In this document: piece by piece, positions 1 through 64,000 of the stretch
Numbering within the stretch: position 1 is the stretch's first letter
How the letters are laid out: the number at the start of each line of letters is the position of its first letter
Source of the DNA: Arenicellales bacterium
GTDB taxonomy: Bacteria > Pseudomonadota > Gammaproteobacteria > Arenicellales > JAJDZL01
NCBI GenBank assembly: GCA_965203865.1
Contig: OZ241916.1
Coordinates: forward strand, 934,884 to 998,883
DNA length: 64,000 bases
Direction of reading: 5' to 3'
Notes under the pieces: generated by a model
Database searches by the model: none
What the model was told of the DNA's origin: nothing
The model's input: the letters and a program-made list of their open reading frames with translations, nothing else
Translations under genes and position numbers: made by a program

Positions 1-85
1 GTACTAAGTTGAACGAACTGTTGATGAATAAGACACGTTTGATGCAACAATTCAATAAACAAGATGGAAATAGCGAATCGGTAAA

Positions 86-520
86 TCATTCACATTCATG
101 CGCCGGTTGCATAATTCCGAAGTGACTTCCATCAGCGGCCTGAAGAATTGCAATTGTACCAACTTCGGGAACAAACCAAGGCTCCCGAATTATTTGACCA
201 CCTGAATCCACTGTTGAACGGCAAACATCAGAAGCGTCAGCAACTGCGATATAGCAAAACCAGTGATTCGGGGTTCCTGCCGGAGCCGTAGTAAACTGTA
301 AAGGGATCATTCCGGCAACAGGCTTCCCATTAAGTTCAAATACAGTGTAATCACCGCCCTGAGGCATTTTCATCGTACTTGCGTTCCAGCCAAAAACTTT
401 CTTGTAGAAAGAACCGGATGCTTCTACGTCGCTGGTGGCCAATTCGGTCCAGGCAAACATTCCAGGTTGTTGCATTTTTACTACTCCCAAATTTTGATAA
501 TTAAAGATTAATTCTTTCAA
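86..520 (-). CDS. VOC/glyoxalase-bleomycin-resistance family protein
   Basis: 144-aa ORF with VOC-fold-like sequence (FAWTELATSD..FYKKVFGW..HWFCYIAV). The true start may be the internal Met near 475 (MQQPGMF). Confidence 0.65.
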   Translation of the reverse strand: MKELIFNYQNLGVVKMQQPGMFAWTELATSDVEASGSFYKKVFGWNASTMKMPQGGDYTVFELNGKPVAGMIPLQFTTAPAGTPNHWFCYIAVADASDVCRSTVDSGGQIIREPWFVPEVGTIAILQAADGSHFGIMQPAHECE

Positions 521-563
521 ATTTCATTTTTAAGGTCAAGGTTCGACTGGTTGACATTAATAT

Positions 564-947
564 CTAACGAATTAGTCGTATCTCTGTGTCCAGGTTAATT
601 TTCTTCCAAATTCGGTCTGTTGTTACAGCCGGAAAATTGTATCGTCTGGAAAGAAATAAGCATGCACGGTCTCCGATAGACATGCCATATTTGATAGTGC
701 TGCCTCGAAGGTCTCCCACACCAAAAGCTTGGTCAGCGTCAAATGAAATGAGTTGCATGTTCAATTTATTTACAAATCCGCGAATTTCAACCGAGTTGTA
801 TCCGTTATCAGCGAGACGTGAACAAACTTCAGCAAGATTCACAGCTGAAATCAGTGCATTGCCTTTGTATTCTTCGACAATTTCACCTCCGGGTTCTTCC
901 TGAAGGTATGCCAGAATTGCTGATGCATCCAAAACAACTTTACTCAT
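564..947 (-). CDS. vapC: PIN-domain toxin (VapC-like ribonuclease)
   Basis: 127 aa. Acidic PIN residues are in the expected order (VLDASA, NLAEV, IGDRAC, TTD). An 8-nt overlap with the upstream AbrB-type ORF is typical of toxin-antitoxin coupling. Confidence 0.8.
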   Translation of the reverse strand: MSKVVLDASAILAYLQEEPGGEIVEEYKGNALISAVNLAEVCSRLADNGYNSVEIRGFVNKLNMQLISFDADQAFGVGDLRGSTIKYGMSIGDRACLFLSRRYNFPAVTTDRIWKKINLDTEIRLIR

Positions 948-1794
948 AATCGAAACTTTCCATTATCCGTTCTTCATTCATGGCTTCCCTACGACGTTCT
1001 GCGATTAGTTCATCTGCCAAACTGACTCCTTCGGGTATGTTGTTTCTTAGCTTTTGGCGTAACTTCTTTAGAAACGTATCGCCGCTCACAATACTTAAAC
1101 TGTCTTCTTCACAATTCAACAGGACATCATCACCTTCTTGAACTCCGAGATGTTTACGAATTTCTGCAGGGATAACTATTCTTCCTGCGGGACCTATGAC
1201 CACCCATGCTCCTTCGGGTATTTTCAGTTTTTGCTGTTCATTTGCCAACTTTTTACTCACAGAAGATTTAAGCTGCGTATCAAGATAGCCTTTCCGGACC
1301 AGAACATTGCGAACATATTGATATCGGATACCCAGAAAGTCTCTTATTTCAGTTCGACTGTAACCTTGCTGATACAACGCCTGAATTTTTTCGGCAGTAG
1401 TAGAACATCCCTCAACTATGCGACCCATTGTTGTTCCTTTATCATCAGAATGCTGGACAGCCAATGAAGAACTGGGCGGTAACTTTTGAAATCGCGGAGT
1501 ATTTGCAGTTTGATTGGAATTGGATGGTCTGACTTCTGCATCTTCATAGCCACTGTGTGTTAATACTTTACAAACACGCTGCTTGGCAGTTTTCAGAAAT
1601 TCAGCTATTTCGCTACGACTATATCCCTTGCAATACAGTGCACGAATTTTGTTTTTTTCACAAACTAAATTGCCAGTAATTTGCTCCATGGCTTTTGTTT
1701 TTTTCGCACTTAGTTGTTTAGGCATTTGTCCGTATAAAATTTCTTGTTGTAAGAGGATGTTTATAATTTTGCCATTAGTTCTATTAATTGTCAA
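940..1794 (-). CDS. AbrB/SpoVT-type antitoxin-like protein with two N-terminal HTH-like repeats
   Basis: The C-terminal segment GRIVIPAEIRKHLGVQEGDDVLL resembles an AbrB/MazE swapped-hairpin. It is preceded by two internal repeats (KIRALYCKGYSRSEIAEFL..VCKVLTHSGY and KIQALYQQGYSRTEIRDFL..VRNVLVRKGY). The start codon is uncertain because several internal Met codons exist. Confidence 0.6.
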   Translation of the reverse strand: MTINRTNGKIINILLQQEILYGQMPKQLSAKKTKAMEQITGNLVCEKNKIRALYCKGYSRSEIAEFLKTAKQRVCKVLTHSGYEDAEVRPSNSNQTANTPRFQKLPPSSSLAVQHSDDKGTTMGRIVEGCSTTAEKIQALYQQGYSRTEIRDFLGIRYQYVRNVLVRKGYLDTQLKSSVSKKLANEQQKLKIPEGAWVVIGPAGRIVIPAEIRKHLGVQEGDDVLLNCEEDSLSIVSGDTFLKKLRQKLRNNIPEGVSLADELIAERRREAMNEERIMESFDYE

Positions 1795-2014
1795 TATTTT
1801 CTTAGTATGTCATATATCTGTATACATTGACTAACAATTTCCAATGGTGAAGCCGCCTGTCAGCCAAGCATGGCATCAGTTTTACTATTAACTTTGAACA
1901 AATTGTTTCCGTGGATATCAAGGAAGTGAATCAAGAATTCCTTCAGAATGGTCAGTAACGCTTTAAAGTTCTCCGTGTGCTATTCTCGTGTCAATCGCCG
2001 AGTAATGGAAAAAA

Positions 2015-3157
2015 CTAAGGAAGGTTGAGTTCTTTGCAAAACGTGTGAAAGGGCAAAACTCTATATCCTTTGACAACATAGTCTCTTGCGCCTAGGTGCA
2101 CTTGGTAGAATTTCGGAATTGCAGTTCGTTCATTGAAGTAATTGATCGCTGGGCTTAAACCTGTCTCACCTGTTTTGCACTCTACTGCGAACAAAGGCTT
2201 GCGGTCTTGCAGTACCACGAAGTCAATTTCCCGCAAATCAGTGTCCCGAATAAATTGAAGTTCCATTCGGTATCCTTCAGTGTCTTCTATATAGTGGCAA
2301 TACTTTAGTAACTGGGAAGCGACCATGTTTTCAAATCTTGGTCCTTCGTCGGGTACTTGCGACCAGTCCCACAAATAAAGTTTCTTCTCCTTTTTCACTG
2401 CCCGAATTCCAGGCGACCCAAATGGCCGAATTCGAAAGCAGACGTATAAATTTTCCAAGATTGCAACCCAGCGTTCGACAGTTTCGTGTGCGACGAGCAA
2501 GTCTTCTCGTAAATTGCGTATTGACAGGGGAGAGCCAACACGTTGTGGCAATGCTTCCAAAAGCAATTCAATTAAATCAACTTGTCTTACGTTTTCAAGG
2601 GTGCGCAAGTCTTCGTAAACAACTCTGGAAATTCGTTCCCGATGCCAGCGCCGCCAAACTCTGGTGTTGTTCGATAGAAGAGGTTCTGGAAAGCCACCAA
2701 ATTTCATCAACAATTCCACATCGGATTTTGTGGGGTGAGGGTTCATCTCGCGAAGTGAGAACGGGTGAAGTCGATAATAATGATATCGCCCCTGCAAAGA
2801 ATCTCCGCCCTTACGGTAATGGTCCAGACGAGCCGAACCTGTAATCAGAAATGAAACTTCATCTCTTCTTGTATCATAGAATCCTTTTACAAGATTTCTC
2901 CAGCGGGAATATTTGTGAATCTCGTCAAGCACGATTAGCCCTTTGTTGCTCGGTAGTATTCCTCTCAGAAGATTAGGGCGTTCAGTTGAGTCATCCCAAT
3001 TGAGGTAAGCTGAATTTCGGTTTGTTGACGGTTGAAGGAATGATAAGCCCAAAGTAGTTTTACCAACTTGCCGAGGTCCGCCAACAAACACCATCTTTCT
3101 TTCCAAGTCTGATTTTACTGGCAAGAAAAGATAGCGGTCTAATAAACTTTTTTTCAT
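2015..3157 (-). CDS. AAA+ ATPase, COG1373/DUF4143-type
   Basis: 380 aa. Walker A GGPRQVGKTT, Walker B-like LIVLDEIH, and a C-terminal segment with a nuclease-fold-like pattern (REIDFVV..AVECK). Confidence 0.75.
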   Translation of the reverse strand: MKKSLLDRYLFLPVKSDLERKMVFVGGPRQVGKTTLGLSFLQPSTNRNSAYLNWDDSTERPNLLRGILPSNKGLIVLDEIHKYSRWRNLVKGFYDTRRDEVSFLITGSARLDHYRKGGDSLQGRYHYYRLHPFSLREMNPHPTKSDVELLMKFGGFPEPLLSNNTRVWRRWHRERISRVVYEDLRTLENVRQVDLIELLLEALPQRVGSPLSIRNLREDLLVAHETVERWVAILENLYVCFRIRPFGSPGIRAVKKEKKLYLWDWSQVPDEGPRFENMVASQLLKYCHYIEDTEGYRMELQFIRDTDLREIDFVVLQDRKPLFAVECKTGETGLSPAINYFNERTAIPKFYQVHLGARDYVVKGYRVLPFHTFCKELNLP

Positions 3158-3289
3158 GAGTAATTTAGCATTAATTCTAAATTACTCATTAGTATAGTCG
3201 ACTTTACACTAAATTATCGACTAATCATTATTTGTATGCTCAGTAAAAATCTTTCTATTTTTACGGAATCTAACACTAATCTGTTTTCA

Positions 3290-3471
3290 GATTTAAACTT
3301 TGTTGAATGGATAAATTCTATTCACTATTGTCAGTGATTGGACCGTTGTTTGAAGTATTCGCTTTAATCCCTTTTTCATCAGGTCAATTCTTCTCACGCA
3401 GCGAATGGCCACAAAGGACGAAATGAAGGTTCTGTCTTAATCCCTTTTTTATCAGGTCAATCCATCTCACG
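3290..3471. repeat. CRISPR-like direct repeat: two good 35-36-nt copies plus one degenerate copy, period 72-73 nt
   Basis: Copy 1 at 3362-3397 (ctttaatccctttttcatcaggtcaattcttctcac) matches copy 2 at 3435-3470 (tcttaatcccttttttatcaggtcaatccatctcac) at 31/36 positions, with a ~37-nt unique spacer between them. A third copy at about 3290-3325 matches 21/36. The reverse complement reads GTGAGAAG...GGGATTAAAG, which resembles known CRISPR repeat termini. No cas genes are present in the window. Confidence 0.45.
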
Positions 3472-3569
3472 ACTCATTGCAACAGATATGCGATCATTCC
3501 AGCACCACTTGAGCGGCTTGCTGTGATGATTTAATACTTCGGATATGCTCATTTGATTTGATATTTGTT

Positions 3570-4205
3570 TTAATAATCAAATTCAAGTAGCAAATCGGAA
3601 TCGCCTTCTCTTGCTTTACCCCAATTCACTTCACCTGTCTTTACAAGATTCCTTAAAACCTTTGCCGCTTCGGACGGGACAAGCGGGTTCTTCATGTAGT
3701 TGAAAGAAACCTTGTGAAACAATCGGAATGCCTGTTTCTTATCCAATCCAAGTATTTGTCTGGCGTATCGATAAACGTCCATCGTGATTACCTTGCTAAT
3801 ATCATAGTCCAAGGCTACAGCGTGTCCAGCAATATCTGCTGGTCTTCCATCGTCGAACTTGTATTTGCTTTGATTGAATTCTTCATTTGGCAGGCTATCA
3901 AAACGGTCAGCAAGTTCAAGGAGTTTTTCAAAATTAACCAGCCATGCTCCCCCAATGTAAAGCGTAGAAACTTCAGGGTCAAAGGGATGCCTTGTTGACC
4001 ATGCCAATTCAGCAGCACTATGTTCCTTGCGACCTGCATCAGCAACTTGGTACCGAGTTGGCATCCATTTATGCTCGTCATACCAATTTACCCGAATTTG
4101 CGAATCATAGCGGTTAAAATCCGCCCTTATCTTGAAATCGCATAAGTCGTCGTTTTTAAATACCATGCGACAATGCACTGTTTTACTTCCGTCTTTCATT
4201 TTCAA
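3570..4205 (-). CDS. hypothetical protein (no recognisable family)
   Basis: 211-aa ORF lying 60 nt downstream of, and co-directional with, the exonuclease-BRCT gene. I recognise no motifs. Confidence 0.5.
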   Translation of the reverse strand: MKMKDGSKTVHCRMVFKNDDLCDFKIRADFNRYDSQIRVNWYDEHKWMPTRYQVADAGRKEHSAAELAWSTRHPFDPEVSTLYIGGAWLVNFEKLLELADRFDSLPNEEFNQSKYKFDDGRPADIAGHAVALDYDISKVITMDVYRYARQILGLDKKQAFRLFHKVSFNYMKNPLVPSEAAKVLRNLVKTGEVNWGKAREGDSDLLLEFDY

Positions 4206-4265
4206 ATCTTCCTTTAATTACTATTGTTCAAGTAACTTCTATTCCTGATTATTCATGCCATTCGA

Positions 4266-5231
4266 CTATTTTGCTACGCTTTGTGGCATGGAGGTTATAG
4301 CGTTGGTAGCACTCATAAGCTCAAAGAAGTCTGTTTCTGAAATTATCCGAATATCGAACCCTGTTCCAATCAATTCTTCCGCTTTTCTGTGTTTTGAACT
4401 CTTATCGTAGCCTTCTTTCAAGAATGCTTTATTCTGAATACCGGCGACTAGTATGGTAGTTTTACGAGTTACAGATTCGACAACCTTGCAACCCGCTTTG
4501 TCGGCAATATCCGCCGCTTTGTAGCGCGGGATGGTAAGGACTCCTGTAAATACCATTATCTCCCCGTACAAGTCGCCTTCAATATTTCCTTCGCGTTTTA
4601 TGTAATGCTTTGTGTGCTTTATAGGCTTTGTACGCTTATGCTTGCTAGGGAATATAGGTTGCTCTACGCGTATTAGCCAGTCATCAATATCCATTCGACT
4701 GGAATCGCATGCTTGCAAGACAACCTCAGCGGCGGCTCGGGCATCCTCCAATGCATCGTGATGCTTGAATTTTATGCCCAAGTCATACGCTATATTCTTG
4801 AGTCCGTATCCAGAATGACCGTAATCTTCGGGCCATGCTCGTCTTGCAATCTTCGCACTATCAAGCCATTTGACCTGCAACTGTTCGAGATTGTAACGAC
4901 TCATGCATCGTTCAAACGCAACCCTGTCGAATGATGTATGACTGACTAAAACCGAACCACGCAGTCTTTTACGCAACTCGTCCCGCAACTCTGGCATGGT
5001 TGGACTTTCCTTAACATGCTTTTCCTTTATTCCGTGTATTGATACATTCAAAGGGTCAAACCAGCACTCCGGATTAACGAGAGTTTGCCACGGGTCCTTG
5101 ATTTCACCGTTTTCAACCTTCACTATTCCAATCTGGCAGATGCTTGCACGGTCAGCGTTAGCGGTTTCAACATCTATCGCATTGAAAGTTCTATTCATTT
5201 TCAAATCCCCTTGACTACTTCCCTGATTCAC
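4266..5231 (-). CDS. DEDDh 3'-5' exonuclease (DnaQ-like) fused to a C-terminal BRCT-like domain
   Basis: Exo I AIDVETA and Exo III HHDALEDA motifs. The C-terminal part (VFTGVL..KAGCKV..TTILVAG) is BRCT-like. The likely start is an internal Met (MNRTFNAIDVET). Confidence 0.7.
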   Translation of the reverse strand: MNQGSSQGDLKMNRTFNAIDVETANADRASICQIGIVKVENGEIKDPWQTLVNPECWFDPLNVSIHGIKEKHVKESPTMPELRDELRKRLRGSVLVSHTSFDRVAFERCMSRYNLEQLQVKWLDSAKIARRAWPEDYGHSGYGLKNIAYDLGIKFKHHDALEDARAAAEVVLQACDSSRMDIDDWLIRVEQPIFPSKHKRTKPIKHTKHYIKREGNIEGDLYGEIMVFTGVLTIPRYKAADIADKAGCKVVESVTRKTTILVAGIQNKAFLKEGYDKSSKHRKAEELIGTGFDIRIISETDFFELMSATNAITSMPQSVAK

Positions 5232-5447
5232 ATACGAGCTGAACGAACATCACTTCGCCAGCATTCTTGCAGAACTGGCACTTATACCACTTTGAAGTAT
5301 AAGCGTTTTAATAAAACCTTATCAAAGTAAGTTGGATAGATTGAACTTGCGGAATGTGAGGCACCTCGCACCACGAGACAAGAATAGTTTTTTCACGAAT
5401 TGAAATAGGGTGGATTGGAAATATCGATCAAAACATGGAATTGAATT

Positions 5448-6350
5448 CTAATCATTAGCTGCTCTGGGAGATGAAGCAGGTTGAGCTAGAGTATCAATTA
5501 TTGCAGCACCCATTATCAGTACTACTCCAATTCCATGCGTCCAACCGAAAGGCTCCCCGGATAAGGTAGCTGCAGATACGACTCCAAAAATAATTTCAGA
5601 CATGAGCAAAATTCCTACTCGCGTCGGACTCAGTTTCTGATTAGCCCAAAACAGCAAAAACATTGAAGGAAAATATGCGATGACAAAAACTACTAGCCAT
5701 CCTTTACCCGCCAGAATTGAATCAAAGCTGGGTGCGTGGCCAAACGCTTCAATCGGAAGCAGTATAAAAACAGCAGATGCGATTACCGCACCTATATAGA
5801 ATGCTCCGACTTGCTCCCAAACTTTTGCTTTTACATCCCTGCGAATTCTCACTGAAGCATATGCCCAAAACATGCCGGATAGCAGGGCAATCCAGTCTCC
5901 CAAGTTTGATGGACGCGGAATACCGTTGTCAATCCCCAGAATCACTGCTAATCCCGCAAGCCCTAGAACTATCGCTACCACTCTAAATCTTGTAATTGTT
6001 TCCCGAAGCAGGAGTTTTCCAAGAAGGGCAGTCCACACTGGCATCAAGTAGAATAGCAGGACGACTTTGACAACTTCTGTTAGCCCAACTCCAGAGGCGT
6101 AGAAAATCACAGCAACCCCGGAAAATATTCCGGTAACTATGATTTCTCCTGGCATGCGTTGCGTGCGAATCCATTGAATCAAGAATGCAAAGGAAAAGAA
6201 TATTCCTACTACTCCAAGTGTCAAAAAATTCGCCCATATTGGAGAAACACCGATTTCATCCAACTCGCGTATTGGAATCCAGTACAAGCCCCATAAAGCA
6301 CCGCAGGCGACTACAGATATGCTGGGGAGCAAAGTGCGTTCGGAGCTCAA
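5448..6350 (-). CDS. EamA/DMT-family transporter
   Basis: 300 aa with about 10 hydrophobic segments arranged as two EamA-like halves. Confidence 0.8.
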   Translation of the reverse strand: MSSERTLLPSISVVACGALWGLYWIPIRELDEIGVSPIWANFLTLGVVGIFFSFAFLIQWIRTQRMPGEIIVTGIFSGVAVIFYASGVGLTEVVKVVLLFYLMPVWTALLGKLLLRETITRFRVVAIVLGLAGLAVILGIDNGIPRPSNLGDWIALLSGMFWAYASVRIRRDVKAKVWEQVGAFYIGAVIASAVFILLPIEAFGHAPSFDSILAGKGWLVVFVIAYFPSMFLLFWANQKLSPTRVGILLMSEIIFGVVSAATLSGEPFGWTHGIGVVLIMGAAIIDTLAQPASSPRAAND

Positions 6351-6484
6351 GTCGCTATAGTAAATGTGTTGGCCAAAACTATGGCCATGTTTACCAACTG
6401 TAGAGATTGGTGGATAGGTGAATCAATCTCGGAAATATCACTCAGGTTCTCTTGAAAAATCTAAATATTGCAACTTGCCCAAAA

Positions 6485-9400
6485 TTAGTTTACAGGTGCA
6501 AACAATTCTGAAATGTAGTTGTATCCTTCAATGGAATCGAAAAATAAAATGTGCTTTTCGGAAAACTTCTGAATATTCCACTCTTGATAGCCAAGCTTTT
6601 GTTGCATGGTTGAATAAGGAGTCACTGAGATGATAAACGAATCTAAAAAGATATTTTCCAAATTGGTGCGAGCACTGATTGTTTTCGATAATCTAGGCAG
6701 TATTTCGTGCAATCTTGCTTTGTCATTGTTTTCGTAAGGTTCTTCATGCATCATGCCGTGTACTTCAACGAAAACAATTCTTTGACTTCTAGAGTCTTTA
6801 ACCCATAAAATAAAATCAGGATAGAAGCCGCGTTTGTCGAAAAAACTTATACCTTCTCCATGACTCAGGTTGCGTGAAACAAATATTTCCTTGCCTGCCA
6901 AAGAGTTGTCTTTTTCAGATTGCCAGAATTGCCGTAAATCATCCACGAATTTTCGTTCGCTTTCATTCAGAGATGGTGGCGTACTTTGAATGTCGTCATC
7001 CGAAGCAACAAGCAACGGTTGATAAAGGAGGCGGTCGAAATGTATGATGCGCAGTTGTCGTTCTTTCCAAAAATTCATCTCGCCATTTTCTTCAATGAGT
7101 TTTTGGATTTCAGTGATGCGTCCCGTTTCTGCCGGGGTGACCTGCACCGTATAGTCTTGAAAAATTGAATCGTCTTCACTGAGTTGTTGATATGTCATTT
7201 GACTTGATTCCCACTTTTCTTTTCGCACTCGAAAATACTTGTCAATGTATTTTTTAAGAATCGTAACAATAGTTTCATGAAGTACTTTTTGGGTATCGGC
7301 AAATGATTTCGGGTTGGTCACTAGTTCGTCAGCAAATAAATGGTAAATATTCTCACTTTCGGGACGCTCCAATATTTTTCTTGGTGTATCCGAGAATATG
7401 GCAATGTTCGTATATCCTTTTACTTGCTTGTACTGAAGAAGCTCAAGATAGATTCTTTCCCAGTCGACAAGGTCTAGCATATCGGAAGAAATGTATCTTT
7501 TTTGTCCTGCAACCGCCTCCGAAGATATGAGCTTGTTGCCGCTACTTTTCAATGCCTGAATTTTGTAAGACAAGTCTACCCGAATGAAAGAATTCTTTTT
7601 GGGTTTCAGTAGAAAGGATTTTTCGTCAAGAAAGTTGCTGGTTTCTGGTAAGCGAGGCAGCACTAACCCTCTATCTAAAAATTCTTTATTTGGTTTAATT
7701 CTAAGTGGCATTTCGACCTTGTACGTTGTATCTATCCCTTCGTCTTCCAGAAATTTCCGAAACTTCATCATGTAATTTGCCCGTAGCGAAAAAATATTTA
7801 ATGTTTCCAGATAACCAATGTTCTGCGGATGACTCCCGCTAAGTGCTGCGCTTCTTTTCAGACTGAAATCCATTCCTCTGAGCCGCACTCCACGCCCGAA
7901 CAGCTGGATAATTCCCGAACCTGCTTTAAGACCGATATTCAGCAACCCCATATTGGAAACACGCCACGAATTCCAGCCTTCCATAAACTTCTTGGCTCCG
8001 ACCAGTACATCAATCGTAGTGTCGGGATTGTTTACGCTGTCGAACAAGGAACCGGCGATTACGTCTTCCTCCAGGACAATTCCGGAACTATCGTCTTGAA
8101 CCAGATTTCTGAACCGACCTGTGTCTCCGATATATATGAGTCCAAAATAGTCGTCAGCACCGCTTGCTTTCAGACCAATTTCACCCGCGTTACCCCGAAT
8201 ACTGCACAAGTGAAGACTACCGCCACCAGGAGCGTGAAATACCTTGGCAAGAATATCCTCGTACAATTTTTCTGGAGATAAGCCATTAACTCGAAGAAAT
8301 TCGAATTTACCATCAAAAGCATCTTTTCCCTCGGGTGTCTTTAATCCTGAATTGCCTTGAATGAGATTATCGACCCACTCCAGTACCCAACCATGTTTAT
8401 TTTGCAACACATGATGCAGAAACCGTGCAACAGTCAAGACATCACTCCGTTTCTCCTTTTGGTCAATATAAACTGCATTTACTGTGCTGCCGACAAATAC
8501 CCACAATGGCTTGTCTATACTGTACGGACGAAACAGTTCGATATTCTCCTCGTATATTTTGAGTTGTTCGTAAAAGGAAAGCAGATTGCCGAGCAGTAAC
8601 ATCTCCGTGTTCTGGACTGTTGTCTCATCCTTCATGTTCAGAATATGGAAATCCTTGCCAAATCCGTCGCGATGGAAATAGCGGTATGAATAGTCGAACA
8701 GTATCGATTTTCCATACTCTTCAGTAAGTTGCTCGTTCTTCGCTGCTGTAAGGGCCTGCCCGAATGTTGCGCTGTACTCGAAAGTAAACCCCATTCCGCC
8801 CAGAGAGTCGCGAAAGCTTCGCCAGGTTTCGCCGCCTGAGCCTTTGTGCCCCTCGTCGACAAAGATCAAGTTGTTGCCCTCGAAAGCCTCTACAGGTACG
8901 CTTGCTCCACCGCCTCTTTTCTCTTCGACAAGCTTGGTAATTTCGATCACTTGGACCGTGTTCTTGCTGTCCGAAAATAGTCCGCGCCCGTCCAGGCCAA
9001 AACTACAGCATGGAATATTTGACAAGGAAAAGTCGTTCAAATGCTGCTCGCTCAATCCTTCATTTGGCGTAATGAGAATAATGTTGTCAAGCGGCATATT
9101 GCAGTAGTGGAGAAATTGTCGATAATTGATGTGCATGATAAGGGTCTTGCCACTACCTGTAGCCATCCAGTAGGCTAGCTTGTTCAAGTCATCTTCTGTA
9201 AAAACTGTACTGATATGCTGATAAACCCGGCTAGTGGCATTCAAGTTTGCTACAAATTTGTTTAATGCCTGTCGCAGTTCTCCGCGTTGGTTAAAGTATT
9301 TGTCCAGATAAACTTCTGTGTACAGGACGGATAGATGCTGAAAATATCGTAGTGTAATTGGTTCGAATCGATTTGTATTCATCAAGCGTACATGGTCGCG

Positions 9401-9655
9401 AATGTTGTTGTCGTAGCGCGACAGGTCATATTGCGAAATGCTTACCTTGTCTCCCCGGGATAGTAATAAATGGTAAAGGTAGCTGTGGATGCCATCCGGT
9501 GAATTGAAACCTTCTTTGATTTTCTTTGCGTCAGCCAACAATTCGCGATTCTGCTCATATCCAAACAAACTATGCATCCAACCAAGCAGAAGCAGACGCT
9601 GTTCAAGTCTGACGTGGTTTTTGCTTCCAGACCGAAATTTCTTCTGAACCGCCAT
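6485..9655 (-). CDS. SF2 helicase (type III restriction Res-like) with a C-terminal PD-(D/E)xK-like segment
   Basis: 1056 aa. Motif I MATGSGKT, motif II VDEGHKG, motif III YSATF. The C-terminal FYPDFILWV..IVFVEVHG is nuclease-like. The ATG at 9655-9653 directly follows the TAA of the upstream ORF. Confidence 0.75.
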   Translation of the reverse strand: MAVQKKFRSGSKNHVRLEQRLLLLGWMHSLFGYEQNRELLADAKKIKEGFNSPDGIHSYLYHLLLSRGDKVSISQYDLSRYDNNIRDHVRLMNTNRFEPITLRYFQHLSVLYTEVYLDKYFNQRGELRQALNKFVANLNATSRVYQHISTVFTEDDLNKLAYWMATGSGKTLIMHINYRQFLHYCNMPLDNIILITPNEGLSEQHLNDFSLSNIPCCSFGLDGRGLFSDSKNTVQVIEITKLVEEKRGGGASVPVEAFEGNNLIFVDEGHKGSGGETWRSFRDSLGGMGFTFEYSATFGQALTAAKNEQLTEEYGKSILFDYSYRYFHRDGFGKDFHILNMKDETTVQNTEMLLLGNLLSFYEQLKIYEENIELFRPYSIDKPLWVFVGSTVNAVYIDQKEKRSDVLTVARFLHHVLQNKHGWVLEWVDNLIQGNSGLKTPEGKDAFDGKFEFLRVNGLSPEKLYEDILAKVFHAPGGGSLHLCSIRGNAGEIGLKASGADDYFGLIYIGDTGRFRNLVQDDSSGIVLEEDVIAGSLFDSVNNPDTTIDVLVGAKKFMEGWNSWRVSNMGLLNIGLKAGSGIIQLFGRGVRLRGMDFSLKRSAALSGSHPQNIGYLETLNIFSLRANYMMKFRKFLEDEGIDTTYKVEMPLRIKPNKEFLDRGLVLPRLPETSNFLDEKSFLLKPKKNSFIRVDLSYKIQALKSSGNKLISSEAVAGQKRYISSDMLDLVDWERIYLELLQYKQVKGYTNIAIFSDTPRKILERPESENIYHLFADELVTNPKSFADTQKVLHETIVTILKKYIDKYFRVRKEKWESSQMTYQQLSEDDSIFQDYTVQVTPAETGRITEIQKLIEENGEMNFWKERQLRIIHFDRLLYQPLLVASDDDIQSTPPSLNESERKFVDDLRQFWQSEKDNSLAGKEIFVSRNLSHGEGISFFDKRGFYPDFILWVKDSRSQRIVFVEVHGMMHEEPYENNDKARLHEILPRLSKTISARTNLENIFLDSFIISVTPYSTMQQKLGYQEWNIQKFSEKHILFFDSIEGYNYISELFAPVN

Positions 9656-9862
9656 TTATTCATCTGCAACCGATGCAAGCATTTTTGACTTGAAAGAAGG
9701 TTCTAGTGCTTTTGGCAAATCCTCGTTAATGTATTTTTCAACTACATCGCGTTTGTAGTTCAATATTCGGTAGATTCCGAAATCCAAATCAGCACTATCG
9801 AATTGGAATAGTTCCAATAGCAGTTTCTGAAACTTTTGAAAGTTTTTGTTTGAATTCGACAT
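9656..9862 (-). CDS. 68-aa ORF in the same frame as, and directly abutting, the helicase ORF
   Basis: The minus strand reads ..GCA GAT GAA TAA ATG GCG.. (TAA at 9658-9656, ATG at 9655-9653). The ORF contains FQFDSADLDFGIYRILNYKR. It could be a separate small protein or a detached N-terminus. Confidence 0.4.
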   Translation of the reverse strand: MSNSNKNFQKFQKLLLELFQFDSADLDFGIYRILNYKRDVVEKYINEDLPKALEPSFKSKMLASVADE

Positions 9863-10115
9863 GATGCTGTTTGTAAGCCAAGTAAAGTAAATCTCTAATT
9901 CTGATTAATCTTTAGGATTTGCTGGCAACGAGTGCTGTGGCAATGATTGGAAAATTTACTCTGGATTTCAGATTCATTCCATAGAACTTGCAATAAAGAA
10001 CGGGTAGACTGCAATAAATCTCTTGTACTCGCGAATTAATCCCACCAAGCGGGAAGCCAGTAAAAAATTTTCCAGTGAACAGGAGAATTATATAGTAGCT
10101 TCAGAGTGAATAATC

Positions 10116-10144
10116 AAAAAAAGAGGGGTCAATTTTGACCCCTC
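10116..10144 (-). terminator. Rho-independent terminator of the substrate-binding protein gene
   Basis: On the minus strand: gaggggtca-aaat-tgacccctc followed by T7. It starts 29 nt after the stop at 10173. Confidence 0.75.
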
Positions 10145-10172
10145 AAATAAAAAACAAAAAGTAGAAGAAAAT

Positions 10173-11816
10173 TTAACCTTTCAAAGCCAGTTGGTTTCCG
10201 AAAATGTAGCTGGTTGGGTGATGCCGAAATCCGACAACCTTGTCGCTCCAGGCAGAATAAACGGAACGCCATATCGGTTGCGTGATTGGACCGTCTTCCT
10301 GCATAATCATTTCCAGTTGCTTGATCAAGTCGCGGCGCTTTTCAATATCAAGCGTTCCTTCTGCCTGAGTCAAGATTCTGTCAAACTCCGGGTTTGCATA
10401 GTGCGACTCGTTCCAAGGCACGCCAGTCCGATAAGCCAAGCCCAGGACCATGAACCCAAGTGGACGATGTGTCCAGGAAGTGAACCCGAATGGAACCTTG
10501 TCCCAGACATCCCAGAAGTCCGCGGAAGGTAGCAGGTTTATGTCAACTCGGATATTTGCCTCCTTCCATTGTTCAACCATGGCTTGAACTGCTGCCAACT
10601 CCCATGGGGGGTCGCCCTTGCATGCAATTTCCACATCAACCCCGTCTGCCATTCCGGCTTCTGCCAGTAATTTCTTGGCCATCTCAGGGTCGCGTTGCAT
10701 TACAGGAAGTTCAGCATAGTCGGGATGAACTGGACTTACATGATGATGCTCGCCTGGTGCACCGGAATTTCGATGTGCCAGTTCCAAACACCGCGCCGGG
10801 TCTACGGCTATCCGAAAAGCTTTTCGTACTCTTGGGTCAGTGAACGGAGCTTGGTCGACCTGACCGCGGGCTACGCCAGTTTTTGCTGTAACAGCCTCGT
10901 ATACACCTACACCATTCATACCGCGATATACATCAAGTTGGGCAATAGTACCTTCGTATGAACCTTGAACCTGACCAGAAGAAATGGCCGCCAGCGTTGC
11001 AGAGGGGTCGTCACCAAGGTCAATGAACTCAATTCGGTCAACAAAAGGCCCATCTCCATAGTAGTTGTCTCTTCTGGCAAGAACTGCTTTTTCGTTCTGG
11101 ATGTACTCAACCAATTCGAAAGCACCTTGTCCATTTGAGCCCACTCCAAACTTCCCGCCTTCCTCTGGGTCGAGCATCGGGAAAGGATAATGGAACAAAT
11201 GTTCAGGTATCGCAATTTGCGGGACTTTTATATTCAACCGTAAGGTTTTTCCGTCAACGACTTCAATAGCATTGGCATCCCACAGGTTCTTGCCTTCGTC
11301 ATCCATCATGTAGCCTTTCATCAAGCCAAGAACGGAAGAACCGGTGTTCGGGTCAAGAACCCGGTTAATATTCCATGCCACATCTTCAGCGACAAAATCG
11401 CGGCCGTTGTGCCACTTCAAGTCTTTGCGAATTCGCAAAGACCAAGTCATGAGGTCATCACTGGCTTCCCAACCTTCCAGCAGAGCCGGATGCGTAACAT
11501 TGTCATGGTTGGTGAATGTTAAATACTCTACAACCTGACGAGTAATGTTTGAGTCATACACCCACTGGAAAATGTGCGGATCTTCAATTGTGGGGCAACG
11601 CATGGATATGCGCAGGGTTCCACCCATTGGCATATCTTGTGCGCGCGCTTCAGGAATTAGTGAAACTCCTGTTATATCGCCAGCAAATTTATATGCTGCT
11701 GCAGCAGACAATCCCAACAAAGTTGAATATCGCAGAAATTCACGACGAGTGATTTTCCCCTCCGCTAATTCTTCCTTTAGTTTGGGTATATGTCTGTGTT
11801 CTTTATTTTCAGACAT
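10173..11816 (-). CDS. ABC transporter substrate-binding protein, peptide/nickel family 5, Tat-type signal
   Basis: 547 aa. N-terminal TRREFLRYSTLLGLSAAAAY is a twin-arginine-like leader. The body resembles family-5 SBPs. No cognate permease or ATPase lies adjacent. Confidence 0.8.
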   Translation of the reverse strand: MSENKEHRHIPKLKEELAEGKITRREFLRYSTLLGLSAAAAYKFAGDITGVSLIPEARAQDMPMGGTLRISMRCPTIEDPHIFQWVYDSNITRQVVEYLTFTNHDNVTHPALLEGWEASDDLMTWSLRIRKDLKWHNGRDFVAEDVAWNINRVLDPNTGSSVLGLMKGYMMDDEGKNLWDANAIEVVDGKTLRLNIKVPQIAIPEHLFHYPFPMLDPEEGGKFGVGSNGQGAFELVEYIQNEKAVLARRDNYYGDGPFVDRIEFIDLGDDPSATLAAISSGQVQGSYEGTIAQLDVYRGMNGVGVYEAVTAKTGVARGQVDQAPFTDPRVRKAFRIAVDPARCLELAHRNSGAPGEHHHVSPVHPDYAELPVMQRDPEMAKKLLAEAGMADGVDVEIACKGDPPWELAAVQAMVEQWKEANIRVDINLLPSADFWDVWDKVPFGFTSWTHRPLGFMVLGLAYRTGVPWNESHYANPEFDRILTQAEGTLDIEKRRDLIKQLEMIMQEDGPITQPIWRSVYSAWSDKVVGFRHHPTSYIFGNQLALKG

Positions 11817-11963
11817 AATAAACTCCTTGTTAAATTGGTAAAATCATGGCGACAGTCCAAAAGTAACTGACCACCAATAATAAAATGGTATCTCATACAG
11901 TCGATAATGGCAAATTCAATCAGATGCAGAAAGAAGGTTCTATCAAATTTGGCACTGTGAGTT

Positions 11964-12599
11964 TTATCTCTCAATCACATGATTTCTAAAACCATGACTC
12001 TTCTTGCAGCCCTTGGTTGAAATATTTGCGAAAGGGAGCGCACAATTTGCAATTCGACTGTTTCTGTCAATATGAGCGGAAGCATTTTCCATGAATTTTG
12101 CCAGTACTCTGTATTTGATATTTGTGGTAATTTCGTTGTGATTTGAAGCATCTGCGTAATGTATGTACAAGTTATCGAGATTAGAGAGTAGTTGTATCCA
12201 ATGCCCGCCGCTGTGAGGAGATGAGTACCCTATTTGGTGGCCGTGTAAATTTTGGATTCTCTGCTTGATTGAACCGCTTTCACCAATATAGAGTATGTTT
12301 TCATTTGGCAACCAAAATTCGTTTAAACGAGTTACAAGCTCGCCTGATGATTTTGGATGATGCCCATCAATTTTCAGATCTGGTACACGTTCCAACCATT
12401 CAATTACTGAATTTCGGCAGATCGGAGCTACTGATTTCAAACCATCATTTGAATTTGGGTACCTTGAAAGAGAAATAAAGTAAATACCACGGTAAGTATC
12501 CCGGGAGTTTGATAACCAGTTTTCAATATCAACCCACTGGAAAACTCCTTTGTGTTCCAAATCGACAGATTCAAGTAGTTCGGATACAGTTAGTGGCAT
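11964..12599 (-). CDS. hypothetical protein, possible divergent GIY-YIG-like nuclease
   Basis: 211 aa. GIYFISL, then ILYIGESGSIKQRIQNLHGH, resembles GIY..YIG..R..H, but the two elements are about 70 aa apart, which is atypical. Confidence 0.35.
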   Translation of the reverse strand: MPLTVSELLESVDLEHKGVFQWVDIENWLSNSRDTYRGIYFISLSRYPNSNDGLKSVAPICRNSVIEWLERVPDLKIDGHHPKSSGELVTRLNEFWLPNENILYIGESGSIKQRIQNLHGHQIGYSSPHSGGHWIQLLSNLDNLYIHYADASNHNEITTNIKYRVLAKFMENASAHIDRNSRIANCALPFANISTKGCKKSHGFRNHVIER

Positions 12600-12618
12600 G
12601 CTTCAATGCCCCATACAA

Positions 12619-13416
12619 CTAATGTTGTAAAACCTGGCTCAGAAACAACTGGGTTCTTTCATTCTGCGGATTGTCAAAAAAGTCGTCTGGATTATTCTCT
12701 TCAATAATCTCACCTTCATCCATAAAGATCACACGATTTGCCACCGTTTTCGCAAACCCCATTTCGTGCGTAACAACCAGCATCGTCATGCCGCTTTGCG
12801 CCAGTTCAATCATCACGTCCAGTACTTCTTTGATCATTTCCGGGTCAAGGGCTGAAGTGGGTTCGTCAAACAGCATGATCTTCGGATTCATGCACAAGCT
12901 GCGCGCAATCGCCACGCGTTGTTGCTGACCGCCTGACAACTGGCCCGGGTATTTTTTTGCTTGGTCTGGAATTCGAACCCGCTCAAGATACTTCATTGCA
13001 ATTTCCTCGGCTTCTTCCTTTGGCTTCTTTCTCACCCAAATCGGTGCAAGCGTACAGTTTTCCAGTACCGTAAGGTGAGGGAACAGGTTGAAGTGCTGAA
13101 ACACCATCCCGACTTCCCGCCTGATTTCTGCAATATTCTTCAGATTGCCGGACAGAGTGATTCCATCAACGACAATTTCGCCTTTCTGGTGCTCCTCCAG
13201 CCGGTTGATACACCGAATTAATGTCGATTTCCCCGACCCGGAAGGACCGCAAACGACAATGCGTTCCTGAGTTTCTACGGTCAGGTGAATATCTTTCAAG
13301 GCATGGAATTCGCCGAACCACTTGTGCATTGCCCGAATTTCTATCGCGGGCATTTGCCCCGACAATGTATTTTCGCTTGATTCAGTAAGCTGTGTTTGAC
13401 TTGCGTTTTCGTTCAT
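12619..13416 (-). CDS. aapP: amino-acid ABC transporter ATP-binding protein
   Basis: Walker [10 protein letters not shown], signature [13 protein letters not shown], Walker [13 protein letters not shown]. Confidence 0.85.
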
Positions 13417-13436
13417 ATCGAGTATTTCATGGGTTG

Positions 13437-14558
13437 TTATTTGCGATATCCTGTATCCAGTTTTCTTTCAAGATACAGTGAATAGCGCGACATTGCAAAG
13501 CAGGAAATGAAAAATCCGACTGCAATAAAGAGATAGAGTTCGGTAGACAGGCCCTGCCAGGCAGAATCAGCAAGAACTGCGCGGCTGATTCCAAGCGGAT
13601 CCAGCAGACCAACCACAACAACAAGAGTAGTGTCTTTATACAGGCCGATAAACGTGTTTACAATTCCCGGAATGGAAATCTTCAGTGCCTGAGGCAGAAT
13701 AATCAGTCTCATTGACTTCCGGTAGTTCAGTCCAAGTGCATCGGCCGCTTCAAATTGTCCTTTCGGTATTGCGGCAAATCCTCCACGCACTACTTCGGCG
13801 ATATAAGCGGAAGAAAAAATGATGACCATTACCATGACCCGGACCAGCAAATCAATGTAAGTGCCGGGAGGCATGAAATAGTTCAACAGAGTTGATGCAA
13901 CAAATAGCAGAGTAATGAGCGGGACACCGCGAATAAATTCAATGTAGATAATGCTCAGGGTGCGTACAAGAGGCATATTTGACCGCCGTCCCAAAGACAG
14001 CAGGATTCCGATGGGCAATGATATGACAATGCCAGTTACACCGATAACAACTGTGAGCATGAAGCCTCCGAACTTGGGAGATTCCACTGGCTCGAATCCT
14101 AGTCCTCCCCAAAGAAGAAAGTAAGCAATGAACGGGTAGGCGATTGAAAACCATATTAGTTTTTTGCGTATTGGTATTTGGTCGTACAGCACGGGTACCA
14201 GCGCAACCAGCATAAGTACGAAAGCGAGGTTCACGCGCCATCTCAAGTGTTCGGGATAAAACCCGTACATAAACTGCTCGAATCGAATTGATACAACGGC
14301 CCAGCAGGCACCGCTCCCCAGTTCGCGGCATTCGTTGCGATGACCGGCATCGAAAACCGCGTCCAGATAGGCCCAACTGAAAATTGGCGGGATGATTTTG
14401 TACAGAAAATAAACGGCGACAATCGTAAGTACGATATTTGTAGTGCTGGAAAACAGGTTTGTTTTAATCCAGCCCAGTACACCTGTTGTTGTAACCGGCG
14501 GGGGCAGGTCCGGATGAGTTCCAGGTTCGTAGTTTTTCGGAAAGTCGATTTGTGCCAT
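13437..14558 (-). CDS. aapM: amino-acid ABC transporter permease
   Basis: Multi-TM permease with an EAA-like loop ([24 protein letters not shown]). The start is set at the internal Met (MAQIDF), which removes the overlap with aapQ. Confidence 0.8.
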
Positions 14559-14569
14559 GACTGCTAAAT

Positions 14570-15811
14570 TTATCTCTCGACCAAGGCGATACGTCGGTTG
14601 TACCAATTCATGATGGCAGATATTCCAAGCGATATTGCCAAGTACAGCGCCAGTACTATTGACATGCATTCCAGAGCTCTTCCGGTCTGATTCAGCGAAA
14701 TCCCTCCTATTGTTGCAACAATGTCCATGTATCCAACAGCGATTGCCAGGGATGAGTTTTTGGTCAGGTTCAAATACTGGCTAATCAACGGAGGAACAAT
14801 AACCCGAAGTGCTTGCGGGAGGATAATCAGTCGCATTGTCCAGTTGGGCTTGATTCCGAGTGCGTATGCGGCTTCTGTTTGGCCGTGGCTGACTGCAAGA
14901 ATGCCTGAGCGCACAATTTCGGCAATAAAGGCGCCTGTATAGACTCCCAATGCAAATGTGAGCGCTACAAATTCAGGTGAAAGCACCAATCCACCATTGA
15001 AGTTGAATCCCTTGAAGACTGGCATCTCCAGGTTCACTGGCGAGCCGGCAAGAAAATACACTATGACCGGGACAATCACAATAATCGCTGTGTTGATTGT
15101 CAGTACCGGATAGGCTTGTCCAGTTTGCTCCTGCCTTTTTTGGGCAAGCCTTGCGAAAATCACTGCGCCTGCAATGGACGCAACGACAGCTGCCGTAACC
15201 CACCAGAATGCTGGCTCGAATAATGGCTTTGGCACGTAGAAGCCCCGATTGGACAAATAAATTCCATCTACGAGGGATATTGAATTCTTTGGGTGGGGCA
15301 GACTGTGAATGATCACACCATGCCAAAGGAGTATCCATAAAAGCACTGGAACGTTGCGACTGAATTCAACGAATACATAGAAAATTCGATTAATCAGCCA
15401 GTTGGAAGACAGGCGCAGGACACCAGCGATAAAGCCGATGACGGTGGCAAGAAAGATACCGCAAATTGCCACCAGTGCCGTATTCAGTATTCCAACAACT
15501 GTTGCGCGAAGATGGGTGCTTCTGGAGGAATACTCGATAAGAGACTGGTTGATGTCATAGCTGGACGGCGTAAACAGAAAGCCGTAGCCGGCTTCTCGTC
15601 CGAGCAGCTCAAGGTTGGCCAGTGTATTTCGGATAAAGTAGCCAAACAGAGACAGAACGACAATCAGTACGAAAATCTGGATGATAACCTGCCTGGATTT
15701 TTCGTTTGTCCAGACATCTGCCAACCTGAATGTTGACTTGGGTGGGGAAACAGCAAGGTGTTGCACGAAGGAAAATCCTTGCGATGCCAAAATGCGTGGA
15801 GTAAATGACAA
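14570..15811 (-). CDS. aapQ: amino-acid ABC transporter permease
   Basis: 413-aa permease with [24 protein letters not shown]. Confidence 0.8.
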   Translation of the reverse strand: MSFTPRILASQGFSFVQHLAVSPPKSTFRLADVWTNEKSRQVIIQIFVLIVVLSLFGYFIRNTLANLELLGREAGYGFLFTPSSYDINQSLIEYSSRSTHLRATVVGILNTALVAICGIFLATVIGFIAGVLRLSSNWLINRIFYVFVEFSRNVPVLLWILLWHGVIIHSLPHPKNSISLVDGIYLSNRGFYVPKPLFEPAFWWVTAAVVASIAGAVIFARLAQKRQEQTGQAYPVLTINTAIIVIVPVIVYFLAGSPVNLEMPVFKGFNFNGGLVLSPEFVALTFALGVYTGAFIAEIVRSGILAVSHGQTEAAYALGIKPNWTMRLIILPQALRVIVPPLISQYLNLTKNSSLAIAVGYMDIVATIGGISLNQTGRALECMSIVLALYLAISLGISAIMNWYNRRIALVER

Positions 15812-15847
15812 CGTGCGCGAATATCGCGCACGCTGTCAAATTACCGA

Positions 15848-16873
15848 TTACCGATATGGAGGAGCGTAAATCAAGCCGCCATCTGTCCAGAGTGCGTTAA
15901 GTCCGCGCTCCAAACCAATGTCAGTATTCACCCCGAGATAAGTCTCGAAAATTTCTCCATAGTTTCCGACTGCAGAAAGTACGTTAACCACCCAGTTTTT
16001 ATCCAAACCGAGCATGGCTCCGTATTCACCTTCAGTGCCGAACATTCTGTTCAGTTCTGCATCTTTTCCGGCTTCCATTGCCATTTCTTTGACATTTGCC
16101 TGGGTTATGCCTTTTTCTTCGGCAATAATCAGGACATTGAGGACCCATCGAACAATATCTGCCCAATCGTCATCGCCATGTCGTACCAATGGACCCAGAG
16201 GTTCTTTCGAGATAACTTCTGGCAGTACTACGTGGTCGTTCGGATTGTCCAGCGAGGCACGAGTTGCCGCCAGTCCGGAGCGGTCTGTTGTATAAACATC
16301 GCAACGTCCTGCAAGATAATTTTGCCGTGCTTCTGCATTGGTTTCGATTGTAACTGGCTCGTAAGACATATTGTTGGAACGGAAGTAGTCCGCGAGGTTC
16401 AACTCAGTCGTTGTTCCAGTTTGAATACAGATGGATGCCCCGTTCAGTTCTGTGGCACTTTTTACACCCAGGGAAGAAGGAACCATAAAGCCCTGACCGT
16501 CGTAATAGTTAACCCCAAGAAACGTGAGTTTCAGGTCGACATCACGACTGTACGTCCATGTGGTATTACGAGACAATAAATCAACTTCACCTGATTTAAG
16601 CGCTTCAAAACGAGTTTTACCAGTTAAATTGGTGTACTTTACTTTTGAGGCATCACCGAAGACGGCTGCAGCTACTGCTTCACAAATAGCTACGTCAAAG
16701 CCTTTCCAGTTGCCAGCGTCGTCTGCGAATGCAAAGCCGACCAAGCCGGTGTTAATACCGCATTGAACAAATCCCTTTGCCTTTACGTCATCCATAGTAG
16801 CGGCACTTGCAGCACCGTAAATAGATAGACTCAATATTGCTGCAAACACAGCTACGAGTTTCTTACTCTTCAT
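15848..16873 (-). CDS. aapJ: general L-amino-acid ABC substrate-binding protein
   Basis: 341 aa with a signal peptide (MKSKKLVAVFAAILSLSIYGAASA) and a family-3 SBP body. It is the first gene of the JQMP order. Confidence 0.85.
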   Translation of the reverse strand: MKSKKLVAVFAAILSLSIYGAASAATMDDVKAKGFVQCGINTGLVGFAFADDAGNWKGFDVAICEAVAAAVFGDASKVKYTNLTGKTRFEALKSGEVDLLSRNTTWTYSRDVDLKLTFLGVNYYDGQGFMVPSSLGVKSATELNGASICIQTGTTTELNLADYFRSNNMSYEPVTIETNAEARQNYLAGRCDVYTTDRSGLAATRASLDNPNDHVVLPEVISKEPLGPLVRHGDDDWADIVRWVLNVLIIAEEKGITQANVKEMAMEAGKDAELNRMFGTEGEYGAMLGLDKNWVVNVLSAVGNYGEIFETYLGVNTDIGLERGLNALWTDGGLIYAPPYR

Positions 16874-17099
16874 AGTTCTACCTCCAAGTAGAATAAACGT
16901 TTACAATAACGAGTATGAAAATAGTATTGTCAATTTTGGTGTTGATTTATCTGTATGACGGATAAAACAACTCCTGACTGACTGGATAGAAAAGTTACTA
17001 TAACTTAATCCTTCATCGAAATAAAAATATTTTTGTTGTTTTTGAATGATTGAAATTTGAAAAAATTTAATTGTCCGGCATTAATTGTAACAATTGATA

Positions 17100-18427
17100 G
17101 GGAATTATATCCAATGATAACCAGACCATTGGATACTGTTCTGCCCGGTAGGAGGTCCTCCCGAAGACGACTGGATTATCCTCTTCGACGAACCTTCCTG
17201 ATTCTCAATTCTCCCCGGAGCATCGGGCCTCCCGCCCAGACTGCCGGTCAAGCCGGCACGGAGAATATTCTTGGCCGCATTCACATCGCGATCCTCTTCA
17301 TGACCGCAATGACCGCAGCGATACGTGCGTTCCTTCAAGCCAATCTTTACATTGGGTTTCCCGAAGCACACTGAACAGGTTTGCGATGTATTATGCGGCG
17401 GTACTTTCAGCAGCATGCCGCCGGCGCTTTCGGCCTTGTAGGACAGCATGTGCATCAATCCATTCCATTTCTGCTCCAGCATGGAGCGATTCAAGCCTTT
17501 CTTTGATCTTCTGTTTCCGGTCTTCGTCATGCTGCGGATATTCAGATCTTCCACTATGAGATTGGAACTGGCTTCCTTGATGATCCTTGCAGACAGTTCA
17601 TGCAGTCTGCCGTGCTCTCTTTCCTTCAGTCTCTGGCATTCTTTGGACAACTGAAGCACCGTCTTCTTTCTGCTGCTCGAACCTGGCCTGGCTCGCGCCG
17701 CCTTTCTTTGCAGATGCTTCTTCCTGTTCAGCTTCTTCTTGCGCCGGTCAAGCGACTCCCCTCGAACGACAACTCCATTCGACATTGCCACCACGCTGGA
17801 TATGCCCACGTCGATTCCAATCGGGGCGCGTTCATCGACCACATTGTCGCCGGCAGGTATTTCGGTTGTCAGCTGAACCTTCACTCGCCGCGCCGTCTTC
17901 ACGACTCGCAGCATCTTCACCCGGCCTTGCAACTTGCCTTTGAAGCGAAGCGTCCCTACTCCCTTTATCGATACCGTGTTCCAATGCCGCCGGCACTTGA
18001 TATGGAACGAATCCGTCTCGAACGACCTGACTTTCCTGCGACTCGACTTGAACTTCGGAAAGCCCGGCTTTTCGCCATTTCTCACTCAACGGTAGAAATT
18101 CTGAAACGCCTTGTCAAGCCGCATCAATATGCTTCTCTGCGATGACACATGATAACCACTGAACCAGCAGTCGTCCGCACGTACAAGCGTCAGGGATTTG
18201 AATTGATCGAACTTCGTTATGCCAACGCCGCATTTCTCATACGCATTTATCCTCTCTTCCAAGGCACAGTTCCACAACAGCGTCTGTTGATTCAAAAAGT
18301 CATCCAGATGCTCGTGTGCCGACCTGGAGAGCTTTGCAGTGTGGGTGAAAGTGCGAATTGTTGCGGGGGTGTTCACAATCCGCCCATTATACCAAACCAT
18401 CTTTGGTTATTACTGTATATAATTCCC
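17100..18427 (-). mobile_element. solo TnpB element (IS200/IS605-superfamily, IS1341-like, no tnpA)
   Basis: The segment is visibly G+C-richer than both flanks. It is bounded by 13-bp inverted repeats: gggaattatatcc at 17100-17112 and gtatataattccc at 18415-18427 (12/13 match). A subterminal hairpin tccaatg-N10-cattgga lies at 17110-17133. Confidence 0.6.
17105..18400 (-). pseudogene. tnpB: tnpB (RNA-guided endonuclease family) interrupted by one in-frame TGA
   Basis: ORFs of 104 aa and 326 aa share one frame and are separated only by TGA at 18088-18086 (..FQNFYR*VRNGEKPGFPKFKS). RuvC-I IGIDVGIS, RuvC-II IVEDLNI, the zinc finger CSVC..CGHCGH and RuvC-III DRDVNAAKNI are all intact. Confidence 0.8.
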
Positions 18428-18487
18428 AATTAATACTAAATCCGCTATCGTCTTCATGTGCCGGGCAGCAGGGTGTAAGCCATCTGA

Positions 18488-19462
18488 TCAGTTTGATTCC
18501 AAGGCTTCTGCCGCTTGCTGGTCTGCAAGATAAGAAGACCGAACCATGGGACCTGAAGCGACATGTGCAAACCCCATTTCCTCGCCGATTTGCTTCAATT
18601 TGCCAAAAGCTTCCAGCGATACATACTGTTCCACGGGCAGATGGTACCGGCTTGGCTGAAGATACTGTCCCAAAGTCAGGATTTTGACCTCATGGTCGCG
18701 CAGGTCTCTCATCACAGCAACTATTTCGTCCAATGATTCACCGATTCCGAGCATAAGTCCCGCTTTGGTAGGCACATTCGGATGACGCTCCCCAAACTGC
18801 CTGAGCAGTTCCAGCGAATGCTTGTAGTCCGACCCGGGTCGAACCTTGCGATAAAGCCGGGGAACGGTTTCGAGATTGTGGCTGAACACATCCGGAGGAG
18901 CAGCTGAGAGACAATCAAGTGCAGTTTCCATGCGAGACCGAAAATCCGGGGTCAGGATTTCAATTTTGGTTTGCGGTGCTGTGATTCTGATTTGCCGAAC
19001 ACAATCGGCGAAATGCGCGGCACCGCCGTCTCTGAGGTCGTCTCGGTCCACCGAAGTAACCACAACAAAATTCAGGCCCATTTGCCTTACTGTTTTGGCC
19101 AGGTTCAACGGCTCATTCGAGTCTGGTGCCAGAGGTCGCCCGTGAGCTACATCGCAGAACGGGCATCTTCGGGTGCAAATATCCCCTAAAATCATAAAAG
19201 TGGCTGTTCCTCGTGCAAAGCATTCCCCGAGATTTGGGCAGGATGCTTCTTCACACACTGTATGAAGCTGGTTTTCGCGCAAAATTTCCTTGAGCCGGTA
19301 CACTTCTGGCGTGCCCGGAAATTTCGAGCGAATCCAGTAAGGCTTCTTTAATCTTTGATGGGGTTCCTGCGGTGCAATCTTGACAGGAATTCTCGCTGTC
19401 TTTTCAGCACCGCGAAGCTTCACTCCGGGCTGTGGCGATGATGTGGCTGCTGTGTTCATCAC
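18488..19462 (-). CDS. lipA: lipoyl synthase
   Basis: [12 protein letters not shown] and CTRRCPFC radical-SAM and auxiliary cluster motifs. Confidence 0.92.
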
Positions 19463-19485
19463 TTTTTGGCTAGCAATCCGAATTA

Positions 19486-19866
19486 CTAATTTATCTCTGA
19501 AACAAAGTCATCGTAGGATTCCTGGTTCATTAAACTTCCCAGTTCAGATGAATCCTTAATTTTCAGCTTGAGGAACCAGCCGGCTTCTGTCGGACTTGCG
19601 TTCACCAGTTCAGGAGAGAATTTCAGTTCTTCATTGATATCAACGACTGTCCCGGATAAAGGTGCTTTTACTTCCGCGGCGGTTTTGACTGATTCAACCA
19701 CTGCTATTTTGTCGTCTACTGTCAATGCTGTGTCAATCTTTGGCAGTTCGACAAAAACAATATCGCCGAGCTCACTTTGCGCATGGTCTGAAATGCCGAC
19801 TATGACAACATCGTCACTCCCAATTTTTATCCAGGCATGGTCCTCTGTGTAGCGTAGTTCAGTCAT
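19486..19866 (-). CDS. gcvH: glycine cleavage system H protein
   Basis: 126 aa with the lipoyl-lysine motif [10 protein letters not shown]. Confidence 0.92.
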
Positions 19867-20123
19867 CGTGGATTTATTTCCAATCGTTGTGGTTGTCCGA
19901 CTTCATGTTTTCGCGGGAATTTTGCATTGCAGGTTTCATTAATGGTATCAGTTTACTGTCCGGTGCAATATGCAATCTGAACAGGCATCAGTCTCTCAAA
20001 CCAATCAGCAGGAATTATACAGTGAAGCATGAAAGTTCTGGGTAGTGTTAAAATTTGAATAATTTCTTGGAAAGCAAAAACAAGAAATTCAAAATAAAGA
20101 GTAGCAATTTGCAAGGTGTAGAG

Positions 20124-21206
20124 ATGGTCAGTGATACCGGAGAATTATCTTACGAGTGGTCTGAAACAATTGGCGTTGCCGCTGAATTTGCACGCAGTTC
20201 AGTCGGTCAGGCAGTTTTGCCGGACGAGCGCGAGAACCTGATGGAAGAAATAGCGGTGTTGCTGCGAAAGCGCGATGCTGTATTGGTTGCGCACTACTAT
20301 GTCGACAGCGACCTGCAAGACCTGGCTGAGCAAACCGGGGGATATGTTGCCGACTCGCTTGAGATGGCTCGTTTTGGATACGAGCATTCGGCTTCCACAA
20401 TTGTGGTGGCCGGTGTTCGATTTATGGGTGAAACTGCCAAGATACTAAGTCCTGAAAAGACGGTTCTGGTTGTTGAACGAAATGCGGAGTGCTCACTGGA
20501 TTTAGGGTGTCCGGCAGATGAATTTTCAAAGTTTTGCGACCAGCATCCGGATCGTACGGTTGTTGTCTACGCAAATACCAGCGCCGCGGTTAAAGCGCGG
20601 GCTGATTGGGTGGTGACTTCTTCAATCGGATTGAAACTGGTGAGACATTTGCATGAAAACGGGGAGAAGATTCTATGGGCACCCGACAAGTATTTGGGAG
20701 ACTATATCAAACGAGAGTCCGGTGCTGACATGGTTCTTTGGGATGGTGCCTGTATTGTTCACGAGGAATTCAAGGCAGTGGTACTAAGGGGATTGATGAA
20801 GAAGTATCCCGATGCGAAAGTCTTGGTGCATCCGGAGTCGCCGGAAAACGTGATTCGACTCGCAGATGTAGTCGGTTCAACCAGTCAGATTATTCAGGCT
20901 GCGCATAAAAGCCCTGCAAAAATGTTTATTGTTGCAACTGAAGAGGGAATTTTGCATCGTATGCGTTCCTCGTTGCCGGATAAAAAATTCCTGACTGCTC
21001 CGACGGCCGGAGAAGGGGCGACCTGTGAAAGTTGCGGACACTGCCCGTGGATGAAAATGAACGACCTGTACCGCCTCAGGAATGTTCTTGATACGATGGA
21101 AGGAGAAGTTCAAATTGACGAAGCCATTCGAAAACGGGCAGAGCGGTCGATTCGACGAATGGTGGAGTTCGGAGCCAAGCACGCTCCAAAACCGGCCGGC
21201 CAGTAA
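20124..21206 (+). CDS. nadA: quinolinate synthase
   Basis: [15 protein letters not shown] and the overall NadA pattern. The frame is open from 20055; the ATG at 20124 is chosen by length comparison, so the start is uncertain. Confidence 0.85.
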
Positions 21207-21221
21207 AGTTCACCAAACATC

Positions 21222-22232
21222 ATGGCAAAATTTTCCGACAATTTTGCTCCGTCGGAAGAAAATTGTTCTGTCGGCATCGTATTGGTCAATCTCGGCACGC
21301 CGTCTGAGCCTTCGGTTTCGGCGGTGCGACGTTATTTGCGACAATTTTTATCGGATAAACGGGTAATAGAGTTACCTGTTGTAATTTGGTTCTTTATACT
21401 CAACTGCATCATTCTTTTGGTAAGGCCTTCCAGGAGTCTTGAAGCGTACAAGCAAGTGTGGACTTCGGAAGGTTCGCCTCTCCTTGTAAATTCAAAAAAG
21501 CAGGCGGAAGCATTGGAAAAGAAACTAAGCAATAGTGATGGTGGAAATGCAGTTGTACGCTGTGCAATGCGATATGGGCAGCCGTCAATTGAAAATGTAC
21601 TGGACGAATTAACTCAGTCGGGAATTGAGCGGATTGTTATATTGCCCATGTATCCTCAGTATTCTGGTTCGACAATTGGCTCTGTATTCGACGAAGTAGG
21701 CAATGTATTGAAAGCTCGACGATATGTTCCAGCGATTCACTTTATTAGCGGATACAGTGGCAACGAGGATTATATTGACTGCCTTGCTTCTTCAATACGC
21801 GCCTGCTGGAATCAGCATGGAAAGTCTGAGCGGCTGGTGATTTCGTTTCACGGGCTCCCGCAATCGTATGTTGAAAAGGGTGATCCGTACGAAAAGCAAT
21901 GTCGCAGGGACGCAGAACTGCTTGCCGGGAATCTTGGACTTGGTGATGAAGAATGGACCGTTTGCTTTCAGTCGCGAGTTGGTGCCAGTCCTTGGCTTCA
22001 GCCGTATACCGATGTTGTTCTGGAGGAATTGGCAATGTCGGGGGTGGACAGTATTGATGTAATTTGTCCCGGTTTTGCGGCGGATTGCCTGGAGACACTG
22101 GAAGAGGTAAATATTCGGTACCGGGAGTTGTTTCTGGAAAAGGGAGGAAAGGTATTTCAGTATATCCCTTGTCTGAACGACAATCCAAGCCATATAGAAG
22201 CACTGGCAAGGCTGGTTAGAAGTTATTTGTAG
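21222..22232 (+). CDS. hemH: ferrochelatase
   Basis: 336 aa with ILPMYPQYSGST and typical ferrochelatase length. Confidence 0.9.
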   Translation: MAKFSDNFAPSEENCSVGIVLVNLGTPSEPSVSAVRRYLRQFLSDKRVIELPVVIWFFILNCIILLVRPSRSLEAYKQVWTSEGSPLLVNSKKQAEALEKKLSNSDGGNAVVRCAMRYGQPSIENVLDELTQSGIERIVILPMYPQYSGSTIGSVFDEVGNVLKARRYVPAIHFISGYSGNEDYIDCLASSIRACWNQHGKSERLVISFHGLPQSYVEKGDPYEKQCRRDAELLAGNLGLGDEEWTVCFQSRVGASPWLQPYTDVVLEELAMSGVDSIDVICPGFAADCLETLEEVNIRYRELFLEKGGKVFQYIPCLNDNPSHIEALARLVRSYL

Positions 22233-22355
22233 TTGGTGGCTCCAGTATTCTCGCGTGATAGAAAGCGCCGATGAATTCTGGATGGGGAATACCTCCCCCA
22301 AATGTGATCTTCCTGTTGTGAGTCAGCACTTGATTGGCGATGATGTAGAAGGCGT

Positions 22356-23864
22356 ATGGAGAATTATGTAATGGTTGCCAGGAAATCTGCTCAGGCTTGG
22401 GAATTCGGGGATTTTCAAACTCCTCGTGAACTCGCTGTTGAATCGCTGCAGGTGTTGAAAGAGCATCTGAATTTTTACCCCGGTACAGTTATTGAGCCAA
22501 CATGTGGAGTCGGCGGGTTCTTGCTTGCTGCGGTGGAGGCGTTTCCAAATGCTGACAGGTTTATTGGCCTGGAACTGGAGAACGAATATGTCAATTTCGT
22601 ACGCCAGCAAATTGAGAACGAAGTTCAAGTTGATAAAGTCGAAGTGATTCAGGCAAATTTTTTTGAATACAACTGGGACCTTCTGCTGTCTCAAGTTGCA
22701 TCTCCCATTCTTGTAATTGGCAATCCCCCTTGGGTGACGAATTCCGATATTGGTGTACTGAGTGGCAAGAATCTGCCTGAAAAATCCAATATTCATAATA
22801 GAAATGGATTCAGTGCAATAAATGGTTCCTCCAATTTTGATATTTCGGAATGGATGCTTCTTCAGCAATTGGACTGGATAGAAACGCACGGCGGCTGTAT
22901 TGCCATGCTTTGTAAAACGTCAGTTGCTCGAAAAGTGTTGCTCCATGCCTGGAAAAGAAAGAAAATGGCGATTAATTGCCAGATGGTACAAATTGATGCA
23001 TTACGGCATTTCAATGCTTCTGTCGATGCGTGTTTCTTCGTTGTTCAGACAAGTGAAAAATCAAGTTCGTACTGCTGTAAATTTTTCCCGTCATTCGACT
23101 CACTGTCTCCCTCGGAAACTTTGGGCTACTTTGACGGAGTGGTTTTATCAAATGAGTCAGAATTTCATAAGCTGCGACATCTGGTTGGGTCAGACACCAA
23201 CTACGTCTGGAGATCCGGGATCAAACATGATTGTAGAGAGGTGATGGAGTTGAAGGTTGATGAATCTATTCCCAATGGAAGGAAAACTTCTTCGGTAGAT
23301 TTGGAAGATAACTTTCTGTACCCAATACTCAAAAGTTCTGACTTGGCCAATGGTCGTTTGGGTCAAGCGCGATTTAATGTAATTGTTACTCAAAGATATG
23401 TAGGCGAAAATACAGAACAGATTCGAACCATCGCGCCGAAAACCTGGCGATATCTTGTAAGCAACAGTCAATTGCTGGAACAGTGGGCCAGTAGAATTTA
23501 CCGAAACAAGCCGCGATTTTCTGTGTTTGGGGTTGGTCCGTATTCATTTTCAGAATGGAAAGTGGCAATTTCCGGGTTTTATAAAAAACTTGAATTCCAG
23601 GTGATCGGTCCAATTAACGGGAAACCAGTCATGCTTGACGACACCAGTTACTTTATTGGTTGCAAATCCAAGAATGAAGCAGAATTTTTAACGGAGCTGC
23701 TCTGTTCCAAAGAGGCTAAATCTCTTCTCACATCCATGATATTCTGGACTGATAAACGCCCGATTACCGCAGATTTGCTAAAGAGATTGCATATTGGAAA
23801 ACTGGCTACGCACTTGGGAAGAAACAGAGAGTATGAGCATTTCGTACAGCAACGTACGATTTGA
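22356..23864 (+). CDS. N6-adenine DNA methyltransferase (gamma-class motif order), no adjacent endonuclease
   Basis: FGDFQTPRELA (motif X), EPTCGVGGF (motif I) and GNPPW (motif IV), followed by a ~300-aa C-terminal region that is presumably the target-recognition domain. Confidence 0.75.
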   Translation: MENYVMVARKSAQAWEFGDFQTPRELAVESLQVLKEHLNFYPGTVIEPTCGVGGFLLAAVEAFPNADRFIGLELENEYVNFVRQQIENEVQVDKVEVIQANFFEYNWDLLLSQVASPILVIGNPPWVTNSDIGVLSGKNLPEKSNIHNRNGFSAINGSSNFDISEWMLLQQLDWIETHGGCIAMLCKTSVARKVLLHAWKRKKMAINCQMVQIDALRHFNASVDACFFVVQTSEKSSSYCCKFFPSFDSLSPSETLGYFDGVVLSNESEFHKLRHLVGSDTNYVWRSGIKHDCREVMELKVDESIPNGRKTSSVDLEDNFLYPILKSSDLANGRLGQARFNVIVTQRYVGENTEQIRTIAPKTWRYLVSNSQLLEQWASRIYRNKPRFSVFGVGPYSFSEWKVAISGFYKKLEFQVIGPINGKPVMLDDTSYFIGCKSKNEAEFLTELLCSKEAKSLLTSMIFWTDKRPITADLLKRLHIGKLATHLGRNREYEHFVQQRTI

Positions 23865-24142
23865 TAAATCTACTCGTCAATTTGAGCAAGGATTGTTAAA
23901 CTGAGCATCGTTGTCCGCCACAAAACTTCTTAAAGATCAAGCAAAACAACCCGAACTGACACTCTTTCGTGTGTAAAGCAGTTATTCTCCGTGTATAATT
24001 AATCGCATGCCAGTTCTGCTAGCCAAAGAGTCAGATTGAAACAACTGCAGTGTAACTGGTTCAATTGTCTGAATTCAATTTAGTTGGTTTCTGACTAATT
24101 TTCGTAAATTTGAGAGAACATAAGGGGGAACTGTTGACTTTT

Positions 24143-24228
24143 GCGAAAGTGGCGGAACTTGGTAGACGCGCTGGCCTTAGGAGTCAGTGGGGTAACCCGT
24201 GGGAGTTCGAGTCTCCCCTTTCGCACCA
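24143..24228 (+). tRNA. tRNA-Leu (anticodon TAG)
   Basis: Acceptor stem gcgaaag/ctttcgc plus ACCA, anticodon loop CTTAGGA, long variable arm. Confidence 0.85.
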
Positions 24229-24261
24229 GATGTTTAAAACGGATGAGTCGGATTGATTTAG

Positions 24262-25674
24262 ATGCAAATATCGGTTGAAGAAATTACATCTGCTGATCGA
24301 AAATTGACCTTGGTCTTTTCAGATGAGGAGGTGAACACTGAAGTAGTTAAGCGCCTGCATAAATTGTGCCGAACAGTTTCGGTGCCTGGTTTCAGAAAGG
24401 GCAAGGTGCCATTGAAAATCGTCGAATCGCGATTCAGGGAAGCTGTTGTCAAAGAGGTTATTCTGGACAATGCAGAATTTGGTGCCAAGTCCTATCTCGA
24501 GGAAAACGCAATACAGCCAATCACGCAGCCCTACATTGAGAATTACCGCGTTAATGATTCCAACGATCATGAAATTGACTTCCACTATGAAGTGTTGCCT
24601 GAAGTAGCGCGGTTCGACATCCGGGGCGAATCTATAGTTACACCAGAATTCACAGTTTCTGAACAGGATATTGACGAGGCGGTTGCTAAATGGCGGGAAA
24701 AGCATCACCGCTGGAATCGGGTAGAGCGAGAATCCAAAGAATCTGATTTGGTTCGCGTGGACGTTCAAACGAAAGTTGATGGTGAAGTCATTGACGATGA
24801 AATGGGGAGCAAGTACCTGGGTGTGATTCCCGGTAGGAATGCCCGCTCGGAGCAAATTGAAAAAGCCTGCATTGGTGTGAAGGCCGGAGATCAAGTCACT
24901 GTCCCCGCAGGATTGAACACACTTGAGTCTGACCCTGACGCTTCGCCGGAAAATGATTCTTCGCAGTATGTAATCACAGTGCACGAAGTCCTAGAACCGG
25001 TTGAAAATGAATTCAAAGAAGAGTTTTTGGAGACTTTGGGCGTAACAAGCGAGCAAGATTCAGATTTTCGTGAAAAAGCCAGGGCTCGGATAGTCAGAGA
25101 GTGCCAAGATGAAGTAGATAGTTGTATCCATCAGCAAATTGCAACAATACTTTTGACAATCAATGATTTCTCCCCGCCAGGAAGCATTGTGCTGGCAAGA
25201 TGGGAAAGAATACTGGTAGGTATGGGATACGATGTCAAGGAGATGAAGGGCCAGTTAAGCGAGTTTTTCGAAACTCCTATTGCTGTTTCCGCTTACCAGA
25301 TTGCGTGGGAACAAACCAAACTCACCATGATAATGTCGAAAGTGATACAAAAGTACGAAATTTCTGCGGACGACGAGGATTTGAAGTCTTATATACGCGA
25401 GTTGGCAAACAAATCGCCAAATCCGGATGAGCAATATGAAGAAATGGTGTCAGAAAGTGATCGATTTGCCAATGAATATATAATGAGTCAGACTTACAAG
25501 AAATTGCGGGAAGAAGCAAATTGCGAAGAGCGGCAAATGAGTGTAAAAGAATTGTACGAATGGGCGGATGAATTGCACCAGGCAAAAGGCGATGAGCCAG
25601 AGGCGCCTGAAGATGCAGACGAGAAGGACAAGGGTGAGAGTTTGATCGTCGACCCGACAGGACAACCGTATTAG
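24262..25674 (+). CDS. tig: trigger factor
   Basis: 470 aa with [10 protein letters not shown] near the N-terminus. It sits directly upstream of clpP-clpX-lon. Confidence 0.9.
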
Positions 25675-26318
25675 TGACTCGTGAAGTTCACAAAGGAGGC
25701 AACATAATAGATACCTTGAATAAAGTTGAATCAGTCGGCTTGGTCCCCATGGTGGTGGAAACCACCGGGCGCGGTGAACGCGCCTATGACATTTACTCCC
25801 GGCTATTAAAGGAGCGCGTCGTATTTCTGGTAGGGCCCATTGAAGATCACATGGCAAACCTTGTTGTTGCTCAGCTTTTGTTTCTGGAATCTGAAAGATC
25901 AGACAAGGACATTCATTTGTACATCAACAGTCCGGGTGGTGCCGTGAATGCCGGACTGGCAATTTATGACACCATTCAATTTGTGAAGCCCGATGTAAGC
26001 ACGGTGTGCATTGGACAAGCTGCAAGTATGGGAGCACTGGTTCTGGCCGGTGGCTCACCCGGCAAACGATTTGCCTTGCCCCATGCGCGAATGATGATTC
26101 ATCAGCCCATGGGGGGATTTCAGGGGCAGGCTTCGGACATTGATATTCATGCGAAAGAAATTCTAAGACTACGAGAGAGGCTGAACAAGATTATGGTTCA
26201 GCATACTGGCAAAACCTTGAAAGTTATTCAGCGCGACACCGAACGCGACAAGTTTATGGAAAGCGAAGAAGCGGTGGACTACGGAATAATTGACTCAGTA
26301 ATTGTGAATAGAAATTGA
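25674..26318 (+). CDS. clpP: ATP-dependent Clp protease proteolytic subunit
   Basis: [26 protein letters not shown] and GQAASMG (catalytic Ser). The start codon is uncertain (GTG at 25674 or a downstream TTG). Confidence 0.95.
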
Positions 26319-26348
26319 TCATCAACATCATCCGAGAGAGTGTGACCA

Positions 26349-27629
26349 ATGCCTAGTAGAAAAACCAAGAACAACGAACGCGGACTGCACTGTTCATTTT
26401 GCGGAAAAAGCCAGCACGAAGTCCGGAAGTTAATTGCGGGACCTTCGGTTTTCGTGTGCGACGAGTGTGTTGAGCTTTGCAACGATATCATTCGTAGCGA
26501 AAATGCGGCTGATGAGAATTCTGGCTCGAAAGCACGCGTTCAATTCCCGACACCAAGCGAGATCTGCGCCATTCTTGACGAGTATGTCATTGGGCAAACC
26601 GCCGCGAAGAAGGTTCTTTCGGTTGCAGTCTACAATCACTACAAGCGAATTGAAAACGACGAGGCGGTCAATGACGTTGATATTTCAAAAAGCAATATTC
26701 TTTTAATTGGTCCCACCGGGTCTGGCAAAACCCTTCTTGCCGAAACTTTGGCGCGTCAGTTGAACGTGCCGTTTACAATGGCGGATGCAACCACTCTGAC
26801 AGAAGCAGGCTATGTGGGTGAAGATGTTGAGAATATTATTCAGAAACTTCTTCAGAAGTGCGACTACGATATAGAAAAAGCACAAGTGGGTATTGTCTAT
26901 ATTGACGAAATTGACAAGATTTCACGAAAGTCCGACAACCCGTCCATAACCCGCGACGTCTCTGGCGAAGGGGTTCAGCAAGCACTGCTGAAGCTAATTG
27001 AAGGGACGGTCGCATCGGTACCTCCGCAAGGCGGCCGAAAGCACCCGCAACAGGAATTTCTGCAGGTGGACACTAGGAATGTCCTGTTCATCTGCGGCGG
27101 TGCGTTTTCGGGATTGGAAAAAGTAATTCAGACACGAACCGAAAAAAGCGGTATCGGATTCAGTGCCGACATTTATCACTCAAGTGACGATGCGCTTGTT
27201 GATACTCTTCGCCAAGTAGAGCCTGAAGACTTGATCAAGTACGGACTCATTCCGGAATTTGTTGGTCGACTGCCAGTCGTGGCAACCTTGGAAGAACTGG
27301 ACGAAGAAGCATTGGTGAAAATCTTGGTAGAGCCAAGAAACGCATTGCTCAAGCAGTACAAAAAGCTGTTCATGCTGGAAGATACAGAACTGGAAGTCAG
27401 AGGCGATGCCTTGAAGGCGATTGCCCGTAAAGCAATGGAACGAAAAACTGGTGCGCGCGGCTTGCGCTCCATTCTTGAAAATGCATTGCTGGAAACCATG
27501 TACGAACTGCCGTCCATGCCGGATGTGAAAGAGGTTGTTGTGGACTCAGGAGTAATAAACGATGGCAATCGGCCATTCTATATATACGAAGAAACTCCTG
27601 CTCACCGAGTCTCCTCGCGCGGCGGCTAG
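26349..27629 (+). CDS. clpX: ATP-dependent Clp protease ATP-binding subunit
   Basis: Zinc-binding CSFCGK..CDEC and Walker A GPTGSGKT. Confidence 0.95.
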
Positions 27630-27746
27630 CGAGTTTCGAGATATGCTTCCTGGCGAACTCAACATCTATATCGGGAGTTGAATTTTGGAAAATAGCCTAT
27701 ATGATTAGTCCCAATAAATAAATGATCAAAAAATGAATGGTACACA

Positions 27747-30179
27747 ATGAGTCCCCGAAGAAAATCCAAGTCAAAACAAGATTCTGATATCTTGATGCTA
27801 CCTGTGCTACCGCTGAAAGATGTTGTAGTATTCCCATATTTAGTTATTCCTTTATTTGTTGGCAGAAGCAAGTCAATCAATGCGTTGAATATTGCAGATA
27901 GTGAGCAAAGCCAGGTACTGTTGCTGACACAGCGAGAAGATATGGAGAACCCTCTCCCGGACCAGCTCTATGGAGTCGGAACGGTGGCTACTATCTTGCA
28001 AAGCCTTGAATTGCCTGACAAAACGCGAAAAGTTCTTGTGGAAGGCAAGTTTCGGGCAAGTGTTGAGGCTTTCATAGACAGCGAGGAATACCTGTCAGCC
28101 AAAATAAAGCCGTTTGAATCAAAGCCATTGCCAGAAAAGCTGTCGGGCTTGATTGGCATAGTGCTCAAGCAGTTTGAATCATACGTAAAAAACAATCATA
28201 AAATTCCAACTGAAATTCTTGGCACGCTGGAAGACATTGAATCTCCGGGGAAACTGCTTGATACCATTTCAGCGCATTTGGTCACCCAAGGCGTAGATGA
28301 ACGGCAGCAAATTCTTGAAATTGAAGACGAAGAGGATCGGTTGGCGCATATTGTTTCTGTCATTGAGTCCGATATCGAATTGCTCAAGGTTGAGAAGCGA
28401 ATTCGCGGTCGGGTGAAGAAGCAAATGGAGAAAAGCCAGCGAGAGTATTTCCTGAATGAACAGATGAAAGCGATTCAAAAAGAACTGGGCGATTCTGAAG
28501 ACGGTGTCAGCGAGCTAGACGAGCTGGCTCAGAAAATCAAAGACTCTGGAATGACAGCAGAAGCCCGTGAGAAAGCTGAATCCGAGTTGAAGCGATTGAA
28601 ACTTATGTCGCCGATGTCGGCTGAAGCCACGGTGGTCAGGAACTTCATAGACTGGCTGGTTGGGGTTCCTTGGAAAAAGCGAACCCGGATCAACAAGAAT
28701 ATTAACGCCGCAGAAAAAATTCTTGACGAGGACCACTATGGACTGGAGAAAGTAAAGGAGCGAATTCTGGAATACCTCGCAGTCCAGCAGAGAGTACGGA
28801 AAATAAAGGGCCCAATACTATGCCTGGTTGGCCCGCCGGGAGTGGGGAAGACTTCACTAGGAAAGTCTGTTGCACGAGCGACAAACAGAAAGTTCTTGCG
28901 CATGTCCTTGGGAGGGGTCAGGGACGAAGCGGAAATCCGCGGGCATCGTCGAACCTATATAGGATCGTTGCCGGGCAAGATTGTCCAGAACATGGCCAAG
29001 GTTAAACGTAAAAACCCTCTGTTTATGCTGGACGAAGTAGACAAAATGTCAATGGACTTTCGCGGAGACCCGTCGTCAGCTTTATTGGAAGTATTGGACC
29101 CCGAGCAAAACCACACATTTGTAGACCATTATCTGGAAGTGGATTACGATTTGTCGGAAGTCATGTTTATCGCGACCGCCAATACCCTGAACATTCCGTC
29201 GCCTTTGCTGGACCGGATGGAAGTGATTCGTATTTCGGGATATACCGAAGATGAAAAAATTAAAATTGCACAGCAGTACCTGATACCAAAGCAGCTTAAA
29301 AACAACGGTCTGAAGGAGATCGAAGCATCTATATCTCGTCTCGCTTTGGTTGACATTGTTCGATACTATACTCGTGAAGCGGGAGTGCGCGGGATGGAGC
29401 GGGAAATCTCGAAGATTTTTCGCAAGATCGCCAGAAAATTCGTTCAAAGCGAAGGAAAGATCAAGAAAATTTCGGTGTCTCCCAAATCTTTGGAATCCTA
29501 TTTGGGAGTTCGGCAGTACCGTTATGGCAGAGCAGACAAGGTCAACCAGATCGGACAGGTAACGGGTTTGGCGTGGACTGAGACCGGTGGCGAACTGCTT
29601 AGTATAGAAGCTGTCGTGGTGCCGGGGAAAGGAAGGCACATTTACACTGGCAAGCTTGGGGATGTAATGCAGGAATCCATTCAGGCCGCGGTCAGCGTAG
29701 TGCGCAGCAGGGCAGCACACTACAATATCAAGGCGAGTTTTTATCAGAGAAAGGATATTCATGTGCATGTTCCCGAGGGAGCAACTCCGAAAGACGGTCC
29801 GAGTGCCGGTGTGGCAATGTCGATTGCGATTATTTCCGCTCTGACAAAAATTGCAGTGCGTTCGGATGTTGCAATGACGGGTGAAATTACGCTCCGGGGG
29901 GAAGTGCTGCCAGTAGGAGGTTTAAAAGAAAAACTTCTTGCAGCTCATCGCGGTGGCATGGCCAAGGTGCTGATCCCGAAAGAAAGCAAAAAGGACTTGG
30001 TTGAAATACCCGCAAAGGTGAAGGATGGGCTGGAAATAATACCAGTGCAATGGATTGATGAAGTCGTTGAACTTGCACTTGAATACATGCCGGAGATGTC
30101 TGCAAAGCATGAGGATATGGATGTAGACTTGAAACTTGAAACTCCCGAAGAAAAAACTGTTCAAGTAGTGAAGCATTAA
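27747..30179 (+). CDS. lon: Lon protease
   Basis: 810 aa with GPPGVGKTS and PKDGPSAG (catalytic Ser). Confidence 0.95.
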
Positions 30180-30369
30180 GAGAATACTACTGATACAATA
30201 TGATATTCTCATTGCATGTGCATATGTTTGATTAATTCTTGAAATTTGCTCAATGAGAACCGAATTGGTAATTGACATTCCATAGTTTCATTGCTATAAG
30301 AAATGCCATCTGTAGTTACCAGAAAAAACAGATTTACTTAATTTATTACTTACCAGCACGGAGAACCAA

Positions 30370-30642
30370 ATGAACAAAACGGAACTGATCGCAAATGTAG
30401 CTACATCAGCAGGACTTTCAAAAGCAGATGCGGCTAAAGCTGTAGAAAGCACTCTGAGTCAAATTTCGGAATCGCTAGCTAGTGGCGATACTGTTGCAAT
30501 AATAGGATTTGGTACGTTTTCAACATCAAAGCGTCCGGCAAGGGATGGGCGCAACCCTCGAAGCGGTGAAACAATTAAAATTCCTGCTTCCACAGTTGTG
30601 AAATTCAAGGCAGGAAAAGCTTTGCGAGACGCAGTCAACTAA
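30370..30642 (+). CDS. hupB: DNA-binding protein HU
   Basis: 90 aa: MNKTELI..GFGTF..RPARDGRNPRSGE. Confidence 0.9.
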   Translation: MNKTELIANVATSAGLSKADAAKAVESTLSQISESLASGDTVAIIGFGTFSTSKRPARDGRNPRSGETIKIPASTVVKFKAGKALRDAVN

Positions 30643-30649
30643 AACTGCT

Positions 30650-30725
30650 GGGTGCTTAGCTCAGTCGGGAGAGCGTCGCCCTTACAAGGCGAAGGTCGCA
30701 GGTTCGAACCCCGCAGCACCCACCA
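30650..30725 (+). tRNA. tRNA-Val (anticodon TAC)
   Basis: Acceptor stem gggtgct/agcaccc plus ACCA, anticodon loop CTTACAA. There is one A-C mismatch in the T stem. Confidence 0.85.
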
Positions 30726-30728
30726 GCT

Positions 30729-30806
30729 GGAGCGGTAGTTCAGTTTGGTGAGAATTCCGGCCTGTCAAGCCGGGGGTCGCGGGTTCAAGTCCCGTCCGCT
30801 CCGCCA
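30729..30806 (+). tRNA. tRNA-Asp (anticodon GTC)
   Basis: Acceptor stem ggagcgg/ccgctcc plus GCCA, anticodon loop CTGTCAA. Confidence 0.9.
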
Positions 30807-30823
30807 TTATTTCAATTTTGTAT

Positions 30824-30885
30824 AGCCGCTTGTTGCGCCGGAAAAACCGGTATAAGATACAAGCGGCTTGCATATTTAATTTTTA
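30824..30885 (+). terminator. hairpin after the tRNA pair (terminator-like)
   Basis: agccgcttgt (30824-30833) pairs with acaagcggct (30859-30868). The loop holds an inner ccgg-aaaaa-ccgg stem, and a T-rich tract follows (catatttaatttttatt). Confidence 0.5.
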
Positions 30886-30910
30886 TTATTAGTCGTCTGA
30901 AGATAGATCC

Positions 30911-32818
30911 ATGCTAACGAGTATCCGAGCCCGTGCAACCGGCTGGATTGCGTGGGCCATTGTTATCCTGATTTCAATTCCGTTTGCTCTTTGGGGCGTA
31001 AATTCTTATTTTGGTGAAATATACGAAATCAATGTAGCTGTGGTTGACGGTGAGGAAATTGATTTGCAGACTTACCAGCGGGCCTTGTACATTGAACGGG
31101 ACAACTATAGGCAGCAAATGGGCGAGAATGTCGATTCAGATTTTTTATCCAGTTCTGTTTTGGGACGACAGGTTGTTGACCAGCTTGTAAACGACTTGCT
31201 TTTATTTCAAGATGCCCGGAGCAATGGCTATTATGTCGGAGATGAAGCGCTGGCAAAGGCAATTCGACGCGCACCCATGTTTCTGACAGATGAAAAGTTT
31301 GACCAGAATCGGTATGAAAGATTGCTGCAGTTCTCCGGCTATTCTGTCACCGAATTCGAAGAACTTCAGAGGCAGCTCGCCGCCGTATCACAAATTCGAA
31401 GCGGCTTTCTGGCTTCTTCCTTTAGCGTGGACCAATCTGTCGATGAAGTACTAAAGGTGGTCCTTCAAACCCGGGACGGCGACTATGCATTGATTGAGCC
31501 GGAGAGATTTGCAAGCGAAATAGAAGTATTGGAAGAAGATATTCAGGCTGAATACGATCAGAATTTGAGCCTGTATTCTGAATCGGAAAAAATGAAAATC
31601 GAGTATATTCAATTATCGCTCTCGGATTTTGCAAAAGATTACGAACCCACAGAGGAGACATTGCAGCAATTGTACGAAGTAGACATTGCCGAGTTTTTGC
31701 GAGAGGAATCAAGATTTGTCAGCCATGTATTGATTAAGCCGGACAGCGAATCCGAGGAAGACGAAGCAAAGGCGTTGGAAGAAGCAACAGAAGTTGCAGA
31801 AAAAGCGAAAGCAGGGGAGGATTTTGATGAATTGGTATCGAATCATTCAGACGATACTGGTTCAGTGGAACAAGGCGGCAGTATAGGAGAGGTTAATCGA
31901 GGTGCAACAGTTCCAGAGTTTGAACAGGTTGCATTTTCTTTAAACGAGGGAGAAATCAGCGACCCGGTGAAGAGTACATTTGGCTTCCATATTATTCGAG
32001 TTGACGAAATTAAAAAAGAGGAAACAAAACCATATGAAGAAGTCAGGGATGAGTTGGTTGAGAGTGCAGTCAAGCAGCAGGCTGAAAACGAACTGGGCGA
32101 GATCCTGGAAGAGGTGCGCAATATCGCGTATGAACAACCAGACAGTCTTCTTGCAGTTTCCGATACTTTTGATTTGGAGATTCAGGAATCCGAGTGGTTT
32201 TCACGGGATACTGGAAGCGGAATTGCTGAAAACGATAAAATTCGAAATGTAGCATTCAGTGAACTTGTACTGAAAGAGGCATTTAATAGCGACTTGGTAG
32301 AACTGGATGTGGAAAACTATGTAGTTTTACGCAAGTTGCAATTTCAGGATGCAGCACAACTGGGCATCGATGAAGTGCGAGATGAAATCACTGAAAAACT
32401 GCTTGCCCAAAAAAGCGAGGAGCAAGCCCAAAATCTTGGTGAGGGACTTGTTGATGCGTTGAAATCTGGTGATGAATGGACAAAAGTATTAACTGAAAAC
32501 AATCTTGACCCATTACCGAATCCAGGCCGGGAGGGAGAGGAGAATTATGATTCTTATCTTGTAGCGAATATGATTTATGCGGCTTCATTGCCCAAAGAAG
32601 ACGGAGTTGCATACGGAAGCGGAAGTTTGCCTGACGGACGATACTTGATTTACAGGATCGTAAGTTCGGAAGATGGCAACCCGGAGAGTGCAGAAGAAGA
32701 AATGAGAAGACAGGTTGAAAATCAGATATCAAATCGATTTGGTGTTGAACTCTACGATAGCTATGTGTCCAACTTGAGAGAAATTGCAGACATCAAAATT
32801 TATGATGATGTTCTATAG
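30911..32818 (+). CDS. ppiD: periplasmic chaperone / peptidyl-prolyl isomerase D
   Basis: 635 aa with an N-terminal TM anchor and a parvulin-like segment (FGFHIIRV). The position after hupB-tRNA is conserved. Confidence 0.85.
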   Translation: MLTSIRARATGWIAWAIVILISIPFALWGVNSYFGEIYEINVAVVDGEEIDLQTYQRALYIERDNYRQQMGENVDSDFLSSSVLGRQVVDQLVNDLLLFQDARSNGYYVGDEALAKAIRRAPMFLTDEKFDQNRYERLLQFSGYSVTEFEELQRQLAAVSQIRSGFLASSFSVDQSVDEVLKVVLQTRDGDYALIEPERFASEIEVLEEDIQAEYDQNLSLYSESEKMKIEYIQLSLSDFAKDYEPTEETLQQLYEVDIAEFLREESRFVSHVLIKPDSESEEDEAKALEEATEVAEKAKAGEDFDELVSNHSDDTGSVEQGGSIGEVNRGATVPEFEQVAFSLNEGEISDPVKSTFGFHIIRVDEIKKEETKPYEEVRDELVESAVKQQAENELGEILEEVRNIAYEQPDSLLAVSDTFDLEIQESEWFSRDTGSGIAENDKIRNVAFSELVLKEAFNSDLVELDVENYVVLRKLQFQDAAQLGIDEVRDEITEKLLAQKSEEQAQNLGEGLVDALKSGDEWTKVLTENNLDPLPNPGREGEENYDSYLVANMIYAASLPKEDGVAYGSGSLPDGRYLIYRIVSSEDGNPESAEEEMRRQVENQISNRFGVELYDSYVSNLREIADIKIYDDVL

Positions 32819-33134
32819 CCCTGTAGGAAATACTTTTAACCCGAACACTTTTCTTGTGCTTGTCGTACGCACTTGAAATTTTATTTACCCAGAATTCGTT
32901 GATTGTGAGCTCGCCTCAAAACTTGGGCGAATACCAGATGCACTCGCCGACCCTTATGAAATGGCAACTGATTGGCAAGATATCCGGATGCGGATCTCGT
33001 ACTGGAGTTTGATCAGAGAATATCCAGACGGCGATACAGAATAATAGAAAGGTTGTTCAAAAAACAATTCACTCTTGAGTGGATAAGCCAAATTGTTTGA
33101 TAAGCATTAGTGTTTGGTATATACTTCCACTCCT

Positions 33135-33212
33135 ATGAAAAATACATTTAGCCAATCAAACACTATCAATACATTCCTTTCCCTGGGTTTGCTCCTTCTG
33201 CTGCGCCTGTAG
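33135..33212 (+). promoter_or_regulatory. putative Leu-rich leader peptide upstream of leuA
   Basis: The 25-codon ORF encodes MKNTFSQSNTINTFLSLGLLLLLRL*, with 8 Leu in the last 11 codons. It ends 102 nt before the leuA ATG. A gcgcc-tgta-ggcgc hairpin overlaps its stop codon. Confidence 0.55.
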
Positions 33213-33314
33213 GCGCGCATTACTCCTAAAAATATTTCTTTTTACACCATGTTGACACGGCACCAAGCTTGGGTGTCGAATTTGCACTAACTGAAAAATT
33301 GATTGGAGAAACTA

Positions 33315-34862
33315 ATGTCGGACAGATTGATAATTTTTGATACCACTCTGCGGGACGGTGAGCAGAGTCCGGGGGCTTCCATGACTTCCGAGGAGAAAAT
33401 GGCAATTGCCCGGTTGCTTGAGAAAATGCAAGTGGATGTAATTGAAGCCGGATTTCCTGCCGCAAGCCAGGGAGATTTTGAGGCGGTAAAGGAAATCGCA
33501 GGCGAAATTAAAGATAGTACGATTTGCGCCTTGGCCAGGGCGGTGGAAGGGGATCTGCATCGTGCTATTGATGCAATCAAGCCTGCCGCATCAGGACGCG
33601 TGCATACGTTTATAGCAACCTCTCCGATTCATATGCAGAACAAACTTCGTATGGAACCGGACAAAGTGCTTGAACGTGCTGTATGGGCAGTAAAAATGTC
33701 GCGGAATGCCACGGATGATGTTGAATTCTCCCCCGAGGATGCAGGTCGTTCTGAAATTGACTTTCTGTGCAGAATACTTGAAGCAGTAATCGATGCGGGT
33801 GCGCGAACGGTGAACATACCGGATACTGTGGGATACAACATGCCGGAGCAGTTCGGAGATCTGATAGAAACATTGATGACCAGAATTCCGAATTCCGACA
33901 AGGCGGTTTTCTCTGCTCATTGTCACAACGATCTTGGAGTTGCTGTAGCGAACTCGCTGGCAGCGGTTCAAAGAGGTGCGCGCCAGGTGGAATGTACGGT
34001 GAACGGTCTCGGCGAACGCGCGGGGAACGCTTCTCTGGAGGAAATTGTAATGGCTGTCAGAACGCGGCAGGATATATTTGATTGCGATACTCGCATAGAC
34101 ACTACTCAAATCGTTCCGGCCAGTCGGCTTGTTTCAAGTATAACCGGATTCCCTGTTCAACCAAACAAGGCTGTGGTAGGTGCTAACGCGTTTGCACATG
34201 AATCTGGAATTCACCAGGACGGTGTAATAAAGAAACGGGAAACCTACGAAATTATGCGCGCAGAAGATGTTGGCTGGAGTGCAAATCGAATGGTTTTGGG
34301 CAAGCATTCCGGCCACAATGCATTTCAGAAACGACTGAGTGAATTGGGAATTGAATTCGATTCGAAAGAAGATCTGGATAGGGCATTTGAACAGTTCAAA
34401 GAGTTGGCCGACAAGAAGCATGAAATTTTCGATGACGACTTGGTTGAACTGGTTACAGAAACAGGGCTGCAAAGCGGTGAAGAAAAATTCAAACTGGAGC
34501 AAATGAGTGTATGTTCAAATACGAAGGCCACTCCGAAGGCAGATGTGGTGTTGCGAGTAAATGGTAAAGCTTGTAACGCAAGTTCCAATGGGAACGGACC
34601 GATAGACGCATCTTTCAAAGCAGTCGACAAGATTGTGGGCAACGGGTTCAGCCTTGAACTGTATTCGGTGAATGCAATTACCAGCGGCACCGATGCTCAG
34701 GGAGAAGTTACAGTTCGGTTGAAGCAAAATGGTCGCATCGTGAATGGACACGGTTCTGATACTGATATTGTGATTGCTTCAGTAAAGGCCTACATCAATG
34801 CAATTAACCGATTTGAATCGACGGAGTATCGTTCTCACCCGCAAAATAATTCAATGATTTGA
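33315..34862 (+). CDS. leuA: 2-isopropylmalate synthase
   Basis: [15 protein letters not shown] and HCHNDLG. The ATG at 33315 follows a ggaga RBS; the ORF track begins at an upstream TTG (33303). Confidence 0.92.
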
Positions 34863-34869
34863 AACCATC

Positions 34870-35577
34870 ATGTCGAAAAATTCGTACCTTGGAGCGATGG
34901 GGATTGAAGTGTGGCAATCTCGTTCGCCGAAGGAGAGTTCATCTGATTTTGCAAATACCAGTGAAGAGTCTGTAGATAATTCCGAAATAGCAACTCCTGG
35001 CACTACTGAAGCGTCCGGAATATTTGAACTGGATTTATCTGCTTTGAGACGGGTTGCGTTGAACTGCAAGTTGTGTTCGCTTCATTCAGGACGGAACAAT
35101 GTTGTTTTCGGCGAAGGACACGATTCTGCCGACTTGATGTTTATTGGGGAGGGGCCGGGTGCTGACGAAGATGCACAAGGTTTGCCTTTTGTTGGCCGTG
35201 CCGGGCAATTGCTCACATCCATGATTGAAGCGATGGGGTTTGCCCGTAGTGAAGTTTATATTGCAAACATTGTCAAATGCCGCCCGCCGAACAATCGCGA
35301 CCCAAAACCGGAGGAGGCCACCAGTTGTGCACCGTACCTGCTTAGGCAAATTGAACTGGTTTCACCGAAGATAATAGTGGCACTAGGTCGGGTCAGCGCA
35401 CAATTGCTGTTGCAAACAGACCAGCCGATAGGACAGCTTCGTGGCGAAGTGTACAAATTCCGAGACACCAACATTGATTTGGTAGTCACCTATCACCCCG
35501 CTTATTTGGTACGCAAATTAACGGAGAAGTCAAAATCGTGGGACGATCTATGGCAGGCAAAGCAGTTGCTGAATTAG
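34870..35577 (+). CDS. uracil-DNA glycosylase, family 4
   Basis: GEGPGADEDAQGLPFVGRAGQLL and the C-terminal HPAYL motif. Confidence 0.8.
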   Translation: MSKNSYLGAMGIEVWQSRSPKESSSDFANTSEESVDNSEIATPGTTEASGIFELDLSALRRVALNCKLCSLHSGRNNVVFGEGHDSADLMFIGEGPGADEDAQGLPFVGRAGQLLTSMIEAMGFARSEVYIANIVKCRPPNNRDPKPEEATSCAPYLLRQIELVSPKIIVALGRVSAQLLLQTDQPIGQLRGEVYKFRDTNIDLVVTYHPAYLVRKLTEKSKSWDDLWQAKQLLN

Positions 35578-35683
35578 TTGCAGTATTGCCGGTGCAATTG
35601 AAAAGGAGTAATTCGCCCGTCCTGGAAAACTACATCAAAAAGGATTTCATTTTTTCTGTTGGAACTTGCTATTCCGCTGACAT

Positions 35684-37120
35684 CTAATCAAGATAGAGAA
35701 TTATGTTTTGATTCGGATGGATGATACCGTCATTATTGATGGCATTCCAGTTGTATAGTTCGGTAACTTTCACATTGTAGCGCTTTGCGATGTGCCATAA
35801 ATTGTCGCCCGGTTTCACTCTGTGAATATGCTTGACACCAATTTTGCGGGCTGAGTATTTTGCGCGTGAAAGGTAACTAGGCAGAGTGAATGCTGTCGGG
35901 ATAATTAATCTTTCTCCCACTTGAATTAGATTCGCATTTGTCAGTGTGTTGGTATCCATAATTGTTTTAATTGGGACACCGTATTTTGAGGAAATTTCCC
36001 CCAGGCTGTCTCCCGTCTTTACCAAGTGGCTTACCCAGGTATATCGGTCAGCAGGATTCAGGTTGTACATTGCAATTGCAGCTTGGTAGTACTTGTCGGC
36101 TGGCACCAGAACACGATACGGCCCATTTGGAGGCGTCATGGACCTGCGCAGCCCGGGATTTAGCAGGGCCAGTTCATCCAGACTGCAATGGATTGCATCG
36201 GCAAGAATTTGCAGATCTATTTGAAATGAAAAATGAGCAACTGTGATGTTCTGAGTGGTTTTTATTTCAGTCAGCGTGATTCCGAACGATTCTGGGTCGG
36301 CAACAATGTTTTTCACTGCGAGAAGTTTAGGGACGTATTTTCTGGTTTCCATACGAAGATTCATCTTGTGAAATTCGGTGCGATTTTTTTCCCTTTCCCG
36401 GCGAATCCTGTTTTCTCCTCCATTGTATGCGGCTAATGCAAGCAACCAGTCACCGTCGAACATTTCGTGCAAGTCTTCCAGATAATCCAAAGCTGCTCTG
36501 GTTGATTCGACAACATCGCGTCGTCCTTCATACCACCAATTCTGTTTAAGCCCATAGTTTTTTCCTGTAGATGAAATGAACTGCCACAACCCTGCAGCAT
36601 GTGCATGCGAATACGCATACGGATTAAAAGCACTTTCAATGACGGGTAACAATGCAATCTCGGAAGGCATATTTCGTTTTTGTACTTCCTTAAATATATA
36701 AGGCAGGTAGAGTTTTGCCCGTTCCAGTGTTTTGCTCAAGGTTTTCGGGTGCGAAGAGTACCACTTTTCATATGAGGTGACATACTTGTCCCGGTAGTCC
36801 GGCAAAGCAAAATTGTTTCGAATGTGAATCCAAATGTCGGTTGTGTTGGTTGATGTAGAATCGCCTGCATCAGAGCGGGGATAGAATGTTCTGCCAGGAA
36901 TTCGCCTGATATCAGGATAGTCTATGCCGTAGTCGCGATAGTACATGTGAGGATACTCGCCTGCCTGAGCCGCTTTTATGAATGCTAGTCCAGTATTTGA
37001 TGAACTATTACCGGCCTGAATAATCATTGAAACTGAGAAAACTGCTCCAATAATGATGCAAATAAATGATGTTCCAACCTTACGGTTTGCATGGCTTTGT
37101 TTTTGATGAGCAATTTTCAT
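35684..37120 (-). CDS. mltD: membrane-bound lytic murein transglycosylase with LysM repeats (MltD-like)
   Basis: SLT catalytic region (VIESAFNPYAYSHAHAAGLWQF) followed by two C-terminal LysM-like repeats. Confidence 0.8.
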   Translation of the reverse strand: MKIAHQKQSHANRKVGTSFICIIIGAVFSVSMIIQAGNSSSNTGLAFIKAAQAGEYPHMYYRDYGIDYPDIRRIPGRTFYPRSDAGDSTSTNTTDIWIHIRNNFALPDYRDKYVTSYEKWYSSHPKTLSKTLERAKLYLPYIFKEVQKRNMPSEIALLPVIESAFNPYAYSHAHAAGLWQFISSTGKNYGLKQNWWYEGRRDVVESTRAALDYLEDLHEMFDGDWLLALAAYNGGENRIRREREKNRTEFHKMNLRMETRKYVPKLLAVKNIVADPESFGITLTEIKTTQNITVAHFSFQIDLQILADAIHCSLDELALLNPGLRRSMTPPNGPYRVLVPADKYYQAAIAMYNLNPADRYTWVSHLVKTGDSLGEISSKYGVPIKTIMDTNTLTNANLIQVGERLIIPTAFTLPSYLSRAKYSARKIGVKHIHRVKPGDNLWHIAKRYNVKVTELYNWNAINNDGIIHPNQNIILYLD

Positions 37121-37261
37121 AGGGCAATAAACTATTTATGGACCATAATTCTGTGAAATTCAGTACGAGCGATTTTATAAAGCATTAAACAGCGGATTTA
37201 CATATATTATATTAGACTTTCCAATAAATTTGATTGATGATGCTTTTCAATTTCAGTTTGA

Positions 37262-38065
37262 TTGAATTTTGCGGCCAATTCCAGAGTATATATCCAAGCC
37301 TTTCCGAATGTGTCTTTGCAAAGTAACCAGCTAAAACTATCATTGTCCGAATGGTGTTCCTTGCCCCTTGGCAGTGAGATTGTCAAAATTGAATCTGATT
37401 GTATTCAAAGGCTACTTCCAAAACGTTTTTACAGAACAGCAATACAAGCTGGACACTTGCCGAAATCGCTTCTTGTAGACAAGCACGCGATAATGGTCAA
37501 GTGCGACGGTTTCGACGGCTTGGGAAATTCGAATGCACAGGTAATTGCCAGAGCAGAGTATCTTCCGTTTACGGCCCGTTCGATAGACTTGCTTGTGCTG
37601 CCTCATGTACTGGAGTTCAGTTCTTCGCCCCACGAGGTTCTAAGAGAGGTTTCGGAATGCGTAGTTCCGGAAGGAATTGTCGTGATTTCTGGATTTAACC
37701 CTTATAGTTTACTCGGAATGACCAAGTCAATTGGCGGGCAGGTACGCGGTGCAATGAAGCATGCGAAGTTTTACTCTGTTACTCGAATTCGCGACTGGCT
37801 AGCCTTGTTGGAGTTTGAAGTGGTCGCAGGGGAATTTTTATTTTATCGTCCTCCTTTTTCGCAGCAGAAACGACTGGACAAGGTATTGGTGCTTGAAAAA
37901 ATTGGGGAAAGGTGGTGGCCCATACTGGGGTCGGTATACATTTTGGTTGCACAAAAAAAGGAGCGAGGCATACGATTGAAGTTCAAGGGGGAGAAGTCTC
38001 CCAAATTGGGGGGCAGAGTTTTGAGCCCCGTTGCAGAAAATTCGCTCTCGAATCGGCAAGTATAA
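37262..38065 (+). CDS. class I SAM-dependent methyltransferase-like protein
   Basis: 267 aa, in the conserved position upstream of rnhA-dnaQ and divergent from mltD. The motifs are weak and the start codon is non-ATG. Confidence 0.5.
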   Translation: MNFAANSRVYIQAFPNVSLQSNQLKLSLSEWCSLPLGSEIVKIESDCIQRLLPKRFYRTAIQAGHLPKSLLVDKHAIMVKCDGFDGLGNSNAQVIARAEYLPFTARSIDLLVLPHVLEFSSSPHEVLREVSECVVPEGIVVISGFNPYSLLGMTKSIGGQVRGAMKHAKFYSVTRIRDWLALLEFEVVAGEFLFYRPPFSQQKRLDKVLVLEKIGERWWPILGSVYILVAQKKERGIRLKFKGEKSPKLGGRVLSPVAENSLSNRQV

Positions 38066-38095
38066 TGACATGCTTTGTACAGGAGATAACGCCAA

Positions 38096-38563
38096 ATGCC
38101 CATAGACCCCAGCAAACAGAAGGTTGAAGTAACAATATATACCGATGGCGCTTGTTCGGGAAACCCGGGTCCAGGCGGATGGGGCGCAATATTGTGCTAT
38201 AAAAATCACCAAAAAGAAATTTCAGGCGGAGAACTGGCGACAACAAATAACCGCATGGAGTTGACGGCGGCGATTCGGGCACTGGAGTGCTTGAAATCCA
38301 GTTGCACTATAAAACTTTACACTGATTCAGTCTACCTGAAAAACGGGATGAATGTTTGGCTGAAGAACTGGAAAAAGAAAAACTGGATTGGGTCAAACAA
38401 GAAGAAGGTATTAAACCAGGACTTGTGGAAGAGGCTGGATGAGTTGAATTCGGAATATGATATTGAATGGCTCTGGGTTGCTGGACACAGCGGCAACCCC
38501 GGGAATGATCGTGCGGATGAGTTGGCGCGAGCCGCCATACCGGATCAAAGTGATGGAAACTGA
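38096..38563 (+). CDS. rnhA: ribonuclease HI
   Basis: IYTDGACSGNPGPGGWGAIL and the C-terminal GHSGNPGNDRADELA. Confidence 0.92.
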   Translation: MPIDPSKQKVEVTIYTDGACSGNPGPGGWGAILCYKNHQKEISGGELATTNNRMELTAAIRALECLKSSCTIKLYTDSVYLKNGMNVWLKNWKKKNWIGSNKKKVLNQDLWKRLDELNSEYDIEWLWVAGHSGNPGNDRADELARAAIPDQSDGN

Positions 38564-38578
38564 ATTTGTGAATTTACG

Positions 38579-39325
38579 ATGCGCAGAGTAGTAGTCGATA
38601 CAGAAACCACGGGTTTGGAGGTTGAGCATGGCCATCGCATCGTTGAAGTTGCATGCCTGGAACTGAATCATCGAACACCTACCGGCAAGAGGTTTCATGA
38701 ATACATAAACCCGGAGCGAGACATAGAATCCAAAGCGCTTGAGGTTCATGGGATCACCAGAGAGGATTTGCAAGACAAGCCCAAATTCGCGGAGATTTCG
38801 GAGGAGTTGTTCAATTTTATAGAAGGGGCGGAACTCGTTATTCACAACTCCGAATTCGATCTCGCTTTCCTTAATCAGGAATTTCGACTAGCCGGCAAGG
38901 ATTGCAAGGTTGAGGACGTTTGCGAGATTTTTGATACGTTGACCTATGCCCGTGATATTCGACCTGGCAGGTCAAACTCTTTGGATGCACTCGCCAACGA
39001 ATACAACGTTGATTTGTCGAAAAGAGAAAAGCATGGCGCCTTGCTGGACGTTGAAATTCTGGCTGATGTGTTCAGCGCAATGACAAGCGGGCAATCATCC
39101 TTTGATTTTGGTGAGTCAAAGGATGTTTCGATAATCAGTTCGACCGGTGGTGCCCGTAAAAAAGAATATCGAGATATCGTAGTGCAAAAGGCCACGCGCG
39201 AAGAACGGGAAGCACACGAAAAATGGCTGGATCATCTGGACAAGGTTTCAAAAAATGGAAGTATCGAAAGAAAGATCACTGCAAAGCAAAGTTCATTCTC
39301 AGAAGATGTAGTAGAGGTAAATTAA
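38579..39325 (+). CDS. dnaQ: DNA polymerase III epsilon subunit
   Basis: VVDTETTGL, HNSEFDLAFL and HGALLDVEILADV exonuclease motifs. Confidence 0.9.
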   Translation: MRRVVVDTETTGLEVEHGHRIVEVACLELNHRTPTGKRFHEYINPERDIESKALEVHGITREDLQDKPKFAEISEELFNFIEGAELVIHNSEFDLAFLNQEFRLAGKDCKVEDVCEIFDTLTYARDIRPGRSNSLDALANEYNVDLSKREKHGALLDVEILADVFSAMTSGQSSFDFGESKDVSIISSTGGARKKEYRDIVVQKATREEREAHEKWLDHLDKVSKNGSIERKITAKQSSFSEDVVEVN

Positions 39326-41008
39326 AAACAGGCCGAATAGAATCACTACCGTTGCCACCATAGCATCTACTGTCCAGGTTTTAGCCAAACTGGAATTTTC
39401 ACCAGTGCTTTCATTAAGTATGCGTGCGACCAGATTTACGGAAGAGGTCAGTATTCTGTAAACGAACTGCAAGGTGAGCGACACTCTGTCGGCGCTCCAT
39501 CTGTAAAGCTTCGGAAACCCCATGCGGTAAACCCACTCTGCATCAATATTCGTACTCCGAAGTTCTGGAGGATAAATGCCCGATAGCTTCAGCCAGACGA
39601 ATGCCAGTGCTGAAAAGAGCAGTAGTTGAATTTGGGCCAGAACATGCGAAGTATCATAAGCACTGTAATTCGTCTCGTAGGGCAAGTGGGTGTAAAGCAG
39701 TTCTGGGAAAATACCGATTCCTATGCACAAAGCTGCTGCGATTCCCATGGCAATCAGCATGCTTGTCGGCGCTTCTTTTACACGAATGCCGGAATCATGC
39801 GCAAAGAATGCGAAGAAAGGAATCTTGATTCCAGCGTGATGAAACACGCCGGCAGATGCGAACAACAAGGCGATCCATACAATGGTATGACCTTCATTCA
39901 AAGCAGCAGACATGATCATTGACTTGCTCACAAATCCGCTAAATAAGGGAAACGCTGAAATTGATGCTGCTCCAACAATGCAGAATACTGTTGTTTTCGG
40001 CATTGACTTGTACAAGCCGCCCAGGTCAGAGCCGTTCATTTTGCCGGTTCTGTACAGGACAGCTCCCATTGACATCATCAACAGCCCCTTGAATATTACG
40101 TCGTTGAACGCATGAGCAATTGCACCGTTGATGGCCAGCTCGGTTCCGATTCCGATTCCACAAACCATGAATCCAATCTGGTTGATCATGCTATATCCCA
40201 GCACTCGTCTGAGATCGTTTTCGATCACAGCATAGAAAATCGGGAAGCAAGTCATTACGGCGCCAATGTAAATCAGTACCTCTGTTCCCGCATATGCGCG
40301 GGCGAGGGCGTATACAGCAACTTTGGTTGTGAAGGCACTCAAGAACACCGTACCCGCCGGAGTGGATTCCGGGTAGACATCCGGTAGCCAGTTGTGGAGC
40401 AGAGGAAATACACACTTGATTCCGAACGCCAAAAAGATTAAATAGGATGCTACATCAGACAAGCCGATATAAGTAAACTCTATACTGCCAGTCTGCAGGG
40501 TATGAATCACTGCGCCGCAGGAAAGCATCAATCCGGAAGCGATTTGAATGATCAGGTAGCGAAGTGCTGCGCGTGATGAAGCGGGAGTTTTTCGAGCCAG
40601 TATCAGGTAAGTAGAACCAAATGCCATCAACTCCCAGAACGTAAACAGGGTGATCATGTCCCCGCTAAAAACGGCGCCAATGGCGGCACCGGCATAGGAA
40701 AGAGCGGTGGCGCACTGCCTGGGTTCTTTTACGTACCAGGCAAAAATAGTTCCAAAGAATGCAGCGATATGAAAAACATATGCAAACACCAAGCTCAACT
40801 GATCTTGTCTGAACAGTATCAGTTCGATCCCGACAATAGACAGTGTGATTACAGATTCGTCGTTGTGTACAAAGACTAGTAGCAGTGCACTAATTACCGG
40901 TACGACCACGCACCACAAGGAAAGCCATCGGCCGCGCAGGAACAGTGCAATAACAGCGCCAGCAAAGAAAACGGCAAACGGTGGAATTTCAGCTATCAGT
41001 GCCATCAT
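39299..41008 (-). CDS. MrpD/NuoN-family proton-conducting membrane subunit (third paralog)
   Basis: 569-aa polytopic protein resembling complex I antiporter-like subunits. Its 3' end overlaps the dnaQ 3' end convergently by 27 nt. Confidence 0.8.
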   Translation of the reverse strand: MMALIAEIPPFAVFFAGAVIALFLRGRWLSLWCVVVPVISALLLVFVHNDESVITLSIVGIELILFRQDQLSLVFAYVFHIAAFFGTIFAWYVKEPRQCATALSYAGAAIGAVFSGDMITLFTFWELMAFGSTYLILARKTPASSRAALRYLIIQIASGLMLSCGAVIHTLQTGSIEFTYIGLSDVASYLIFLAFGIKCVFPLLHNWLPDVYPESTPAGTVFLSAFTTKVAVYALARAYAGTEVLIYIGAVMTCFPIFYAVIENDLRRVLGYSMINQIGFMVCGIGIGTELAINGAIAHAFNDVIFKGLLMMSMGAVLYRTGKMNGSDLGGLYKSMPKTTVFCIVGAASISAFPLFSGFVSKSMIMSAALNEGHTIVWIALLFASAGVFHHAGIKIPFFAFFAHDSGIRVKEAPTSMLIAMGIAAALCIGIGIFPELLYTHLPYETNYSAYDTSHVLAQIQLLLFSALAFVWLKLSGIYPPELRSTNIDAEWVYRMGFPKLYRWSADRVSLTLQFVYRILTSSVNLVARILNESTGENSSLAKTWTVDAMVATVVILFGLFLIYLYYIF

Positions 41009-41249
41009 AGTATTTTTCGCTACGCATCAAAAAATTCCGCATGTACTTCGCGACTACAACAAGAACAACACAAGCAACAAATCCGAACACGCAGTAGAAA
41101 AATGGAAGCCATTCCCAAGGGTGCTCATAGTGTCGGTGTAAAACAAGGTCCAGAATCAGTGCAATGCCACAGATTGCGTAGAACCAGGTCAAGATTCGTC
41201 GAAGGCCGGTCTGTCTGTTTGCTTTGTTGTTTTCGGGTTGAGCGTTCAT
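40989..41249 (-). CDS. small two-TM membrane protein between MrpD paralogs
   Basis: 86 aa counted from the internal Met (MNAQPENN), with two hydrophobic helices. It starts 7 nt after the upstream stop and overlaps the next gene by 20 nt. Confidence 0.4.
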   Translation of the reverse strand: MNAQPENNKANRQTGLRRILTWFYAICGIALILDLVLHRHYEHPWEWLPFFYCVFGFVACVVLVVVAKYMRNFLMRSEKYYDGTDS

Positions 41250-41256
41250 TGATCCT

Positions 41257-42744
41257 CTATAGCCTCGGTATGCCAACAATGCTTTCAATGAGAAAAAATG
41301 CAAAGTCCGGTGCAAAGAATAGCACTATGCAACCCGCCGCAGTGATTAGCAGTGCGATGAGAATGGGCAAGGGTGCCTCAGTGATTTCGGCGGCGGGTTC
41401 CACAGGCTTGGATGGAAAATAGGCGCGTATGGCAATCGGAAGCAAGTACCCTATACTCAGCAAGGTACCTGTGAGCATGGCAGTAAGTGTTATCCAATCA
41501 TGCGCATGCGACACCCCCTGAAGAAGAAACCACTTGCTCCACATTGTTCCTGTGGGCGGTGCGCCTATGATTCCAATCGTTGCAATAATAAAAGCTGCCA
41601 TTGTAATCGGCATTCGGCGACCGATGCCCTGCAACTGGCTCACTTCGGTTTTATGAGTTGCCACCATGATCGCACCGGCGCAAAAGAACAGGGTGATTTT
41701 TGAAAATCCGTGCATCAGCATGTGGGTGCTACCGCCAATGATTCCCCAAATATTGGGAGTTACTGAGCCAAGTACTATGTAAGACAGTTGGCCGATAGTG
41801 GAGTAGGCCAAACGCGCTTTGAGATTGTCCTTGCGAAGCGCAATGATTCCGGTGGCGACAATTGTGAACGCTGCAATATACGCAATAAAAGCGTGAACGG
41901 GCAGTTGCGCTACCAGCTCAACCCCGAACAGGTAGATTACAATTTTGAGAATTGCAAAAACCCCGGCCTTGACTACTGCCACTGCATGAAGCAAGGCGCT
42001 TACAGGAGTTGGTGCAACCATCGCAGAGGGAAGCCAGCGATGAAAAGGCATGAGCGCGGCTTTGCCAATGCCGAATACGTAAAGCAAAAGCAGAATGCTT
42101 AACTTGTTTTCGTCCAGTACACTCTCAAATACTCCATTAACAGTAAAGTCAACGGTTCCTGTAATCGTCCAGGTCCAAATTACCGCAAGCAGCAGCATGC
42201 TGATTGATGTACCAAGTAGCATAAACAGATAGATTCGGCCGGCGCGCTTGGCCTTTTCGTCTCCGTGATGCGTGACCAATGGGAACGTTGTCAATGTGAG
42301 AATTTCGTAAAACAGGAACAGGGTGAATCCGTTCGCTGCCATTGCCACTCCCATTGCGCTGGACATTGCAATTGCGAAAAAAGCATAGAACCTGGTTTGG
42401 TTTTTTTCGTGATGCCCGCGCATGTATCCGATGGAGTAGATGGAAGTTACAATCCACAGGAAACTGGCCATCAGCGCAAACAGCATCCCAAGCGGTTCCA
42501 GTGCAAGCGACAGCGTAACGTCTGTAAACGGTTCAAGAATTATCAGTCTTGGAACACGCCCCTCGCTAACCGCAGGATACAGAGAAACTACCAGAAAAAA
42601 AGTGATTACAGCCGTGGCGATAGAAACAGCTTCGCGATAATTTGGCTTTCGGTCAAGCAGACAAATGAATATCGCACCCGCAATCGGTACGAGAATTGCC
42701 AGTGCCATGATGTAATGGGCAACAGTGTAATGTGCAACAATCAC
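41257..42744 (-). CDS. MrpD/NuoN-family membrane subunit (second paralog)
   Basis: 495-aa polytopic protein with a 4-nt overlap with the upstream paralog. Confidence 0.8.
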   Translation of the reverse strand: MIVAHYTVAHYIMALAILVPIAGAIFICLLDRKPNYREAVSIATAVITFFLVVSLYPAVSEGRVPRLIILEPFTDVTLSLALEPLGMLFALMASFLWIVTSIYSIGYMRGHHEKNQTRFYAFFAIAMSSAMGVAMAANGFTLFLFYEILTLTTFPLVTHHGDEKAKRAGRIYLFMLLGTSISMLLLAVIWTWTITGTVDFTVNGVFESVLDENKLSILLLLYVFGIGKAALMPFHRWLPSAMVAPTPVSALLHAVAVVKAGVFAILKIVIYLFGVELVAQLPVHAFIAYIAAFTIVATGIIALRKDNLKARLAYSTIGQLSYIVLGSVTPNIWGIIGGSTHMLMHGFSKITLFFCAGAIMVATHKTEVSQLQGIGRRMPITMAAFIIATIGIIGAPPTGTMWSKWFLLQGVSHAHDWITLTAMLTGTLLSIGYLLPIAIRAYFPSKPVEPAAEITEAPLPILIALLITAAGCIVLFFAPDFAFFLIESIVGIPRL

Positions 42745-44222
42745 GATGATATTCCCAGTATTGCATTCACCGCTCTGATTGCCTGTTCACCGGTGAATTG
42801 TGCGCTGATCCCAAAGTAGATATTGGCAATGATCAGTATCCAAACAGGAATTAGCATGGACAAGGGGGCTTCGTCTCTGTTTATTTTTGCCTCAAGGTCT
42901 ATTCTGAAGTAGGCGAGTTCCACAACTTTCCACACGTAAGCTGCTGTCACCAAGGAGCCTGCAAGAACAATCACCGCTAGCCAAACCATGCGAATTTCAA
43001 GGGCTGCAGTAACCAGATACCATTTACTGATGAACCCGGTTGTGCCTGGTACTCCGACCAGGCTCAAGCCACCAATCAGAATTGCTGCTGTGGTCCATGG
43101 CATCTTTCGTCCCATATTACTGAGAGACGAAAGGGTGGTCATTCCGGTTTTAAATGCCAGGCAACCAATTGCCATGAAAATTGCAGTCTTCATAAGTGCA
43201 TGATTGAACAAGTGCAGAAACGACGCTGCAATTCCGGCGTTGGTTGCAAGTCCGATACCGATTGCCATATATCCGACTTGTGCAATACTGGAATATGCAA
43301 ACAAGCGCTTCAAGTCAATCTGATAAAACGCAATAACAGAGGCTGTAATTGCCCCGAGCACTCCTATGCCAAGTATGATGGTATGTACTGCCGGCGTTGC
43401 CGTGAAATAAGTTTCCGGAAATATCGTAAAAATCATCCGCGCAAATACGTACACGGCAGCCTTTGTTGATGTGCCTGCCAAGAAAGCGGATATTGCATGT
43501 GGCGCGTATTTGTAGGCGTTCGGCAGCCAGGAGTGCAGGGGAAACATCGCAATTTTTATGGCGAGACCTGCAACCACAAATCCAAATGCTACGAGTACCG
43601 TTCGCCTGCCCTCCAATAGAGGCAGTCTTTGCACCAGGTCGAACATGTTCAAGGTGCCGGTAACGGAATACAGCAACCCGATCCCAATCAGGAAGAAAGT
43701 CGCCGCAATGGTTCCCATAATCAGGTAGCGAAGTGAAGCCGTGAGACTTCGCCTGTGCGGACCCATGCTGATCATTACATACGAGGCCAGCGATGAAATC
43801 TCCAGAAAGACAAATACATTGAACACATCGCCGGAAATCGTAATGCCGGACAATCCGGTGAAGCATAGCATCCATGCTGTGTACAACCAGGTTCGCTGTT
43901 CTTCGGGAACCTCGGAGTTTATGCTTCGGCCAGCATAAAGAATACTGATAAAGTAGACAATGCTGATAACGAGCAGCACAAAGGAGTTTGCACTGTCAAT
44001 GCGGTATTCAATCCCCCATGGTGCATCCCAGCCGCCAAGAGAGTAAAAAATTGTTCCGTTGTTTACAACTTCGATTAGCAGTGCAATGGAAATTATGGTG
44101 CAAAGAGCACCGACAATTGCTGCGATTAGCCAGGTCAGCTGATACTTGCGGAACACCACACTCAGTGGCGCCGCGACAAGCGGTATGACAATTTGCAATG
44201 CACTAAGATGGTAGGACAGCAT
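42741..44222 (-). CDS. mrpD: MrpD/NuoN-family membrane subunit (first paralog)
   Basis: 493 aa, immediately after the MrpC-like gene. Confidence 0.8.
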   Translation of the reverse strand: MLSYHLSALQIVIPLVAAPLSVVFRKYQLTWLIAAIVGALCTIISIALLIEVVNNGTIFYSLGGWDAPWGIEYRIDSANSFVLLVISIVYFISILYAGRSINSEVPEEQRTWLYTAWMLCFTGLSGITISGDVFNVFVFLEISSLASYVMISMGPHRRSLTASLRYLIMGTIAATFFLIGIGLLYSVTGTLNMFDLVQRLPLLEGRRTVLVAFGFVVAGLAIKIAMFPLHSWLPNAYKYAPHAISAFLAGTSTKAAVYVFARMIFTIFPETYFTATPAVHTIILGIGVLGAITASVIAFYQIDLKRLFAYSSIAQVGYMAIGIGLATNAGIAASFLHLFNHALMKTAIFMAIGCLAFKTGMTTLSSLSNMGRKMPWTTAAILIGGLSLVGVPGTTGFISKWYLVTAALEIRMVWLAVIVLAGSLVTAAYVWKVVELAYFRIDLEAKINRDEAPLSMLIPVWILIIANIYFGISAQFTGEQAIRAVNAILGISS

Positions 44223-44575
44223 TACTCTGTGCTATCTTTTTTTAGAACATCGTAGTCGTCAACCGTACCGAAAGCAGTACGGATTCGAATAATGATTGCG
44301 AGTCCCAGAGCTGTGGTTGCAACACCGACAACAATCGCTGTAAGGATTAATACGTGGGGTAACGGATTGGAATAGACTTCCGGCTCGCCAGTCAGGATTG
44401 GCGCGGTTCCGCCACTTACTTTTCCGATGCTGATATACAGCACGAATACTGATGTTTGAAAAATATTCAGCCCAATGATTTTCTTGACAAAGTTGTTTGT
44501 TGCGATCACAACATACAGTCCTGTCATCATCAGGGCGACAACAATTCCGTAGTTGAGAAGGCTTATTTCAAACAT
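44222..44575 (-). CDS. mrpC: MrpC/NuoK-like subunit
   Basis: 117 aa with three TM helices and a NuoK-like pattern. Confidence 0.8.
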   Translation of the reverse strand: MFEISLLNYGIVVALMMTGLYVVIATNNFVKKIIGLNIFQTSVFVLYISIGKVSGGTAPILTGEPEVYSNPLPHVLILTAIVVGVATTALGLAIIIRIRTAFGTVDDYDVLKKDSTE

Positions 44576-44588
44576 TGTATTGGCCGGG

Positions 44589-45026
44589 CTAGCTCGGCTC
44601 GGAGGAGTCGGTATGCTTGTACATTGAATAGCTGTAGAAAAGGGTGACCATTACAGAAGCTACTGTTAGCCCGACACCGGCCTCTACGAAAATTATTGCG
44701 AATTTTTGACCCGAAACTGGTGTTGGCAGTAAAACACTATAGTTCAGGAATTCGCCGCCCAGGAACATTCCGGCTATTCCGATGAACACATAGATCAAGA
44801 CACCCGTAGCTGCGAGTACATGCACAACAGCCGGGGGAACTACTTTCATGGCGGCGTCTTTGCCGAATATGATGCCGTACAAAATCAAGCCGGCGCCAAA
44901 AATAACGCCATTTTGAAATCCGCCGCCCGGTCCGTATTCAGCATGAAAGAGCACGTATAGCGAGAAGACCAGAATAAATGGCATCAGTAGTTTCGCAATC
45001 AGATGCAGAATTGGATGATGCTGCAT
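44589..45026 (-). CDS. mrpB: MrpB-like subunit
   Basis: 145 aa with the EYGPGGGFQNG motif. Confidence 0.75.
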   Translation of the reverse strand: MQHHPILHLIAKLLMPFILVFSLYVLFHAEYGPGGGFQNGVIFGAGLILYGIIFGKDAAMKVVPPAVVHVLAATGVLIYVFIGIAGMFLGGEFLNYSVLLPTPVSGQKFAIIFVEAGVGLTVASVMVTLFYSYSMYKHTDSSEPS

Positions 45027-45027
45027 T

Positions 45028-45537
45028 CTACTGGTCCTGCTGGTTATTTTTGCGACGTTGCACTAGCAGCGCGACCACGCCGATGCCTGCCGTAAATATG
45101 ACTACGACTTCACCTAGCGTGTCGTATCCCCTGTAGCTGGCTAACACTGCGGTTACCACATTCGGAGATCCTGTTTCAGACAATGCCACCGACAGGTATG
45201 TTGGTGCAACATGCAGATTGGCTGGCGCATTCGGGTCCGTGTAAATGGGCATATCAGAAATTCCGTAGATCAGAGCAACTCCCACAACGACTACGACGCA
45301 TAGTGCAAGTATCGGATGCTGGTGTTCCGAAATTTCAACGCGTGTGCCAGTCAGCGAAAGAGCACTTAGCATGAGTATCGTGGAAATACAGGTTCCGACA
45401 GCGGCTTCTGTCAGTGCCACGTCCACAGCGTCCAGCAAGACGAACAGTATTGCGGATAATGCGCTGTAAATGCTGTACAGCATCACAGAAGCAAACAGGC
45501 GCTTGAGCCGGGCAACCGCTAGCGCAGCGGCTACCAT
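45028..45537 (-). CDS. DUF4040 / MrpA C-terminal-like (MbhD-like) subunit
   Basis: 169-aa membrane protein in the position equivalent to MbhD/MrpA-C in Mbh-type clusters. Confidence 0.65.
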   Translation of the reverse strand: MVAAALAVARLKRLFASVMLYSIYSALSAILFVLLDAVDVALTEAAVGTCISTILMLSALSLTGTRVEISEHQHPILALCVVVVVGVALIYGISDMPIYTDPNAPANLHVAPTYLSVALSETGSPNVVTAVLASYRGYDTLGEVVVIFTAGIGVVALLVQRRKNNQQDQ

Positions 45538-45563
45538 CAGTACAAGAATTGCAATGTTAAAAA

Positions 45564-45890
45564 CTAGTTCGATGACTTGGTTCCCGTGTTTGCAGGAGTG
45601 GGTGACAGCCCGCCGTGTATCGCAGCCTTCGCAAGTGCATGGGATGAAGTGGGGCTAGTAATCAGCAGAAACATCAGAGTCAAAAAAAGCTTGACCAGAG
45701 GAGCACCCCAGGATGCTTGAAGTGCAAGCCCTGCTACAATCAATCCAATGCCGGCAGTATCAGTAATTCCGGCTGCGTGCATTCGGGTAAAAAAATCCGG
45801 AAATCGAAGTATGCCGATTGTGCCTGCAATGACAAACAGTCCACCGGTTGCAAGAAGTATATTGCTAATGACAGTAAGCAGAATATCCAT
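45564..45890 (-). CDS. mrpG: MrpG-like subunit
   Basis: The start is set at the internal Met (MDILLTV..GILRFPDFFTRMHAAG). Its ATG shares one nucleotide with the upstream TAA (TAATG). Confidence 0.75.
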   Translation of the reverse strand: MDILLTVISNILLATGGLFVIAGTIGILRFPDFFTRMHAAGITDTAGIGLIVAGLALQASWGAPLVKLFLTLMFLLITSPTSSHALAKAAIHGGLSPTPANTGTKSSN

Positions 45891-46180
45891 TAGCGTTTCT
45901 CGTCTTCCGGTTGTTCTCCTACATGGCCCAAGTCGCCATATTCGAAGTACTTGAGAACGGCAATCACGACAATAAAGTTGCACAATGCATATACAAGTGC
46001 AATATCCAGAAAATCAGGTCGGTCCGTCATAAAGCCGTATATGGCAATGACGATGACGGTTTTTGTTCCGAAGTTGTTGATTGCCAGCAGTCGGTCGTAA
46101 ATAGTTGGACCCAAAAACGCTCTGACCATCAGAAGTGCCATTCCTACCAGAATTGCGCACATTACAGCTGCAATGACCAT
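45890..46180 (-). CDS. mrpF: MrpF-like subunit
   Basis: 96 aa with three TM helices (GPTIYDRLLA). Confidence 0.75.
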   Translation of the reverse strand: MVIAAVMCAILVGMALLMVRAFLGPTIYDRLLAINNFGTKTVIVIAIYGFMTDRPDFLDIALVYALCNFIVVIAVLKYFEYGDLGHVGEQPEDEKR

Positions 46181-46695
46181 TAAATGGGCTCCTGTTTTGA
46201 ATGAATGATTACGGATCGCACTTTTCTTTCCATTTCTCCTGTTGCAAGTTCTTCGGCGCTATCGGCGTTCAGTGCATGAATATTCAGATAATTGTCTCCG
46301 ACTTCCATGGTAAGTGTACCGGGTGTCAGGGTGATTGAATTTGCAAAAATTACCCGTTCCATGTCAGACATGTCCTCGGTGGATACGCGCAGTACACGAG
46401 GAGCCAGATTCACCTTCGGGGAGAGTGCTAGTCGTGCCACTGCAATGTTCGACTGCAGAATCTTGAAAATCAACCAGCCATGAAACGGAAGAATGCGTAT
46501 AGATATCAGGGGAAGAGGCTTGCCTTCGTGGTCTGCAATATCCATTCGATGAATGATGTAAATCGTGAGCAGACATGAAATAATTCCGAAAGACAACAGG
46601 AGCGGCGCCAAATAATGAGAAAGCGCCAGCCAGAAGGCAAATAGAATAATTATTGTTCCAAACTTAAATTTCATAGCAAAAATACTATAAGACAT
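46180..46695 (-). CDS. mrpE: MrpE-like subunit
   Basis: 171 aa, first gene of the cluster (ITLTPGTL motif). Confidence 0.75.
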   Translation of the reverse strand: MSYSIFAMKFKFGTIIILFAFWLALSHYLAPLLLSFGIISCLLTIYIIHRMDIADHEGKPLPLISIRILPFHGWLIFKILQSNIAVARLALSPKVNLAPRVLRVSTEDMSDMERVIFANSITLTPGTLTMEVGDNYLNIHALNADSAEELATGEMERKVRSVIIHSKQEPI

Positions 46696-46809
46696 AACTT
46701 TACTATACTGATTGCAATACCAGTACTTTGGTCAGTAGTTATCAAGAGTCTAAATTCCAATTCCTATAAATATATACTACATTGGTTTAGACGCGTAAAT
46801 TACAAAGAC

Positions 46810-47904
46810 ATGAACGAGAATTCAATTTCGATGAAAGGGGGCGGCTACTACTCCCAGCATACGCAGGGTGCCAAGCATGTAGTCAATCGTGCAGGTGTGC
46901 ATGTTCTGGAGCATTGTGCAAAATTGGATATTTCCGACTCGGGTCGTCCATTCACAATCGCAGATTACGGGGCTGCGGATGGGGGAACTTCTCTTGAATT
47001 GATTACTGCAATTGTAGAAAAAGTGCGGGAAAAGGCACCGAATCGGGAAATTCAGGTTGTTTACACAGATCTACCGCACAACGATTTTTCAGCTTTGTTC
47101 AAAATGCTTGACGGGCAAGTATCAGAACTGGAGAGTTATCTTAGCAGGTTCAACGGGGTATACGTCAGCGGTGCCGGTTCATCTTTCTATCAGCAGATTT
47201 TGCCAAGTTCCTCGGTTGATATCGGATTTTCTGCAACGGCGATGCACTGGTTGAGCAGTTTGCCGGGAGTTGTCACCAATCATGTTCACGCGACAGGAGC
47301 CAGCGGGGAGGAGTTGAAAAAATTCAGCGACTACGCGCAGCAGGATTGGGAGACCATTTTGCTGAACCGGGCGAAAGAACTTGCACCGGAAGGCTTGCTG
47401 GTGATGGCAAACTTCTGTATTGATGAAGAAGGCAGATATCTGGGCAACACACAAGGCGCCAACATGTTCGATATGTTTCAAAAACTTTGGAAAGAACTGG
47501 CAGATTGTGGAGTGATTACACATGAAGAATGTCGGACAACAACTTTTCCGCAGTTCTACAAAACACTGGAACAATTTCAAAAACCATTCAACGACCCCAG
47601 CAGCCCTGTCAGTCTAGCCGGACTCAAGCTTGAAACAATCTATTCGGGTGTAACGGAATGCCCCTACCGGGCTGAATTCAATCGCACCGGTGATTCGGTT
47701 GCATTCGCGAATGAATATGTTCCTACGCTTCGCTCCTGGAGCGAAGGTGTGTTCATGGGCGGTTTGGATTCAAGCCGGCCGCTTGCTGAAAGGCAAAGAA
47801 TCGTAGAGGAGTTTTTTGAGAACTACAATTCCATGGTGCGAAAAAATCCGGAAATTCATGCAATGGATTACGTACATGTGTACATGGTTGTAAGCAAGGC
47901 TTGA
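46810..47904 (+). CDS. SABATH-type (Methyltransf_7-like) SAM-dependent carboxyl methyltransferase
   Basis: MKGGGYYSQHT, IADYGAADGGTS, YTDLPHNDF, GSFYQQILP and ATAMHWLSSLP appear in the same order as the plant salicylate/jasmonate carboxyl methyltransferase motifs. Confidence 0.6.
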   Translation: MNENSISMKGGGYYSQHTQGAKHVVNRAGVHVLEHCAKLDISDSGRPFTIADYGAADGGTSLELITAIVEKVREKAPNREIQVVYTDLPHNDFSALFKMLDGQVSELESYLSRFNGVYVSGAGSSFYQQILPSSSVDIGFSATAMHWLSSLPGVVTNHVHATGASGEELKKFSDYAQQDWETILLNRAKELAPEGLLVMANFCIDEEGRYLGNTQGANMFDMFQKLWKELADCGVITHEECRTTTFPQFYKTLEQFQKPFNDPSSPVSLAGLKLETIYSGVTECPYRAEFNRTGDSVAFANEYVPTLRSWSEGVFMGGLDSSRPLAERQRIVEEFFENYNSMVRKNPEIHAMDYVHVYMVVSKA

Positions 47905-47918
47905 ACGCCAATACTGCT

Positions 47919-49334
47919 TCAGGGCAATACAGGGTCTATTGGAAGTCTTTTGTGAATCTCTGTCATTTCTTCAAGCAAGTGGCCTGCGCCAAGTAGCTCT
48001 GCTTCTTTGCGGGGCGGGGCAATGATTTGCAAGCCAACGGGAAGACCGTCTGCGGTAAATCCGGCAGGTACGGACAAGGCAGGGCATCCTGTCAAAGTAA
48101 TCGCGAATGTAATTGCAATCCACTCGTAGTAGGTTTCAAATTTCTTGTCGCCAATCGATTCGACATAGCGCATATCGACATCAAACGGCGGGACAATTGC
48201 ACAAGGACAAACAAGCAGGTCGTATTTCTCAAACAGCTTGCAAATGGAACGATAAATTTTGGCCCGAGTTTTTTCGGCTTTGCCAATATCTTCCGCTGAC
48301 AAATTGAGGCCTTGCTCAATATTCCAGACAATTTCCGGTTTCAAGCGGTCGCGGTGTTTCTCATACTCATTCACCAGATTCGTAGCAAACAGAAAACTTC
48401 GCAGCACATTGAAGGATTCTATCGCTCCGGTAAAATCCGAACAATTCTCTTCCACTACGATATCCAGATCGGAAAACATTTCAACAGCGCGGCGACAAAT
48501 GGTGTCGACTTCGGGATCAGTAACTGTAATTCCAAGATCAGGGGAGTAGGCAATTTGTTTCGGTTTCTGTTCAATTTGCAAGAAATCAACATAAGAAATT
48601 TCATTGCGTTCGTAAGTCAGCGGGTCTGATGGATGATAAATTGCAATGGCATCCAGAAACAGCGCCAGGTCCTGTGTATTTCGTGCAATCGGCCCGTTCA
48701 CATGAAGTGTGTTGAATGGTTGCAGCTTGTCGTCTTGCGGCACTCGTCCCGGACTAGGACGCAATCCGACAACAGAATTGAAACTCGCGGGTGTTCGAAG
48801 ACTCCCGCCCAAGTCACTTCCCGTAGCAAGCCAAACTTCTCCGCTTGCAACTGACGCGCAGGCACCGCCGGATGAGCCTGCCACTGATTTACTGGTGTTC
48901 CAGGGATTTCTGGTTTTCCCGAATACATCGTTGAAGGTGCTTGCTCCGGCACCAAATTCCGGTGTATTTGATTTGCCCATGACAATCGCACCGTTTTGCT
49001 CAAGCACTTTAACGCAAATTTCTGAACGACTGGGAACATAATCCTTGTAAATTACGGAACCGAATGTTGTTCGAATTCCCTTGGTTTCCATAAGGTCTTT
49101 TACCGATATTGGCAATCCACCAAGCCATCCTCGCTTCTGTTCTGAATTGGAGAAGGACATAGCTTTTGCCTTGTCAAGCGCCTGTTCGATACAAGTAGTG
49201 GGCATGGCATTGATTTGAGGCTCCACTTCTTCAATTCGTTGTGCAGAAGTTTCGACAAGCTCCACCGGGGAAATTTCCCGACTGCCAAGCAAAGCCAAAA
49301 GTTCAATGGCTGATTTTTTCAGTAGTTCGTGCAT
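47919..49334 (-). CDS. amidase-signature family amidase
   Basis: AGSSGGACASVASG and GSDLGGSLRTPA. Confidence 0.85.
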   Translation of the reverse strand: MHELLKKSAIELLALLGSREISPVELVETSAQRIEEVEPQINAMPTTCIEQALDKAKAMSFSNSEQKRGWLGGLPISVKDLMETKGIRTTFGSVIYKDYVPSRSEICVKVLEQNGAIVMGKSNTPEFGAGASTFNDVFGKTRNPWNTSKSVAGSSGGACASVASGEVWLATGSDLGGSLRTPASFNSVVGLRPSPGRVPQDDKLQPFNTLHVNGPIARNTQDLALFLDAIAIYHPSDPLTYERNEISYVDFLQIEQKPKQIAYSPDLGITVTDPEVDTICRRAVEMFSDLDIVVEENCSDFTGAIESFNVLRSFLFATNLVNEYEKHRDRLKPEIVWNIEQGLNLSAEDIGKAEKTRAKIYRSICKLFEKYDLLVCPCAIVPPFDVDMRYVESIGDKKFETYYEWIAITFAITLTGCPALSVPAGFTADGLPVGLQIIAPPRKEAELLGAGHLLEEMTEIHKRLPIDPVLP

Positions 49335-49574
49335 ATGGCATTCATAGAATTAGTCATAAAACTTATTTGTAGAATCTGCAAGGATTTTTGATTGAATTTT
49401 ATCAATTGAATAAACATCGGGTTCGTCTGAATTACCTTTTCAATCCAGTATTTCTTTATCATAGACTATTAGTTGTAGATAATCGCAGTATTACTGACAA
49501 TAAAGGTGATAGAAATTTAATTTCTGATTTTCACCTGTAAGTTCAAATCTTCGTCAATCTAACAAGGAGCAAAA

Positions 49575-49916
49575 TTGATGAAAAAAATCACCTGGAGTGA
49601 GTTTGAGCAGGTAGAACTGCGCGTTGGCACAATTAAAGAAGTTCAGGAGTTTCCCGAAGCACGACACCCCGCTTACATAGTCAAGGCAGATTTTGGACCT
49701 GATATAGGAATATTGAAATCAAGCGCGCAAATAACTGATTTGTATACACCTGAAGACTTAATCGGAAAACAAATTGTTGGAGTGGTGAATTTCCCCAGCA
49801 AGCAAATCGGACCGATCATGTCACAGTTCTTGCTAACTGGCTTCTATCAGGACGACGGTGCTGTCGTGATTGCTCAACCAGAGCGTCCCGTTAAAAATGG
49901 TGCGAAACTTGCATAG
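49575..49916 (+). CDS. csaA: tRNA-binding domain protein (CsaA-like)
   Basis: 113-aa OB-fold tRNA-binding pattern ([22 protein letters not shown]). Confidence 0.75.
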
Positions 49917-50094
49917 ATTTGCAGAGTAGCAAGCTTGAATTTAGACGCAAAATGTATTGCAAATTATTCAATTCTGCCCCCCTTGCCCTGCTCTCAGCAT
50001 TGATTTTTCAGTGCCTTAAGTGGGGTGACAGGGGGAATCAAGCAATCTTGGATGAACGTTCATAATGAATTGATTTCAATTGAATTTTTCTATC

Positions 50095-50105
50095 GGGGGG
50101 GGGGG
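50095..50105 (+). repeat. G11 homopolymer in the upstream region of the giant ORF
   Basis: Counted directly: tatc G11 tgaaat. It lies about 46 nt upstream of a TATAAT hexamer (50151-50156) and about 130 nt upstream of the ATG at 50235. Confidence 0.95.
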
Positions 50106-50234
50106 TGAAATATGTTAAATCTCGAATGAATTTTACATGCCCGGATTGTTTATAATAAGCAGAAAGATTCTCTGGTTGTTCGGGCCGGGGCATATTTAAA
50201 TTTTTGTTATAAAAAGATTTTCAGGCAGGAACCA

Positions 50235-50435
50235 ATGAAATTGATATTGAAGCTGATTGAACCAATTGCTTGGCTTTGCAGTCGAAAGAGTTTTGCTTTG
50301 GCGCATAAATTAGTGGGGGGGGGGGGTATTCAGGAATACTTGCATATTCGAAAGCCCGGCCCGCCGACTCGCGCTTTCCAAGCACATTGCCTGTTCGCTA
50401 CTGGCGGTGACAATATCAGTATGCATGCTACCTGA
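50235..50435 (+). CDS. 5' ORF with RBS and ATG containing a G12 tract; probable out-of-frame N-terminus of the downstream giant ORF
   Basis: agga RBS 4 nt before the ATG. The ORF encodes MKLILKLIEPIAWLCSRKSFALAHKLVGGGG.. and terminates at 50433-50435, inside the 1990-aa ORF. Confidence 0.55.
   Translation: MKLILKLIEPIAWLCSRKSFALAHKLVGGGGIQEYLHIRKPGPPTRAFQAHCLFATGGDNISMHAT
50315..50326 (+). repeat. G12 homopolymer at the frame junction
   Basis: Counted directly: tagt G12 tatt. It lies inside the 5' ORF and directly follows the TAG (50311-50313) that closes the giant ORF's frame upstream. Confidence 0.95.
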
Positions 50436-53400
50436 TGTAAATGCGGAGATTAGGGGATTTCTAAGTCCGTATAGTGGGAGTAGTATTTATGCATACCAAT
50501 TAGATGGTGCGACGCTTGAGTTAGAAGATTTCCTCCAGCCGCCGGGACGTGGGTTTAAGAACGCTAGTGGCCTCGGTCATTATCGGTTCAAAAGTGGTAC
50601 CGCCCCCTCTGGCCTCTCAATTGCTAGTAAGCGAGTTGACCATAATGACTACTTGTTTTTGACTTTTAGTTGCACCGGCGCCTGCAGAACTGTCTCGTCG
50701 ACTACAACTGTTACCATTGAGGTCAGAAACACTGGATTTCAAGCTAGTGATATTATAGCTGCTGGATGGTATGACGAAGGCTCCTTCACAATCAATCCAA
50801 ACCCCAAGGTGCTGGTCACAAGCAACCCTACCAACAGCAGCACGGTCACGGAGGCGGGCAGCACGTCGACATTCACGGTGCAGCTCGGACAGGCGCCGTC
50901 GGCCAGTGTGACAGTCGCTGTTTCCAGCGGCGACTCCACCGAGGGCAGTGTGTCGCCCAGCACGATGACCTTCACGACCCAGAACTGGAACACTGCGCAG
51001 ACGGTGACAGTAACGGGAGCCAATGACAGTATACAAGACGGCAACGTGAGCTGGAATGTTGTGCTCAATCCGGCATCGAGCGGGGACAGCACGTACAACG
51101 GCTTGTCCAACGTGAATGTGGCGATGACCACCAGCGACGACGAAGGTTCGCCTTCCTTTTCGGTCAACTCGCCGAGCGTGACGGAAGGCGACACTGGCTC
51201 GGTGAACTTGACGTTCACGGTTACGATGAGTCCGGCGAGCACGTCTCAGTACACGGTGAACTACGCCGATGCGGGCACCGGCACGGCGACGTCGGGGACC
51301 GACTACACGGCTATCACCAGTGACACGCTGACTTTTGCGGCGAATGAGACGAGCAAGACGATTACGGTGTCGGTAACGGGGGACACGATAAACGAGCCGA
51401 ACGAGACGGTGGTGGTCACGCTGAGCAACGCGTCGACGGGTTCAACCATAGGGACGGCGAGCGGCACCGGCACGATCACGGACAACGACACGCCGAACTT
51501 TTCGATCAACTCGCCGAGCGTGGCGGAAGGCGACAGCGGCTCGGTGACCATGACGTTCACGGTTTCGCTGAATCCGGCGGGCGCATCGCAGCATACGGTC
51601 GACTACTCTCAAACAGGTGGCACGGCGATGTCGGGGACCGACTACACGGCGGTTTCTTCCGGCAGGCTGACGTTTGCGGCGGGTACGACGAGCCAGACGA
51701 TTACGGTGTCGGTGACGGGCGACACGACGGACGAGGGGGCGAGCGAGACGGTGGTGATTACGCTGAGCAATGCGTCGGCCGGAACCGCCATTTCGACGGC
51801 GAGCGGCACCGGCACGATTACGGACGACGACCCGAAATTCTCGATCAATTCGCCGAGCGTGACGGAAGGCGACAGCAGTTCGGTGAACCTGAACTTCACA
51901 GTGACGCTGAGTGCGGCGGGTGCGTCGCAGTACACGGTTGATTTCGCTGATGCGGGAACCGGGTCGGCGACTTCGGCCGACTACACGATCAGTACTTCTA
52001 GCCCGCTGACGTTTGCGGCGGGGACGACGACCCAGATGATTACGGTGTCGGTGACGGGTGACACGCTGGACGAGGGGGCGAGCGAGACGGTGGTGATTAC
52101 GCTGAGCAATGCGTCGGTTGGAACCGCCATTTCGACGGCGAGCGGCACTGGGACCATAACGGACGACGACCCGAAATTCTCGATCAATTCGCCGAGCGTG
52201 ACGGAGGGCGACAGCAGCTCGGTGACCATGACATTCACAGTGACGCTGAGTGCGGCTGGCGCGTCGCAGTACACGATCGATTTCGCTGATGCGGGAACCG
52301 GGTCGGCGACTTCGGCTGACTACACGATCAGCACTTCTAGCCCGCTGACGTTTGCGGCGGGTACGACGAGCCAGACGATTACGGTGTCGGTGACGGGCGA
52401 CACTTTGAACGAGGGGAACGAGACGGTGGTGGTCACACTGAGCAATGCGTCGGCAGGGACTGTTATTTCGACGGCGAGCGGCACCGGGACGATAATCGAC
52501 AACGACCTGGCATTTTCGATCGACTCGCCGAGCGTGGACGAGGGCGACAGCGGCGACTCGAATAGCCTGGTTTTCACCGTGACGCTGAGTGGGTCGGTTT
52601 CGACGACGCAGACGGTCGAATACGCCGAGGGCAGCGGTACAGCGACTTCGGGAACCGACTACACGGCGGTCACCGGCGGCACGCTGACGTTTGCAGCGAA
52701 TGAGACGAGCAAGACGATTACGGTGTCGGTGACGGGCGACGCGACTGACGAGGCGAACGAGACAGTGGTGATTGAACTGAGCAATGCGTCAACCACGATT
52801 TCGACGGCGACCGGCACCGGCACGATCACGGACGACGACCCGAAATTCTCGATCAACTCGCCGAGCGTGGTCGAGGGCGACAGCGGCGACTCAAATAGCC
52901 TGGTTTTCACCGTGACGCTGAGTGCGGCGAGCTCGTCGTCGCTGACAGTCAACTACGCCCGCACGGGCGGCACGGCGACTTCGGGGACCGACTACACGGC
53001 GATTTCTTCCGGCATGCTGACGTTTACGGGGACGACGACCCAGACGATTACGGTGCCGGTGACGGGCGACGCGATGGACGAGGGTGCGGGCGAGACGGTG
53101 GTGGTTACGCTGAGCAGCCCGTCGGCCGGCACGGGAATCTCGACGATGAGCGGCACCGGGACGATCACGGACGATGACCCGAAATTCTCGATCGATTCGC
53201 CGACGGTGACGGAGAGCGACACTGGCTCGGTGAATATGACATTCACAGTGACGCTGAGTGCTGCTGGCAATTCGCAGTACACAGTCGACTACACAAGTTC
53301 GGACGGGTCTACGAACGGTGCGACTGCCGGTACCGACTACACGGCGGTCTCTGGCACGCTGACGTTTGCGGCGGGGACCACGAGCGAGACGATTACGGTA

Positions 53401-56379
53401 TCGGTGACGGGCGACACGGCCAACGAGGCGAACGAGACGGTGATCATCACGCTGAGCAATCCGTCGGCGGGCACGGCGATTGCGACGGCAACCGGCACCG
53501 GCACGATCACGGACAACGACACGCCGAGCTTTTCGATCGACGATGCGAGCGTGGCGGAGGGCGACAGCGGTCAGACGAACCTGACGTTCACGGTGACGCT
53601 GAGTTTGCAGAGCTCGTCGGCGTTGACGGTGAACTACGCCACTTCGTCGAGCGGCTCGGGTTTTGGGCATGCGACAGCGGGAACCGACTACACGGCGGTG
53701 ACCACTGCGGGCTCGGTGACGATTGCGGCGAACACCACGAGCAGTACGTTTAATATTGTAGTGTCGGGCGACACGACGGCGGAGCCGGACGAGACGTTCA
53801 CGGTGACGCTGAGCGGCAATCCGGCGGGCACGAACCTTGACCCTGACAAGACGAGCGCCACTGGTACGATACGAAACGACGATGCGGGTCTTTCGATCAG
53901 CGATGCGAGCACAGCGGAGGACGGCAACCTGGAGTTCACGGTGACGCTGAGTCCGTCGACATCGTCTCAGGTGACGGTGAGCTACGCTACTTCAAGCGGC
54001 ACCGGGTCTGGACATGCGACTGCGGGGAGCGACTATACGGCGATATCCGCCACCACGCTGACGTTTGCGGCGGGAGCGACGGGGAGTGCCTTGAGCCAGA
54101 CGATTACGGTTCAGGTGACGGACGACACGGTGAACGAGCCGGACGAGACGCTGACAGTGACACTGAGCAGTGCATCCGGTGCGGGCTTGGTGGATGCCAC
54201 GGGCACGGGCACGATCACGGACAACGATACGCCTAGCTTTTCGATCAACTCGCCGAGCGTGAACGAGGGTGACAGCATGGCGAGCCTGGAGTTCACTGTT
54301 TCACTGAGTCCGGCGAGCTACCAGGAGACGACGGTGAACTATGCGGTTACGGGTGGGACGGCGACTTCGGATACCGATTATACGGCGCTTGCCGCCAGTA
54401 CCACGCTGACGTTTGCTATAGGGGATACGAGCCAGACGATTACGGTGTCGGTGACGGACGACCTGGATTTCGAGGAGAATGAGACCGTGGTGATTACACT
54501 GAGCGGTGCGTCGCCGGGTACGACGATTGCGACGGCGAGCGGCACCGGGACAATCACCAATGACGACCCAGGCATTTCGATCGCTGATGCGACGGTTGAA
54601 GAGGGCGATGAGGACGATAGGAACATGCTGACGTTCACGGTGACGCTGTCGCCGGCGCCGACGGACCAGGTGACGGTCGACTATGCCAGTTCGGACGGGA
54701 CTACGAATGGTGCGACTGCGGGTACCGACTACACGGCGGTCTCCGGCACGCTGACGTTTGCGGCGAGTGAGACCAGCAAGCCGATTTCGGTTTCAGTGAT
54801 CGGGGATATCCTGTCGGAGCCGAACGAGACGGTAGTGGTGACGCTGAGCAACCCGAACCCGTCGTACACGCTGGTGGAAGCCAGTGCCATGGGCACCATA
54901 ACGGACGACGACGAAGTGGTTCAGAACGAGCTGGACATGGAGATTGTCGCTGAGGTTGCGCGTGAGGTTACCACGAGCGTGGTGACTGCGGTCAGCAACC
55001 GGGTCGGTTCGGTGGTTGGCGGCGTAGCAATTGCCCCGCTGGTCAATGAGCCGTCGGTTGGCATGCCTTCAACGGGGGGATTTGCAGACAGTGGACTGCT
55101 TTCGATTCTGGCGCGTTCAGTGCGGCACGACCGCGAGCGAGACGGCGGACTGGAGCGCTCGGAGATGTCGCTGTATCGTTCACTGGACGGTGCGAGCTTT
55201 GCCTACTCGCCGAGTGTGCTGAGTGCGAACGGCTCAGCCGGTGCGACCGGCGGGCATTCCGGTATCCTGACTGTGTGGGGTTCGGTCGACTATCGCAAGA
55301 TGTCGGGAAGCGGCGAGGGTGCCTTGACATGGGATGGCGAGCTGGCGTCTTTGAATATTGGCACTGACACGCTGAGCGAGTCCGGGGTTCTGTTCGGCGT
55401 GGCGGTCGGTGCGTCGAAGGGGAGCTTCGGCTATCAGGGCAGTATCAGCGGCAGTAGCGGCTTGCTGAAGATGCAGGTAACAACGCTGAATCCCTATGTT
55501 GGCTGGTCGGTGTCTGAGTCGGCGAGCCTGTGGGCATCGGTCGGCTATGGCAGGGGCAAGATTAACTACAACGACAATGAGGCTGAAGCATCCTCGAGCA
55601 AGATGAAGCTGGCCAGTGCGGCTTTTGGAGGTCGCTATCGCCTGTTTTCGGCTGATGGCTTAGCAGACGGCCGCTTGGTTCAGGTAGATCTCAAGGGCGA
55701 GGCCTGGGGTCTGCGGAACAAGGTTGAAGGAGACGAGCAGCGTCCGATGGGGTCGAAGTCCCGGGCACACGGAATGCGCCTTGCGATTGAGAGGCATAGT
55801 AGCGGTGTGCTTGAGTCCGGCGCTTTTATGGTGTTGTCGGGCGAGGCCGGCGTACGCTGGGACGGCGGTGACGGCGACACCGGAGCCGGCTTTGAGATGG
55901 GCGGCATGGCGGACTACAGCGATTCTGCAACCGGCATGAAGATGGTTGCGACGGCCCGCGTCTTGGTGGACCATGAAAGCGACAACCGGAAGGAGTGGGG
56001 CGCCGGCTTGACTGTGGGATGCAGGATTGATGGTCGAGAGACTGGCATGACTTACAGGTCTTCGCTGTCGCACGGGCAGGCGGAAAGCGGTGTTGAATCT
56101 CTATGGGACAGTAGCGCCGCCAGTCGCACATCGTCCGAAGAGAAGAGTTTGGCGACGCGTCTGGACGCAGAGGTCGGCTATCGCTTTTATGGAAGCAGCG
56201 GCCTGCACACGCCGTATGTTGGATTCGGAGCGGAAGACAGCAGCAGGCGCGACTACCGTGTTGGCATGCGCTATGCGGGCGGGTCGGCGATATCTTCGGG
56301 TATGGAGTTTGAGCGTCGCGAAGCGGGCAGCAAGCAGCCTGACCACAGGGTCATGCTGACAGGGCGGATGAACTGGTAG
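50407..56379 (+). CDS. giant surface protein: divergent N-terminal region, 11 Calx-beta-like repeats and an autotransporter-like C-terminal beta-barrel
   Basis: 1990 aa counted from a GTG. The repeat unit is FSINSPSV.EGDSG..FTVTLS..YTVDY..GTATSGTDYTA..LTFAAGTTSQTITVSVTGD...E.NETVVVTLSN..GTGTITDDD. The C-terminal ~400 aa show alternating beta-strand patterns and end in ..MLTGRMNW. The same frame stays open upstream to 50314 and encodes ..ARRLALSKHIACSLLAVTISVCMLPDVNA|E. Confidence 0.8.
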   Translation: MTISVCMLPDVNAEIRGFLSPYSGSSIYAYQLDGATLELEDFLQPPGRGFKNASGLGHYRFKSGTAPSGLSIASKRVDHNDYLFLTFSCTGACRTVSSTTTVTIEVRNTGFQASDIIAAGWYDEGSFTINPNPKVLVTSNPTNSSTVTEAGSTSTFTVQLGQAPSASVTVAVSSGDSTEGSVSPSTMTFTTQNWNTAQTVTVTGANDSIQDGNVSWNVVLNPASSGDSTYNGLSNVNVAMTTSDDEGSPSFSVNSPSVTEGDTGSVNLTFTVTMSPASTSQYTVNYADAGTGTATSGTDYTAITSDTLTFAANETSKTITVSVTGDTINEPNETVVVTLSNASTGSTIGTASGTGTITDNDTPNFSINSPSVAEGDSGSVTMTFTVSLNPAGASQHTVDYSQTGGTAMSGTDYTAVSSGRLTFAAGTTSQTITVSVTGDTTDEGASETVVITLSNASAGTAISTASGTGTITDDDPKFSINSPSVTEGDSSSVNLNFTVTLSAAGASQYTVDFADAGTGSATSADYTISTSSPLTFAAGTTTQMITVSVTGDTLDEGASETVVITLSNASVGTAISTASGTGTITDDDPKFSINSPSVTEGDSSSVTMTFTVTLSAAGASQYTIDFADAGTGSATSADYTISTSSPLTFAAGTTSQTITVSVTGDTLNEGNETVVVTLSNASAGTVISTASGTGTIIDNDLAFSIDSPSVDEGDSGDSNSLVFTVTLSGSVSTTQTVEYAEGSGTATSGTDYTAVTGGTLTFAANETSKTITVSVTGDATDEANETVVIELSNASTTISTATGTGTITDDDPKFSINSPSVVEGDSGDSNSLVFTVTLSAASSSSLTVNYARTGGTATSGTDYTAISSGMLTFTGTTTQTITVPVTGDAMDEGAGETVVVTLSSPSAGTGISTMSGTGTITDDDPKFSIDSPTVTESDTGSVNMTFTVTLSAAGNSQYTVDYTSSDGSTNGATAGTDYTAVSGTLTFAAGTTSETITVSVTGDTANEANETVIITLSNPSAGTAIATATGTGTITDNDTPSFSIDDASVAEGDSGQTNLTFTVTLSLQSSSALTVNYATSSSGSGFGHATAGTDYTAVTTAGSVTIAANTTSSTFNIVVSGDTTAEPDETFTVTLSGNPAGTNLDPDKTSATGTIRNDDAGLSISDASTAEDGNLEFTVTLSPSTSSQVTVSYATSSGTGSGHATAGSDYTAISATTLTFAAGATGSALSQTITVQVTDDTVNEPDETLTVTLSSASGAGLVDATGTGTITDNDTPSFSINSPSVNEGDSMASLEFTVSLSPASYQETTVNYAVTGGTATSDTDYTALAASTTLTFAIGDTSQTITVSVTDDLDFEENETVVITLSGASPGTTIATASGTGTITNDDPGISIADATVEEGDEDDRNMLTFTVTLSPAPTDQVTVDYASSDGTTNGATAGTDYTAVSGTLTFAASETSKPISVSVIGDILSEPNETVVVTLSNPNPSYTLVEASAMGTITDDDEVVQNELDMEIVAEVAREVTTSVVTAVSNRVGSVVGGVAIAPLVNEPSVGMPSTGGFADSGLLSILARSVRHDRERDGGLERSEMSLYRSLDGASFAYSPSVLSANGSAGATGGHSGILTVWGSVDYRKMSGSGEGALTWDGELASLNIGTDTLSESGVLFGVAVGASKGSFGYQGSISGSSGLLKMQVTTLNPYVGWSVSESASLWASVGYGRGKINYNDNEAEASSSKMKLASAAFGGRYRLFSADGLADGRLVQVDLKGEAWGLRNKVEGDEQRPMGSKSRAHGMRLAIERHSSGVLESGAFMVLSGEAGVRWDGGDGDTGAGFEMGGMADYSDSATGMKMVATARVLVDHESDNRKEWGAGLTVGCRIDGRETGMTYRSSLSHGQAESGVESLWDSSAASRTSSEEKSLATRLDAEVGYRFYGSSGLHTPYVGFGAEDSSRRDYRVGMRYAGGSAISSGMEFERREAGSKQPDHRVMLTGRMNW
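51157..54915 (+). repeat. 11 tandem ~339-bp coding repeats (Calx-beta-like units)
   Basis: The period is visible in the sequence and in the 339-nt spacing of antisense ORFs (51303, 51642, 51981, 52320, 52659). Units 51838-52176 and 52177-52515 are roughly 90% identical by eye. Confidence 0.9.
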
Positions 56380-56428
56380 ACAGGAAAGAATCGGCACAGA
56401 CTTCTGTTCAGACGTTGCAGAAGGCCCC

Positions 56429-56456
56429 CTCCAGGTTGAATTCATTCAACCTGGAG
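56429..56456 (+). terminator. 12-bp perfect hairpin downstream of the giant ORF
   Basis: ctccaggttgaa-ttca-ttcaacctggag begins 50 nt after the stop. The trailing tract is not strongly T-rich. Confidence 0.5.
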
Positions 56457-56724
56457 AGGACTTACTACCATTTTGCAAATTCATTATGCTGTGCTAATTG
56501 CTAATGTGCATGTTCGCCTTTGTCGGCGAAAAAATGTCCGCTTCATGCCTTCGATTCAGACCTTGAACCTTGCTGCGCATTAACAGCATTGAATTGCACC
56601 GGACAACTAAGAAAAACTCAGCACTGATGTTTGCATCCCTCTGTATTCACTTGCCATAATACAGTTTTCCCCACTCTTAAGCGGGATTCTAGACGAAATT
56701 TGTACCGATTCAGCTATGACACCA

Positions 56725-58161
56725 GGTTAAGTCTTAAAATTCCTGTAAAAGTCTAATTGGGGGGATCGAGAGGTCCTCTGTGCGATTACAATTTAATAAT
56801 TTCACATTTTTACAACAAAAGAATCGAGGAGGACCTCGCGATGAGTAGAATGATAAGTCCAAGCCAGGAGAAAAAGCAAGAGCTGAATGAGATGATTGAG
56901 AATGGTTTCGCTGGCGAAGGGGATGTTTTTCGGGAGTTTATCAAATTGACAGTGGAAAGCGTGTTTCAGCAGGCGCTGGAAGATGAGCAGAGTGAGTTTT
57001 TGGATCGAGGGCGCTACCAGCGCAAGTCGGAGCCGTCGACGGTGCACCGCAACGGCTACGAACCGGGGCATTTGAAGACTGCGGAGGGAGTGATGCAAGT
57101 GAAGTTGCCGCAGGTTCGCGGTCTGGGCGAGCCGTATCGCTCGCGGTTGTGGAGCGAGATGCCGCGTACCAGCGAATCGCTGAAGTCGCTGGTGGTGGAG
57201 ATGTATGTGAACGGCATGTCGACCCGCGACATTGAGCATTCGATGGAGGCGGCGCTGGGCGAGTTTTCGTTGTCGAAGAGTACCGTCAGTCGCCTGTGCG
57301 AGTCGCTGAGCGAGGACTACGAGCGTTTCAAGGAGCGCGACTTGAGTGGCTACGACGTGGCGTATTTGTTTGTGGATGCGGTGTACGAGCCGTTGCGTCG
57401 TCACGGCACCCGCAGCGGTGTTCTGTGCTGCTGGGCGATTTGCAGCGATGGCAGTCGGGTGCTGCTGGACCTGACCTTGGCCAACAGCGAGAGCAAGGTA
57501 TCGGTGATTGAGTTTTTTCAAGGGATGATTCGCCGGGGTCTTCAGCCGCCGCTGACGGTGACCACCGATGGTGCCGGGGGACTGATGGCGGCGGTGGAGG
57601 AGACGTGGCCGCGCACCTTGCGAGTGCGCTGCTGGTTTCACAAGATGCAGAATCTGCGGCAGAAGGTTCCGCCGAGCTTGTGGCCGGAATTTCGGCATCG
57701 GGTGACCGACTTTCGGGATGCACCGGATGAAGCCGAGGCTCGTCGCCGGCTGGAATCCATCCAGGCCGACTATGGCCGCGAGTTGCCCGAAGCCTTGCGT
57801 TGCCTAACCGACGACCTGGAAGCTTCGATGAACCATTTGGAGGTTCCGCCGCGGCACCGGCAGAATGTTCGCACGGTGAATCTGGTGGAGCGCAGCTTCG
57901 TAGAGGAGCGCCGACGAACCAAGGTGATCCCGCATCTGTGGGGCGAAAGAGATCTGACCAAGCTGGTGTATTCGGTGCTGATCCGATTGAGCGAACGCTG
58001 GTGCAAGCGCCGGTACTCGGAATCGGAAGAATGGCAGATCCGAGAGCTGCGCATGCGACTTTATCCAGAGCAGGAGGCGAGAAAACCCGTGCCAAGAACC
58101 AGAACTCGCAGAAGTGCGGCGAAAGCCGCCTAGACTTTTACAGGAAATTAGAGACTTGACC
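56725..58161 (+). mobile_element. IS256-family insertion sequence
   Basis: 1437 bp. The 31-bp imperfect terminal inverted repeats are ggttaagtcttaaaattcctgtaaaagtcta (56725-56755) and the reverse complement of 58131-58161 (27/31 match). One transposase ORF; its stop codon lies inside the right IR. Confidence 0.85.
56841..58133 (+). CDS. IS256/Mutator-family transposase
   Basis: 430 aa from the ATG at 56841, which follows a gaggagg RBS. The N-terminal FREFIKLTVESVFQQALEDEQSEFL..RNGYEPGHLKT is characteristic of the family. Confidence 0.85.
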   Translation: MSRMISPSQEKKQELNEMIENGFAGEGDVFREFIKLTVESVFQQALEDEQSEFLDRGRYQRKSEPSTVHRNGYEPGHLKTAEGVMQVKLPQVRGLGEPYRSRLWSEMPRTSESLKSLVVEMYVNGMSTRDIEHSMEAALGEFSLSKSTVSRLCESLSEDYERFKERDLSGYDVAYLFVDAVYEPLRRHGTRSGVLCCWAICSDGSRVLLDLTLANSESKVSVIEFFQGMIRRGLQPPLTVTTDGAGGLMAAVEETWPRTLRVRCWFHKMQNLRQKVPPSLWPEFRHRVTDFRDAPDEAEARRRLESIQADYGRELPEALRCLTDDLEASMNHLEVPPRHRQNVRTVNLVERSFVEERRRTKVIPHLWGERDLTKLVYSVLIRLSERWCKRRYSESEEWQIRELRMRLYPEQEARKPVPRTRTRRSAAKAA

Positions 58162-58658
58162 ACAAATCGAGACAATGGCAAAAGTGGGTGAATCGGTGAC
58201 CTTGAATTCTAAAAAACGATAAGATATGTTGCTGGTAAATTTAAACTCTTTGTCGCCATTAACTCTGAAGTTCTCAAATCTCTCTTGTAACAACTCCCAG
58301 CAGATCTGCCCGGTCGTTGCATTAGCGATTGGCCTGCCGAGAAGTGTAGGACAAGGAAATGCGGGACATTTCACTTTGATGTATCGACTTGTGTTTGAAC
58401 GGAATTATTTTTTCTCCTGAATATTGCAAGAAGTCAAGCGATGGTCCCACAGTTTCTGGCAATTTCAGGCCTGCTTTTTTATACTTTTTCGGATTGATTC
58501 TTCAATAAAATCATCTCATCATACGATTCAAACAGGATTTTTCAAGACTGACAAATTAAAGTTGTCAAAGAGACTGATAGTATTGCAGAAAAGCATTATG
58601 GAGCTGGAACTTCTATCAGGCAATGCAGAAATTAGCTCACCAGCAAAATTCTGCAATA

Positions 58659-58910
58659 CTATCCGCCTTTTAGTGGTGGAATTATTGATACCCTGTCTGT
58701 CTCTTTAAGAACAAATGAATCTCGTTCCGAAGCCGGAACCATTTCACCATTGACCGATAGAAGATAGCCTTGCTGAGCTGGAAAACCCAAATGCTCGATC
58801 AAGGTTGCGATGGTTGCATTTCCATTCAACTTGACTTCGATTTCACTGCCGTCAGTATTTTCAGGCAAATACTTGCTCAGAGTGCCGACAAGCTTGACTG
58901 ACACTTTCAT
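58659..58910 (-). CDS. MoaD/ThiS-family ubiquitin-like sulfur carrier
   Basis: 83 aa with a C-terminal diglycine (..IIPPLKGG). It starts 3 nt after the AOR stop. Confidence 0.7.
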   Translation of the reverse strand: MKVSVKLVGTLSKYLPENTDGSEIEVKLNGNATIATLIEHLGFPAQQGYLLSVNGEMVPASERDSFVLKETDRVSIIPPLKGG

Positions 58911-58913
58911 GAT

Positions 58914-60737
58914 TTACGAGAGTCCCAAACGCTCAAGTGTTTCGTTAGTGGGAACCCCCTCTTCTGTCCAACCGCGAAGCTCATAATACTCTGGCAGCAT
59001 TTTGTTCAGTTCGTTTACCTTGCCTTTCGCCATTCCTGATTTGGCAGGTTCATTCAGCAACCTCGGTGGTAGTGAATCATCCTTACTGGTCAATCCTGCG
59101 GCGAGATTAAACTGTCGTTCAAGATTCCAGATCCGCTCGCCTGTTTCATACAGGCGTTCCACTGTCCAGTCGCCTTCGCAGGCAGCATCAATCTGCTGCT
59201 GAAAATCTGTAATCTTCCATCCCGACAGTGTGAACCAGCACAGTCCAGTGGAATCAATTAAAGAAATCTTGTCCTGAGATTTCTTGCACGGCAATGCCTT
59301 CCCGCCTCCGGTCTGATCTTCCATGTCGGGGCCAAATACATCATGCTTCATATGGCATGCGCCTCGACTGCTAGTTGCATAGCCAAGTCCCATACCTTGC
59401 AATGCTCGAGAATCATATCCGGCAAATTCCTGTCCTTTTACTGTCATTGAAAGCTCTGGATGTCCGTATTTCTCACACAGTCGCTTGGACCCCAATCCAA
59501 GAACCTTTCCAAATCCTTCATATTTCCCTGTTTTTTCTGCCATCACTGTAAGTGCTTCGGCATTTCCAAAATTCAATGGGATTCCGTCTGTATCCTTATC
59601 GGTAATTACTCCCATTTCATACAGTTCCATTGCGGCTGCGAGTGTACCGCCAAAAGAGATTGGGTCCATTCCGTGTTCGTTCATTAAAAATCCGGCGAAG
59701 GTCAGTGCATCAATATCATCAATACCGCAATCAGGTCCGAACGCAAATGCTGTTTCGTATTCCAGTCCGCCGCTTGCATGCCAGTATTCTGGACGATTTT
59801 TTATAGTAAAGTGGTCTTTGTCAATATGCGAAATGCGACCGCACGCTATGGTGCATCCAAAACAGGCTTTATTGGTTAGCAGGTTGCGATGCCCATTTTC
59901 ACGAACTGCCGTCATTGCTTTCGGATTGATATTGTCAACACCCTCAAATTGAACTTCCTTGAAATTTCGGGTGGGCAGTCCTCCAAACTCCTGCATGGCA
60001 TCAATCATCGCATTGGTCCCATACTCCGTTAGTTCACCAACATCTGTACTCGCTGCCAACTTTGCCTTGGTTTCCTTGACGACTCCCATAAACCGCTTCG
60101 GATTGTCCACTTTTACCCCAACTGTACCCCGAACAGCAATCGCCTTAAGATTTTTCGAGCCCATTACAGCTCCCACACCTGAGCGTCCTGCTGCCCGGTG
60201 CAAGTCATTAACAACACAGGCAAAGCGTACGCAATTTTCACCAGCTACCCCGATTGAAGCCACTTTGATCAACGGATCCTGATGTTCAGATTTGATCCAA
60301 TCCTCTGTTTCCCACACGGATTTGCCCCAAATGGGGTCTGCTGGAATAATGTCGACTTGATCATCAACAATATGCAAATAAACCGGATGAGGTGCTTTCC
60401 CTTCAAGAAGTAGCAAATCGTAGCCTGCAAATTTAAGTTCGGCGCCAAACTTCCCTCCAGAGTTTGAGCATGCCACTGCATTTGTAAGTGCGCCTTTCGT
60501 GATTACAGCATACCTGCCGGATGTGGATGCCATAGTTCCTGTAAGAGGGCCGGTTGCAAAAATGAGAACATTTCCGGGATCCAATGCATCTACCGATGGG
60601 TCCATGTTTTCATAAAGATACTTTGTACCCAGTCCTCGCTCACCCAGGTACTGCTGTGCCCACTCCATATTAAGCGGTTCAATTTCGGATGTTTGATTCG
60701 TGAGATTCACTCGCAAAATATTTCTTTGCCATCCCAT
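58914..60737 (-). CDS. tungsten/molybdopterin aldehyde:ferredoxin oxidoreductase (AOR family)
   Basis: 607 aa. The N-terminal ILRVNLT..EWAQQYLGERGLG is AOR-like, and CFGCTIACGR is a cluster-binding cysteine motif. Confidence 0.85.
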   Translation of the reverse strand: MGWQRNILRVNLTNQTSEIEPLNMEWAQQYLGERGLGTKYLYENMDPSVDALDPGNVLIFATGPLTGTMASTSGRYAVITKGALTNAVACSNSGGKFGAELKFAGYDLLLLEGKAPHPVYLHIVDDQVDIIPADPIWGKSVWETEDWIKSEHQDPLIKVASIGVAGENCVRFACVVNDLHRAAGRSGVGAVMGSKNLKAIAVRGTVGVKVDNPKRFMGVVKETKAKLAASTDVGELTEYGTNAMIDAMQEFGGLPTRNFKEVQFEGVDNINPKAMTAVRENGHRNLLTNKACFGCTIACGRISHIDKDHFTIKNRPEYWHASGGLEYETAFAFGPDCGIDDIDALTFAGFLMNEHGMDPISFGGTLAAAMELYEMGVITDKDTDGIPLNFGNAEALTVMAEKTGKYEGFGKVLGLGSKRLCEKYGHPELSMTVKGQEFAGYDSRALQGMGLGYATSSRGACHMKHDVFGPDMEDQTGGGKALPCKKSQDKISLIDSTGLCWFTLSGWKITDFQQQIDAACEGDWTVERLYETGERIWNLERQFNLAAGLTSKDDSLPPRLLNEPAKSGMAKGKVNELNKMLPEYYELRGWTEEGVPTNETLERLGLS

Positions 60738-60764
60738 AGTTACTGCACCTCTCGCTTTGATTAA

Positions 60765-61403
60765 TTATTTTGCATCCGGTTGATATTCCGGCCTTGCATT
60801 TTCAAACGCTTCCAGTTCATTGCATCTTGCATCGATTTCAACCAATTTCGGATACGCTGATAAATCGCAATTGAACCGTCTGGCATTGGCAACTTGCGGA
60901 ACCAAACAGACATCAGCAATCGTCGGTGTATCGCCATAGCAGTACTTGCCGGTTCGACCATCTGATGCAAGCCTTGATTCCAATGCTCCTAATTCTACGG
61001 AAATCCAATACTGGTACCAATCGTTCCGCTGGTCATTGTCAATGGTCAAATTATAGTCCAAGTAATTCAATACTCTTAAATTGTTCAACGGATGAATGTC
61101 GCAGGCAATTGATAATGCAATTGCCCGGACGTATGCCCGGGCTGGTTCTGTTTCAGGAAGAAGCGACGGTTCGGGATACTTGTCTTCCAGAAATTCCAAT
61201 ATCGCAAGAGACTGAGTTAAAACGGTATCACCAATTTTCAGTACCGGTATCAAGCCTTGCGGATTCATATCCATAAATTCTTCATTTCGCTGCTCTTGCT
61301 CTCGAAGATTGATCGAAATATTTTCATATTCAATTCCCTTCAAGTTGAGCCCAATTCTTACCCGATAGGCAGCAGAACTGCGAAAATAGCCGTACAGTTT
61401 CAT
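60765..61403 (-). CDS. maiA: zeta-class glutathione S-transferase (maleylacetoacetate/maleylpyruvate isomerase)
   Basis: MKLYGYFRSSAAYRVRIGLNLKGIEYE..NPQGLIPVL..QSLAILEFLEDKYPEPSLLP. Confidence 0.8.
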   Translation of the reverse strand: MKLYGYFRSSAAYRVRIGLNLKGIEYENISINLREQEQRNEEFMDMNPQGLIPVLKIGDTVLTQSLAILEFLEDKYPEPSLLPETEPARAYVRAIALSIACDIHPLNNLRVLNYLDYNLTIDNDQRNDWYQYWISVELGALESRLASDGRTGKYCYGDTPTIADVCLVPQVANARRFNCDLSAYPKLVEIDARCNELEAFENARPEYQPDAK

Positions 61404-61404
61404 C

Positions 61405-61827
61405 TCAATTCGTTGTTTTGACCAGGTAATTCAGAAAGTCGCCAGGCAGTTCCATTATTTGAATTGCTTTATTCTCGTTTTCGCCAGTTTTTGCCCAGAA
61501 TCTCACTTCGTATCCAAGAACGCAGTCTCTACCGGAAACTGCAAGTTTGTGTCGTACAGTAAATGTTTTCTTTGACCACGCGTCAACTTTACTTGCAACG
61601 GTTACAATTTCCCCCCAACGCATTGGATGCTTATACTCGGCATGGGTTTCAATCAGCGGAAAACCGACAATGTTCAACTCTGTAATCATTTTAGCCTGTC
61701 CAAAACCATTTGCTTCCATCATATCTTGAGTGCTCAAGTCGAACCAGCGATAAATATTGGGATAGAACACAATGCCTGCCGGGTCACATTCGCCCCATTC
61801 AACTTTGTGATGCAATTCATGCTTCAT
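61405..61827 (-). CDS. hotdog-fold acyl-CoA thioesterase (4HBT/YbgC-like)
   Basis: 140 aa with VEWGECDPAGIVFYPNIYRWFD. It lies 1 nt from maiA and overlaps the ligase gene by 11 nt. Confidence 0.75.
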   Translation of the reverse strand: MKHELHHKVEWGECDPAGIVFYPNIYRWFDLSTQDMMEANGFGQAKMITELNIVGFPLIETHAEYKHPMRWGEIVTVASKVDAWSKKTFTVRHKLAVSGRDCVLGYEVRFWAKTGENENKAIQIMELPGDFLNYLVKTTN

Positions 61828-63355
61828 CGCGAAATGTTCCTGTAACTATTTGTTGCAATTCGTGCCGCCGAATTTTACCAGTGGCAGTACGCGGCATGGA
61901 ATCAATAATACGAATCCAGCCCGGCACCTGCAATTTGGAAAGTCGGCTAGCAATGAATTTTCTCATGGAGACCCCGGCATGTTCAAGATCTGTGTTGGCA
62001 ACCGGTGTAAAAAACAGTGCTGGACGAACAGTTTCGCCGGCATCTGCGGCACTTACAACTGCAACTTCTTCGGCCAGCGCAAACTCTGTTGCAACTTTTT
62101 CAATCTCTCGCAAGTGTACCCACTGACCTGACATCTTGATGAGTTCATCCTCCCGTCCCAAGTGATACCAGCATCCATGTTCATCTTGACGAAAAATGTC
62201 ACCGGTAACGAAGTATCCGTCTTGAAGTCGCTTCCTTGATTCGTCAGCTTGATTTTCGTAGTGGAGAAACGTGTATGGATGCCGTACTCGAAGAATACCA
62301 TCCTTGCCAGAATCCGGACCAAGCTCCTCATCCCCCCGATACAATTTCGCTACAGTACTCGGCAAGAGCCTTCCAACAGAGTTGGGGGGATAATCTGGCA
62401 ATGCTCCTACGAAGCACAAGAACAAAGTTTCAGAGCAACCGTATACATTCACAATATTTTTGCCGGTTTTTTCAAGCCATTGTGATTGAATTTCCTGGGG
62501 CAAATGCTCGCCGGCGGAAACAAAGTGTTCAATCTTTGAAAAAGATTGCAAAGCCCTGTCGTCGAAATCCCGAAGCAGGTTTCGATAAACCGTAGGGACC
62601 GCGAAAAACGCCTTGAGATTTTCTCTTTCGATGACCGAGTTAGCTGTTTCGGGCGTGATCCAGTTGAGATGCAAATATACGCTGGCACCAAGATACAAGG
62701 GTGCCAGTAATCCGTTCGCCAGTGCATAGGCAAATGTCAACTTGGAAGTACAGAAGATTTCATCGCCGGGACTCAAGCCCAGCACTTCACTATGAAAATA
62801 ACAGCACTGTTCCAACTCTTTATGTGTGTGAACAATCCCTTTGGGATGGTTTGTAGAACCGGATGAAAATACCCAGAGTGCTTCGTCTGTTGAATTCCGA
62901 TTGATAGCGAAATCAATTTCCTGAATGTGCCTTTGCTCAATCGGTTGAAAAATTCTTTCAATCGGGTACAGTTGAATGTCCGCGTTGCTTAGCGAAATAC
63001 CCGCTTTACAGGTTTCTGAATTCGCAGAATCACAAATCAGTGTCCTTGTTTTGCTGGTTTTCAGTACATGCTCAATATCTGAAGCTTCGTATCGGGTGGA
63101 GACAGCAATAGCTACTGCACCGATATTCAAAACTGCCAAGTATGCAGCGACAAACTGAGGCGTGTCCAAGCAGCACAATACTACCCGGTGATTTGGACGA
63201 ATTTTTGCATCGTGCATGTATTTACTTGCGCAGCAGATCTGAAAAAAAAGTTCTGCATAGGTCCAAATTCCTTCTTCCCATCGTAAAGCCGGCAAGTCTT
63301 GAAATCGGTTTAAGCGATCAGAACTGAATATTTGCTTGACTATGTTCATCGGCAT
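61817..63355 (-). CDS. AMP-dependent aryl/acyl-CoA ligase (benzoate-CoA ligase-like)
   Basis: 512 aa with the FSSGSTNHPKGIVHTH AMP-binding motif and the C-terminal GKIRR. Confidence 0.8.
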   Translation of the reverse strand: MPMNIVKQIFSSDRLNRFQDLPALRWEEGIWTYAELFFQICCASKYMHDAKIRPNHRVVLCCLDTPQFVAAYLAVLNIGAVAIAVSTRYEASDIEHVLKTSKTRTLICDSANSETCKAGISLSNADIQLYPIERIFQPIEQRHIQEIDFAINRNSTDEALWVFSSGSTNHPKGIVHTHKELEQCCYFHSEVLGLSPGDEIFCTSKLTFAYALANGLLAPLYLGASVYLHLNWITPETANSVIERENLKAFFAVPTVYRNLLRDFDDRALQSFSKIEHFVSAGEHLPQEIQSQWLEKTGKNIVNVYGCSETLFLCFVGALPDYPPNSVGRLLPSTVAKLYRGDEELGPDSGKDGILRVRHPYTFLHYENQADESRKRLQDGYFVTGDIFRQDEHGCWYHLGREDELIKMSGQWVHLREIEKVATEFALAEEVAVVSAADAGETVRPALFFTPVANTDLEHAGVSMRKFIASRLSKLQVPGWIRIIDSMPRTATGKIRRHELQQIVTGTFRDEA

Positions 63356-63610
63356 TCAAAGCGATAACTACTCCTCCAAATCGTTCTTTAATAACTGGTG
63401 CGCAACCCCAAAATGCTTCGGCTACTTATACGTCGGATTTTGGACTTGCTAATTCTACTATCATTTACTTTTGAGGGTACATACCAGTATGCAGTTCCCC
63501 CGATGACCGTATTAAAACAAATCAACTCAATTGTTCTGGTCAAGTTCTTTTTCTACAAAAAACAGCAATCGGATGGCATTTTTTGGCGAGGGGATTTGAG
63601 CGGTGAATTT

Positions 63611-64000
63611 CTATGCAGATTGCTGAGCAATGCTTGAAGCCGCAAGTTTTATTTCATTCCATGCTGCCTCAACATGTACTTTTTCTGTCCAGATGGCTCC
63701 AATAGAAAAACGAATTACGTATGTATCGTTCAATACTGCATGGGTCAAAAATAATTTACCCGATTCATTCAAACTTTCAAGAATAGTCCGGGTTGCTTTA
63801 TTGCCGTCTTTGTGATGAAACAGTACCAAGTTCAGTATTGGCGGCTGAAACAACTCAAATTCGTTATCAGTTTCAATCCAGTTGGCAAATTCAATCGCCA
63901 ACTGGCAGTGCATTCGAATATGTACGCGAAGTCCCTCAACTCCGTAGTGCCGAATCACAAACCATAACTTCAGAGAGCGGAATCTGCGTCCCAGCGATAT
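63611..64000 (-). CDS. pyridoxal-dependent aromatic-L-amino-acid decarboxylase family, C-terminal part (runs off the window)
   Basis: The C-terminal ~115 aa align by eye with the DDC/AADC C-terminus (HIRMHCQLAIEF..LFLTHAVLNDTYVIRFSIG). The frame is open to the window edge. Confidence 0.7.
   Translation of the reverse strand: MSLGRRFRSLKLWFVIRHYGVEGLRVHIRMHCQLAIEFANWIETDNEFELFQPPILNLVLFHHKDGNKATRTILESLNESGKLFLTHAVLNDTYVIRFSIGAIWTEKVHVEAAWNEIKLAASSIAQQSA

Follow-up and report, generated by a model that had tools for sequence, protein, structure and literature searches.

A window of 64,000 nucleotides (64 kb, the whole stretch of DNA that was analysed) from an Arenicellales bacterium carries, close to its left end, a 9.3-kb block of defence-type genes. 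Only 563 bases of the window lie to the left of this block, and they hold a glyoxalase/VOC-family gene at 86-520. ORF and domain searches recovered, in place and all on the minus strand, every element that a preliminary description of this DNA had listed: a VapC toxin with an atypical antitoxin, an AAA ATPase, a CRISPR-like repeat, a DEDD exonuclease-BRCT gene, an unknown ORF, a helicase-nuclease and an EamA transporter (Table 1). The G+C content of the block is 42%, compared with 48% elsewhere in the window. The block is a genuine accessory island of defence-type genes that varies between strains, and its parts are of known or catalogued kinds.

Table 1. Features of the block and of its right-hand flank (positions in the window).
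Feature	Position	Strand	Basis
VapC-type PIN-domain toxin, 127 aa	564..947	-	Pfam PIN 2.7e-9
Antitoxin ORF, AbrB/MazE/SpoVT domain at aa 198-234	940..1794	-	Pfam MazE_antitoxin 1.3e-6, HTH_7; NCBIfam AbrB 1.9e-10
AAA_14 ATPase + DUF4143 (PD-(D/E)xK-like)	2015..3157	-	Pfam AAA_14 5.8e-27, DUF4143 4e-25; PADLOC PDC-S01 1.6e-48
Decayed CRISPR mini-array, 2 x 37-nt repeats and one 36-nt spacer	3361..3470	-	Direct repeat and repeat-family matches
Near-orphan ORF, 209-211 aa	3570..4205	-	No Pfam, PADLOC or NCBIfam match
DEDDh 3'-5' exonuclease + C-terminal BRCT	4266..5231	-	Pfam RNase_T 1.4e-19, BRCT 3.4e-4
EamA-family transporter	5448..6350	-	Pfam EamA 3e-28
Insertion of ~3.6 kb (upstream region, mod stub and res only)	6463..10067		blastn of sister contigs L117/L118 against the window
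Type III restriction subunit Res, intact, 1056 aa	6485..9655	-	PADLOC REase_III 4.7e-138; Pfam ResIII, SWI2_SNF2
mod remnant, 68 codons	9656..9862	-	PADLOC MTase_III, matching positions 4-46 of 1057
Intrinsic terminator of SBP_bac_5 gene	10123..10144	-	Insertion point just downstream; terminator kept in L117

The two leftmost genes of the block look, from their sequences, like an intact VapBC-type module whose antitoxin is unusual. The toxin has the acidic residues expected of a VapBC PIN domain (D7, E40, D93 and D111), and the antitoxin ORF lies adjacent and upstream, overlapping the toxin start by 8 nt. In the translation of the antitoxin, two tandem helix-turn-helix (HTH) repeats, at about aa 45-87 and 133-175, precede the AbrB domain; in plasmid-borne homologues the match is confined to the AbrB part. 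There is a promoter-like site at 1794-1766, and because the TTG at 1794 coincides with its -35-like TTGACA, the true start of the antitoxin is probably the ATG at 1722, which gives a protein of 260 aa. The PIN RNase toxin would presumably be neutralised by this AbrB antitoxin with its two extra HTH repeats, and the module auto-repressed by it.

The next gene encodes an AAA_14-DUF4143 protein that is also conserved in the sister contig L117. The motifs that are characteristic of both parts are present (Walker A GPRQVGKT, Walker B VLDE and a C-terminal D..ECK), and the protein belongs to the already catalogued PADLOC candidate family PDC-S01. This family is common, and its experimental validation is pending (PMC12988326); a literature search on DUF4143 in connection with defence returned nothing relevant. 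The gene is best regarded as a candidate defence gene, a putative intact single-gene ATPase-nuclease. We also considered a link between AAA_14 genes and type III Mod-Res pairs, and rejected it. In the related locus L032 an AAA_14 gene does stand beside an intact Mod-Res pair, but its product is only 28% identical to that of the window, and therefore no conserved linkage is seen.

The CRISPR-like remnant named in the preliminary description proved to be genuine. It was detected as a direct repeat (3351-3398 and 3424-3471) for which zero matches are expected by chance, and it resolves into repeat 1 at 3470-3434 (GTGAGATGGATTGACCTGATAAAAAAGGGATTAAGAC), a spacer at 3433-3398 and repeat 2 at 3397-3361. 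Two repeats within the 23-50 nt range around a spacer of similar length constitute the smallest possible array, but the repeats are not near-identical: repeat 2 matches repeat 1 at 32 of 37 positions, and its 3' handle is mutated to AAAGC. We found the repeat core in 81 metagenome contigs, where it builds bona fide arrays, with as many as 78 copies and a period near 70 nt, and arrays of this family are flanked by genes for Cas1, Csm3, Cmr6, Csx1 and a CARF nuclease, that is, they lie beside type III cas genes. The sister contigs L117 and L118 retain a single degenerate copy of the repeat. PADLOC reported no Cas match in the block, and tblastn with 79 array-neighbour proteins and the Cas6 of the closest species (L015) identified no cas homologue in the whole window. 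The spacer matches nothing in the window or in any compared related locus, and therefore has no self-target or regulatory target there; the repeat RNA shows no significant secondary structure. The array, from a type III-associated repeat family, has probably shrunk to two repeats and one spacer; the 64-kb window holds no cas gene, and the array is predicted to be inactive unless another part of the genome supplies Cas6 and effector proteins.

The ORF that follows is nearly an orphan and has no assignable function. Searches among 5.8 billion proteins returned only three matches to it, while its C-terminal half is matched by 128 representatives. This half corresponds to a helical domain (aa 89-196) whose family, so far uncharacterised, consists of stand-alone proteins of ~110-130 aa, including some encoded by phages; one homologue is located in a phage contig with terminase genes. 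In the AlphaFold2 model, pLDDT exceeds 90 only for aa 85-200, and the N-terminal part is poorly modelled. No significant fold match was found in PDB or BFVD, and no profile match among PDB sequences or in Pfam. The possibility that this ORF is a divergent Cas6 was rejected, as it bears no similarity to the Cas6 of L015.

The neighboring exonuclease gene probably starts at 5198 and encodes 310 aa. NCBIfam PRK06195 aligns to the protein over its full length, with a score (178 bits) below the equivalog cut-off of 373 bits. It is also matched by phrog_192 (1.3e-44), by the Cas-associated DEDDh model of PADLOC, and by PADLOC PDC-S48, for which the best stretch covers positions 1-190 of 411 (the DEDD domain) and a second stretch is matched as well. 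More than 7000 homologues exist at about 65-70% identity, and full-length homologues are encoded within prophage lysogeny modules.

According to the preliminary description, the uncharacterised members of the block are candidate components of undescribed immunity modules. In its most specific forms this would mean a two-gene system of the exonuclease and the near-orphan ORF, or a CRISPR-linked module that additionally includes the repeat and the DUF4143 ATPase. These four elements do stay together in the sister contigs, and sister strains have the exonuclease and the ORF in common. The matches of the exonuclease to the DEDD part of PDC-S48 and to the Cas-associated model point in the same direction, as do the location of its full-length homologues in the lysogeny and cargo regions of prophages, a frequent place for defence genes, and the presence of the C-terminal domain family of the ORF in phages. 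However, the ORF essentially lacks full-length homologues, and the exonuclease gene is elsewhere followed by unrelated 77-aa ORFs, with ordinary genes or toxin-antitoxin pairs as neighbors. Comparison of homologue neighborhoods revealed no conserved linkage among the genes of the block outside the host species. None of the 81 contigs with this repeat family (394 kb) encodes a homologue of the exonuclease, the ORF, the AAA_14 protein, the PIN toxin or the AbrB antitoxin, and the best PDC-S48 match is limited to the N-terminal half of the profile. We therefore consider a hidden module unlikely. We found no evidence for a new multi-gene immune system in the block, and the members in question turn out to be a type III Res with a gutted mod (6485-9862), a PDC-S01 gene (2015-3157) and the near-orphan ORF (3570-4205); the block reveals no new immune mechanism.

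A narrower proposal, that the DEDDh-BRCT protein acts alone or with a variable downstream ORF as a single-gene defence against phages or mobile elements, is also improbable. In such a case the 3'-5' exonuclease would be anchored through its BRCT domain to the DNA ends or the replication proteins of the invader. The very large family, the partial PDC-S48 match and the temperate-phage members located beside integrase, repressor and toxin genes would fit this proposal; literature searches on PDC-S48 and on BRCT-exonuclease defence returned nothing relevant.

The right-hand part of the block is a strain-specific insertion. The near-identical metagenome contigs L117 and L118, which are 93-96% identical to the window at the nucleotide level, are homologous to it down to position 10068, where homology stops, and it resumes at ~6438-6462; ~31 bp take the place of the insertion. 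L117 and L118, like L114, stem from sponge and sediment metagenomes. The inserted segment has a G+C content of 0.417 and contains no integrase, transposase or obvious target-site duplication. The cassette is absent from both sister contigs and from the closest species, L015. The preliminary description had read 6485-9862 as one large helicase-nuclease gene. There is indeed an ORF of 1056 aa in this region, but there are two ORFs, and they are a known type III Res (6485-9655) and a mod stub (9656-9862).

The Res has full-length homologues of 1040-1090 aa at 98-100% coverage, and at all the invariant columns of a 23-sequence alignment it has the conserved residue, ATGSGKT (165-171), VDEGH (266-270) and PDFILW (946-951) being among them, so that both the SF2 helicase/ATPase motifs and the endonuclease motif of a type III Res are present. 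Its profile found no match among PDB sequences. The partner gene is in a different state: the first ~51 codons of mod are joined in frame to the last ~15, and the ~943 codons between them, methyltransferase domain included, are deleted. Compared with the intact 1012-aa Mod of L032, aa 7-54 of the stub correspond to Mod 4-51 (79% identity), and LEPSFKSKMLA corresponds to Mod 997-1007; the DNA alignment covers both ends of mod. The L032 protein carries its methyltransferase core at aa 516-798 and is homologous to the type III Mod structures 6k0w and 4zcf (EcoP15I). With only Mod ~4-51 and ~997-1007 left, the stub has neither the N6/N4 methyltransferase domain nor the target-recognition region of a type III Mod. 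The order mod-then-res is preserved, with the TAA of the stub directly abutting the ATG of res, as in the intact Mod-Res pair of L032.

A type III Res is unable to act without Mod. Because Mod finds the DNA site and Res needs Mod, the intact Res is predicted from these gene structures to be expressed but idle, and the type III system to be dead. It probably entered recently as a minimal cassette between the SBP gene (encoding an ABC-transporter substrate-binding protein) and the core EamA gene, and mod then lost ~943 codons in frame. Had the system been dead for long, some decay of Res would be expected, and there is none; mod may have been truncated very recently, or Res may have kept a use. 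Likewise, selection and not chance could be behind an in-frame deletion that spares the stop-start junction. The sequence probably comes from a metagenome-assembled genome (MAG), so that the loss within mod could be a variant in the population or a misassembly.

Two alternatives bear on the predicted loss of function. In the first, Res still works, either with a Mod encoded elsewhere or as a helicase-nuclease that needs no Mod, and the stub persists because it couples translation or serves as a small partner. The complete set of invariant Res residues, the in-frame deletion with its retained TAA-ATG junction, and the N-terminal motif FQFDSA(D/E)LDFGIYRI(L/M)NYKRD, which is conserved in the L032 Mod and has a related form in the more distant L102 Mod, all speak for this possibility. 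On the other hand, no other Mod homologue is present within the 64-kb window, an in-frame outcome is expected by chance in one of three cases, and the stub retains none of the catalytic and DNA-recognition regions, while site recognition resides in Mod in the characterised type III enzymes (review PMC12707154). A working Res is thus very unlikely. The second alternative, equally improbable, is that the deletion is an artefact of assembly or of the population, and that the organism carries an intact, working type III restriction-modification (R-M) system at this locus. The probable MAG source, the perfectly intact Res and the fact that a 100%-identical Res protein is known from one contig only would be in line with an artefact, and the related genomes used for comparison are all MAGs. 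The junction, however, is clean and in frame, both ends of mod are as diverged from the mod of the relative as res is (about 70-80%), and there is no long repeat at the junction that could cause a collapse.

The island lies 3' of the terminator of the SBP gene. EamA is a core gene and does not belong to the accessory cargo, as it directly adjoins the SBP gene in L015 (66% aa identity) and in L117 and L118. The closest species carries a Cas6 gene at the same position, together with a mini-array and a CBASS-like NucC/TRIP13 pair; in L029 the position is taken by a type IIG-like R-M gene and in L002 by a transposase. The site is thus an insertion hotspot, as relatives hold other defence genes or mobile elements there. 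The comparison of synteny that the preliminary description had called for shows a variable region rich in defence-type genes, and not a conserved, syntenic core region. That the block is core sequence in which these genes co-localise by coincidence could appeal to the core status of EamA and to the very widespread, strongly conserved DEDD-BRCT family. But the block is missing beside the SBP orthologue in all 31 related loci, the sister contigs lack the 3.6-kb segment (the mod stub and res with it), other cargo occupies the same site in relatives, and the G+C content lies 6 points below that of the rest of the window, which leaves this explanation with virtually no probability. The locus has the features of a defence island, namely a variable stretch between conserved genes, enrichment in defence-type genes and different cargo in relatives; its left end lies at the edge of the window.

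In our opinion, the island is likely to be a defence-type mosaic at a site of recurrent insertion, with independent parts of differing ages, of which the type III R-M system and the CRISPR array are broken remnants. The locus would then illustrate island turnover in an uncultured marine lineage, where one intergenic site took up, depending on the relative, a type III R-M system, a type IIG-like enzyme, a transposase, or Cas6 and CBASS genes. With mod removed cleanly and res still perfect, the R-M system seems to have been caught in the middle of its decay, and the CRISPR array, going from two repeats to one, may be a second system caught decaying. There is also a warning for annotation: pipelines would score res as part of an R-M system even though its partner is a 68-codon stub, and would miss an array of two repeats.

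Comparison with known systems places each part of the island. In common with R-M systems of the EcoP15I/EcoPI type, the cassette has mod followed by res with abutting stop and start codons, and a Res with SF2 helicase motifs and a C-terminal PD-(D/E)xK-like motif; the difference is a Mod of 68 codons that has no methyltransferase or recognition domain. The subfamily in question combines a long Mod (about 1000 aa) with a long Res (about 1050 aa), corresponding to PADLOC MTase_III and REase_III, both longer than in EcoP15I, and the long-Res family is too divergent for a sequence match to solved structures. The mini-array resembles type III-associated arrays with unstructured 36-37-nt repeats ending in ...ATTAAGAC, with which it shares the core TGACCTGAT.AA.AAGG.ATTAAGAC. 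Its 73-nt period, its orientation along the neighboring genes and its degenerate terminal repeat are also those of type III-associated or degenerate arrays. In contrast to them, it has only two repeats, which are 86% identical, and no nearby cas genes. The similarity between its copies extends about 10 nt beyond the canonical repeat end, and the sister strains have one copy.

The exonuclease has the same DEDDh-then-BRCT architecture and length (about 300 aa) as PRK06195, the PHROG 192 'DNA polymerase exonuclease subunit' and the N-terminal domain of PDC-S48, and its temperate-phage homologues are 33-42% identical over more than 93% of the length. It differs in scoring below the equivalog cut-off, in a best PDC-S48 match that covers half of the profile and in having a downstream partner ORF that varies by genome. 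The AAA_14-DUF4143 protein has the identical two-domain architecture of PDC-S01 and matches the full-length model, with no structural difference. Finally, the toxin-antitoxin pair agrees with VapBC type II modules in its four-acidic PIN toxin, in the overlapping upstream AbrB antitoxin gene and in the promoter-like site upstream; it differs in the size of the antitoxin, which is about 260 aa where about 80 are usual, because two tandem resolvase-like HTH repeats stand before the AbrB domain.

An ORF listing together with Pfam, PADLOC and NCBIfam scans recovered every element that the preliminary description had named in the 9.3-kb block, each in its place and on the minus strand. The G+C content of the block is 42%, versus 48% in the remainder of the window. 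Calling this block a defence island is justified in so far as it is a variable hotspot enriched in defence genes: by tblastn with all block proteins, none of 31 fetched related loci carries the block, and a synteny comparison showed that the region varies among relatives.

Features of the block and its flanks (window coordinates)
Feature	Position	Strand	Remark
Glyoxalase/VOC-family gene	86-520		left flank
PIN/VapC	564-947	minus	
AbrB/MazE-domain ORF	940-1794	minus	
AAA_14+DUF4143	2015-3157	minus	
Direct repeat	3351-3471		two copies
Repeat 2	3397-3361	minus	5 mismatches, including the 3' handle
Spacer	3433-3398	minus	36 nt
Repeat 1	3470-3434	minus	GTGAGATGGATTGACCTGATAAAAAAGGGATTAAGAC
Orphan ORF	3570-4205	minus	no family match (Pfam, PADLOC, NCBIfam)
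DEDD exonuclease + BRCT domain	4266-5231	minus	
EamA	5448-6350	minus	
ResIII helicase ORF	6485-9655	minus	1056 aa
68-aa ORF	9656-9862	minus	adjoins the ResIII helicase ORF
Strong terminator of SBP_bac_5 gene	10123-10144		
SBP_bac_5 gene	10173-11816		right flank

The substrate-binding protein (SBP) encoded to the right of the block has orthologues 80-92% identical in about 20 Arenicellales MAGs, and in most relatives an opposite-strand ABC operon lies within ~350 bp after the SBP gene. In the closest species (locus L015, SBP 92% identical) an EamA homologue directly follows it, and downstream of EamA we found a solitary Cas6 (PADLOC 3.4e-71; 13174-14238), a two-repeat mini-array (17477-17592) and a CBASS-like NucC/TRIP13 pair (19341-20688). 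Recognisable effector genes are absent beside this Cas6 and mini-array (region 12896-17600); ORFs of 337, 108 and 389 aa between them have no Pfam or PADLOC match. In two other Arenicellales MAGs the SBP gene is directly followed by a type IIG-like restriction-modification ORF with HSDR_N_2, N6_Mtase and Eco57I domains (L029, 11884-15403) or by DUF6788 and a DDE transposase (L002, 11785-17063), which suggests a recurrent insertion point at the terminator of the orthologous gene. The sister metagenome contigs L117 and L118, very close relatives with 93-96% nucleotide identity to the window, share with it the order SBP, EamA, DEDD-BRCT, orphan ORF (209 aa) and AAA_14, and lack window positions ~6463-10067. 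EamA is therefore a core gene and the res segment a strain-specific insertion of ~3.6 kb, within which no mobility gene was found. The DEDD-to-AAA_14 segment is specific to the lineage of this window, and the whole region is an insertion hotspot.

Outside the block, a 211-aa ORF (11964-12599) with no Pfam or PHROG match lies between the ABC ATPase and SBP_bac_5 genes; it is kept in L117 and L118, and the corresponding gap in other relatives ranges from 150 bp to ~8 kb. Between the lipoyl synthase and SBP_bac_3 genes, a strain-specific 1.33-kb insertion (17100-18428, G+C 0.518), missing from L117, carries a TnpB gene (ORF 17105-18085) with OrfB_IS605 and Cas12f-like TNB domains.

The large helicase-nuclease (6485-9862), described at first as uncharacterised, proved to be a type III restriction subunit (Res) next to a gutted methyltransferase gene (mod). 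In the PADLOC scan the 1056-aa protein matches the model for type III restriction enzymes (4.7e-138); homologues of 1040-1090 aa cover 98-100% of it, and it keeps all invariant columns of a 23-sequence alignment, including Walker A ATGSGKT, VDEGH and the C-terminal PDFILW. The 68-aa ORF matches positions 4-46 of the 1057-position PADLOC type III methyltransferase model. Elsewhere in the chromosome of the L015 genome, a Res homologue (70% identical) directly follows a 1012-aa N6_N4_Mtase gene, whose product shows homology to type III Mod proteins of solved structure (6k0w, 1.3e-50; EcoP15I 4zcf, 2.1e-27) and has its methyltransferase core at aa 516-798. Residues 7-54 of the 68-aa ORF align with aa 4-51 of this Mod at 79% identity and its end, LEPSFKSKMLA, with aa 997-1007; since both ends align with Mod termini, the ORF is a mod gene that has lost ~943 codons in frame. 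The DNA alignment of the mod 3' end continues straight into res, and the TAA-ATG junction is kept. No further Mod homologue was found in the 64-kb window. Because the site is recognised by Mod in type III enzymes (PMC12707154) and mod is gutted, the predicted state is an inactive system in which Res has not yet decayed.

The CRISPR-like remnant was rightly recognised as such: it consists of two repeats and a spacer, and the repeats belong to a family that forms arrays beside type III cas genes. Arrays built on the core pattern of the repeat were found in 81 metagenome contigs, where they have a period of ~70 nt and reach 78 copies, and proteins encoded next to 15 such arrays match Cas1, Csm3, Cmr6, Csx1 and CARF nucleases, which makes the family type III-associated. 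The repeat RNA shows no significant structure, no cas homologue was found in the window and no spacer target in the window or fetched loci, and L117 and L118 hold a single, more degenerate copy, the 73-bp difference being one repeat-spacer unit; these observations point to an orphan, decaying array. In both the window (3351-3471) and L015 (17477-17592) similarity between the copies exceeds the canonical 37-nt repeat by ~10 nt at its end; the extended units measure 48 and 46 nt, so that the spacer start resembles the trailer start. One array-bearing contig (L102, 1032-8952) also encodes Mod, a 404-aa ORF between mod and res, and a Res 39% identical to that of the window.

No homologue of AAA_14, DEDD-BRCT, the orphan ORF, PIN or AbrB is encoded on the 81 contigs that carry arrays of this family (394 kb), and the AAA_14 protein found next to the intact Mod-Res pair of the relative shares only 28% identity with that of the window; thus there is no sign that the block genes make one system. 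The ATPase itself, its Walker A/B and D..ECK motifs intact, gives a full-length match to PADLOC PDC-S01 (1.6e-48). It belongs to an already catalogued phage-defence candidate, reported to be among the commonest of such systems and unvalidated (PMC12988326), rather than to an undescribed module. The PIN protein has all four acidic residues, and its partner is indeed an atypical antitoxin, with two tandem HTH repeats ahead of the AbrB domain; plasmid homologues match the AbrB part only. Translation probably starts at ATG 1722, since TTG 1794 forms the -35 box in a promoter-like site. The segment coding for the AbrB domain is bracketed by a 30-nt imperfect direct repeat (1026-1055 and 1209-1238), whose copies encode ...KIPEGA... 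and ...NIPEGV....

The DEDD-BRCT protein has >7000 homologues (~65-70% identity) and matches phrog_192. Full-length relatives are encoded by temperate phages: in Streptococcus phage IPP43 the gene sits between those for integrase and repressor, and in Moraxella phage Mcat9 it lies near attR. In three other genomes the neighbours are ordinary or toxin-antitoxin genes, and the downstream ORF encodes a 77-aa protein, unrelated to the window's and conserved in two of the three. In loci L119 (9035-9268) and L121 (8964-9197) this ORF is 88% identical in unrelated contexts, suggesting that the two genes form a small mobile unit. The most novel of the remaining readings, that the DEDDh-BRCT exonuclease is an as yet unvalidated defence gene, appears improbable. 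The orphan ORF has just two weak matches besides itself among 5.8 billion proteins. Of the 128 representatives from an exhaustive HMMER search, almost all align to aa 89-196 alone; these C-terminal matches are stand-alone proteins of ~110-130 aa, one in a phage contig. The AlphaFold2 model is confident for this helical domain alone, which has no fold match in PDB or BFVD. With no assignable function, the ORF did not bear out its proposed role as an immunity component.

The proposal of undescribed immunity modules thus gives way to a type III Res with a gutted mod, a catalogued ATPase, a decaying orphan CRISPR and an unassignable ORF, and the block is an ordinary yet instructive example of a variable defence-enriched hotspot.

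Follow-up and report, generated by a model that had tools for sequence, protein, structure and literature searches.

The closest described counterparts of the locus analysed here are the ISDra2-type TnpB/OMEGA systems of IS200/IS605 elements, among them the IS1341-type elements with a solo tnpB. Nearly all known bacterial tnpB elements are mobilised by a Y1 or a serine TnpA, and cut-and-paste-type movement is rare among them. IS200/IS605 and IS607 elements have neither terminal inverted repeats (TIRs) nor target duplications (PMC13565253; PMC6188088). Six DDE-transposase-linked branches of TnpB (DDE-1 to DDE-6), all with inverted terminal repeats, are described by Altae-Tran et al. 2023 (PMC10691335), as are solo TnpBs with the same ends as the transposase-bearing ones; a 2026 review names IS630, ISL2 and IS1031 as partner families of DDE-linked TnpB and calls the cases rare and uncharacterised (PMC13565253). 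In eukaryotes and their viruses, Fanzor1 and Fanzor2*, TnpB homologs that often stand alone, are carried by cut-and-paste transposons with TIRs and duplications, and the TIRs of Fanzor elements form part of the guide-RNA scaffold (PMC10711439).

With the ISDra2-type and IS1341-type systems our locus shares the protein family, the domain order, the DRDxN RuvC-III motif and the zinc finger, as well as the solo, compact layout of ~1.3 kb and a scaffold, predicted here, that takes in the 3' part of the gene and stops where the element does. It differs from them in having 24-bp TIRs and an 8-bp duplication where IS200/IS605 elements have neither, and in a predicted omegaRNA hairpin that doubles as TIR; moreover, IS200/IS605 elements insert beside a fixed 4-5-nt motif. 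With the DDE-1 to DDE-6 branches it has in common a bacterial tnpB that is flanked by inverted terminal repeats and whose 3' end lies <250 bp from the element end. Its duplication of 8 bp is longer than those of the partner families named above, and no transposase-bearing member of its family was found in the searches described below. DDE-associated TnpB with inverted ends is thus already known, and the family described below is a variant of this rare kind. It resembles the Fanzors in having a TnpB-type gene alone in a transposon with TIRs and target duplications and in a predicted scaffold to which the TIR contributes, and is set apart from them by their eukaryotic or viral hosts and larger proteins.

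In the window, by which we mean the whole stretch of 64,000 nucleotides that was analysed, the element lies between lipA (19462..18488) and a gene for an ABC-transporter substrate-binding protein (16873..15848), both on the minus strand, and its ends are arranged as follows:

17100..18427, minus strand: the complete insertion sequence (1,328 bp), non-autonomous, with tnpB and an omegaRNA-like region
18404..18427, minus strand: left-end TIR, 5' of tnpB, GGGAATTATATACAGTAATAACCA, with the tip GGGAATTATATAC
17100..17123, minus strand: right-end TIR, which takes in the final codons of tnpB together with its stop (17107-17105)
18428..18435, minus strand: target-site duplication (8 bp), left copy, which reads TATTAATT on the minus strand
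17092..17099, minus strand: right copy of the target-site duplication, TATCAATT, with one T-to-C change relative to TATTAATT

These boundaries could be placed exactly by means of a relative in which the site is empty. The contig L096, which carries P0256 from the lipA 90%-identity cluster, matches the window at ~92% identity along 9 kb; in it lipA directly precedes the binding-protein gene, and a single TATTAATT stands between the two. The BLAST alignment breaks exactly at 18427 and 17099, the element boundaries, into two blocks (L096 1-5033 corresponding to window 23435-18427, and L096 5025-8972 to window 17099-13142), whose overlap consists of the duplicated bases. The L096 junction reads ...GGATTTAG TATTAATT GTTACAATT..., and the window has at this point TATTAATT, the 1,328-bp element and TATCAATT. 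The initial annotation, made without database searches, had delimited a 1,328-bp element by 13-bp terminal inverted repeats and had seen no target duplication. The element was borne out by the empty site and by the 12 further copies that the proposed search for other copies brought in, all of which put the ends exactly at the repeats; the case that the annotation itself had raised, ends lying elsewhere and repeats that are host sequence, is contradicted by the same evidence. The 13-mers GGGAATTATATCC (17100-17112) and GTATATAATTCCC (18415-18427), the sole zero-mismatch matches in the 64-kb window, do mark real transposon ends, but the true repeat length is 24 bp, and an 8-bp target-site duplication flanks the element. 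The arms match at 21/24 positions in the window copy and perfectly, at 24/24, in L001, L003 and L005; the 31-nt arms reported by an inverted-repeat tool run into the target duplication, the part that belongs to the element being 24 bp. Among six close copies, nucleotide conservation begins at GGGAATT and stops at AATTCCC exactly. The tnpB stop codon, TAA at 17107-17105, lies within the repeat at 17100-17123, the one that had been called the left repeat, as first noted. The description of the element as G+C-rich holds weakly, since its G+C content of 51.8% compares with 47.0% for the window and is rich only beside the 37% of the adjoining spacer.

The same ends recur in a family of elements. 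Relatives came from GTDB genomes (L001-L006) and from ENA assemblies (L007 and L088-L093), 13 elements in all, with TnpBs 35-96% identical to that of the window copy. All of them carry a TIR of ~24 bp with the tip (G/A)GGAATTAT(A/G)TA, and the tip GGGAATTATATAC is common to family members down to 35% TnpB identity. The copies are 1,241-1,361 bp long, occupy unrelated sites among housekeeping genes and have tnpB as their only gene, from which it follows that the family is non-autonomous; the window element, with lipA and the ABC-transporter binding protein as neighbours, has no room for a second gene and, as had been annotated, no tnpA. Several copies occur per genome, four of them in OZ241380.1 and at least four in the genome of the window, where three intact siblings (P0258-P0260, 431 aa each) lie on the same 3,147,672-bp chromosome as the window copy; intact siblings range in size from 423 to 431 aa. 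The TnpB lineage occurs in Arenicellales, in Dadabacteria (L005, TnpB 38% identical) and in one prophage. Nested insertions are also seen in the family: an IS110 element in the TIR of L090 and a tandem left end in L091.

A tblastn search against PLSDB returned only relatives of <=35% identity. Profile-based locus searches yielded 80 metagenome loci (<=33% identity) and 20 viral-contig loci, none of them with the family TIR, and these were used as controls. The GGGCATTATATGC repeats of L086 proved to be an unrelated tandem repeat. Exact look-ups of the window GcvH and of the paralog P0010 gave no record, and literature searches on the TIR sequence and on TnpB with IS1595 gave nothing relevant.

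We found that the duplication, too, is a property of the family. The flanking 8-mers match at >=7/8 positions in 9/13 elements, as against 2/156 cross-element controls that reach 7. In L090 a perfect AAAAATAT/AAAAATAT duplication is restored after removing a 1,573-bp IS110-family insertion from the TIR tip and, with this element counted after the removal, the 8-bp duplication is kept in 10/13 elements; a recognisable duplication is absent in the other three (L004, L005 and L091). Since the 8th position differs in 3 of the 10 duplication-keeping elements, the stagger could be 7-8 bp. Across elements the duplicated 8-mers are variable and AT-rich, and no fixed 4-5-nt target stands beside the left end.

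The gene carried between these ends has the following features:

17105..18400, minus strand: tnpB reading frame, 431 codons from ATG 18400, with the probable true start at GTG 18376 and one interruption
18086..18088, minus strand: in-frame TGA, codon 105 from ATG 18400 and codon 97 from GTG 18376, replacing a near-invariant arginine
18386..18394, minus strand: extended -10-like box TGGTATAAT, read directly, inside the left end and 9 nt upstream of GTG 18376

With its stop masked, the protein scored 80 bits against Pfam PF07282, 39 bits against PF01385 and 209 bits against NCBIfam guided_TnpB (cut-off 100), compared with 168 bits for IS200_TnpB (cut-off 425) and 107 bits for IS607_TnpB (cut-off 350). 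Its closest solved structures are those of ISDra2 TnpB (8H1J, 8BF8/8EXA), with E about 2e-32 over residues 22-378. In agreement with the initial annotation, the 431-codon frame, 18400..17105, is interrupted solely by the TGA at 18088-18086, and the RuvC D/E/D and CxxC..CxxC motifs are preserved: D197, E284 and D372 together with the zinc-finger residues C342/C345/C362/C365 show no variation when the protein is aligned with 13 homologs (A1). The GTG at 18376 is the probable true start, as it aligns with the ATG (MN..) of other copies. The -10-like box is conserved as TG(G/C)TATAAT in L001-L003 and L007 and may act as a promoter; a simple promoter scan, which requires a -35 box, made no call for it.

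The context of the stop is ..FQNFYR*VRNGEKPGFPKFKS. A basic residue had been described as usual at this position, and arginine is indeed present in 12/13 aligned homologs and in 9/9 members of the 90%-identity cluster, eight of which are additional to the aligned P0001 and which include the siblings P0258-P0260. In L007, which is 96% identical and stands at an unrelated site, codon 105 is CGA, as opposed to TGA in the window. The two copies differ at 36/1,328 nt, and their codon differences, 17 synonymous and 18 non-synonymous, point to past purifying selection. The simplest reading is that, of at least four copies, one has acquired a genuine nonsense mutation, the TGA; the change itself is ordinary gene decay and, with its frame interrupted, the window copy is a pseudogene of the family. 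A CGA-to-TGA change had been proposed from the start and is supported by L007. Its being very recent is not supported, because the copy is 4-5% diverged from its intact siblings and one copy of the duplication is already mutated.

It could be argued that the TGA is an assembly or sequencing error, or that it is read through efficiently, and that the window copy still makes an active TnpB. UGA is the leakiest bacterial stop codon, and on alignment to homologs the lesion is single and the catalytic residues are all intact, so that the multiple further inactivating lesions considered in the initial annotation were not encountered. However, for this chromosome the deposited record lists no more than a shortened product of 269 aa, P0008, which indicates that the stop is present in the public assembly; other C-to-T changes at CpG in the window copy, giving R78C, which is private to it, and R136C, fit real decay; and the adjacent lipA terminates in TGA, indicating that TGA is a stop codon in this genome. 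Nor is recoding indicated, since the homologs have arginine, not cysteine or tryptophan, and selenocysteine or a changed genetic code at the TGA was rejected on this ground together with the TGA end of lipA. We consider an error or efficient read-through unlikely.

At its 3' end the gene overlaps a structured region, predicted to be transcribed as follows:

17100..17282, minus strand: structured RNA region, omegaRNA-like, ~183 nt with four helices, overlapping the tnpB 3' end
17108..17135, minus strand: terminal hairpin with the 9-bp stem TATCCAATG/CATTGGATA, the loop and 3' arm of which coincide with the inner part of the right TIR

An omega/reRNA scaffold had been expected at this end, with a covariance or structure search as the proposed check and the lack of a structured RNA as the outcome that would speak against it; a conserved, covarying structure of the predicted RNA was found at 17100..17282. 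RNAalifold, applied to 12 family members, gave three helices, to which the terminal hairpin was added by hand. In alignment A3, 96% of the cells of the 26 pairs are paired, and 7 pairs are compensatory compared with 2.3 +/- 1.0 after shuffling (0/500) and 0-3 in slid controls, the helices tested being partly derived from the same sequences. A covariance model, R1, for which this alignment was used, recovered the whole structure in L005, which had been left out of the model, with 46 bits and E = 6e-11, and in generic TnpB loci it matched the RuvC-III coding stretch only. The single-sequence folding z-score of the region is only -1.67, and an Rfam scan of 16800-18700 gave chance-level matches only. 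A possible pseudoknot, in which the 3' tail AAUUCCC would pair with GGGAGAAUU further upstream, is without covariation support.

The last ~200 nt are the most conserved part of the element, with a mean pairwise identity of 0.94 at element positions 1201-1300. Third-codon identity is 0.90 in the structured region versus 0.73-0.83 elsewhere, and the C-terminal peptide ..QNSIQWSGY(H/Q)CI is retained even in 53%-identical paralogs, a pattern that suggests constraint at the level of DNA or RNA more than at that of the protein. As to the terminal hairpin, which had been annotated with a 7-bp stem at 17110-17133, its presence was corroborated, while its extent had to be revised to 9 pairs at 17108-17135. 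At one pair of this helix (helix 4) A-U, C-G and G-C are all seen, and L093, L005 and L006, in which the inner TIR is different, have a hairpin of different sequence at the same place. The joint difference of inner TIR and hairpin in these three elements suggests that the repeat to which the transposase would bind overlaps in sequence with the RNA scaffold and that the two evolve in concert.

This interlocking arrangement bears on the idea that the TIRs and the duplication come from a host MITE or another insertion sequence, inside which a classical tnpB element landed. Nesting is known in the family, as L090 (IS110 in the TIR) and L091 (tandem left end) exemplify, but in the window element there is no spare sequence between the putative outer and inner elements: on one side, the tnpB stop falls within the right TIR, which also supplies the 3' arm of the conserved hairpin; on the other, only 28 nt separate the probable start, GTG 18376, from the left TIR, whose end lies just after ATG 18400. 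Moreover, the same layout is found at 35-54% TnpB identity, with the inner TIR changing together with the hairpin. Such a nested origin is very unlikely.

TIRs at both ends and a fixed-length duplication with a one-copy empty site, as found here, are the signature of staggered-cut DDE transposition, and the element therefore belongs to a DDE-like class and is not of the IS200/IS605 or IS607 type. The framing of the locus as an IS200/IS605 element with atypical ends consequently had to be given up, for 24-bp TIRs and an 8-bp duplication denote a different transposition class; IS607 elements likewise have no TIRs and no duplication, whereas both are present here. Were it nevertheless an ordinary IS200/IS605 (IS1341-type) solo tnpB moved by a Y1 TnpA, the repeats would be coincidental or would be subterminal hairpins. 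ISDra2 TnpB as the closest solved structure, a hairpin near the right end and the 168 bits for NCBIfam IS200_TnpB would suit such an element, although the score is under the 425-bit cut-off. IS200/IS605 elements, however, have no TIRs or duplications (PMC13565253), whereas here the 24-bp TIR is conserved over 13/13 elements, 8-bp duplications flank 10/13 copies, the empty site has a single 8-mer, and the left-end flank is variable and AT-rich where a fixed tetra- or pentanucleotide would be expected. We regard movement by a Y1 enzyme as extremely unlikely. Nuclease-dead TnpB repressors exist, but a domesticated, non-mobile TnpB derivative of this TldR-like kind, with the repeats as operator sites, deserves next to no credence given that the RuvC triad is intact across the family and that the elements occur at unrelated loci with target duplications and in several copies per genome.

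For a DDE-like element without a transposase gene the question of the partner arises. A transposase-bearing element with the family TIRs was not found, the TIR pattern having 0 matches in JGI metagenome contigs and 0 in IMG/VR, and blastn of the TIR against PLSDB gave one chance match only. The partner families IS630, ISL2 and IS1031 duplicate TA or 2-3 bp of their targets. A G-rich TIR tip and a duplication of 8 bp are what the window family shares with IS1595 and the ISKra4/ISMich2 group: GGGAATTAT fits what we take to be the ISfinder consensus of the ISNwi1 group, 'ggnnatTAT', and ISMich2, of the ISKra4 group, presumably has 'GGG' ends with 8 bp. IS1595 elements make 8-bp duplications, have GG termini and are related to the eukaryotic Merlin (PMC8101967). 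Unlike in that family, an IS1595-type transposase stands neither inside nor beside any copy, DDE_Tnp_IS1595 being absent between the TIRs of every one, and the lineage sampled from the same metagenomes has other ends. An internally deleted IS1595-type relic, detected at a distance of 2.2 kb from L004, matches Zn_ribbon_IS1595 with E = 1e-4 and the tail of DDE_Tnp_IS1595 with E = 0.03. Its lineage was rejected as the partner, as the intact relatives L094 and L095 end in ..ACATGCNTCTAAA.. and not in GGGAATTATAT. The resemblance to IS1595, which consists in the 8-bp duplication and the GG tip, is a lead. The IS256-family element of the window (56725-58161) was also rejected as partner, its TIRs being unrelated.

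Outside the ends, two further features can be proposed:

18436..18438, minus strand: TAG directly 5' of the left duplication, an instance of a one-sided (R/W)-T/A-G motif and a candidate TAM
17080..17099, minus strand: predicted guide segment TATCAATTGTTACAATTAAT, which holds if the scaffold ends at the element boundary

When the flanks of the 13 elements were oriented by the element and aligned, position -9, which immediately precedes the left duplication on its 5' side, was G in 10/13, compared with a flank background of 14% G (binomial tail ~5e-7), and the base at -10 was T in 8/13; in the same 13 elements no mirror signal appeared at +9, after the right duplication copy. A symmetric transposase preference would give a two-sided signal and would not explain a one-sided motif, while one would be expected from a TAM that precedes a target beginning with the duplication; the G, often TG, may be such a TAM. 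The guide position is predicted from the usual layout of TnpB systems and from the abrupt end of conservation behind ...AATTCCC. The scaffold of Fanzor1 is reported to include the duplication, whereas in the window family the flank motif suggests that the guide may start at the duplication.

The best explanation of the locus as a whole, to which we assign a probability of about 0.78, is a non-autonomous TIR-and-duplication element that carries tnpB and an omegaRNA and is presumably moved in trans. It inserted into the spacer between lipA and the ABC-transporter gene, duplicating the 8-bp target TATTAATT. Its sole gene, tnpB, would specify an RNA-guided DNA endonuclease of the ISDra2-like, OMEGA-class kind, and its last ~183 nt the matching omegaRNA scaffold, to whose final hairpin the right TIR lends its inner half. 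A DDE-type transposase encoded elsewhere presumably moves the element in trans, and neither a Y1 (IS200/IS605) nor a serine (IS607) TnpA would be the mover. In intact copies, TnpB and omegaRNA would cut DNA that follows a TAM and matches the sequence outside the right end, that is, the duplication and flank; the cut target would be the unoccupied allele, and cleavage there would help the element to be retained or copied. In the window copy a C-to-T change has turned the arginine codon CGA into TGA, and full-length TnpB would no longer be made. As its ends and RNA region are intact and three intact siblings are present in the genome, this copy can probably still be mobilised and supply guide RNA in trans. 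It is conceivable, though on balance doubtful, that we are dealing with a long-lived TnpB lineage in an 8-bp-duplication cut-and-paste family not before linked to TnpB, with a guide RNA fused to the TIR, (R)TG as the TAM and a guide that begins with the duplication.

The main interest of the locus lies in a tnpB family that rides a TIR-and-duplication transposon, its predicted guide RNA fused to the TIR; the TGA is secondary. Bacterial TnpB is thought to persist by restoring elements that are lost through the scarless excision of IS200/IS605 and IS607. The window family is a clean, multi-copy and recently mobile example of the rarer arrangement, with defined ends, a proven empty site, a predicted TIR-sharing scaffold and a candidate TAM, and its compact intact siblings (423-431 aa) are candidate genome-editing nucleases. 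It could show how a nuclease, a guide and a duplication-making transposase become compatible, the same problem that Fanzor solved in eukaryotes. If the reading as a long-lived lineage were true, the family would parallel, in prokaryotes, the Fanzor1 arrangement and would serve as a test case for RNA-guided homing alongside a transposase whose action results in a double-strand break and a duplication, and possibly also for TnpB biasing where, or in which orientation, an element survives.

We found that the TnpB copy at L004:2974-4286, a member of the same element family on another contig, is clearly decayed: the RuvC-I aspartate of its tnpB was lost through a 48-nt deletion, a CGA-to-TGA stop stands ahead of the second CxxC, one terminal inverted repeat (TIR) is mutated, and no target duplication was found at the flanks of the element. 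L004 thereby illustrates the state of an old dead copy, in contrast to the copy in the window.

Comparison of the window copy with its sibling copies revealed three CpG C-to-T changes in arginine codons (18086-18169; 17993-17995), codons 78 and 136 of tnpB having changed from CGC to TGC and codon 105 from CGA to TGA. The CGA-to-TGA change in L004 is a further one, independent of the window copy, and the pattern is a hint that deamination or methylation may be biased toward CGN arginine codons in these TnpB elements.

At L004:6505-7143, at a distance of 2.2 kb from the decayed L004 copy of TnpB, we observed an internally deleted IS1595-family transposase relic, which has kept the Zn-ribbon and the extreme C-terminus but no longer has the catalytic core. 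On record are four short relatives of about the same length (197-209 aa; 66-100% identical), among them P0241, which is this very ORF as called in OZ241380.1; the proteins P0245 and P0246, of 160 aa, are two further ones. The window itself carries a separate IS256-family insertion sequence (56725-58161) with a 458-aa Transposase_mut ORF (56757-58133, 214 bits) and imperfect TIRs of 31 bp (GGTTAAGTCTTAAAATTCCTGTAAAAGTCTA), which show no relationship to the TnpB-element TIRs; no clear target duplication was seen at this IS256-family element.

At the TnpB insertion in the window, which lies 226 nt upstream of the ABC-transporter binding-protein gene, a promoter-like site extends across the boundary between element and flank (17084-17113, minus strand) and is directed toward that gene. 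It consists of TGGATA, provided by the right TIR, and, 18 nt from it, TACAAT, which lies in the host spacer and has a TG before it. The insertion may have replaced the -35 region of this gene.

In the family member L090, a 1,573-bp IS110-family element (L090:3376-4975; domains DEDD_Tnp_IS110 and Transposase_20) lies within the left-TIR tip and splits it as AAAAATAT GGG / IS / GGAATTATATAG. The 5' non-coding region of this IS110-family element contains GCAGGAATTATATGG, which repeats the target's right half, and this is how a bridge/seek-RNA guide programmed against the TnpB-element TIR would be expected to look.

The member L091 carries the left-end TIR twice in tandem, 41 bp apart (L091:195-260; GGGAATTATATACAATGATAACCA ... 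GGGAATTATATGCAATGAC), before a single tnpB; the extra end has the appearance of a solo TIR or of what is left of a second insertion. The member at L092:2510-3813, whose TnpB is 71% identical to that of the window, resides within a prophage or phage contig, with a large terminase subunit gene on one side and tail sheath genes on the other; such a location offers a possible route of spread between hosts.

Follow-up and report, generated by a model that had tools for sequence, protein, structure and literature searches.

We analysed the 5' region of a giant Calx-beta adhesin gene in a 64,000-nt stretch of DNA, hereafter the window, located on a 3.15-Mb contig of an uncultured marine Arenicellales-like bacterium. 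The gene is preceded by two poly-G runs, a short leader ORF and the other elements listed below (coordinates within the window).

50059–50084, + strand: upstream block, comprising TTCATAAT (50059–50066), ATTGATTTCA (50069–50078) and the palindrome TTCAATTGAA (50075–50084), conserved in an 8-locus alignment
50095–50105, + strand: poly-G run 1 (G11), 45 nt 5' of the conserved TATAAT
50124–50156, + strand: block GAATGAATTTT...TTATAAT, conserved in alignments, with a perfect -10 hexamer TATAAT (50151–50156)
50227–50237, + strand: leader start, AGGA ribosome-binding site (RBS, 50227–50230) and ATG at 50235, spacing 4 nt
50235–50435, + strand: leader ORF as sequenced (66 aa, P0096), ending with TGA at 50433–50435
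50311–50313, + strand: TAG that shuts the adhesin frame directly 5' of run 2
50314–56379, + strand: open adhesin frame, 2021 codons and a stop
50315–50326, + strand: poly-G run 2 (G12), read as Gly codons of the leader ORF
50327–50334, + strand: TATTC spacer and AGG (50332–50334), the latter corresponding to the adhesin ATG of relatives
50332–50445, + strand: signal-peptide region in the adhesin frame, (R)NTCIFESPARRLALSKH / IACSLLAVTISVCML / PDVNA, predicted cleavage after VNA
51160–53604, + strand: 339-nt tandem array within the Calx-beta repeats
54901–56376, + strand: the last 492 residues, with a predicted helix ahead of a beta-rich domain whose end is ...GRMNW

G or C runs of at least 7 nt occur just twice in the window, ~210 nt apart on the same strand, 5' of the adhesin gene. 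Runs of at least 11 are expected by chance about 0.013 times in 64 kb, and both runs are no chance feature. The layout proposed in a preliminary description of this DNA was borne out in the sequence: the G12 tract, the leader ATG with its AGGA site, and the TAG closing the large frame just 5' of the tract are all present, and a codon scan of the adhesin frame between 50314 and 50406 revealed no ATG, GTG or TTG, the first canonical start being GTG 50407, which opens an ORF of 1990 aa. Within this stretch, the adhesin frame following the TAG encodes WGGGVFRNTCIFESPARRLALSKHIACSLLAVTISVCMLPDVNA|EIRG. The AGGA site pairs with a generic anti-Shine-Dalgarno sequence at -6.5 kcal/mol (-3.9 kcal/mol in five loci having GGGTACAAG instead). 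The conserved leader comprises the first 27 codons, MKLILKLIEPIAWLCSRKSFALAHKLV, and past run 2 the leader ORF is out of the adhesin frame. With G11 or G14, but not with G12, the leader ATG is in one frame with the 2021 codons; removal of one G yields a single ORF of 2047 aa, in agreement with the previous estimate of ~2047 aa.

The encoded protein

The adhesin frame downstream of run 2 encodes a Sec signal-like succession of n-, h- and c-regions, which lacks a start codon as sequenced and has an ATG in relatives. Net charge is +2 in the n-region, the Kyte-Doolittle mean is 2.40 over the h-region, and the AxA-type end is conserved in homologues; these features fit the signal peptide suggested earlier for this frame. 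A protein initiated at GTG 50407 would have no n-region and only half of the h-region (Kyte-Doolittle mean over 12 residues of 1.07 vs 2.40), so that the signal peptide cannot be made from this codon. Being a predicted surface protein with Calx-beta repeats and a probable autotransporter barrel, the adhesin would need a Sec signal.

At least 11 Calx-beta repeats come after the N-terminal domain. No direct assignment of the C-terminus could be obtained: searches of Pfam, NCBIfam and PDB sequences gave no direct match, PF03797 did not match the window protein even at E up to 10, and the single-sequence AlphaFold model, with a pLDDT of 29, was of no use. The last 492 residues have 5146 homologues; the listed matches reach or come near to the C-terminal end, mostly in large proteins, and of 10 scanned homologues (E 1e-41 to 1e-59 to these residues) 6 passed the Pfam cut-off for PF03797. 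Through homologues only, the C-terminus is assigned as a probable divergent autotransporter (type Va) beta-domain. Along with the repeats, this assignment agrees with the Calx-beta autotransporter-like character that had been ascribed to the protein.

As for the leader, it is conserved at the nucleotide level in 10 loci, its variable sites being distributed over the codon positions as 7/6/9 without bias, and no Pfam hit at E up to 10, ESPR (PF13018) included, was obtained for the fused N-terminus or for the leader peptides. Considering the missing third-position bias and the missing PF13018 match, the conservation pattern does not support the leader as a part of the protein, and an ESPR-type extended signal peptide was rejected.

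Run 2 and the adhesin start in homologous loci

The window was compared with ten further loci available as DNA, nine of which had the whole module with both runs, and with four additional homologues available as protein sequences only; they originate from one Arenicellales genome and marine metagenomes. The module of ~400 nt lies 5' of genes of a giant Calx-beta autotransporter family and has the order upstream block, run 1, TATAAT, a leader ORF of ~30 codons, run 2 and adhesin ORF, with conservation starting near 50038 in the 8-locus alignment. Searches by module patterns added no further loci from JGI metagenome scans or from a viral scan.

Tract length in related loci, which the preliminary description had singled out as informative, was found to be 5, 10, 11 or 12 with the homopolymer retained: run 2 is G5 (in L010), G10, G11 (four times, L009 included) or G12 (five times besides the window). 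Both runs are unbroken in the homologous loci despite flanks of only 71–91% identity, which argues that selection favours long runs. All these loci are diverged homologues (71–91% identity), not strains of one clone, and are known from consensus assemblies, in which long homopolymers are error-prone. The true run in the window could be G11, and the gene would then be intact, with a long N-terminal leader and no switching. Runs of 11–12 are where long-read consensus errs, several related assemblies have contig names and coverage tags resembling those of long-read metagenome assemblies, and in L002, covered 4x, the gene is broken into three called pieces. Yet L004, from another sample and a scaffold-type assembly, has the same TTAGT-G12-TATTC sequence and the same out-of-frame relation; an error in the same direction would have to recur in several independent assemblies, and the lengths of 5, 10, 11 and 12 with three frames occur across data sets. 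A consensus error accordingly seems rather improbable to us.

The leader ORF of relatives ends with run 2, and the adhesin ATG follows 1–5 nt after the run. The sequence is GAGGGGG-TATTC-ATG in L010, G11-TATTC-ATG in L002, and G12-C-ATG and G11-C-ATG in L008 and L009, respectively; P0109 (protein only) has its own post-run ATG as well, and the proteins P0101, P0102 and P0109 begin with MNTCIF.... The predicted pairing of the window's run 2 with the anti-Shine-Dalgarno sequence (-11.8 kcal/mol) is stronger than that of the region upstream of any of the 26 other window ORFs. Judging from this arrangement, run 2 in relatives functions as the Shine-Dalgarno sequence from which the adhesin is initiated at its own ATG. 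The start-site codon is AGG in the window, L001, L005 and L007, and AAG in L004. With the ATG lost in the window, adhesin expression would depend on in-frame fusion to the leader, that is, on G11 or G14. The correspondence of AGG 50332–50334 to the ATG of relatives was missed in the preliminary description. Its placement of the tract simply inside a long leader needs correcting: in relatives the tract is a Shine-Dalgarno element and the end of a separate upstream ORF.

Run 2 might, on the other hand, be only a strong Shine-Dalgarno element also in the window, directing weak, constitutive and length-independent initiation at a near-cognate start, AGG 50332 or ATA 50344. It provides the strongest predicted pairing of the window, in relatives the run with TATTC stands at ideal spacing before ATG, and an in-frame ATA lies 17 nt past the run; besides, the window still has the A and the G of the first and third codon positions, and all six ATG-less loci have AGG or AAG (in P0103 as deduced from the protein). 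AGG and AAG are among the poorest bacterial initiators, though, and the R or K that they encode would equally fit a basic n-region residue of the fused protein. At the position of the window's ATA, L005 and L007 have CTA; moreover, uninterrupted runs of 10–12 would be left unexplained, as G5 suffices for a Shine-Dalgarno element in L010. Initiation of this kind is, in our opinion, quite improbable.

The change of ATG to AGG could also mark a decaying gene, i.e., a pseudogene that has lost its start and in which the run is a relic. In favour of this, the signal peptide has no canonical start, an IS256-family transposase is encoded directly downstream, the related gene of L003 is split by one, and an extra base in L001 breaks the ESPARRL frame. 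Such decay is hard to reconcile with a stop-free frame of 6066 nt, unexpected in a dead gene, and with the presence of AGG in loci diverged to ~72% protein identity whose ORFs are still at least 2000 aa long (L001, 2090 aa; L005, at least 2056 aa). The post-run substitutions relative to L004 and L005 are, furthermore, synonymous or conservative in the adhesin frame, and we regard decay as very improbable.

Frame states of the leader and the adhesin

Relative to the adhesin frame, the leader ATG was in frame in 1 of 12 loci, at +1 in 7 and at +2 in 4, the counts being biased, as six of the loci had entered the set via small leader ORFs called on their own. The only in-frame locus, P0105, has a fused leader-adhesin ORF of 4391 aa and is identical to the out-of-frame L006 from CILESP on (~57 of 92 aligned residues), the identical stretch covering the signal peptide and the mature N-terminus. 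In the closest pair, L002 and L006 (91% identical), runs 1 and 2 are 11/11 and 10/12, respectively; this was the best pair, and no near-identical pair of loci differing in the run alone was found. The +2 state includes L008, L010 and P0103, the latter being a second family member on the window's contig. Its leader is in the other wrong frame, which is more consistent with randomly arising OFF states than with a single fixed offset. In the 10 loci showing the leader, the adhesin-frame stop is located 0–5 codons from run 2; in L009 it is 7 codons upstream. A deletion between the runs of L009, considered as a candidate, was dismissed, as the upstream 37 nt appeared on inspection to be a diverged leader end.

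The +1 offset is common to 7 of the 11 out-of-frame loci, an excess without statistical significance and subject to sampling bias. Indels flanking run 2 on both sides compensate each other in L001, L007 and L006. Taken with the +1 excess, these compensating changes hint at selection for the out-of-frame state.

The same observations could be explained by recoding at the RNA level, where either the ribosome shifts by +1 in GGG GGG GGG GG or one G is skipped by the RNA polymerase; expression from the G12 allele would then be constitutive and low, with the out-of-frame layout as the working state. The offset is +1 in 7 of the 12 loci despite varied runs and indels, with compensation in the three loci named above; within a G run, tRNA-Gly would regain perfect pairing whichever frame it shifts to, and run 2 is a very strong anti-Shine-Dalgarno partner. 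In prfB, a Shine-Dalgarno-like element (AGGGGG) near the P site stimulates +1 shifts, and the prfB (RF2) site AGG GGG UAU CUU UGA resembles the window in having a G-rich element of this type followed by UAU and a required +1 change. Unlike prfB, the window has no in-frame stop and no shift-prone or obviously slow codon at the end of run 2, the leader frame being free of stops for 36 codons downstream, and the offset is not conserved among loci. A programmed +1 frameshift of the prfB type was rejected, as the offsets 0, +1 and +2 all occur; likewise, a fixed programmed +1 offset, seen early on in 7 of 8 loci, was weakened by L008, L010 and P0103 (+2) and by P0105 (in frame). The mixed offsets, one in frame and four at +2 with P0103 of the same genome among them, speak against recoding in general, and the loci with their own ATG (L002, L008, L009, L010 and P0109) need none. 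To our knowledge, transcriptional slippage has been documented for A/T runs and not for G runs. Considering these facts, recoding appears unlikely.

Run 1 and a candidate slippage switch

Run 1 had been overlooked in the preliminary description. Its length ranges from G10 to G13 in all 10 loci having this region and is G11 in eight (window counted), L006 (10), L008 (12) and L010 (13) being the exceptions; for a run that is hypermutable, such variation is small. The block at 50059–50084, just 5' of run 1, is a candidate site for a regulator. A canonical sigma-70 promoter with run 1 in the spacer was considered and rejected: the consensus promoter scan did not call TATAAT 50151–50156, no recognisable -35 was present at 16–18 nt from it, and manually selected -35 candidates were not conserved, TATAAT being the only conserved element.

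Both runs might act through structure, either as a G-quadruplex or by pairing with UUCUCU (50168–50173), and affect transcription or ribosome access. A two-tetrad intramolecular quadruplex requires at least G11, which is the prevalent length of run 1, and in the consensus fold UUCUCU is paired with run 2. That fold, however, has a covariation term of +0.19 with two compensatory pairs in 56, the leader RNA of the window is no more stable than shuffled sequences (z = +1.28), no Rfam match was found for it at E up to 5, and L010 has G5 at run 2. On the same grounds a conserved structured RNA leader or riboswitch was rejected, and an action through structure is extremely unlikely in our estimation.

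Apparently, run 2 is most likely a slippage-driven on/off switch with the contingency-locus logic familiar from pathogens, and we consider it reasonably probable that the two-run module as a whole is a slippage switch, which is OFF at G12 as sequenced and would be ON at G11 or G14. With AGG in place of ATG, only ribosomes that initiated at ATG 50235 of the leader would produce exportable adhesin, provided that they leave run 2 in the adhesin frame, for which G11 or G14 is needed. At G12 they would terminate at TGA 50433–50435, leaving the gene translationally OFF, and replication slippage in run 2 would make the ON and OFF states reversible. The length of run 2 would presumably change at high frequency in this organism, and the fused protein would be expected to be exported and functional. 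Run 1 may have a role at another level, its length probably setting the spacing between the upstream block and the promoter and, consequently, promoter strength. The locus combines a slip-prone repeat, an effect of its length on the frame, length polymorphism among loci and a surface product. The contingency-locus design put forward in the preliminary description is thus upheld with respect to the occurrence of all frames and of varied run lengths, whereas switching within a population is what we infer and not what has been shown.

Poly-G/C contingency runs have been described in autotransporter genes (PMC4488443). The window resembles Neisseria pilC and NalP/MspA, Campylobacter jejuni capA and Chlamydia pmpG in having ~10–12 G at the 5' end of a surface-protein or autotransporter gene, with a run length that sets the frame between the start and the signal peptide and with ON and OFF frame alleles. 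In contrast to those loci, its run is preceded by a separate leader ORF conserved at the nucleotide level and is the RBS of the adhesin ATG in relatives, so that the window allele would be run-dependent only through the loss of the ATG; the host is no classical pathogen, and our case for switching is built on sequence.

Combinations of two repeats are known from Helicobacter pylori sabA (poly-T in the promoter and CT repeats at the 5' end) and Neisseria meningitidis porA (poly-G in the promoter and poly-A in the coding region). As in these genes, one repeat of the window is found in the promoter region and the second near the coding start of the same surface-protein gene; unlike them, both repeats are poly-G on the same strand, ~210 nt apart, and run 1 is not placed between the -35 and -10 positions but 5' of them. 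In Treponema pallidum tpr subfamily II, Bordetella fim and Moraxella catarrhalis uspA1, a G/C run of ~7–14 near the promoter sets expression. The window shares with them a run near the promoter that is common to paralogous surface-protein genes and differs in that run 1 varies little, being mostly 11. A conserved 5' cassette (promoter homopolymer, signal peptide) joined to divergent repetitive bodies is also characteristic of Mycoplasma vlp/vsp; these are, unlike the present Gram-negative Calx-beta autotransporters with their additional translational run, lipoproteins of wall-less bacteria with poly-A promoter runs. No earlier report of the poly-G switch feature was found in the literature.

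The comparison of loci offers a stepwise view of an RBS expanding into a switch. Run 2 could possibly have expanded from a Shine-Dalgarno element at an overlapping leader/adhesin junction ATGA, as in L010 and L008, with a subsequent T-to-G change to AGGA, an origin that we suggest only tentatively. This substitution would have removed the adhesin start and the leader stop together, converting a coupled upstream ORF into an obligatory, run-gated protein start. In intermediate states, run length would determine whether the leader stops at the adhesin start, is fused to it or reads past it, and the outcome would be a two-run combinatorial switch for the whole giant-adhesin family. If true, such a route would be an undescribed evolutionary path to a contingency locus.

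Phase-variable surface proteins are textbook knowledge for a few human pathogens. The same logic is seen here in an uncultured marine gammaproteobacterial lineage, which may be animal-associated, on a family of Calx-beta autotransporters of 2,000–4,400 residues; the window's contig encodes at least three of them. If switching is confirmed, such bacteria would also hedge the display of huge adhesins, which would matter for their attachment to hosts, grazers and phages or their escape from them. For annotation the loci hold a warning, as proteins called from truncated starts (MTISVCML..., MLSDADA...) would be scored as having no signal peptide. It was additionally observed that, across the loci, the identity of the passenger is decoupled from that of the module.

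Two poly-G runs 5' of the surface-protein gene

Direct reading of the window recovered the G12 tract, the leader ATG with its AGGA and the TAG of the giant Calx-beta surface-protein frame (the adhesin frame) as they had been described, together with a second poly-G run, absent from the preliminary description:

50095-50105, + strand: run 1, G11
50235, + strand: ATG of the leader ORF, with AGGA at 50227-50230 just 5'
50315-50326, + strand: run 2, G12

The leader ORF (P0096) reads MKLILKLIEPIAWLCSRKSFALAHKLVGGGG..., continues out of frame and ends with TGA at 50433-50435 (66 aa). The adhesin frame, closed by TAG at 50311-50313, then reads WGGGVFRNTCIFESPARRLALSKHIACSLLAVTISVCMLPDVNA/EIRG and is open through 56379; none of its codons from 50314 to 50406 is ATG, GTG or TTG, in agreement with the earlier claim, and a start at GTG 50407 leaves out the n-region and shortens the h-region. 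Deletion of one G from run 2 gave the single 2047-aa ORF that had been predicted. The two runs share a strand and are separated by about 210 nt; the chance expectation for G or C runs of at least 11 nt in the window is 0.013, with two observed, and beyond these the 64 kb holds no G or C run of 7 nt or longer. Run 1 is situated 45 nt 5' of a conserved TATAAT and, by its position, is a candidate for a role in the promoter; no -35 is recognisable for this TATAAT.

The probable Calx-beta autotransporter gene and its surroundings

The adhesin carries at least 11 Calx-beta repeats, some of them encoded within a tandem array at 51160-53604 (339-nt units, 7.2 copies, 78% matches), a likely place for the passenger domain to gain or lose repeats. 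The C-terminal 492 residues gave no direct match in Pfam, NCBIfam or PDB, and the single-sequence AlphaFold model of the C-terminus was uninformative (pLDDT 29). A HMMER scan of 1.84 billion representatives with these residues returned 5146 homologues; among the matches listed, the proteins are mostly large and the alignment reaches or nearly reaches their C-terminal end. The Pfam cut-off for PF03797 (autotransporter beta-domain) was passed by six of the ten homologues scanned, which, together with the Calx-beta repeats, points through homologues to a type Va autotransporter of divergent sequence whose passenger is built of Calx-beta repeats and which would require a Sec signal peptide; the autotransporter-like character proposed earlier is thus supported. 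The surroundings are those of an ordinary chromosome (Mrp antiporter, Lon, PpiD, tRNAs, amidase), with the following neighbours:

46810-47904, + strand: SABATH-type SAM carboxyl methyltransferase (PF03492), of a family known mostly from plants
56757-58133, + strand: IS256/Mutator-family transposase ORF, directly 3' of the adhesin gene
58914-60737, - strand: aldehyde:ferredoxin oxidoreductase

In the homologous locus L003 the gene is split into pieces of 420 and 1463 aa by an IS256/Mutator-family transposase (5278-6570, - strand).

The shared 5' module and its frames

Ten homologous loci were read as DNA: L001 from a genome scan (Arenicellales MAG OZ241380.1, protein identity 72%), and L002-L010 from protein searches whose hits were traced to contigs of ENA metagenome assemblies of six samples. 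Four further homologues (P0103, P0105, P0106, P0109) are known as proteins alone. A module of about 400 nt is common to the window and nine of the ten loci, L009 beginning 37 nt before run 2. It consists of a conserved upstream block (TTCATAAT, ATTGATTTCA, a short palindrome), run 1, GAATGAATTTT...TTATAAT and the leader ORF (MKLILKLIEPIAWLCSRKSF...), followed by the adhesin-frame stop, run 2, TATTC and the signal-peptide region. Both runs are uninterrupted, although their flanks are only 71-91% identical between loci. A structural role of the runs appears highly improbable, RNA structure being unsupported by our analysis.

The leader is conserved at the nucleotide level, lacks third-position bias and does not match the extended signal peptide region (ESPR); its 36-nt core (TTGAACCAATTGCTTGGCTTTGCAGTCGAAAGAGTT; window 50235-50312 and homologous leaders) is near-invariant without coding periodicity. 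How similar two loci are in the module does not follow how similar they are in the downstream gene (e.g., 88% vs 60% for L007/L010, 84% vs 46% for L003/L008 and, in the opposite sense, 78% vs 85% for window/L001), which suggests recombination or gene conversion at the shared 5' cassette.

Table. Run lengths (nt) and adhesin frame relative to the leader ATG, all read from consensus assemblies.
Locus; run 1; run 2; frame
Window; 11; 12; +1
L001; 11; 12; +1
L004; 11; 12; +1
L007; 11; 12; +1
L005; 11; 10; +1
L002; 11; 11; +1
L006; 10; 12; +1
L003; 11; 11; +2
L008; 12; 12; +2
L010; 13; 5; +2
L009; outside sequence; 11; -
P0103 locus; -; -; +2
P0105; -; -; 0

The comparison of related loci, envisaged earlier for orthologues, revealed run 2 lengths of 5, 10, 11 or 12, while run 1 varied little (G10-G13 wherever present). 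Part of these differences are run-edge substitutions (e.g., GTGG to GCGA in L005, GAG11 to G13 in L010); others, such as those between L002 and L006, are true length changes. An error in the homopolymer consensus is given a small probability, about one chance in ten.

The adhesin is in frame in one of 12 loci and in +1 in seven, a count that is biased because six loci came to light by way of leader ORFs called as genes of their own, which precludes a fused form. P0105 is a fused ORF of 4391 aa beginning MKLILMLIEPVAWLCSRKSSFALANKLTRGGGIHSDTCILESPVRRLSL... and matches L006 from CILESP on (about 57 identical residues in 92 aligned), so that a fused in-frame allele exists beside a closely related out-of-frame one. 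P0103 (a 76-aa leader ORF in the third frame) and P0106 (a 2654-aa autotransporter called from MLSDADA, i.e., without signal peptide) share a 3,147,672-bp contig with P0096; hence at least three family members are present there, two of them out of frame, in different frames.

Indels within 30-70 nt after run 2 (+1 in L001 at 6064-6066, CACAGTTGCC; -14 in L007; -1 in L006) are each balanced by another change, at the run or 5' of it, so the same nucleotides are read in different frames depending on locus (VFRNTCIFESPARRL vs YSGILAYSKARPAD); each of the three frames is open and basic over about 30 codons 3' of the run. Recoding at the RNA level is unlikely: seven loci sharing +1 and three with compensating indels would fit a programmed +1 shift, but its likelihood is lowered by the loci in frame or at +2, and by the fact that the run is followed by neither a stop nor a slow codon.

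Apparent origin of run 2 and the proposed switch

In L010, GAGGGGG-TATTC-ATGAAT represents a normal Shine-Dalgarno element with a 5-nt spacer and ATG, the protein starting MNTRVIQSPARRPAL...; the same ATG (MNTCIFESP...) starts L008 (G12-C-ATG, P0102), L009 (G11-C-ATG, P0101), L002 (G11-TATTC-ATG) and P0109. Since the relatives' ATG follows it closely, as after a Shine-Dalgarno element, run 2 is apparently an expanded ribosome-binding site at the leader/adhesin junction. In L010 and L008 the leader TGA overlaps the adhesin ATG (ATGA), the usual arrangement of translationally coupled ORFs. The codon at this position is AGG in the window (50332-50334), L001, L005, L007 and the P0103 locus, and AAG in L004; a single T-to-G change (ATGA to AGGA) would cost the adhesin its start and the leader its stop. 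With no adhesin ATG, and as the preliminary description had proposed, ribosomes would enter the adhesin frame of such alleles, the window's included, solely via the leader ATG. The predicted pairing of run 2 with a generic anti-Shine-Dalgarno sequence (-11.8 kcal/mol) exceeds that upstream of each of 26 other window ORFs; near-cognate initiation from so strong an element is nevertheless quite improbable. Decay into a pseudogene is about as improbable, as the AGG-type genes of the window, L001 and L005 retain ORFs of at least 2000 aa and the post-run changes, read in the adhesin frame, are silent or conservative.

We therefore favour, as probable though far from certain, a slippage-gated translational switch of the Calx-beta autotransporter accompanied by a promoter-region run: G12, as sequenced, would be OFF, and slippage to G11 or G14 would join the leader ATG to the adhesin frame (ON). 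The contingency-switch reading of the preliminary description is thus partly supported, and refined by the second run and by the Shine-Dalgarno role of run 2 in relatives. This class of switches is well known; the interest of the locus lies in the lineage, the two-run module found across the family and a run that seems to have arisen from a ribosome-binding site.

The palindrome GTATTC-AG-GAATAC (window 50326-50339) may form a small hairpin with the AGG/ATG codon in its loop, and L010 has a perfect 14-nt palindrome around its ATG (GTATTCATGAATAC). A third copy of TATTC at 50345-50349 makes alternative pairings possible.

Follow-up and report, generated by a model that had tools for sequence, protein, structure and literature searches.

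A tungsten aldehyde oxidoreductase subunit gene split from its aorA-aorC partners and set in a putative aromatic-acid operon of Arenicellales

We analyzed a 64,000-nucleotide stretch of DNA from an Arenicellales bacterium (the window) and found that its seemingly orphan aldehyde oxidoreductase (AOR) belongs, as the catalytic subunit, to a known enzyme of three subunits; what is novel is the genomic arrangement, in which aorB and a moaD-like gene are split from aorA-aorC. We propose that these two genes are one of two modules joined in a single five-gene unit, in which the AOR would work as AorABC and be linked to an aromatic-acid pathway, and we give this proposal as a whole a probability of about 0.6.

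The unit lies on the minus strand. Its genes encode, in order, a benzoate/hydroxybenzoate-type aryl-CoA ligase (61817..63355; 512 aa; Pfam AMP-binding, 195 bits), a hotdog-fold 4HBT class I aryl-CoA thioesterase (61405..61827; 140 aa; 4HBT_2, 52 bits), a zeta-class GST (60765..61403; 212 aa; GST_N, 59 bits), the AOR catalytic subunit AorB (58914..60737; 607 aa; AFOR_N, 267 bits, and AFOR_C, 427 bits) and a MoaD/ThiS-family sulfur carrier (58659..58910; 83 aa; ThiS, 47.9 bits). The 3' part of an AADC-family gene (63611..64000, minus strand; Pyridoxal_deC, 51 bits) runs past the end of the window. The Pfam and NCBIfam matches indicate that the open reading frames are genuine genes and not chance, and together with the PDB matches they bear out the gene identities named in an earlier note on this DNA. 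The tight junctions described there were also exact: the end of the ligase gene and the beginning of the thioesterase gene share 11 nt, the following gaps are 1 nt (thioesterase-GST), 27 nt (GST-AOR) and 3 nt (AOR-MoaD), and the AADC-family gene lies 255 nt upstream of the ligase. This 255-nt leader (63356..63610, minus strand) is the only gap big enough for a promoter and is presumably the promoter region of the unit. It gave zero Rfam matches, and consensus scans for promoters and terminators found sites no more frequently than in shuffled sequence. Judged from their spacing, the five genes are probably co-transcribed.

The best PDB match of the AOR was the AorB of Aromatoleum aromaticum (8C0Z_A; 807 bits, 60% identity), which places it in the bacterial AorB clade. 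In an alignment, every tungsten-cofactor and Fe-S ligand was intact (R75, N92, G94, R181, A182, C292, C295, C299, E328, D358, H462, D495 and C500). By sequence, the protein is thus predicted to carry tungsten-bis-metallopterin and a [4Fe-4S] cluster and to be the catalytic subunit in an AorABC-type aldehyde oxidoreductase. The MoaD-like protein scored 39.9 bits against NCBIfam thiS (cutoff 37.45) and ends in Gly-Gly on direct reading; presumably it acts in maturation of the tungsten cofactor and corresponds to aorD/aorE. Most of the 160 related loci that we compared carry a MoaD homolog 3' of the AOR gene.

The whole 64-kb window lacks genes for an AorA-like ferredoxin or an AorC-like flavoprotein, extending the earlier observation that such subunits are missing nearby. 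To place this result, we used 30 metagenome-assembled genomes (MAGs) of Arenicellales and other Gammaproteobacteria whose AOR proteins are 81-92% identical (clade A; 31 loci counting the window) and form a monophyletic group in a neighbor-joining tree. None of the 31 loci carries aorA, aorC or a ferredoxin motif within 10 kb of the AOR gene, and in 26 of the 30 relatives the GST takes the slot of aorA. Outside clade A, aorA adjoins the AOR gene in 50/50 genome loci and 75/75 metagenome loci, sitting directly upstream in all 125 assessable distant loci. Direct reading of two clade-A chromosomes (L028 and L002) revealed an intact, adjacent aorA-aorC pair lacking aorB, 0.7-1.6 Mb from aorB-moaD, and a third contig likewise carries aorA-aorC adjacent without aorB. 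The orthology of the relatives' AorA and AorC is supported by matches to 8C0Z_C (253 bits) and 8C0Z_E (415 bits), and about eight further clade-A chromosomes appear to carry a close AorC homolog. The aorA-aorC pair is relocated in clade A, not lost, and we infer that it is also present in the window's own genome. Only six near-fixed substitutions distinguish clade-A AorB from aorA-linked AorB, in keeping with a partner interface that continues to be used.

These results qualify the earlier claim that an oxygen-sensitive tungsten AOR with its own MoaD-like partner, but without ferredoxin or FAD subunits, is an unusual combination. The combination is less odd than claimed. Ferredoxin and FAD genes are indeed absent nearby, but relatives encode these subunits as an aorA-aorC pair at another chromosomal site. 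The AorB-type subfamily is described as only weakly oxygen-sensitive and as found in aerobic or denitrifying bacteria (PMC6365974), and the MoaD-like partner is unremarkable because such a gene beside aorB is the norm, as with aorD/aorE in A. aromaticum.

The exact ligase-thioesterase-GST-AOR-MoaD order recurs in 20 of the 30 clade-A species genomes, so that it is not unique to the window's genome and the operon-like coupling suggested by the earlier note fits. In 26/30 loci GST immediately precedes the AOR gene, with a 25-28 nt spacer and a ribosome-binding site before the AOR start, even though the ligases are only 42-53% identical. The unit was found in a mainly Arenicellales clade of marine bacteria, in MAGs only, and was absent from the public metagenome contigs that we scanned. 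The flanking convergent aminotransferase and aldo-keto reductase genes, which are separate transcription units, are kept in 24/30 loci; because these flanks are conserved about equally, synteny at such depth is not specific proof of functional coupling.

The three upstream genes fit a CoA-dependent gentisate route, a known pathway type (PMC4600096, PMC516016), as far as their sequences can be read. GST exceeded the NCBIfam maiA cutoff (281.6 bits vs 171) and its best PDB matches were to the maleylpyruvate isomerase NagL (2V6K/2JL4; 214.7 bits), compared to at most 167.5 bits for maleylacetoacetate isomerases, so that it is most likely a glutathione-dependent maleylpyruvate isomerase. The thioesterase best matched the 4-hydroxybenzoyl-CoA thioesterases 5WH9 and 1BVQ (about 70 bits); in the 1BVQ alignment e-c-D-P-A-G-I-V of the query matches g-d-c-D-P-A-G-I-V of the chain, which we read, with PMC516016, as placing Asp at residue 15 at the putative position of the catalytic Asp17 of 4HBT. 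The best NCBIfam match of the ligase was the 3-hydroxybenzoate-CoA ligase HbdA (296 bits, under its cutoff) and its best PDB match was the benzoate-CoA ligase 2V7B. No dioxygenase, hydroxylase or fumarylpyruvate hydrolase gene was visible in the 64-kb window, and a ligase and thioesterase without other pathway genes would be a futile cycle. In 14 of the 30 relatives the cluster includes a gene that matches gentisate 1,2-dioxygenase at equivalog level (534 bits against a cutoff of 442), in agreement with the gentisate reading of the earlier note.

The same note offered homogentisate as an alternative and the AADC-family gene as an aldehyde synthase. Under that scheme, arylacetaldehyde made by the AADC-family protein would be oxidized by AOR, and the ligase, thioesterase and GST would feed the homogentisate (maleylacetoacetate) pathway, in keeping with the position of the gene upstream on the same strand and with a GST score above the maiA (maleylacetoacetate isomerase) equivalog threshold. 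We consider this very improbable. None of the 160 related loci has an AADC homolog, the relatives have a DyP peroxidase gene at its position, and 255 nt part it from the ligase in the window, making it a neighbor outside the conserved unit. Its fragment corresponds in alignment to human AADC residues 353-474, and the residue that tells an aldehyde synthase from a decarboxylase falls outside the window. Moreover, the ligase is of the benzoate-CoA and not the phenylacetate-CoA type, the GST is closer to maleylpyruvate isomerase, and the cluster dioxygenase of the relatives is for gentisate, not homogentisate. A stronger competitor, though still doubtful, is that AOR-MoaD serves autonomous, broad-spectrum aldehyde detoxification and is a chance neighbor inherited from the clade ancestor, sharing at most a transcript with the aromatic genes and no metabolic link. 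AOR-MoaD persists without the ligase, thioesterase and GST in three relatives (L002, L028 and L030), and a 3.5-kb insertion parts GST from AOR in the closest one (L001), indicating that AOR is independent of these three genes. None of the 125 distant loci has homologs of the aromatic-pathway query genes beside this AOR type; the identities within clade A (AOR 81-92%, GST 59-68%, ligase 42-53%) suggest that AOR evolves under its own constraints; and the independent neighbors are equally syntenic. The A. aromaticum AOR has a broad substrate range and is induced on several substrates, with dedicated dehydrogenases taking the main flux (PMC6365974). Against detoxification alone, the 25-28 nt GST-AOR spacer is too short for a terminator and a promoter, and it is maintained in 26/30 species across family-level divergence. 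The move of aorB from its own electron-transfer genes into the operon also suggests selection for co-regulation.

It is also conceivable, but improbable, that clade-A AorB stands alone as a monomer or homodimer like archaeal AOR and passes electrons to another acceptor (a soluble ferredoxin or flavodoxin), with aorA-aorC kept for another purpose. Single-subunit AORs exist (PMC12096430), the partner genes and ferredoxin motif are missing within 10 kb in 31/31 loci, and, of the six clade substitutions, two (positions 306 and 510 in A. aromaticum numbering) lie next to Cys ligands of the [4Fe-4S] cluster, where electrons exit. However, three aorA-linked sequences likewise have Trp at position 510, and there was no substitution burst on the branch leading to clade A. 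In addition, aorA-aorC was read intact without another aorB in three loci, and at least 10 clade-A chromosomes were counted as keeping the pair, most via an AorC match.

Our preferred reading is therefore of one conserved, probably co-transcribed unit joining two modules. The ligase, thioesterase and GST would carry out the CoA chemistry and the isomerization in a gentisate-type aromatic-acid pathway: the ligase would convert an aryl acid to aryl-CoA, and an oxygenase that does not appear in the window would presumably hydroxylate this ester (candidates in relatives are a PaaA-like di-iron protein and a BenC-like reductase); the thioesterase would free gentisate, a ring-cleavage dioxygenase would yield maleylpyruvate and GST would convert it to fumarylpyruvate. 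The second module, aorB and the moaD-like gene, would have been detached from a canonical aorA-aorB-(aorC)-moaD operon and set behind GST, with AorA (polyferredoxin) and AorC (FAD, NAD+) still made from the separate pair. The enzyme most likely remains AorABC, oxidizing an aldehyde to its acid with NAD+ as the electron acceptor. Its substrate is most likely an aromatic aldehyde, such as hydroxybenzaldehyde, and we infer a metabolic link by which the acid product is then activated by the ligase; a functional tie between AOR and the aromatic pathway is plausible.

The closest known system is AorABC of A. aromaticum EbN1 (aorABCDE operon; PDB 8C0Z; PMC6365974, PMC10413684), with which the window's AorB shares 60% identity and the tungsten-cofactor, Mg and [4Fe-4S] ligands. 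As with aorD/aorE, a MoaD-like gene lies downstream of aorB, and the window's relatives have true orthologs of AorA and AorC. Unlike in A. aromaticum, which has two MoaD-like genes, the window has one, and aorB-moaD is parted from aorA-aorC, behind GST in an aromatic-acid operon. For the CoA-dependent conversion of salicylate to gentisate, the sdg cluster of Streptomyces sp. WA46 and the gentisyl-CoA thioesterase cluster of Bacillus halodurans (BH1999) share the aryl-CoA ligase and 4HBT class I thioesterase, accompanied there by gentisate-pathway genes (PMC4600096, PMC516016). Gentisate 1,2-dioxygenase is found in the cluster in the relatives, whereas the window has no dioxygenase; in place of an SdgC-type hydroxylase, which is lacking, the relatives have the PaaA-like protein and BenC-like reductase. 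We know of no tungsten AOR in WA46 sdg or BH1999-type clusters. NagL of Ralstonia sp. U2, the best structural match to the window's GST over its full length, is also zeta-class but belongs to a CoA-independent naphthalene/salicylate-to-gentisate operon, unlike the predicted isomerase of the window. The nearest ligase homolog outside clade A is 37% identical, and a 4HBT thioesterase gene follows and overlaps it. The same cluster contains an enoyl-CoA hydratase-family gene of 552 aa, a gene of 473 aa without a Pfam match and an HTH plus shikimate-kinase-like regulator. Domain content and size suggest BoxC-like, BoxB-like and BoxR-like proteins and a putative box-type cluster. Box-type aerobic benzoyl-CoA clusters thus share the ligase-thioesterase pair with the window, but in the window, which has no box-type genes, the pair is followed by GST and aorB.

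The five-gene unit occupies the minus strand and opens with an aryl-CoA ligase gene (61817-63355) that overlaps the thioesterase gene (61405-61827) by 11 nt. The thioesterase gene is separated by 1 nt from the GST gene (60765-61403), which lies 27 nt from the AOR gene, aorB (58914-60737), and the AOR gene is followed after 3 nt by a MoaD-like gene of the ThiS/MoaD family (58659-58910). On the same strand, 255 nt upstream of the ligase gene, an AADC-family gene has its 3' end at 63611 and extends past position 64000. The gene identities and all of the junctions described in the earlier note were reproduced exactly on the minus strand at 58659-64000; this observational part of its reading stood, its interpretation was supported in part, and its proposed route through AADC and homogentisate found no support. 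The G+C content of the unit, 44-45%, agrees with that of the remainder of the window. Consensus scans for promoters and terminators, as well as an Rfam search covering Moco-type riboswitches and other RNAs, gave nothing above chance at the five-gene locus, and the argument for its putative co-transcription therefore comes from gene spacing and conservation.

The AOR was recognized over its whole length by Pfam (AFOR_N, 267 bits, residues 6-205; AFOR_C, 427 bits, residues 219-606). Its placement, which the earlier note had left among several clades, was settled by score: the top match among solved structures was 8C0Z chain A, AorB of the three-subunit tungsten aldehyde oxidoreductase AorABC of Aromatoleum aromaticum (807 bits, 60% identity), compared to 527 bits for Pyrococcus AOR (1AOR), 256 for FOR (1B25) and 194 for WOR5 and BamB. 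The window AOR groups with AorB and not with archaeal AOR, FOR, WOR5 or BamB. Using the residues that the AorB structure paper (PMC10413684) lists for the [4Fe-4S] cluster, the tungsten-bis-metallopterin and its bridging Mg, we located the cluster ligands C292, C295, C299 and C500, the metallopterin- and Mg-binding residues R75, N92, G94, R181, A182, D358 and D495, and the catalytic E328 and H462. None of the pterin or cluster ligands is missing, the loss that the earlier note had named as a refutation, and every one of these residues is invariant in the window protein as in each of the 81 sequences aligned. The protein belongs to the AOR family and would be a tungsten-dependent, aldehyde-oxidizing enzyme. 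The MoaD-like protein encoded 3 nt downstream (PF02597, 47.9 bits) ends in ...PPLKGG, with a C-terminal Gly-Gly. The earlier note had considered a tungsten AOR with a MoaD partner in an aerobic context to be an unusual combination. Neither feature is anomalous for the AorB-type subfamily, because its members show low oxygen sensitivity and occur in aerobic or denitrifying mesophiles, and the A. aromaticum aor operon itself includes the MoaD-like genes aorD and aorE (Arndt et al. 2019, PMC6365974).

A genome scan with the AOR recovered 80 loci (74-92% identical), and a metagenome scan recovered 80 more (70-79%). The window and 30 of the genome loci (AOR 81-92% identical, mostly Arenicellales MAGs) were monophyletic in a neighbour-joining tree and are designated clade A. 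The ligase-thioesterase-GST-AOR-MoaD order, whose occurrence in other genomes the earlier note had put forward as a check, is whole in 20 of the 30 clade-A relatives, with a ligase only 42-53% identical to that of the window, and in 26 of them a spacer of 25-28 nt with a conserved ribosome-binding site separates GST from the AOR gene downstream. Among the exceptions, one locus (L001) carries a transposase and a methyltransferase gene between GST and AOR, another (L002) retains GST as a 3'-end relic, and two (L028 and L030) have AOR-MoaD only. An exact-sequence search with the AOR matched no record. On public metagenome contigs, AOR identity to the window protein did not exceed 79%, compared to 81-92% in 30 species-level MAGs; clade A seems confined to sample types outside the coverage of the metagenome collection.

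An aorA-like polyferredoxin gene lies directly 5' of the AOR gene in all 50 genome loci outside clade A and in all 75 metagenome loci whose upstream sequence was long enough to be counted; aorC lies between the AOR gene and moaD in 26 of the 50 genome loci and in 23 of the 60 metagenome loci that could be assessed. Within clade A, neither gene was found within 10 kb of the AOR gene at any of the 31 loci, and these loci contained no CxxCxxCxxxCP ferredoxin motif. The remark that ferredoxin and FAD subunits are lacking nearby was thus borne out, as aorA (a 4x[4Fe-4S] ferredoxin) and aorC (the FAD subunit) are absent from the 64-kb window. In some aorA-linked loci (L031, 9163-9450; L035, 1422-1688; L038, 2102-2389) a conserved ORF of 88-95 aa, with no family assignment and no terminal GG, directly precedes aorA.

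A search with an Arenicellales AorA located aorA on the L028 chromosome, followed after 34 nt by aorC and with no aorB, 1.57 Mb away from aorB-moaD. The same pair was present on the L002 chromosome and on a third large contig. These AorA and AorC proteins matched 8C0Z_C (253 bits) and 8C0Z_E (415 bits), with the next matches far lower, and by these scores they are orthologs of the A. aromaticum subunits. With this AorC as query, the best hits formed a group of their own (66-91% identical) that apparently covers eight further clade-A chromosomes (L006, L012, L013, L016, L017, L024, L029 and L030). AorA and AorC are not lost in the clade-A relatives but are unlinked from aorB, and the genome of the window may carry the pair as well. 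The stand-alone pairs therefore indicate that an ancestral aorA-aorB-(aorC)-moaD operon was split in clade A, with aorA-aorC kept together and aorB-moaD now located downstream of GST. Clade-A AorB differs from aorA-linked AorB by only six near-fixed substitutions, consistent with the partner interface having been kept; two of the six flank [4Fe-4S] Cys ligands, a weak, post hoc observation. Clade-A AorB lacks 7 residues present in A. aromaticum AorB; this deletion was considered as a signature of partner loss and set aside, as it also occurs in aorA-linked relatives. The stand-alone pairs (L164, 10001-11743; L165, 10001-11747; L166, 5506-7248) all precede branched-chain-type ABC transporter genes, a transporter type that also flanks the ligase-thioesterase clusters of loci L161 and L162. 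The pair of L164 and L165 is flanked by a divergent CobW-type GTPase gene upstream and a metallophosphoesterase-family gene downstream.

We further analyzed the ligase, thioesterase and GST (the trio). The GST exceeded the TIGR01262 (maiA) equivalog cutoff of 171 with 281.6 bits, and its N-terminal sequence, FRSSAAYRVRIGL, corresponds in our reading to the zeta-class SSxxxRxRIAL-type motif. The top structural match was the glutathione-dependent maleylpyruvate isomerase NagL, with 215 bits compared to 167 for maleylacetoacetate isomerases. Upstream of the trio, the relatives' cluster encodes a BenC-like reductase, an SDR, a 237-aa PaaA-like di-iron protein and gentisate 1,2-dioxygenase, as well as a DyP peroxidase and a 172-aa protein that matched no family. 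The dioxygenase was assigned at equivalog level (534 bits; cutoff 442) in 14 of the 30 loci. Because of the higher NagL score and the dioxygenase of the relatives, maleylpyruvate is favoured over maleylacetoacetate as the predicted GST substrate. In L003 (1873-5629) the reductase, SDR, PaaA-like and dioxygenase genes lie 5' of DyP-ligase-thioesterase-GST, and the same genes occur in L005-L009, L011-L013, L015, L016, L024 and L025. Among the cluster genes of the relatives that received an annotation, no fumarylpyruvate hydrolase was found. The window contains neither an aryl-CoA hydroxylase, gentisate 1,2-dioxygenase or fumarylpyruvate hydrolase gene nor the dioxygenase, oxygenase, reductase, SDR and DyP genes of the relatives.

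The thioesterase is a 4HBT-type hotdog protein matching 4-hydroxybenzoyl-CoA thioesterase, and in the alignment the Asp of its DPAGIV motif falls on the equivalent residue of 1BVQ, a member of that enzyme type in which this residue is named as catalytic and whose subfamily also holds gentisyl-CoA thioesterase (PMC516016). The nearest families to the ligase were 3-hydroxybenzoate-CoA and benzoate-CoA ligases. By these matches, the window encodes both the aryl-CoA ligase and the aryl/gentisyl-CoA-type thioesterase of the CoA-dependent gentisate pathway, a known pathway type (PMC4600096), and the trio is in keeping with gentisate formation through CoA esters, in which another candidate hydroxylase would act; the PaaA-like protein and the reductase may form an undescribed aryl-CoA hydroxylase replacing SdgC-type enzymes. 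The next ligase homolog outside clade A (37% identical) lies in a cluster with an overlapping thioesterase gene that we read as box-type, so ligase and thioesterase have been inherited together as a module. The ligase gave no match as a query in the metagenome scan, and a 94%-identical ligase is known from a single 2.1-kb contig only. The surroundings of two distant or truncated homologs, L167 and L168, were rearranged or too short to inform. The L167 locus (2161988-2183427 of a 4.25-Mb chromosome) is undergoing rearrangement, with two to three copies of an SDR/PaaA-like/dioxygenase triplet, a phage-type integrase and a truncated ligase.

The proposal that an AADC-family enzyme feeds a homogentisate route was not upheld: an AADC counterpart was found at none of the 160 related loci, the GST is nearer to NagL, and the relatives carry gentisate dioxygenase. 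The last 128 aa of the AADC-family protein lie in the window and align to residues 353-474 of human AADC (101 bits), the best matches being animal and plant aromatic-L-amino-acid decarboxylases; the catalytic-loop position that is Tyr in decarboxylases and Phe in aldehyde synthases falls beyond 64000. The gene holds the slot of the relatives' DyP gene and may be a lineage-specific acquisition.

On the other side of the unit, directly downstream of moaD, lies a 55-62% G+C island (50407-58133; background 41-48%) in which an IS256/Mutator-family transposase gene (56757-58133) comes after a 1990-aa Calx-beta repeat ORF. It takes the place of the relatives' convergent aminotransferase and aldo-keto reductase genes and is probably a foreign insertion. 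A gene for a SABATH-type SAM-dependent carboxyl methyltransferase (46810-47904, plus strand; PF03492, 141 bits) adjoins an amidase gene (47919-49334, minus strand). SABATH enzymes are mostly a plant family methylating salicylate, benzoate or jasmonate, and to our knowledge they are unusual in bacteria. An IS605 OrfB/TnpB-type gene (17105-18085, minus strand) encodes a Cas12f1-like TNB domain and OrfB_IS605. The remaining window is ordinary gammaproteobacterial chromosome, with trigger factor, clpP, clpX, Mrp antiporter and ABC transporter genes and genes of the lipoyl-synthase, quinolinate-synthase (NadA), ferrochelatase and isopropylmalate-synthase (HMGL/LeuA) types. Our Pfam survey of 36 other ORFs (35 that are 150 aa or longer, together with two stretches of the 1990-aa repeat ORF, leaving out the 810-aa ORF at 27747-30179) returned no tungstate/molybdate transporter or moa/moe genes within these 64 kb. 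The presence of a tungsten enzyme in marine bacteria that seem aerobic and are known from MAGs only raises the question of their tungsten supply.

The best-supported reading is that the unit fuses two modules, a gentisate-type trio and the AorABC catalytic and maturation genes, with the electron-transfer subunits encoded elsewhere. The ligase, the thioesterase and a maleylpyruvate isomerase would constitute the aromatic-acid module, and aorB and moaD the second, with AorA and AorC supplied from another locus. The AOR would oxidize an aromatic aldehyde to the acid, which the ligase would activate, and the electrons from the AOR would reach NAD+ by way of AorA and AorC. Several observations count against the metabolic link between AOR and trio, which we infer. 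AOR-MoaD is kept in three or four relatives without the trio, this AOR type does not adjoin the aromatic-pathway genes looked for outside clade A, and independent neighbours (the convergent aminotransferase and aldo-keto reductase) are as often conserved as the operon. The main rival explanation, in which AOR-MoaD is an autonomous detoxification module that shares the transcript and nothing more, is less likely but serious. That AorB acts truly alone is unlikely because aorA-aorC pairs are retained.

Within the two-module reading, the split may be functional rather than accidental, with AorA-AorC serving as a stand-alone electron wire and NAD+ reductase onto which AorB, made on demand from the aromatic operon, would dock, a suggestion that we hold to be rather improbable. 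If true, tungsten-dependent aldehyde oxidation would be an integral, co-regulated step of oxygen-dependent gentisate ring cleavage in marine Arenicellales MAGs, and the arrangement would be a natural case of the modular AOR subunit exchange that appears as speculation only in Winiarska et al. (2023). The fixation of aorB behind ligase, thioesterase and isomerase provides a testable hypothesis on the substrate and regulation of a bacterial tungsten AOR, and it highlights that the subunit composition of AOR-family enzymes cannot be deduced from operon structure alone. Our literature search found no link between AOR and the gentisate pathway, a single paper mentioning both, once each and unconnected, and did not find Arenicellales and tungsten together. 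In A. aromaticum, AorB-type enzymes look like a reserve system behind NAD(P)-dependent aldehyde dehydrogenases (PMC6365974). The split-operon genomic variant is new; the enzyme system and the pathway type that it joins are known.
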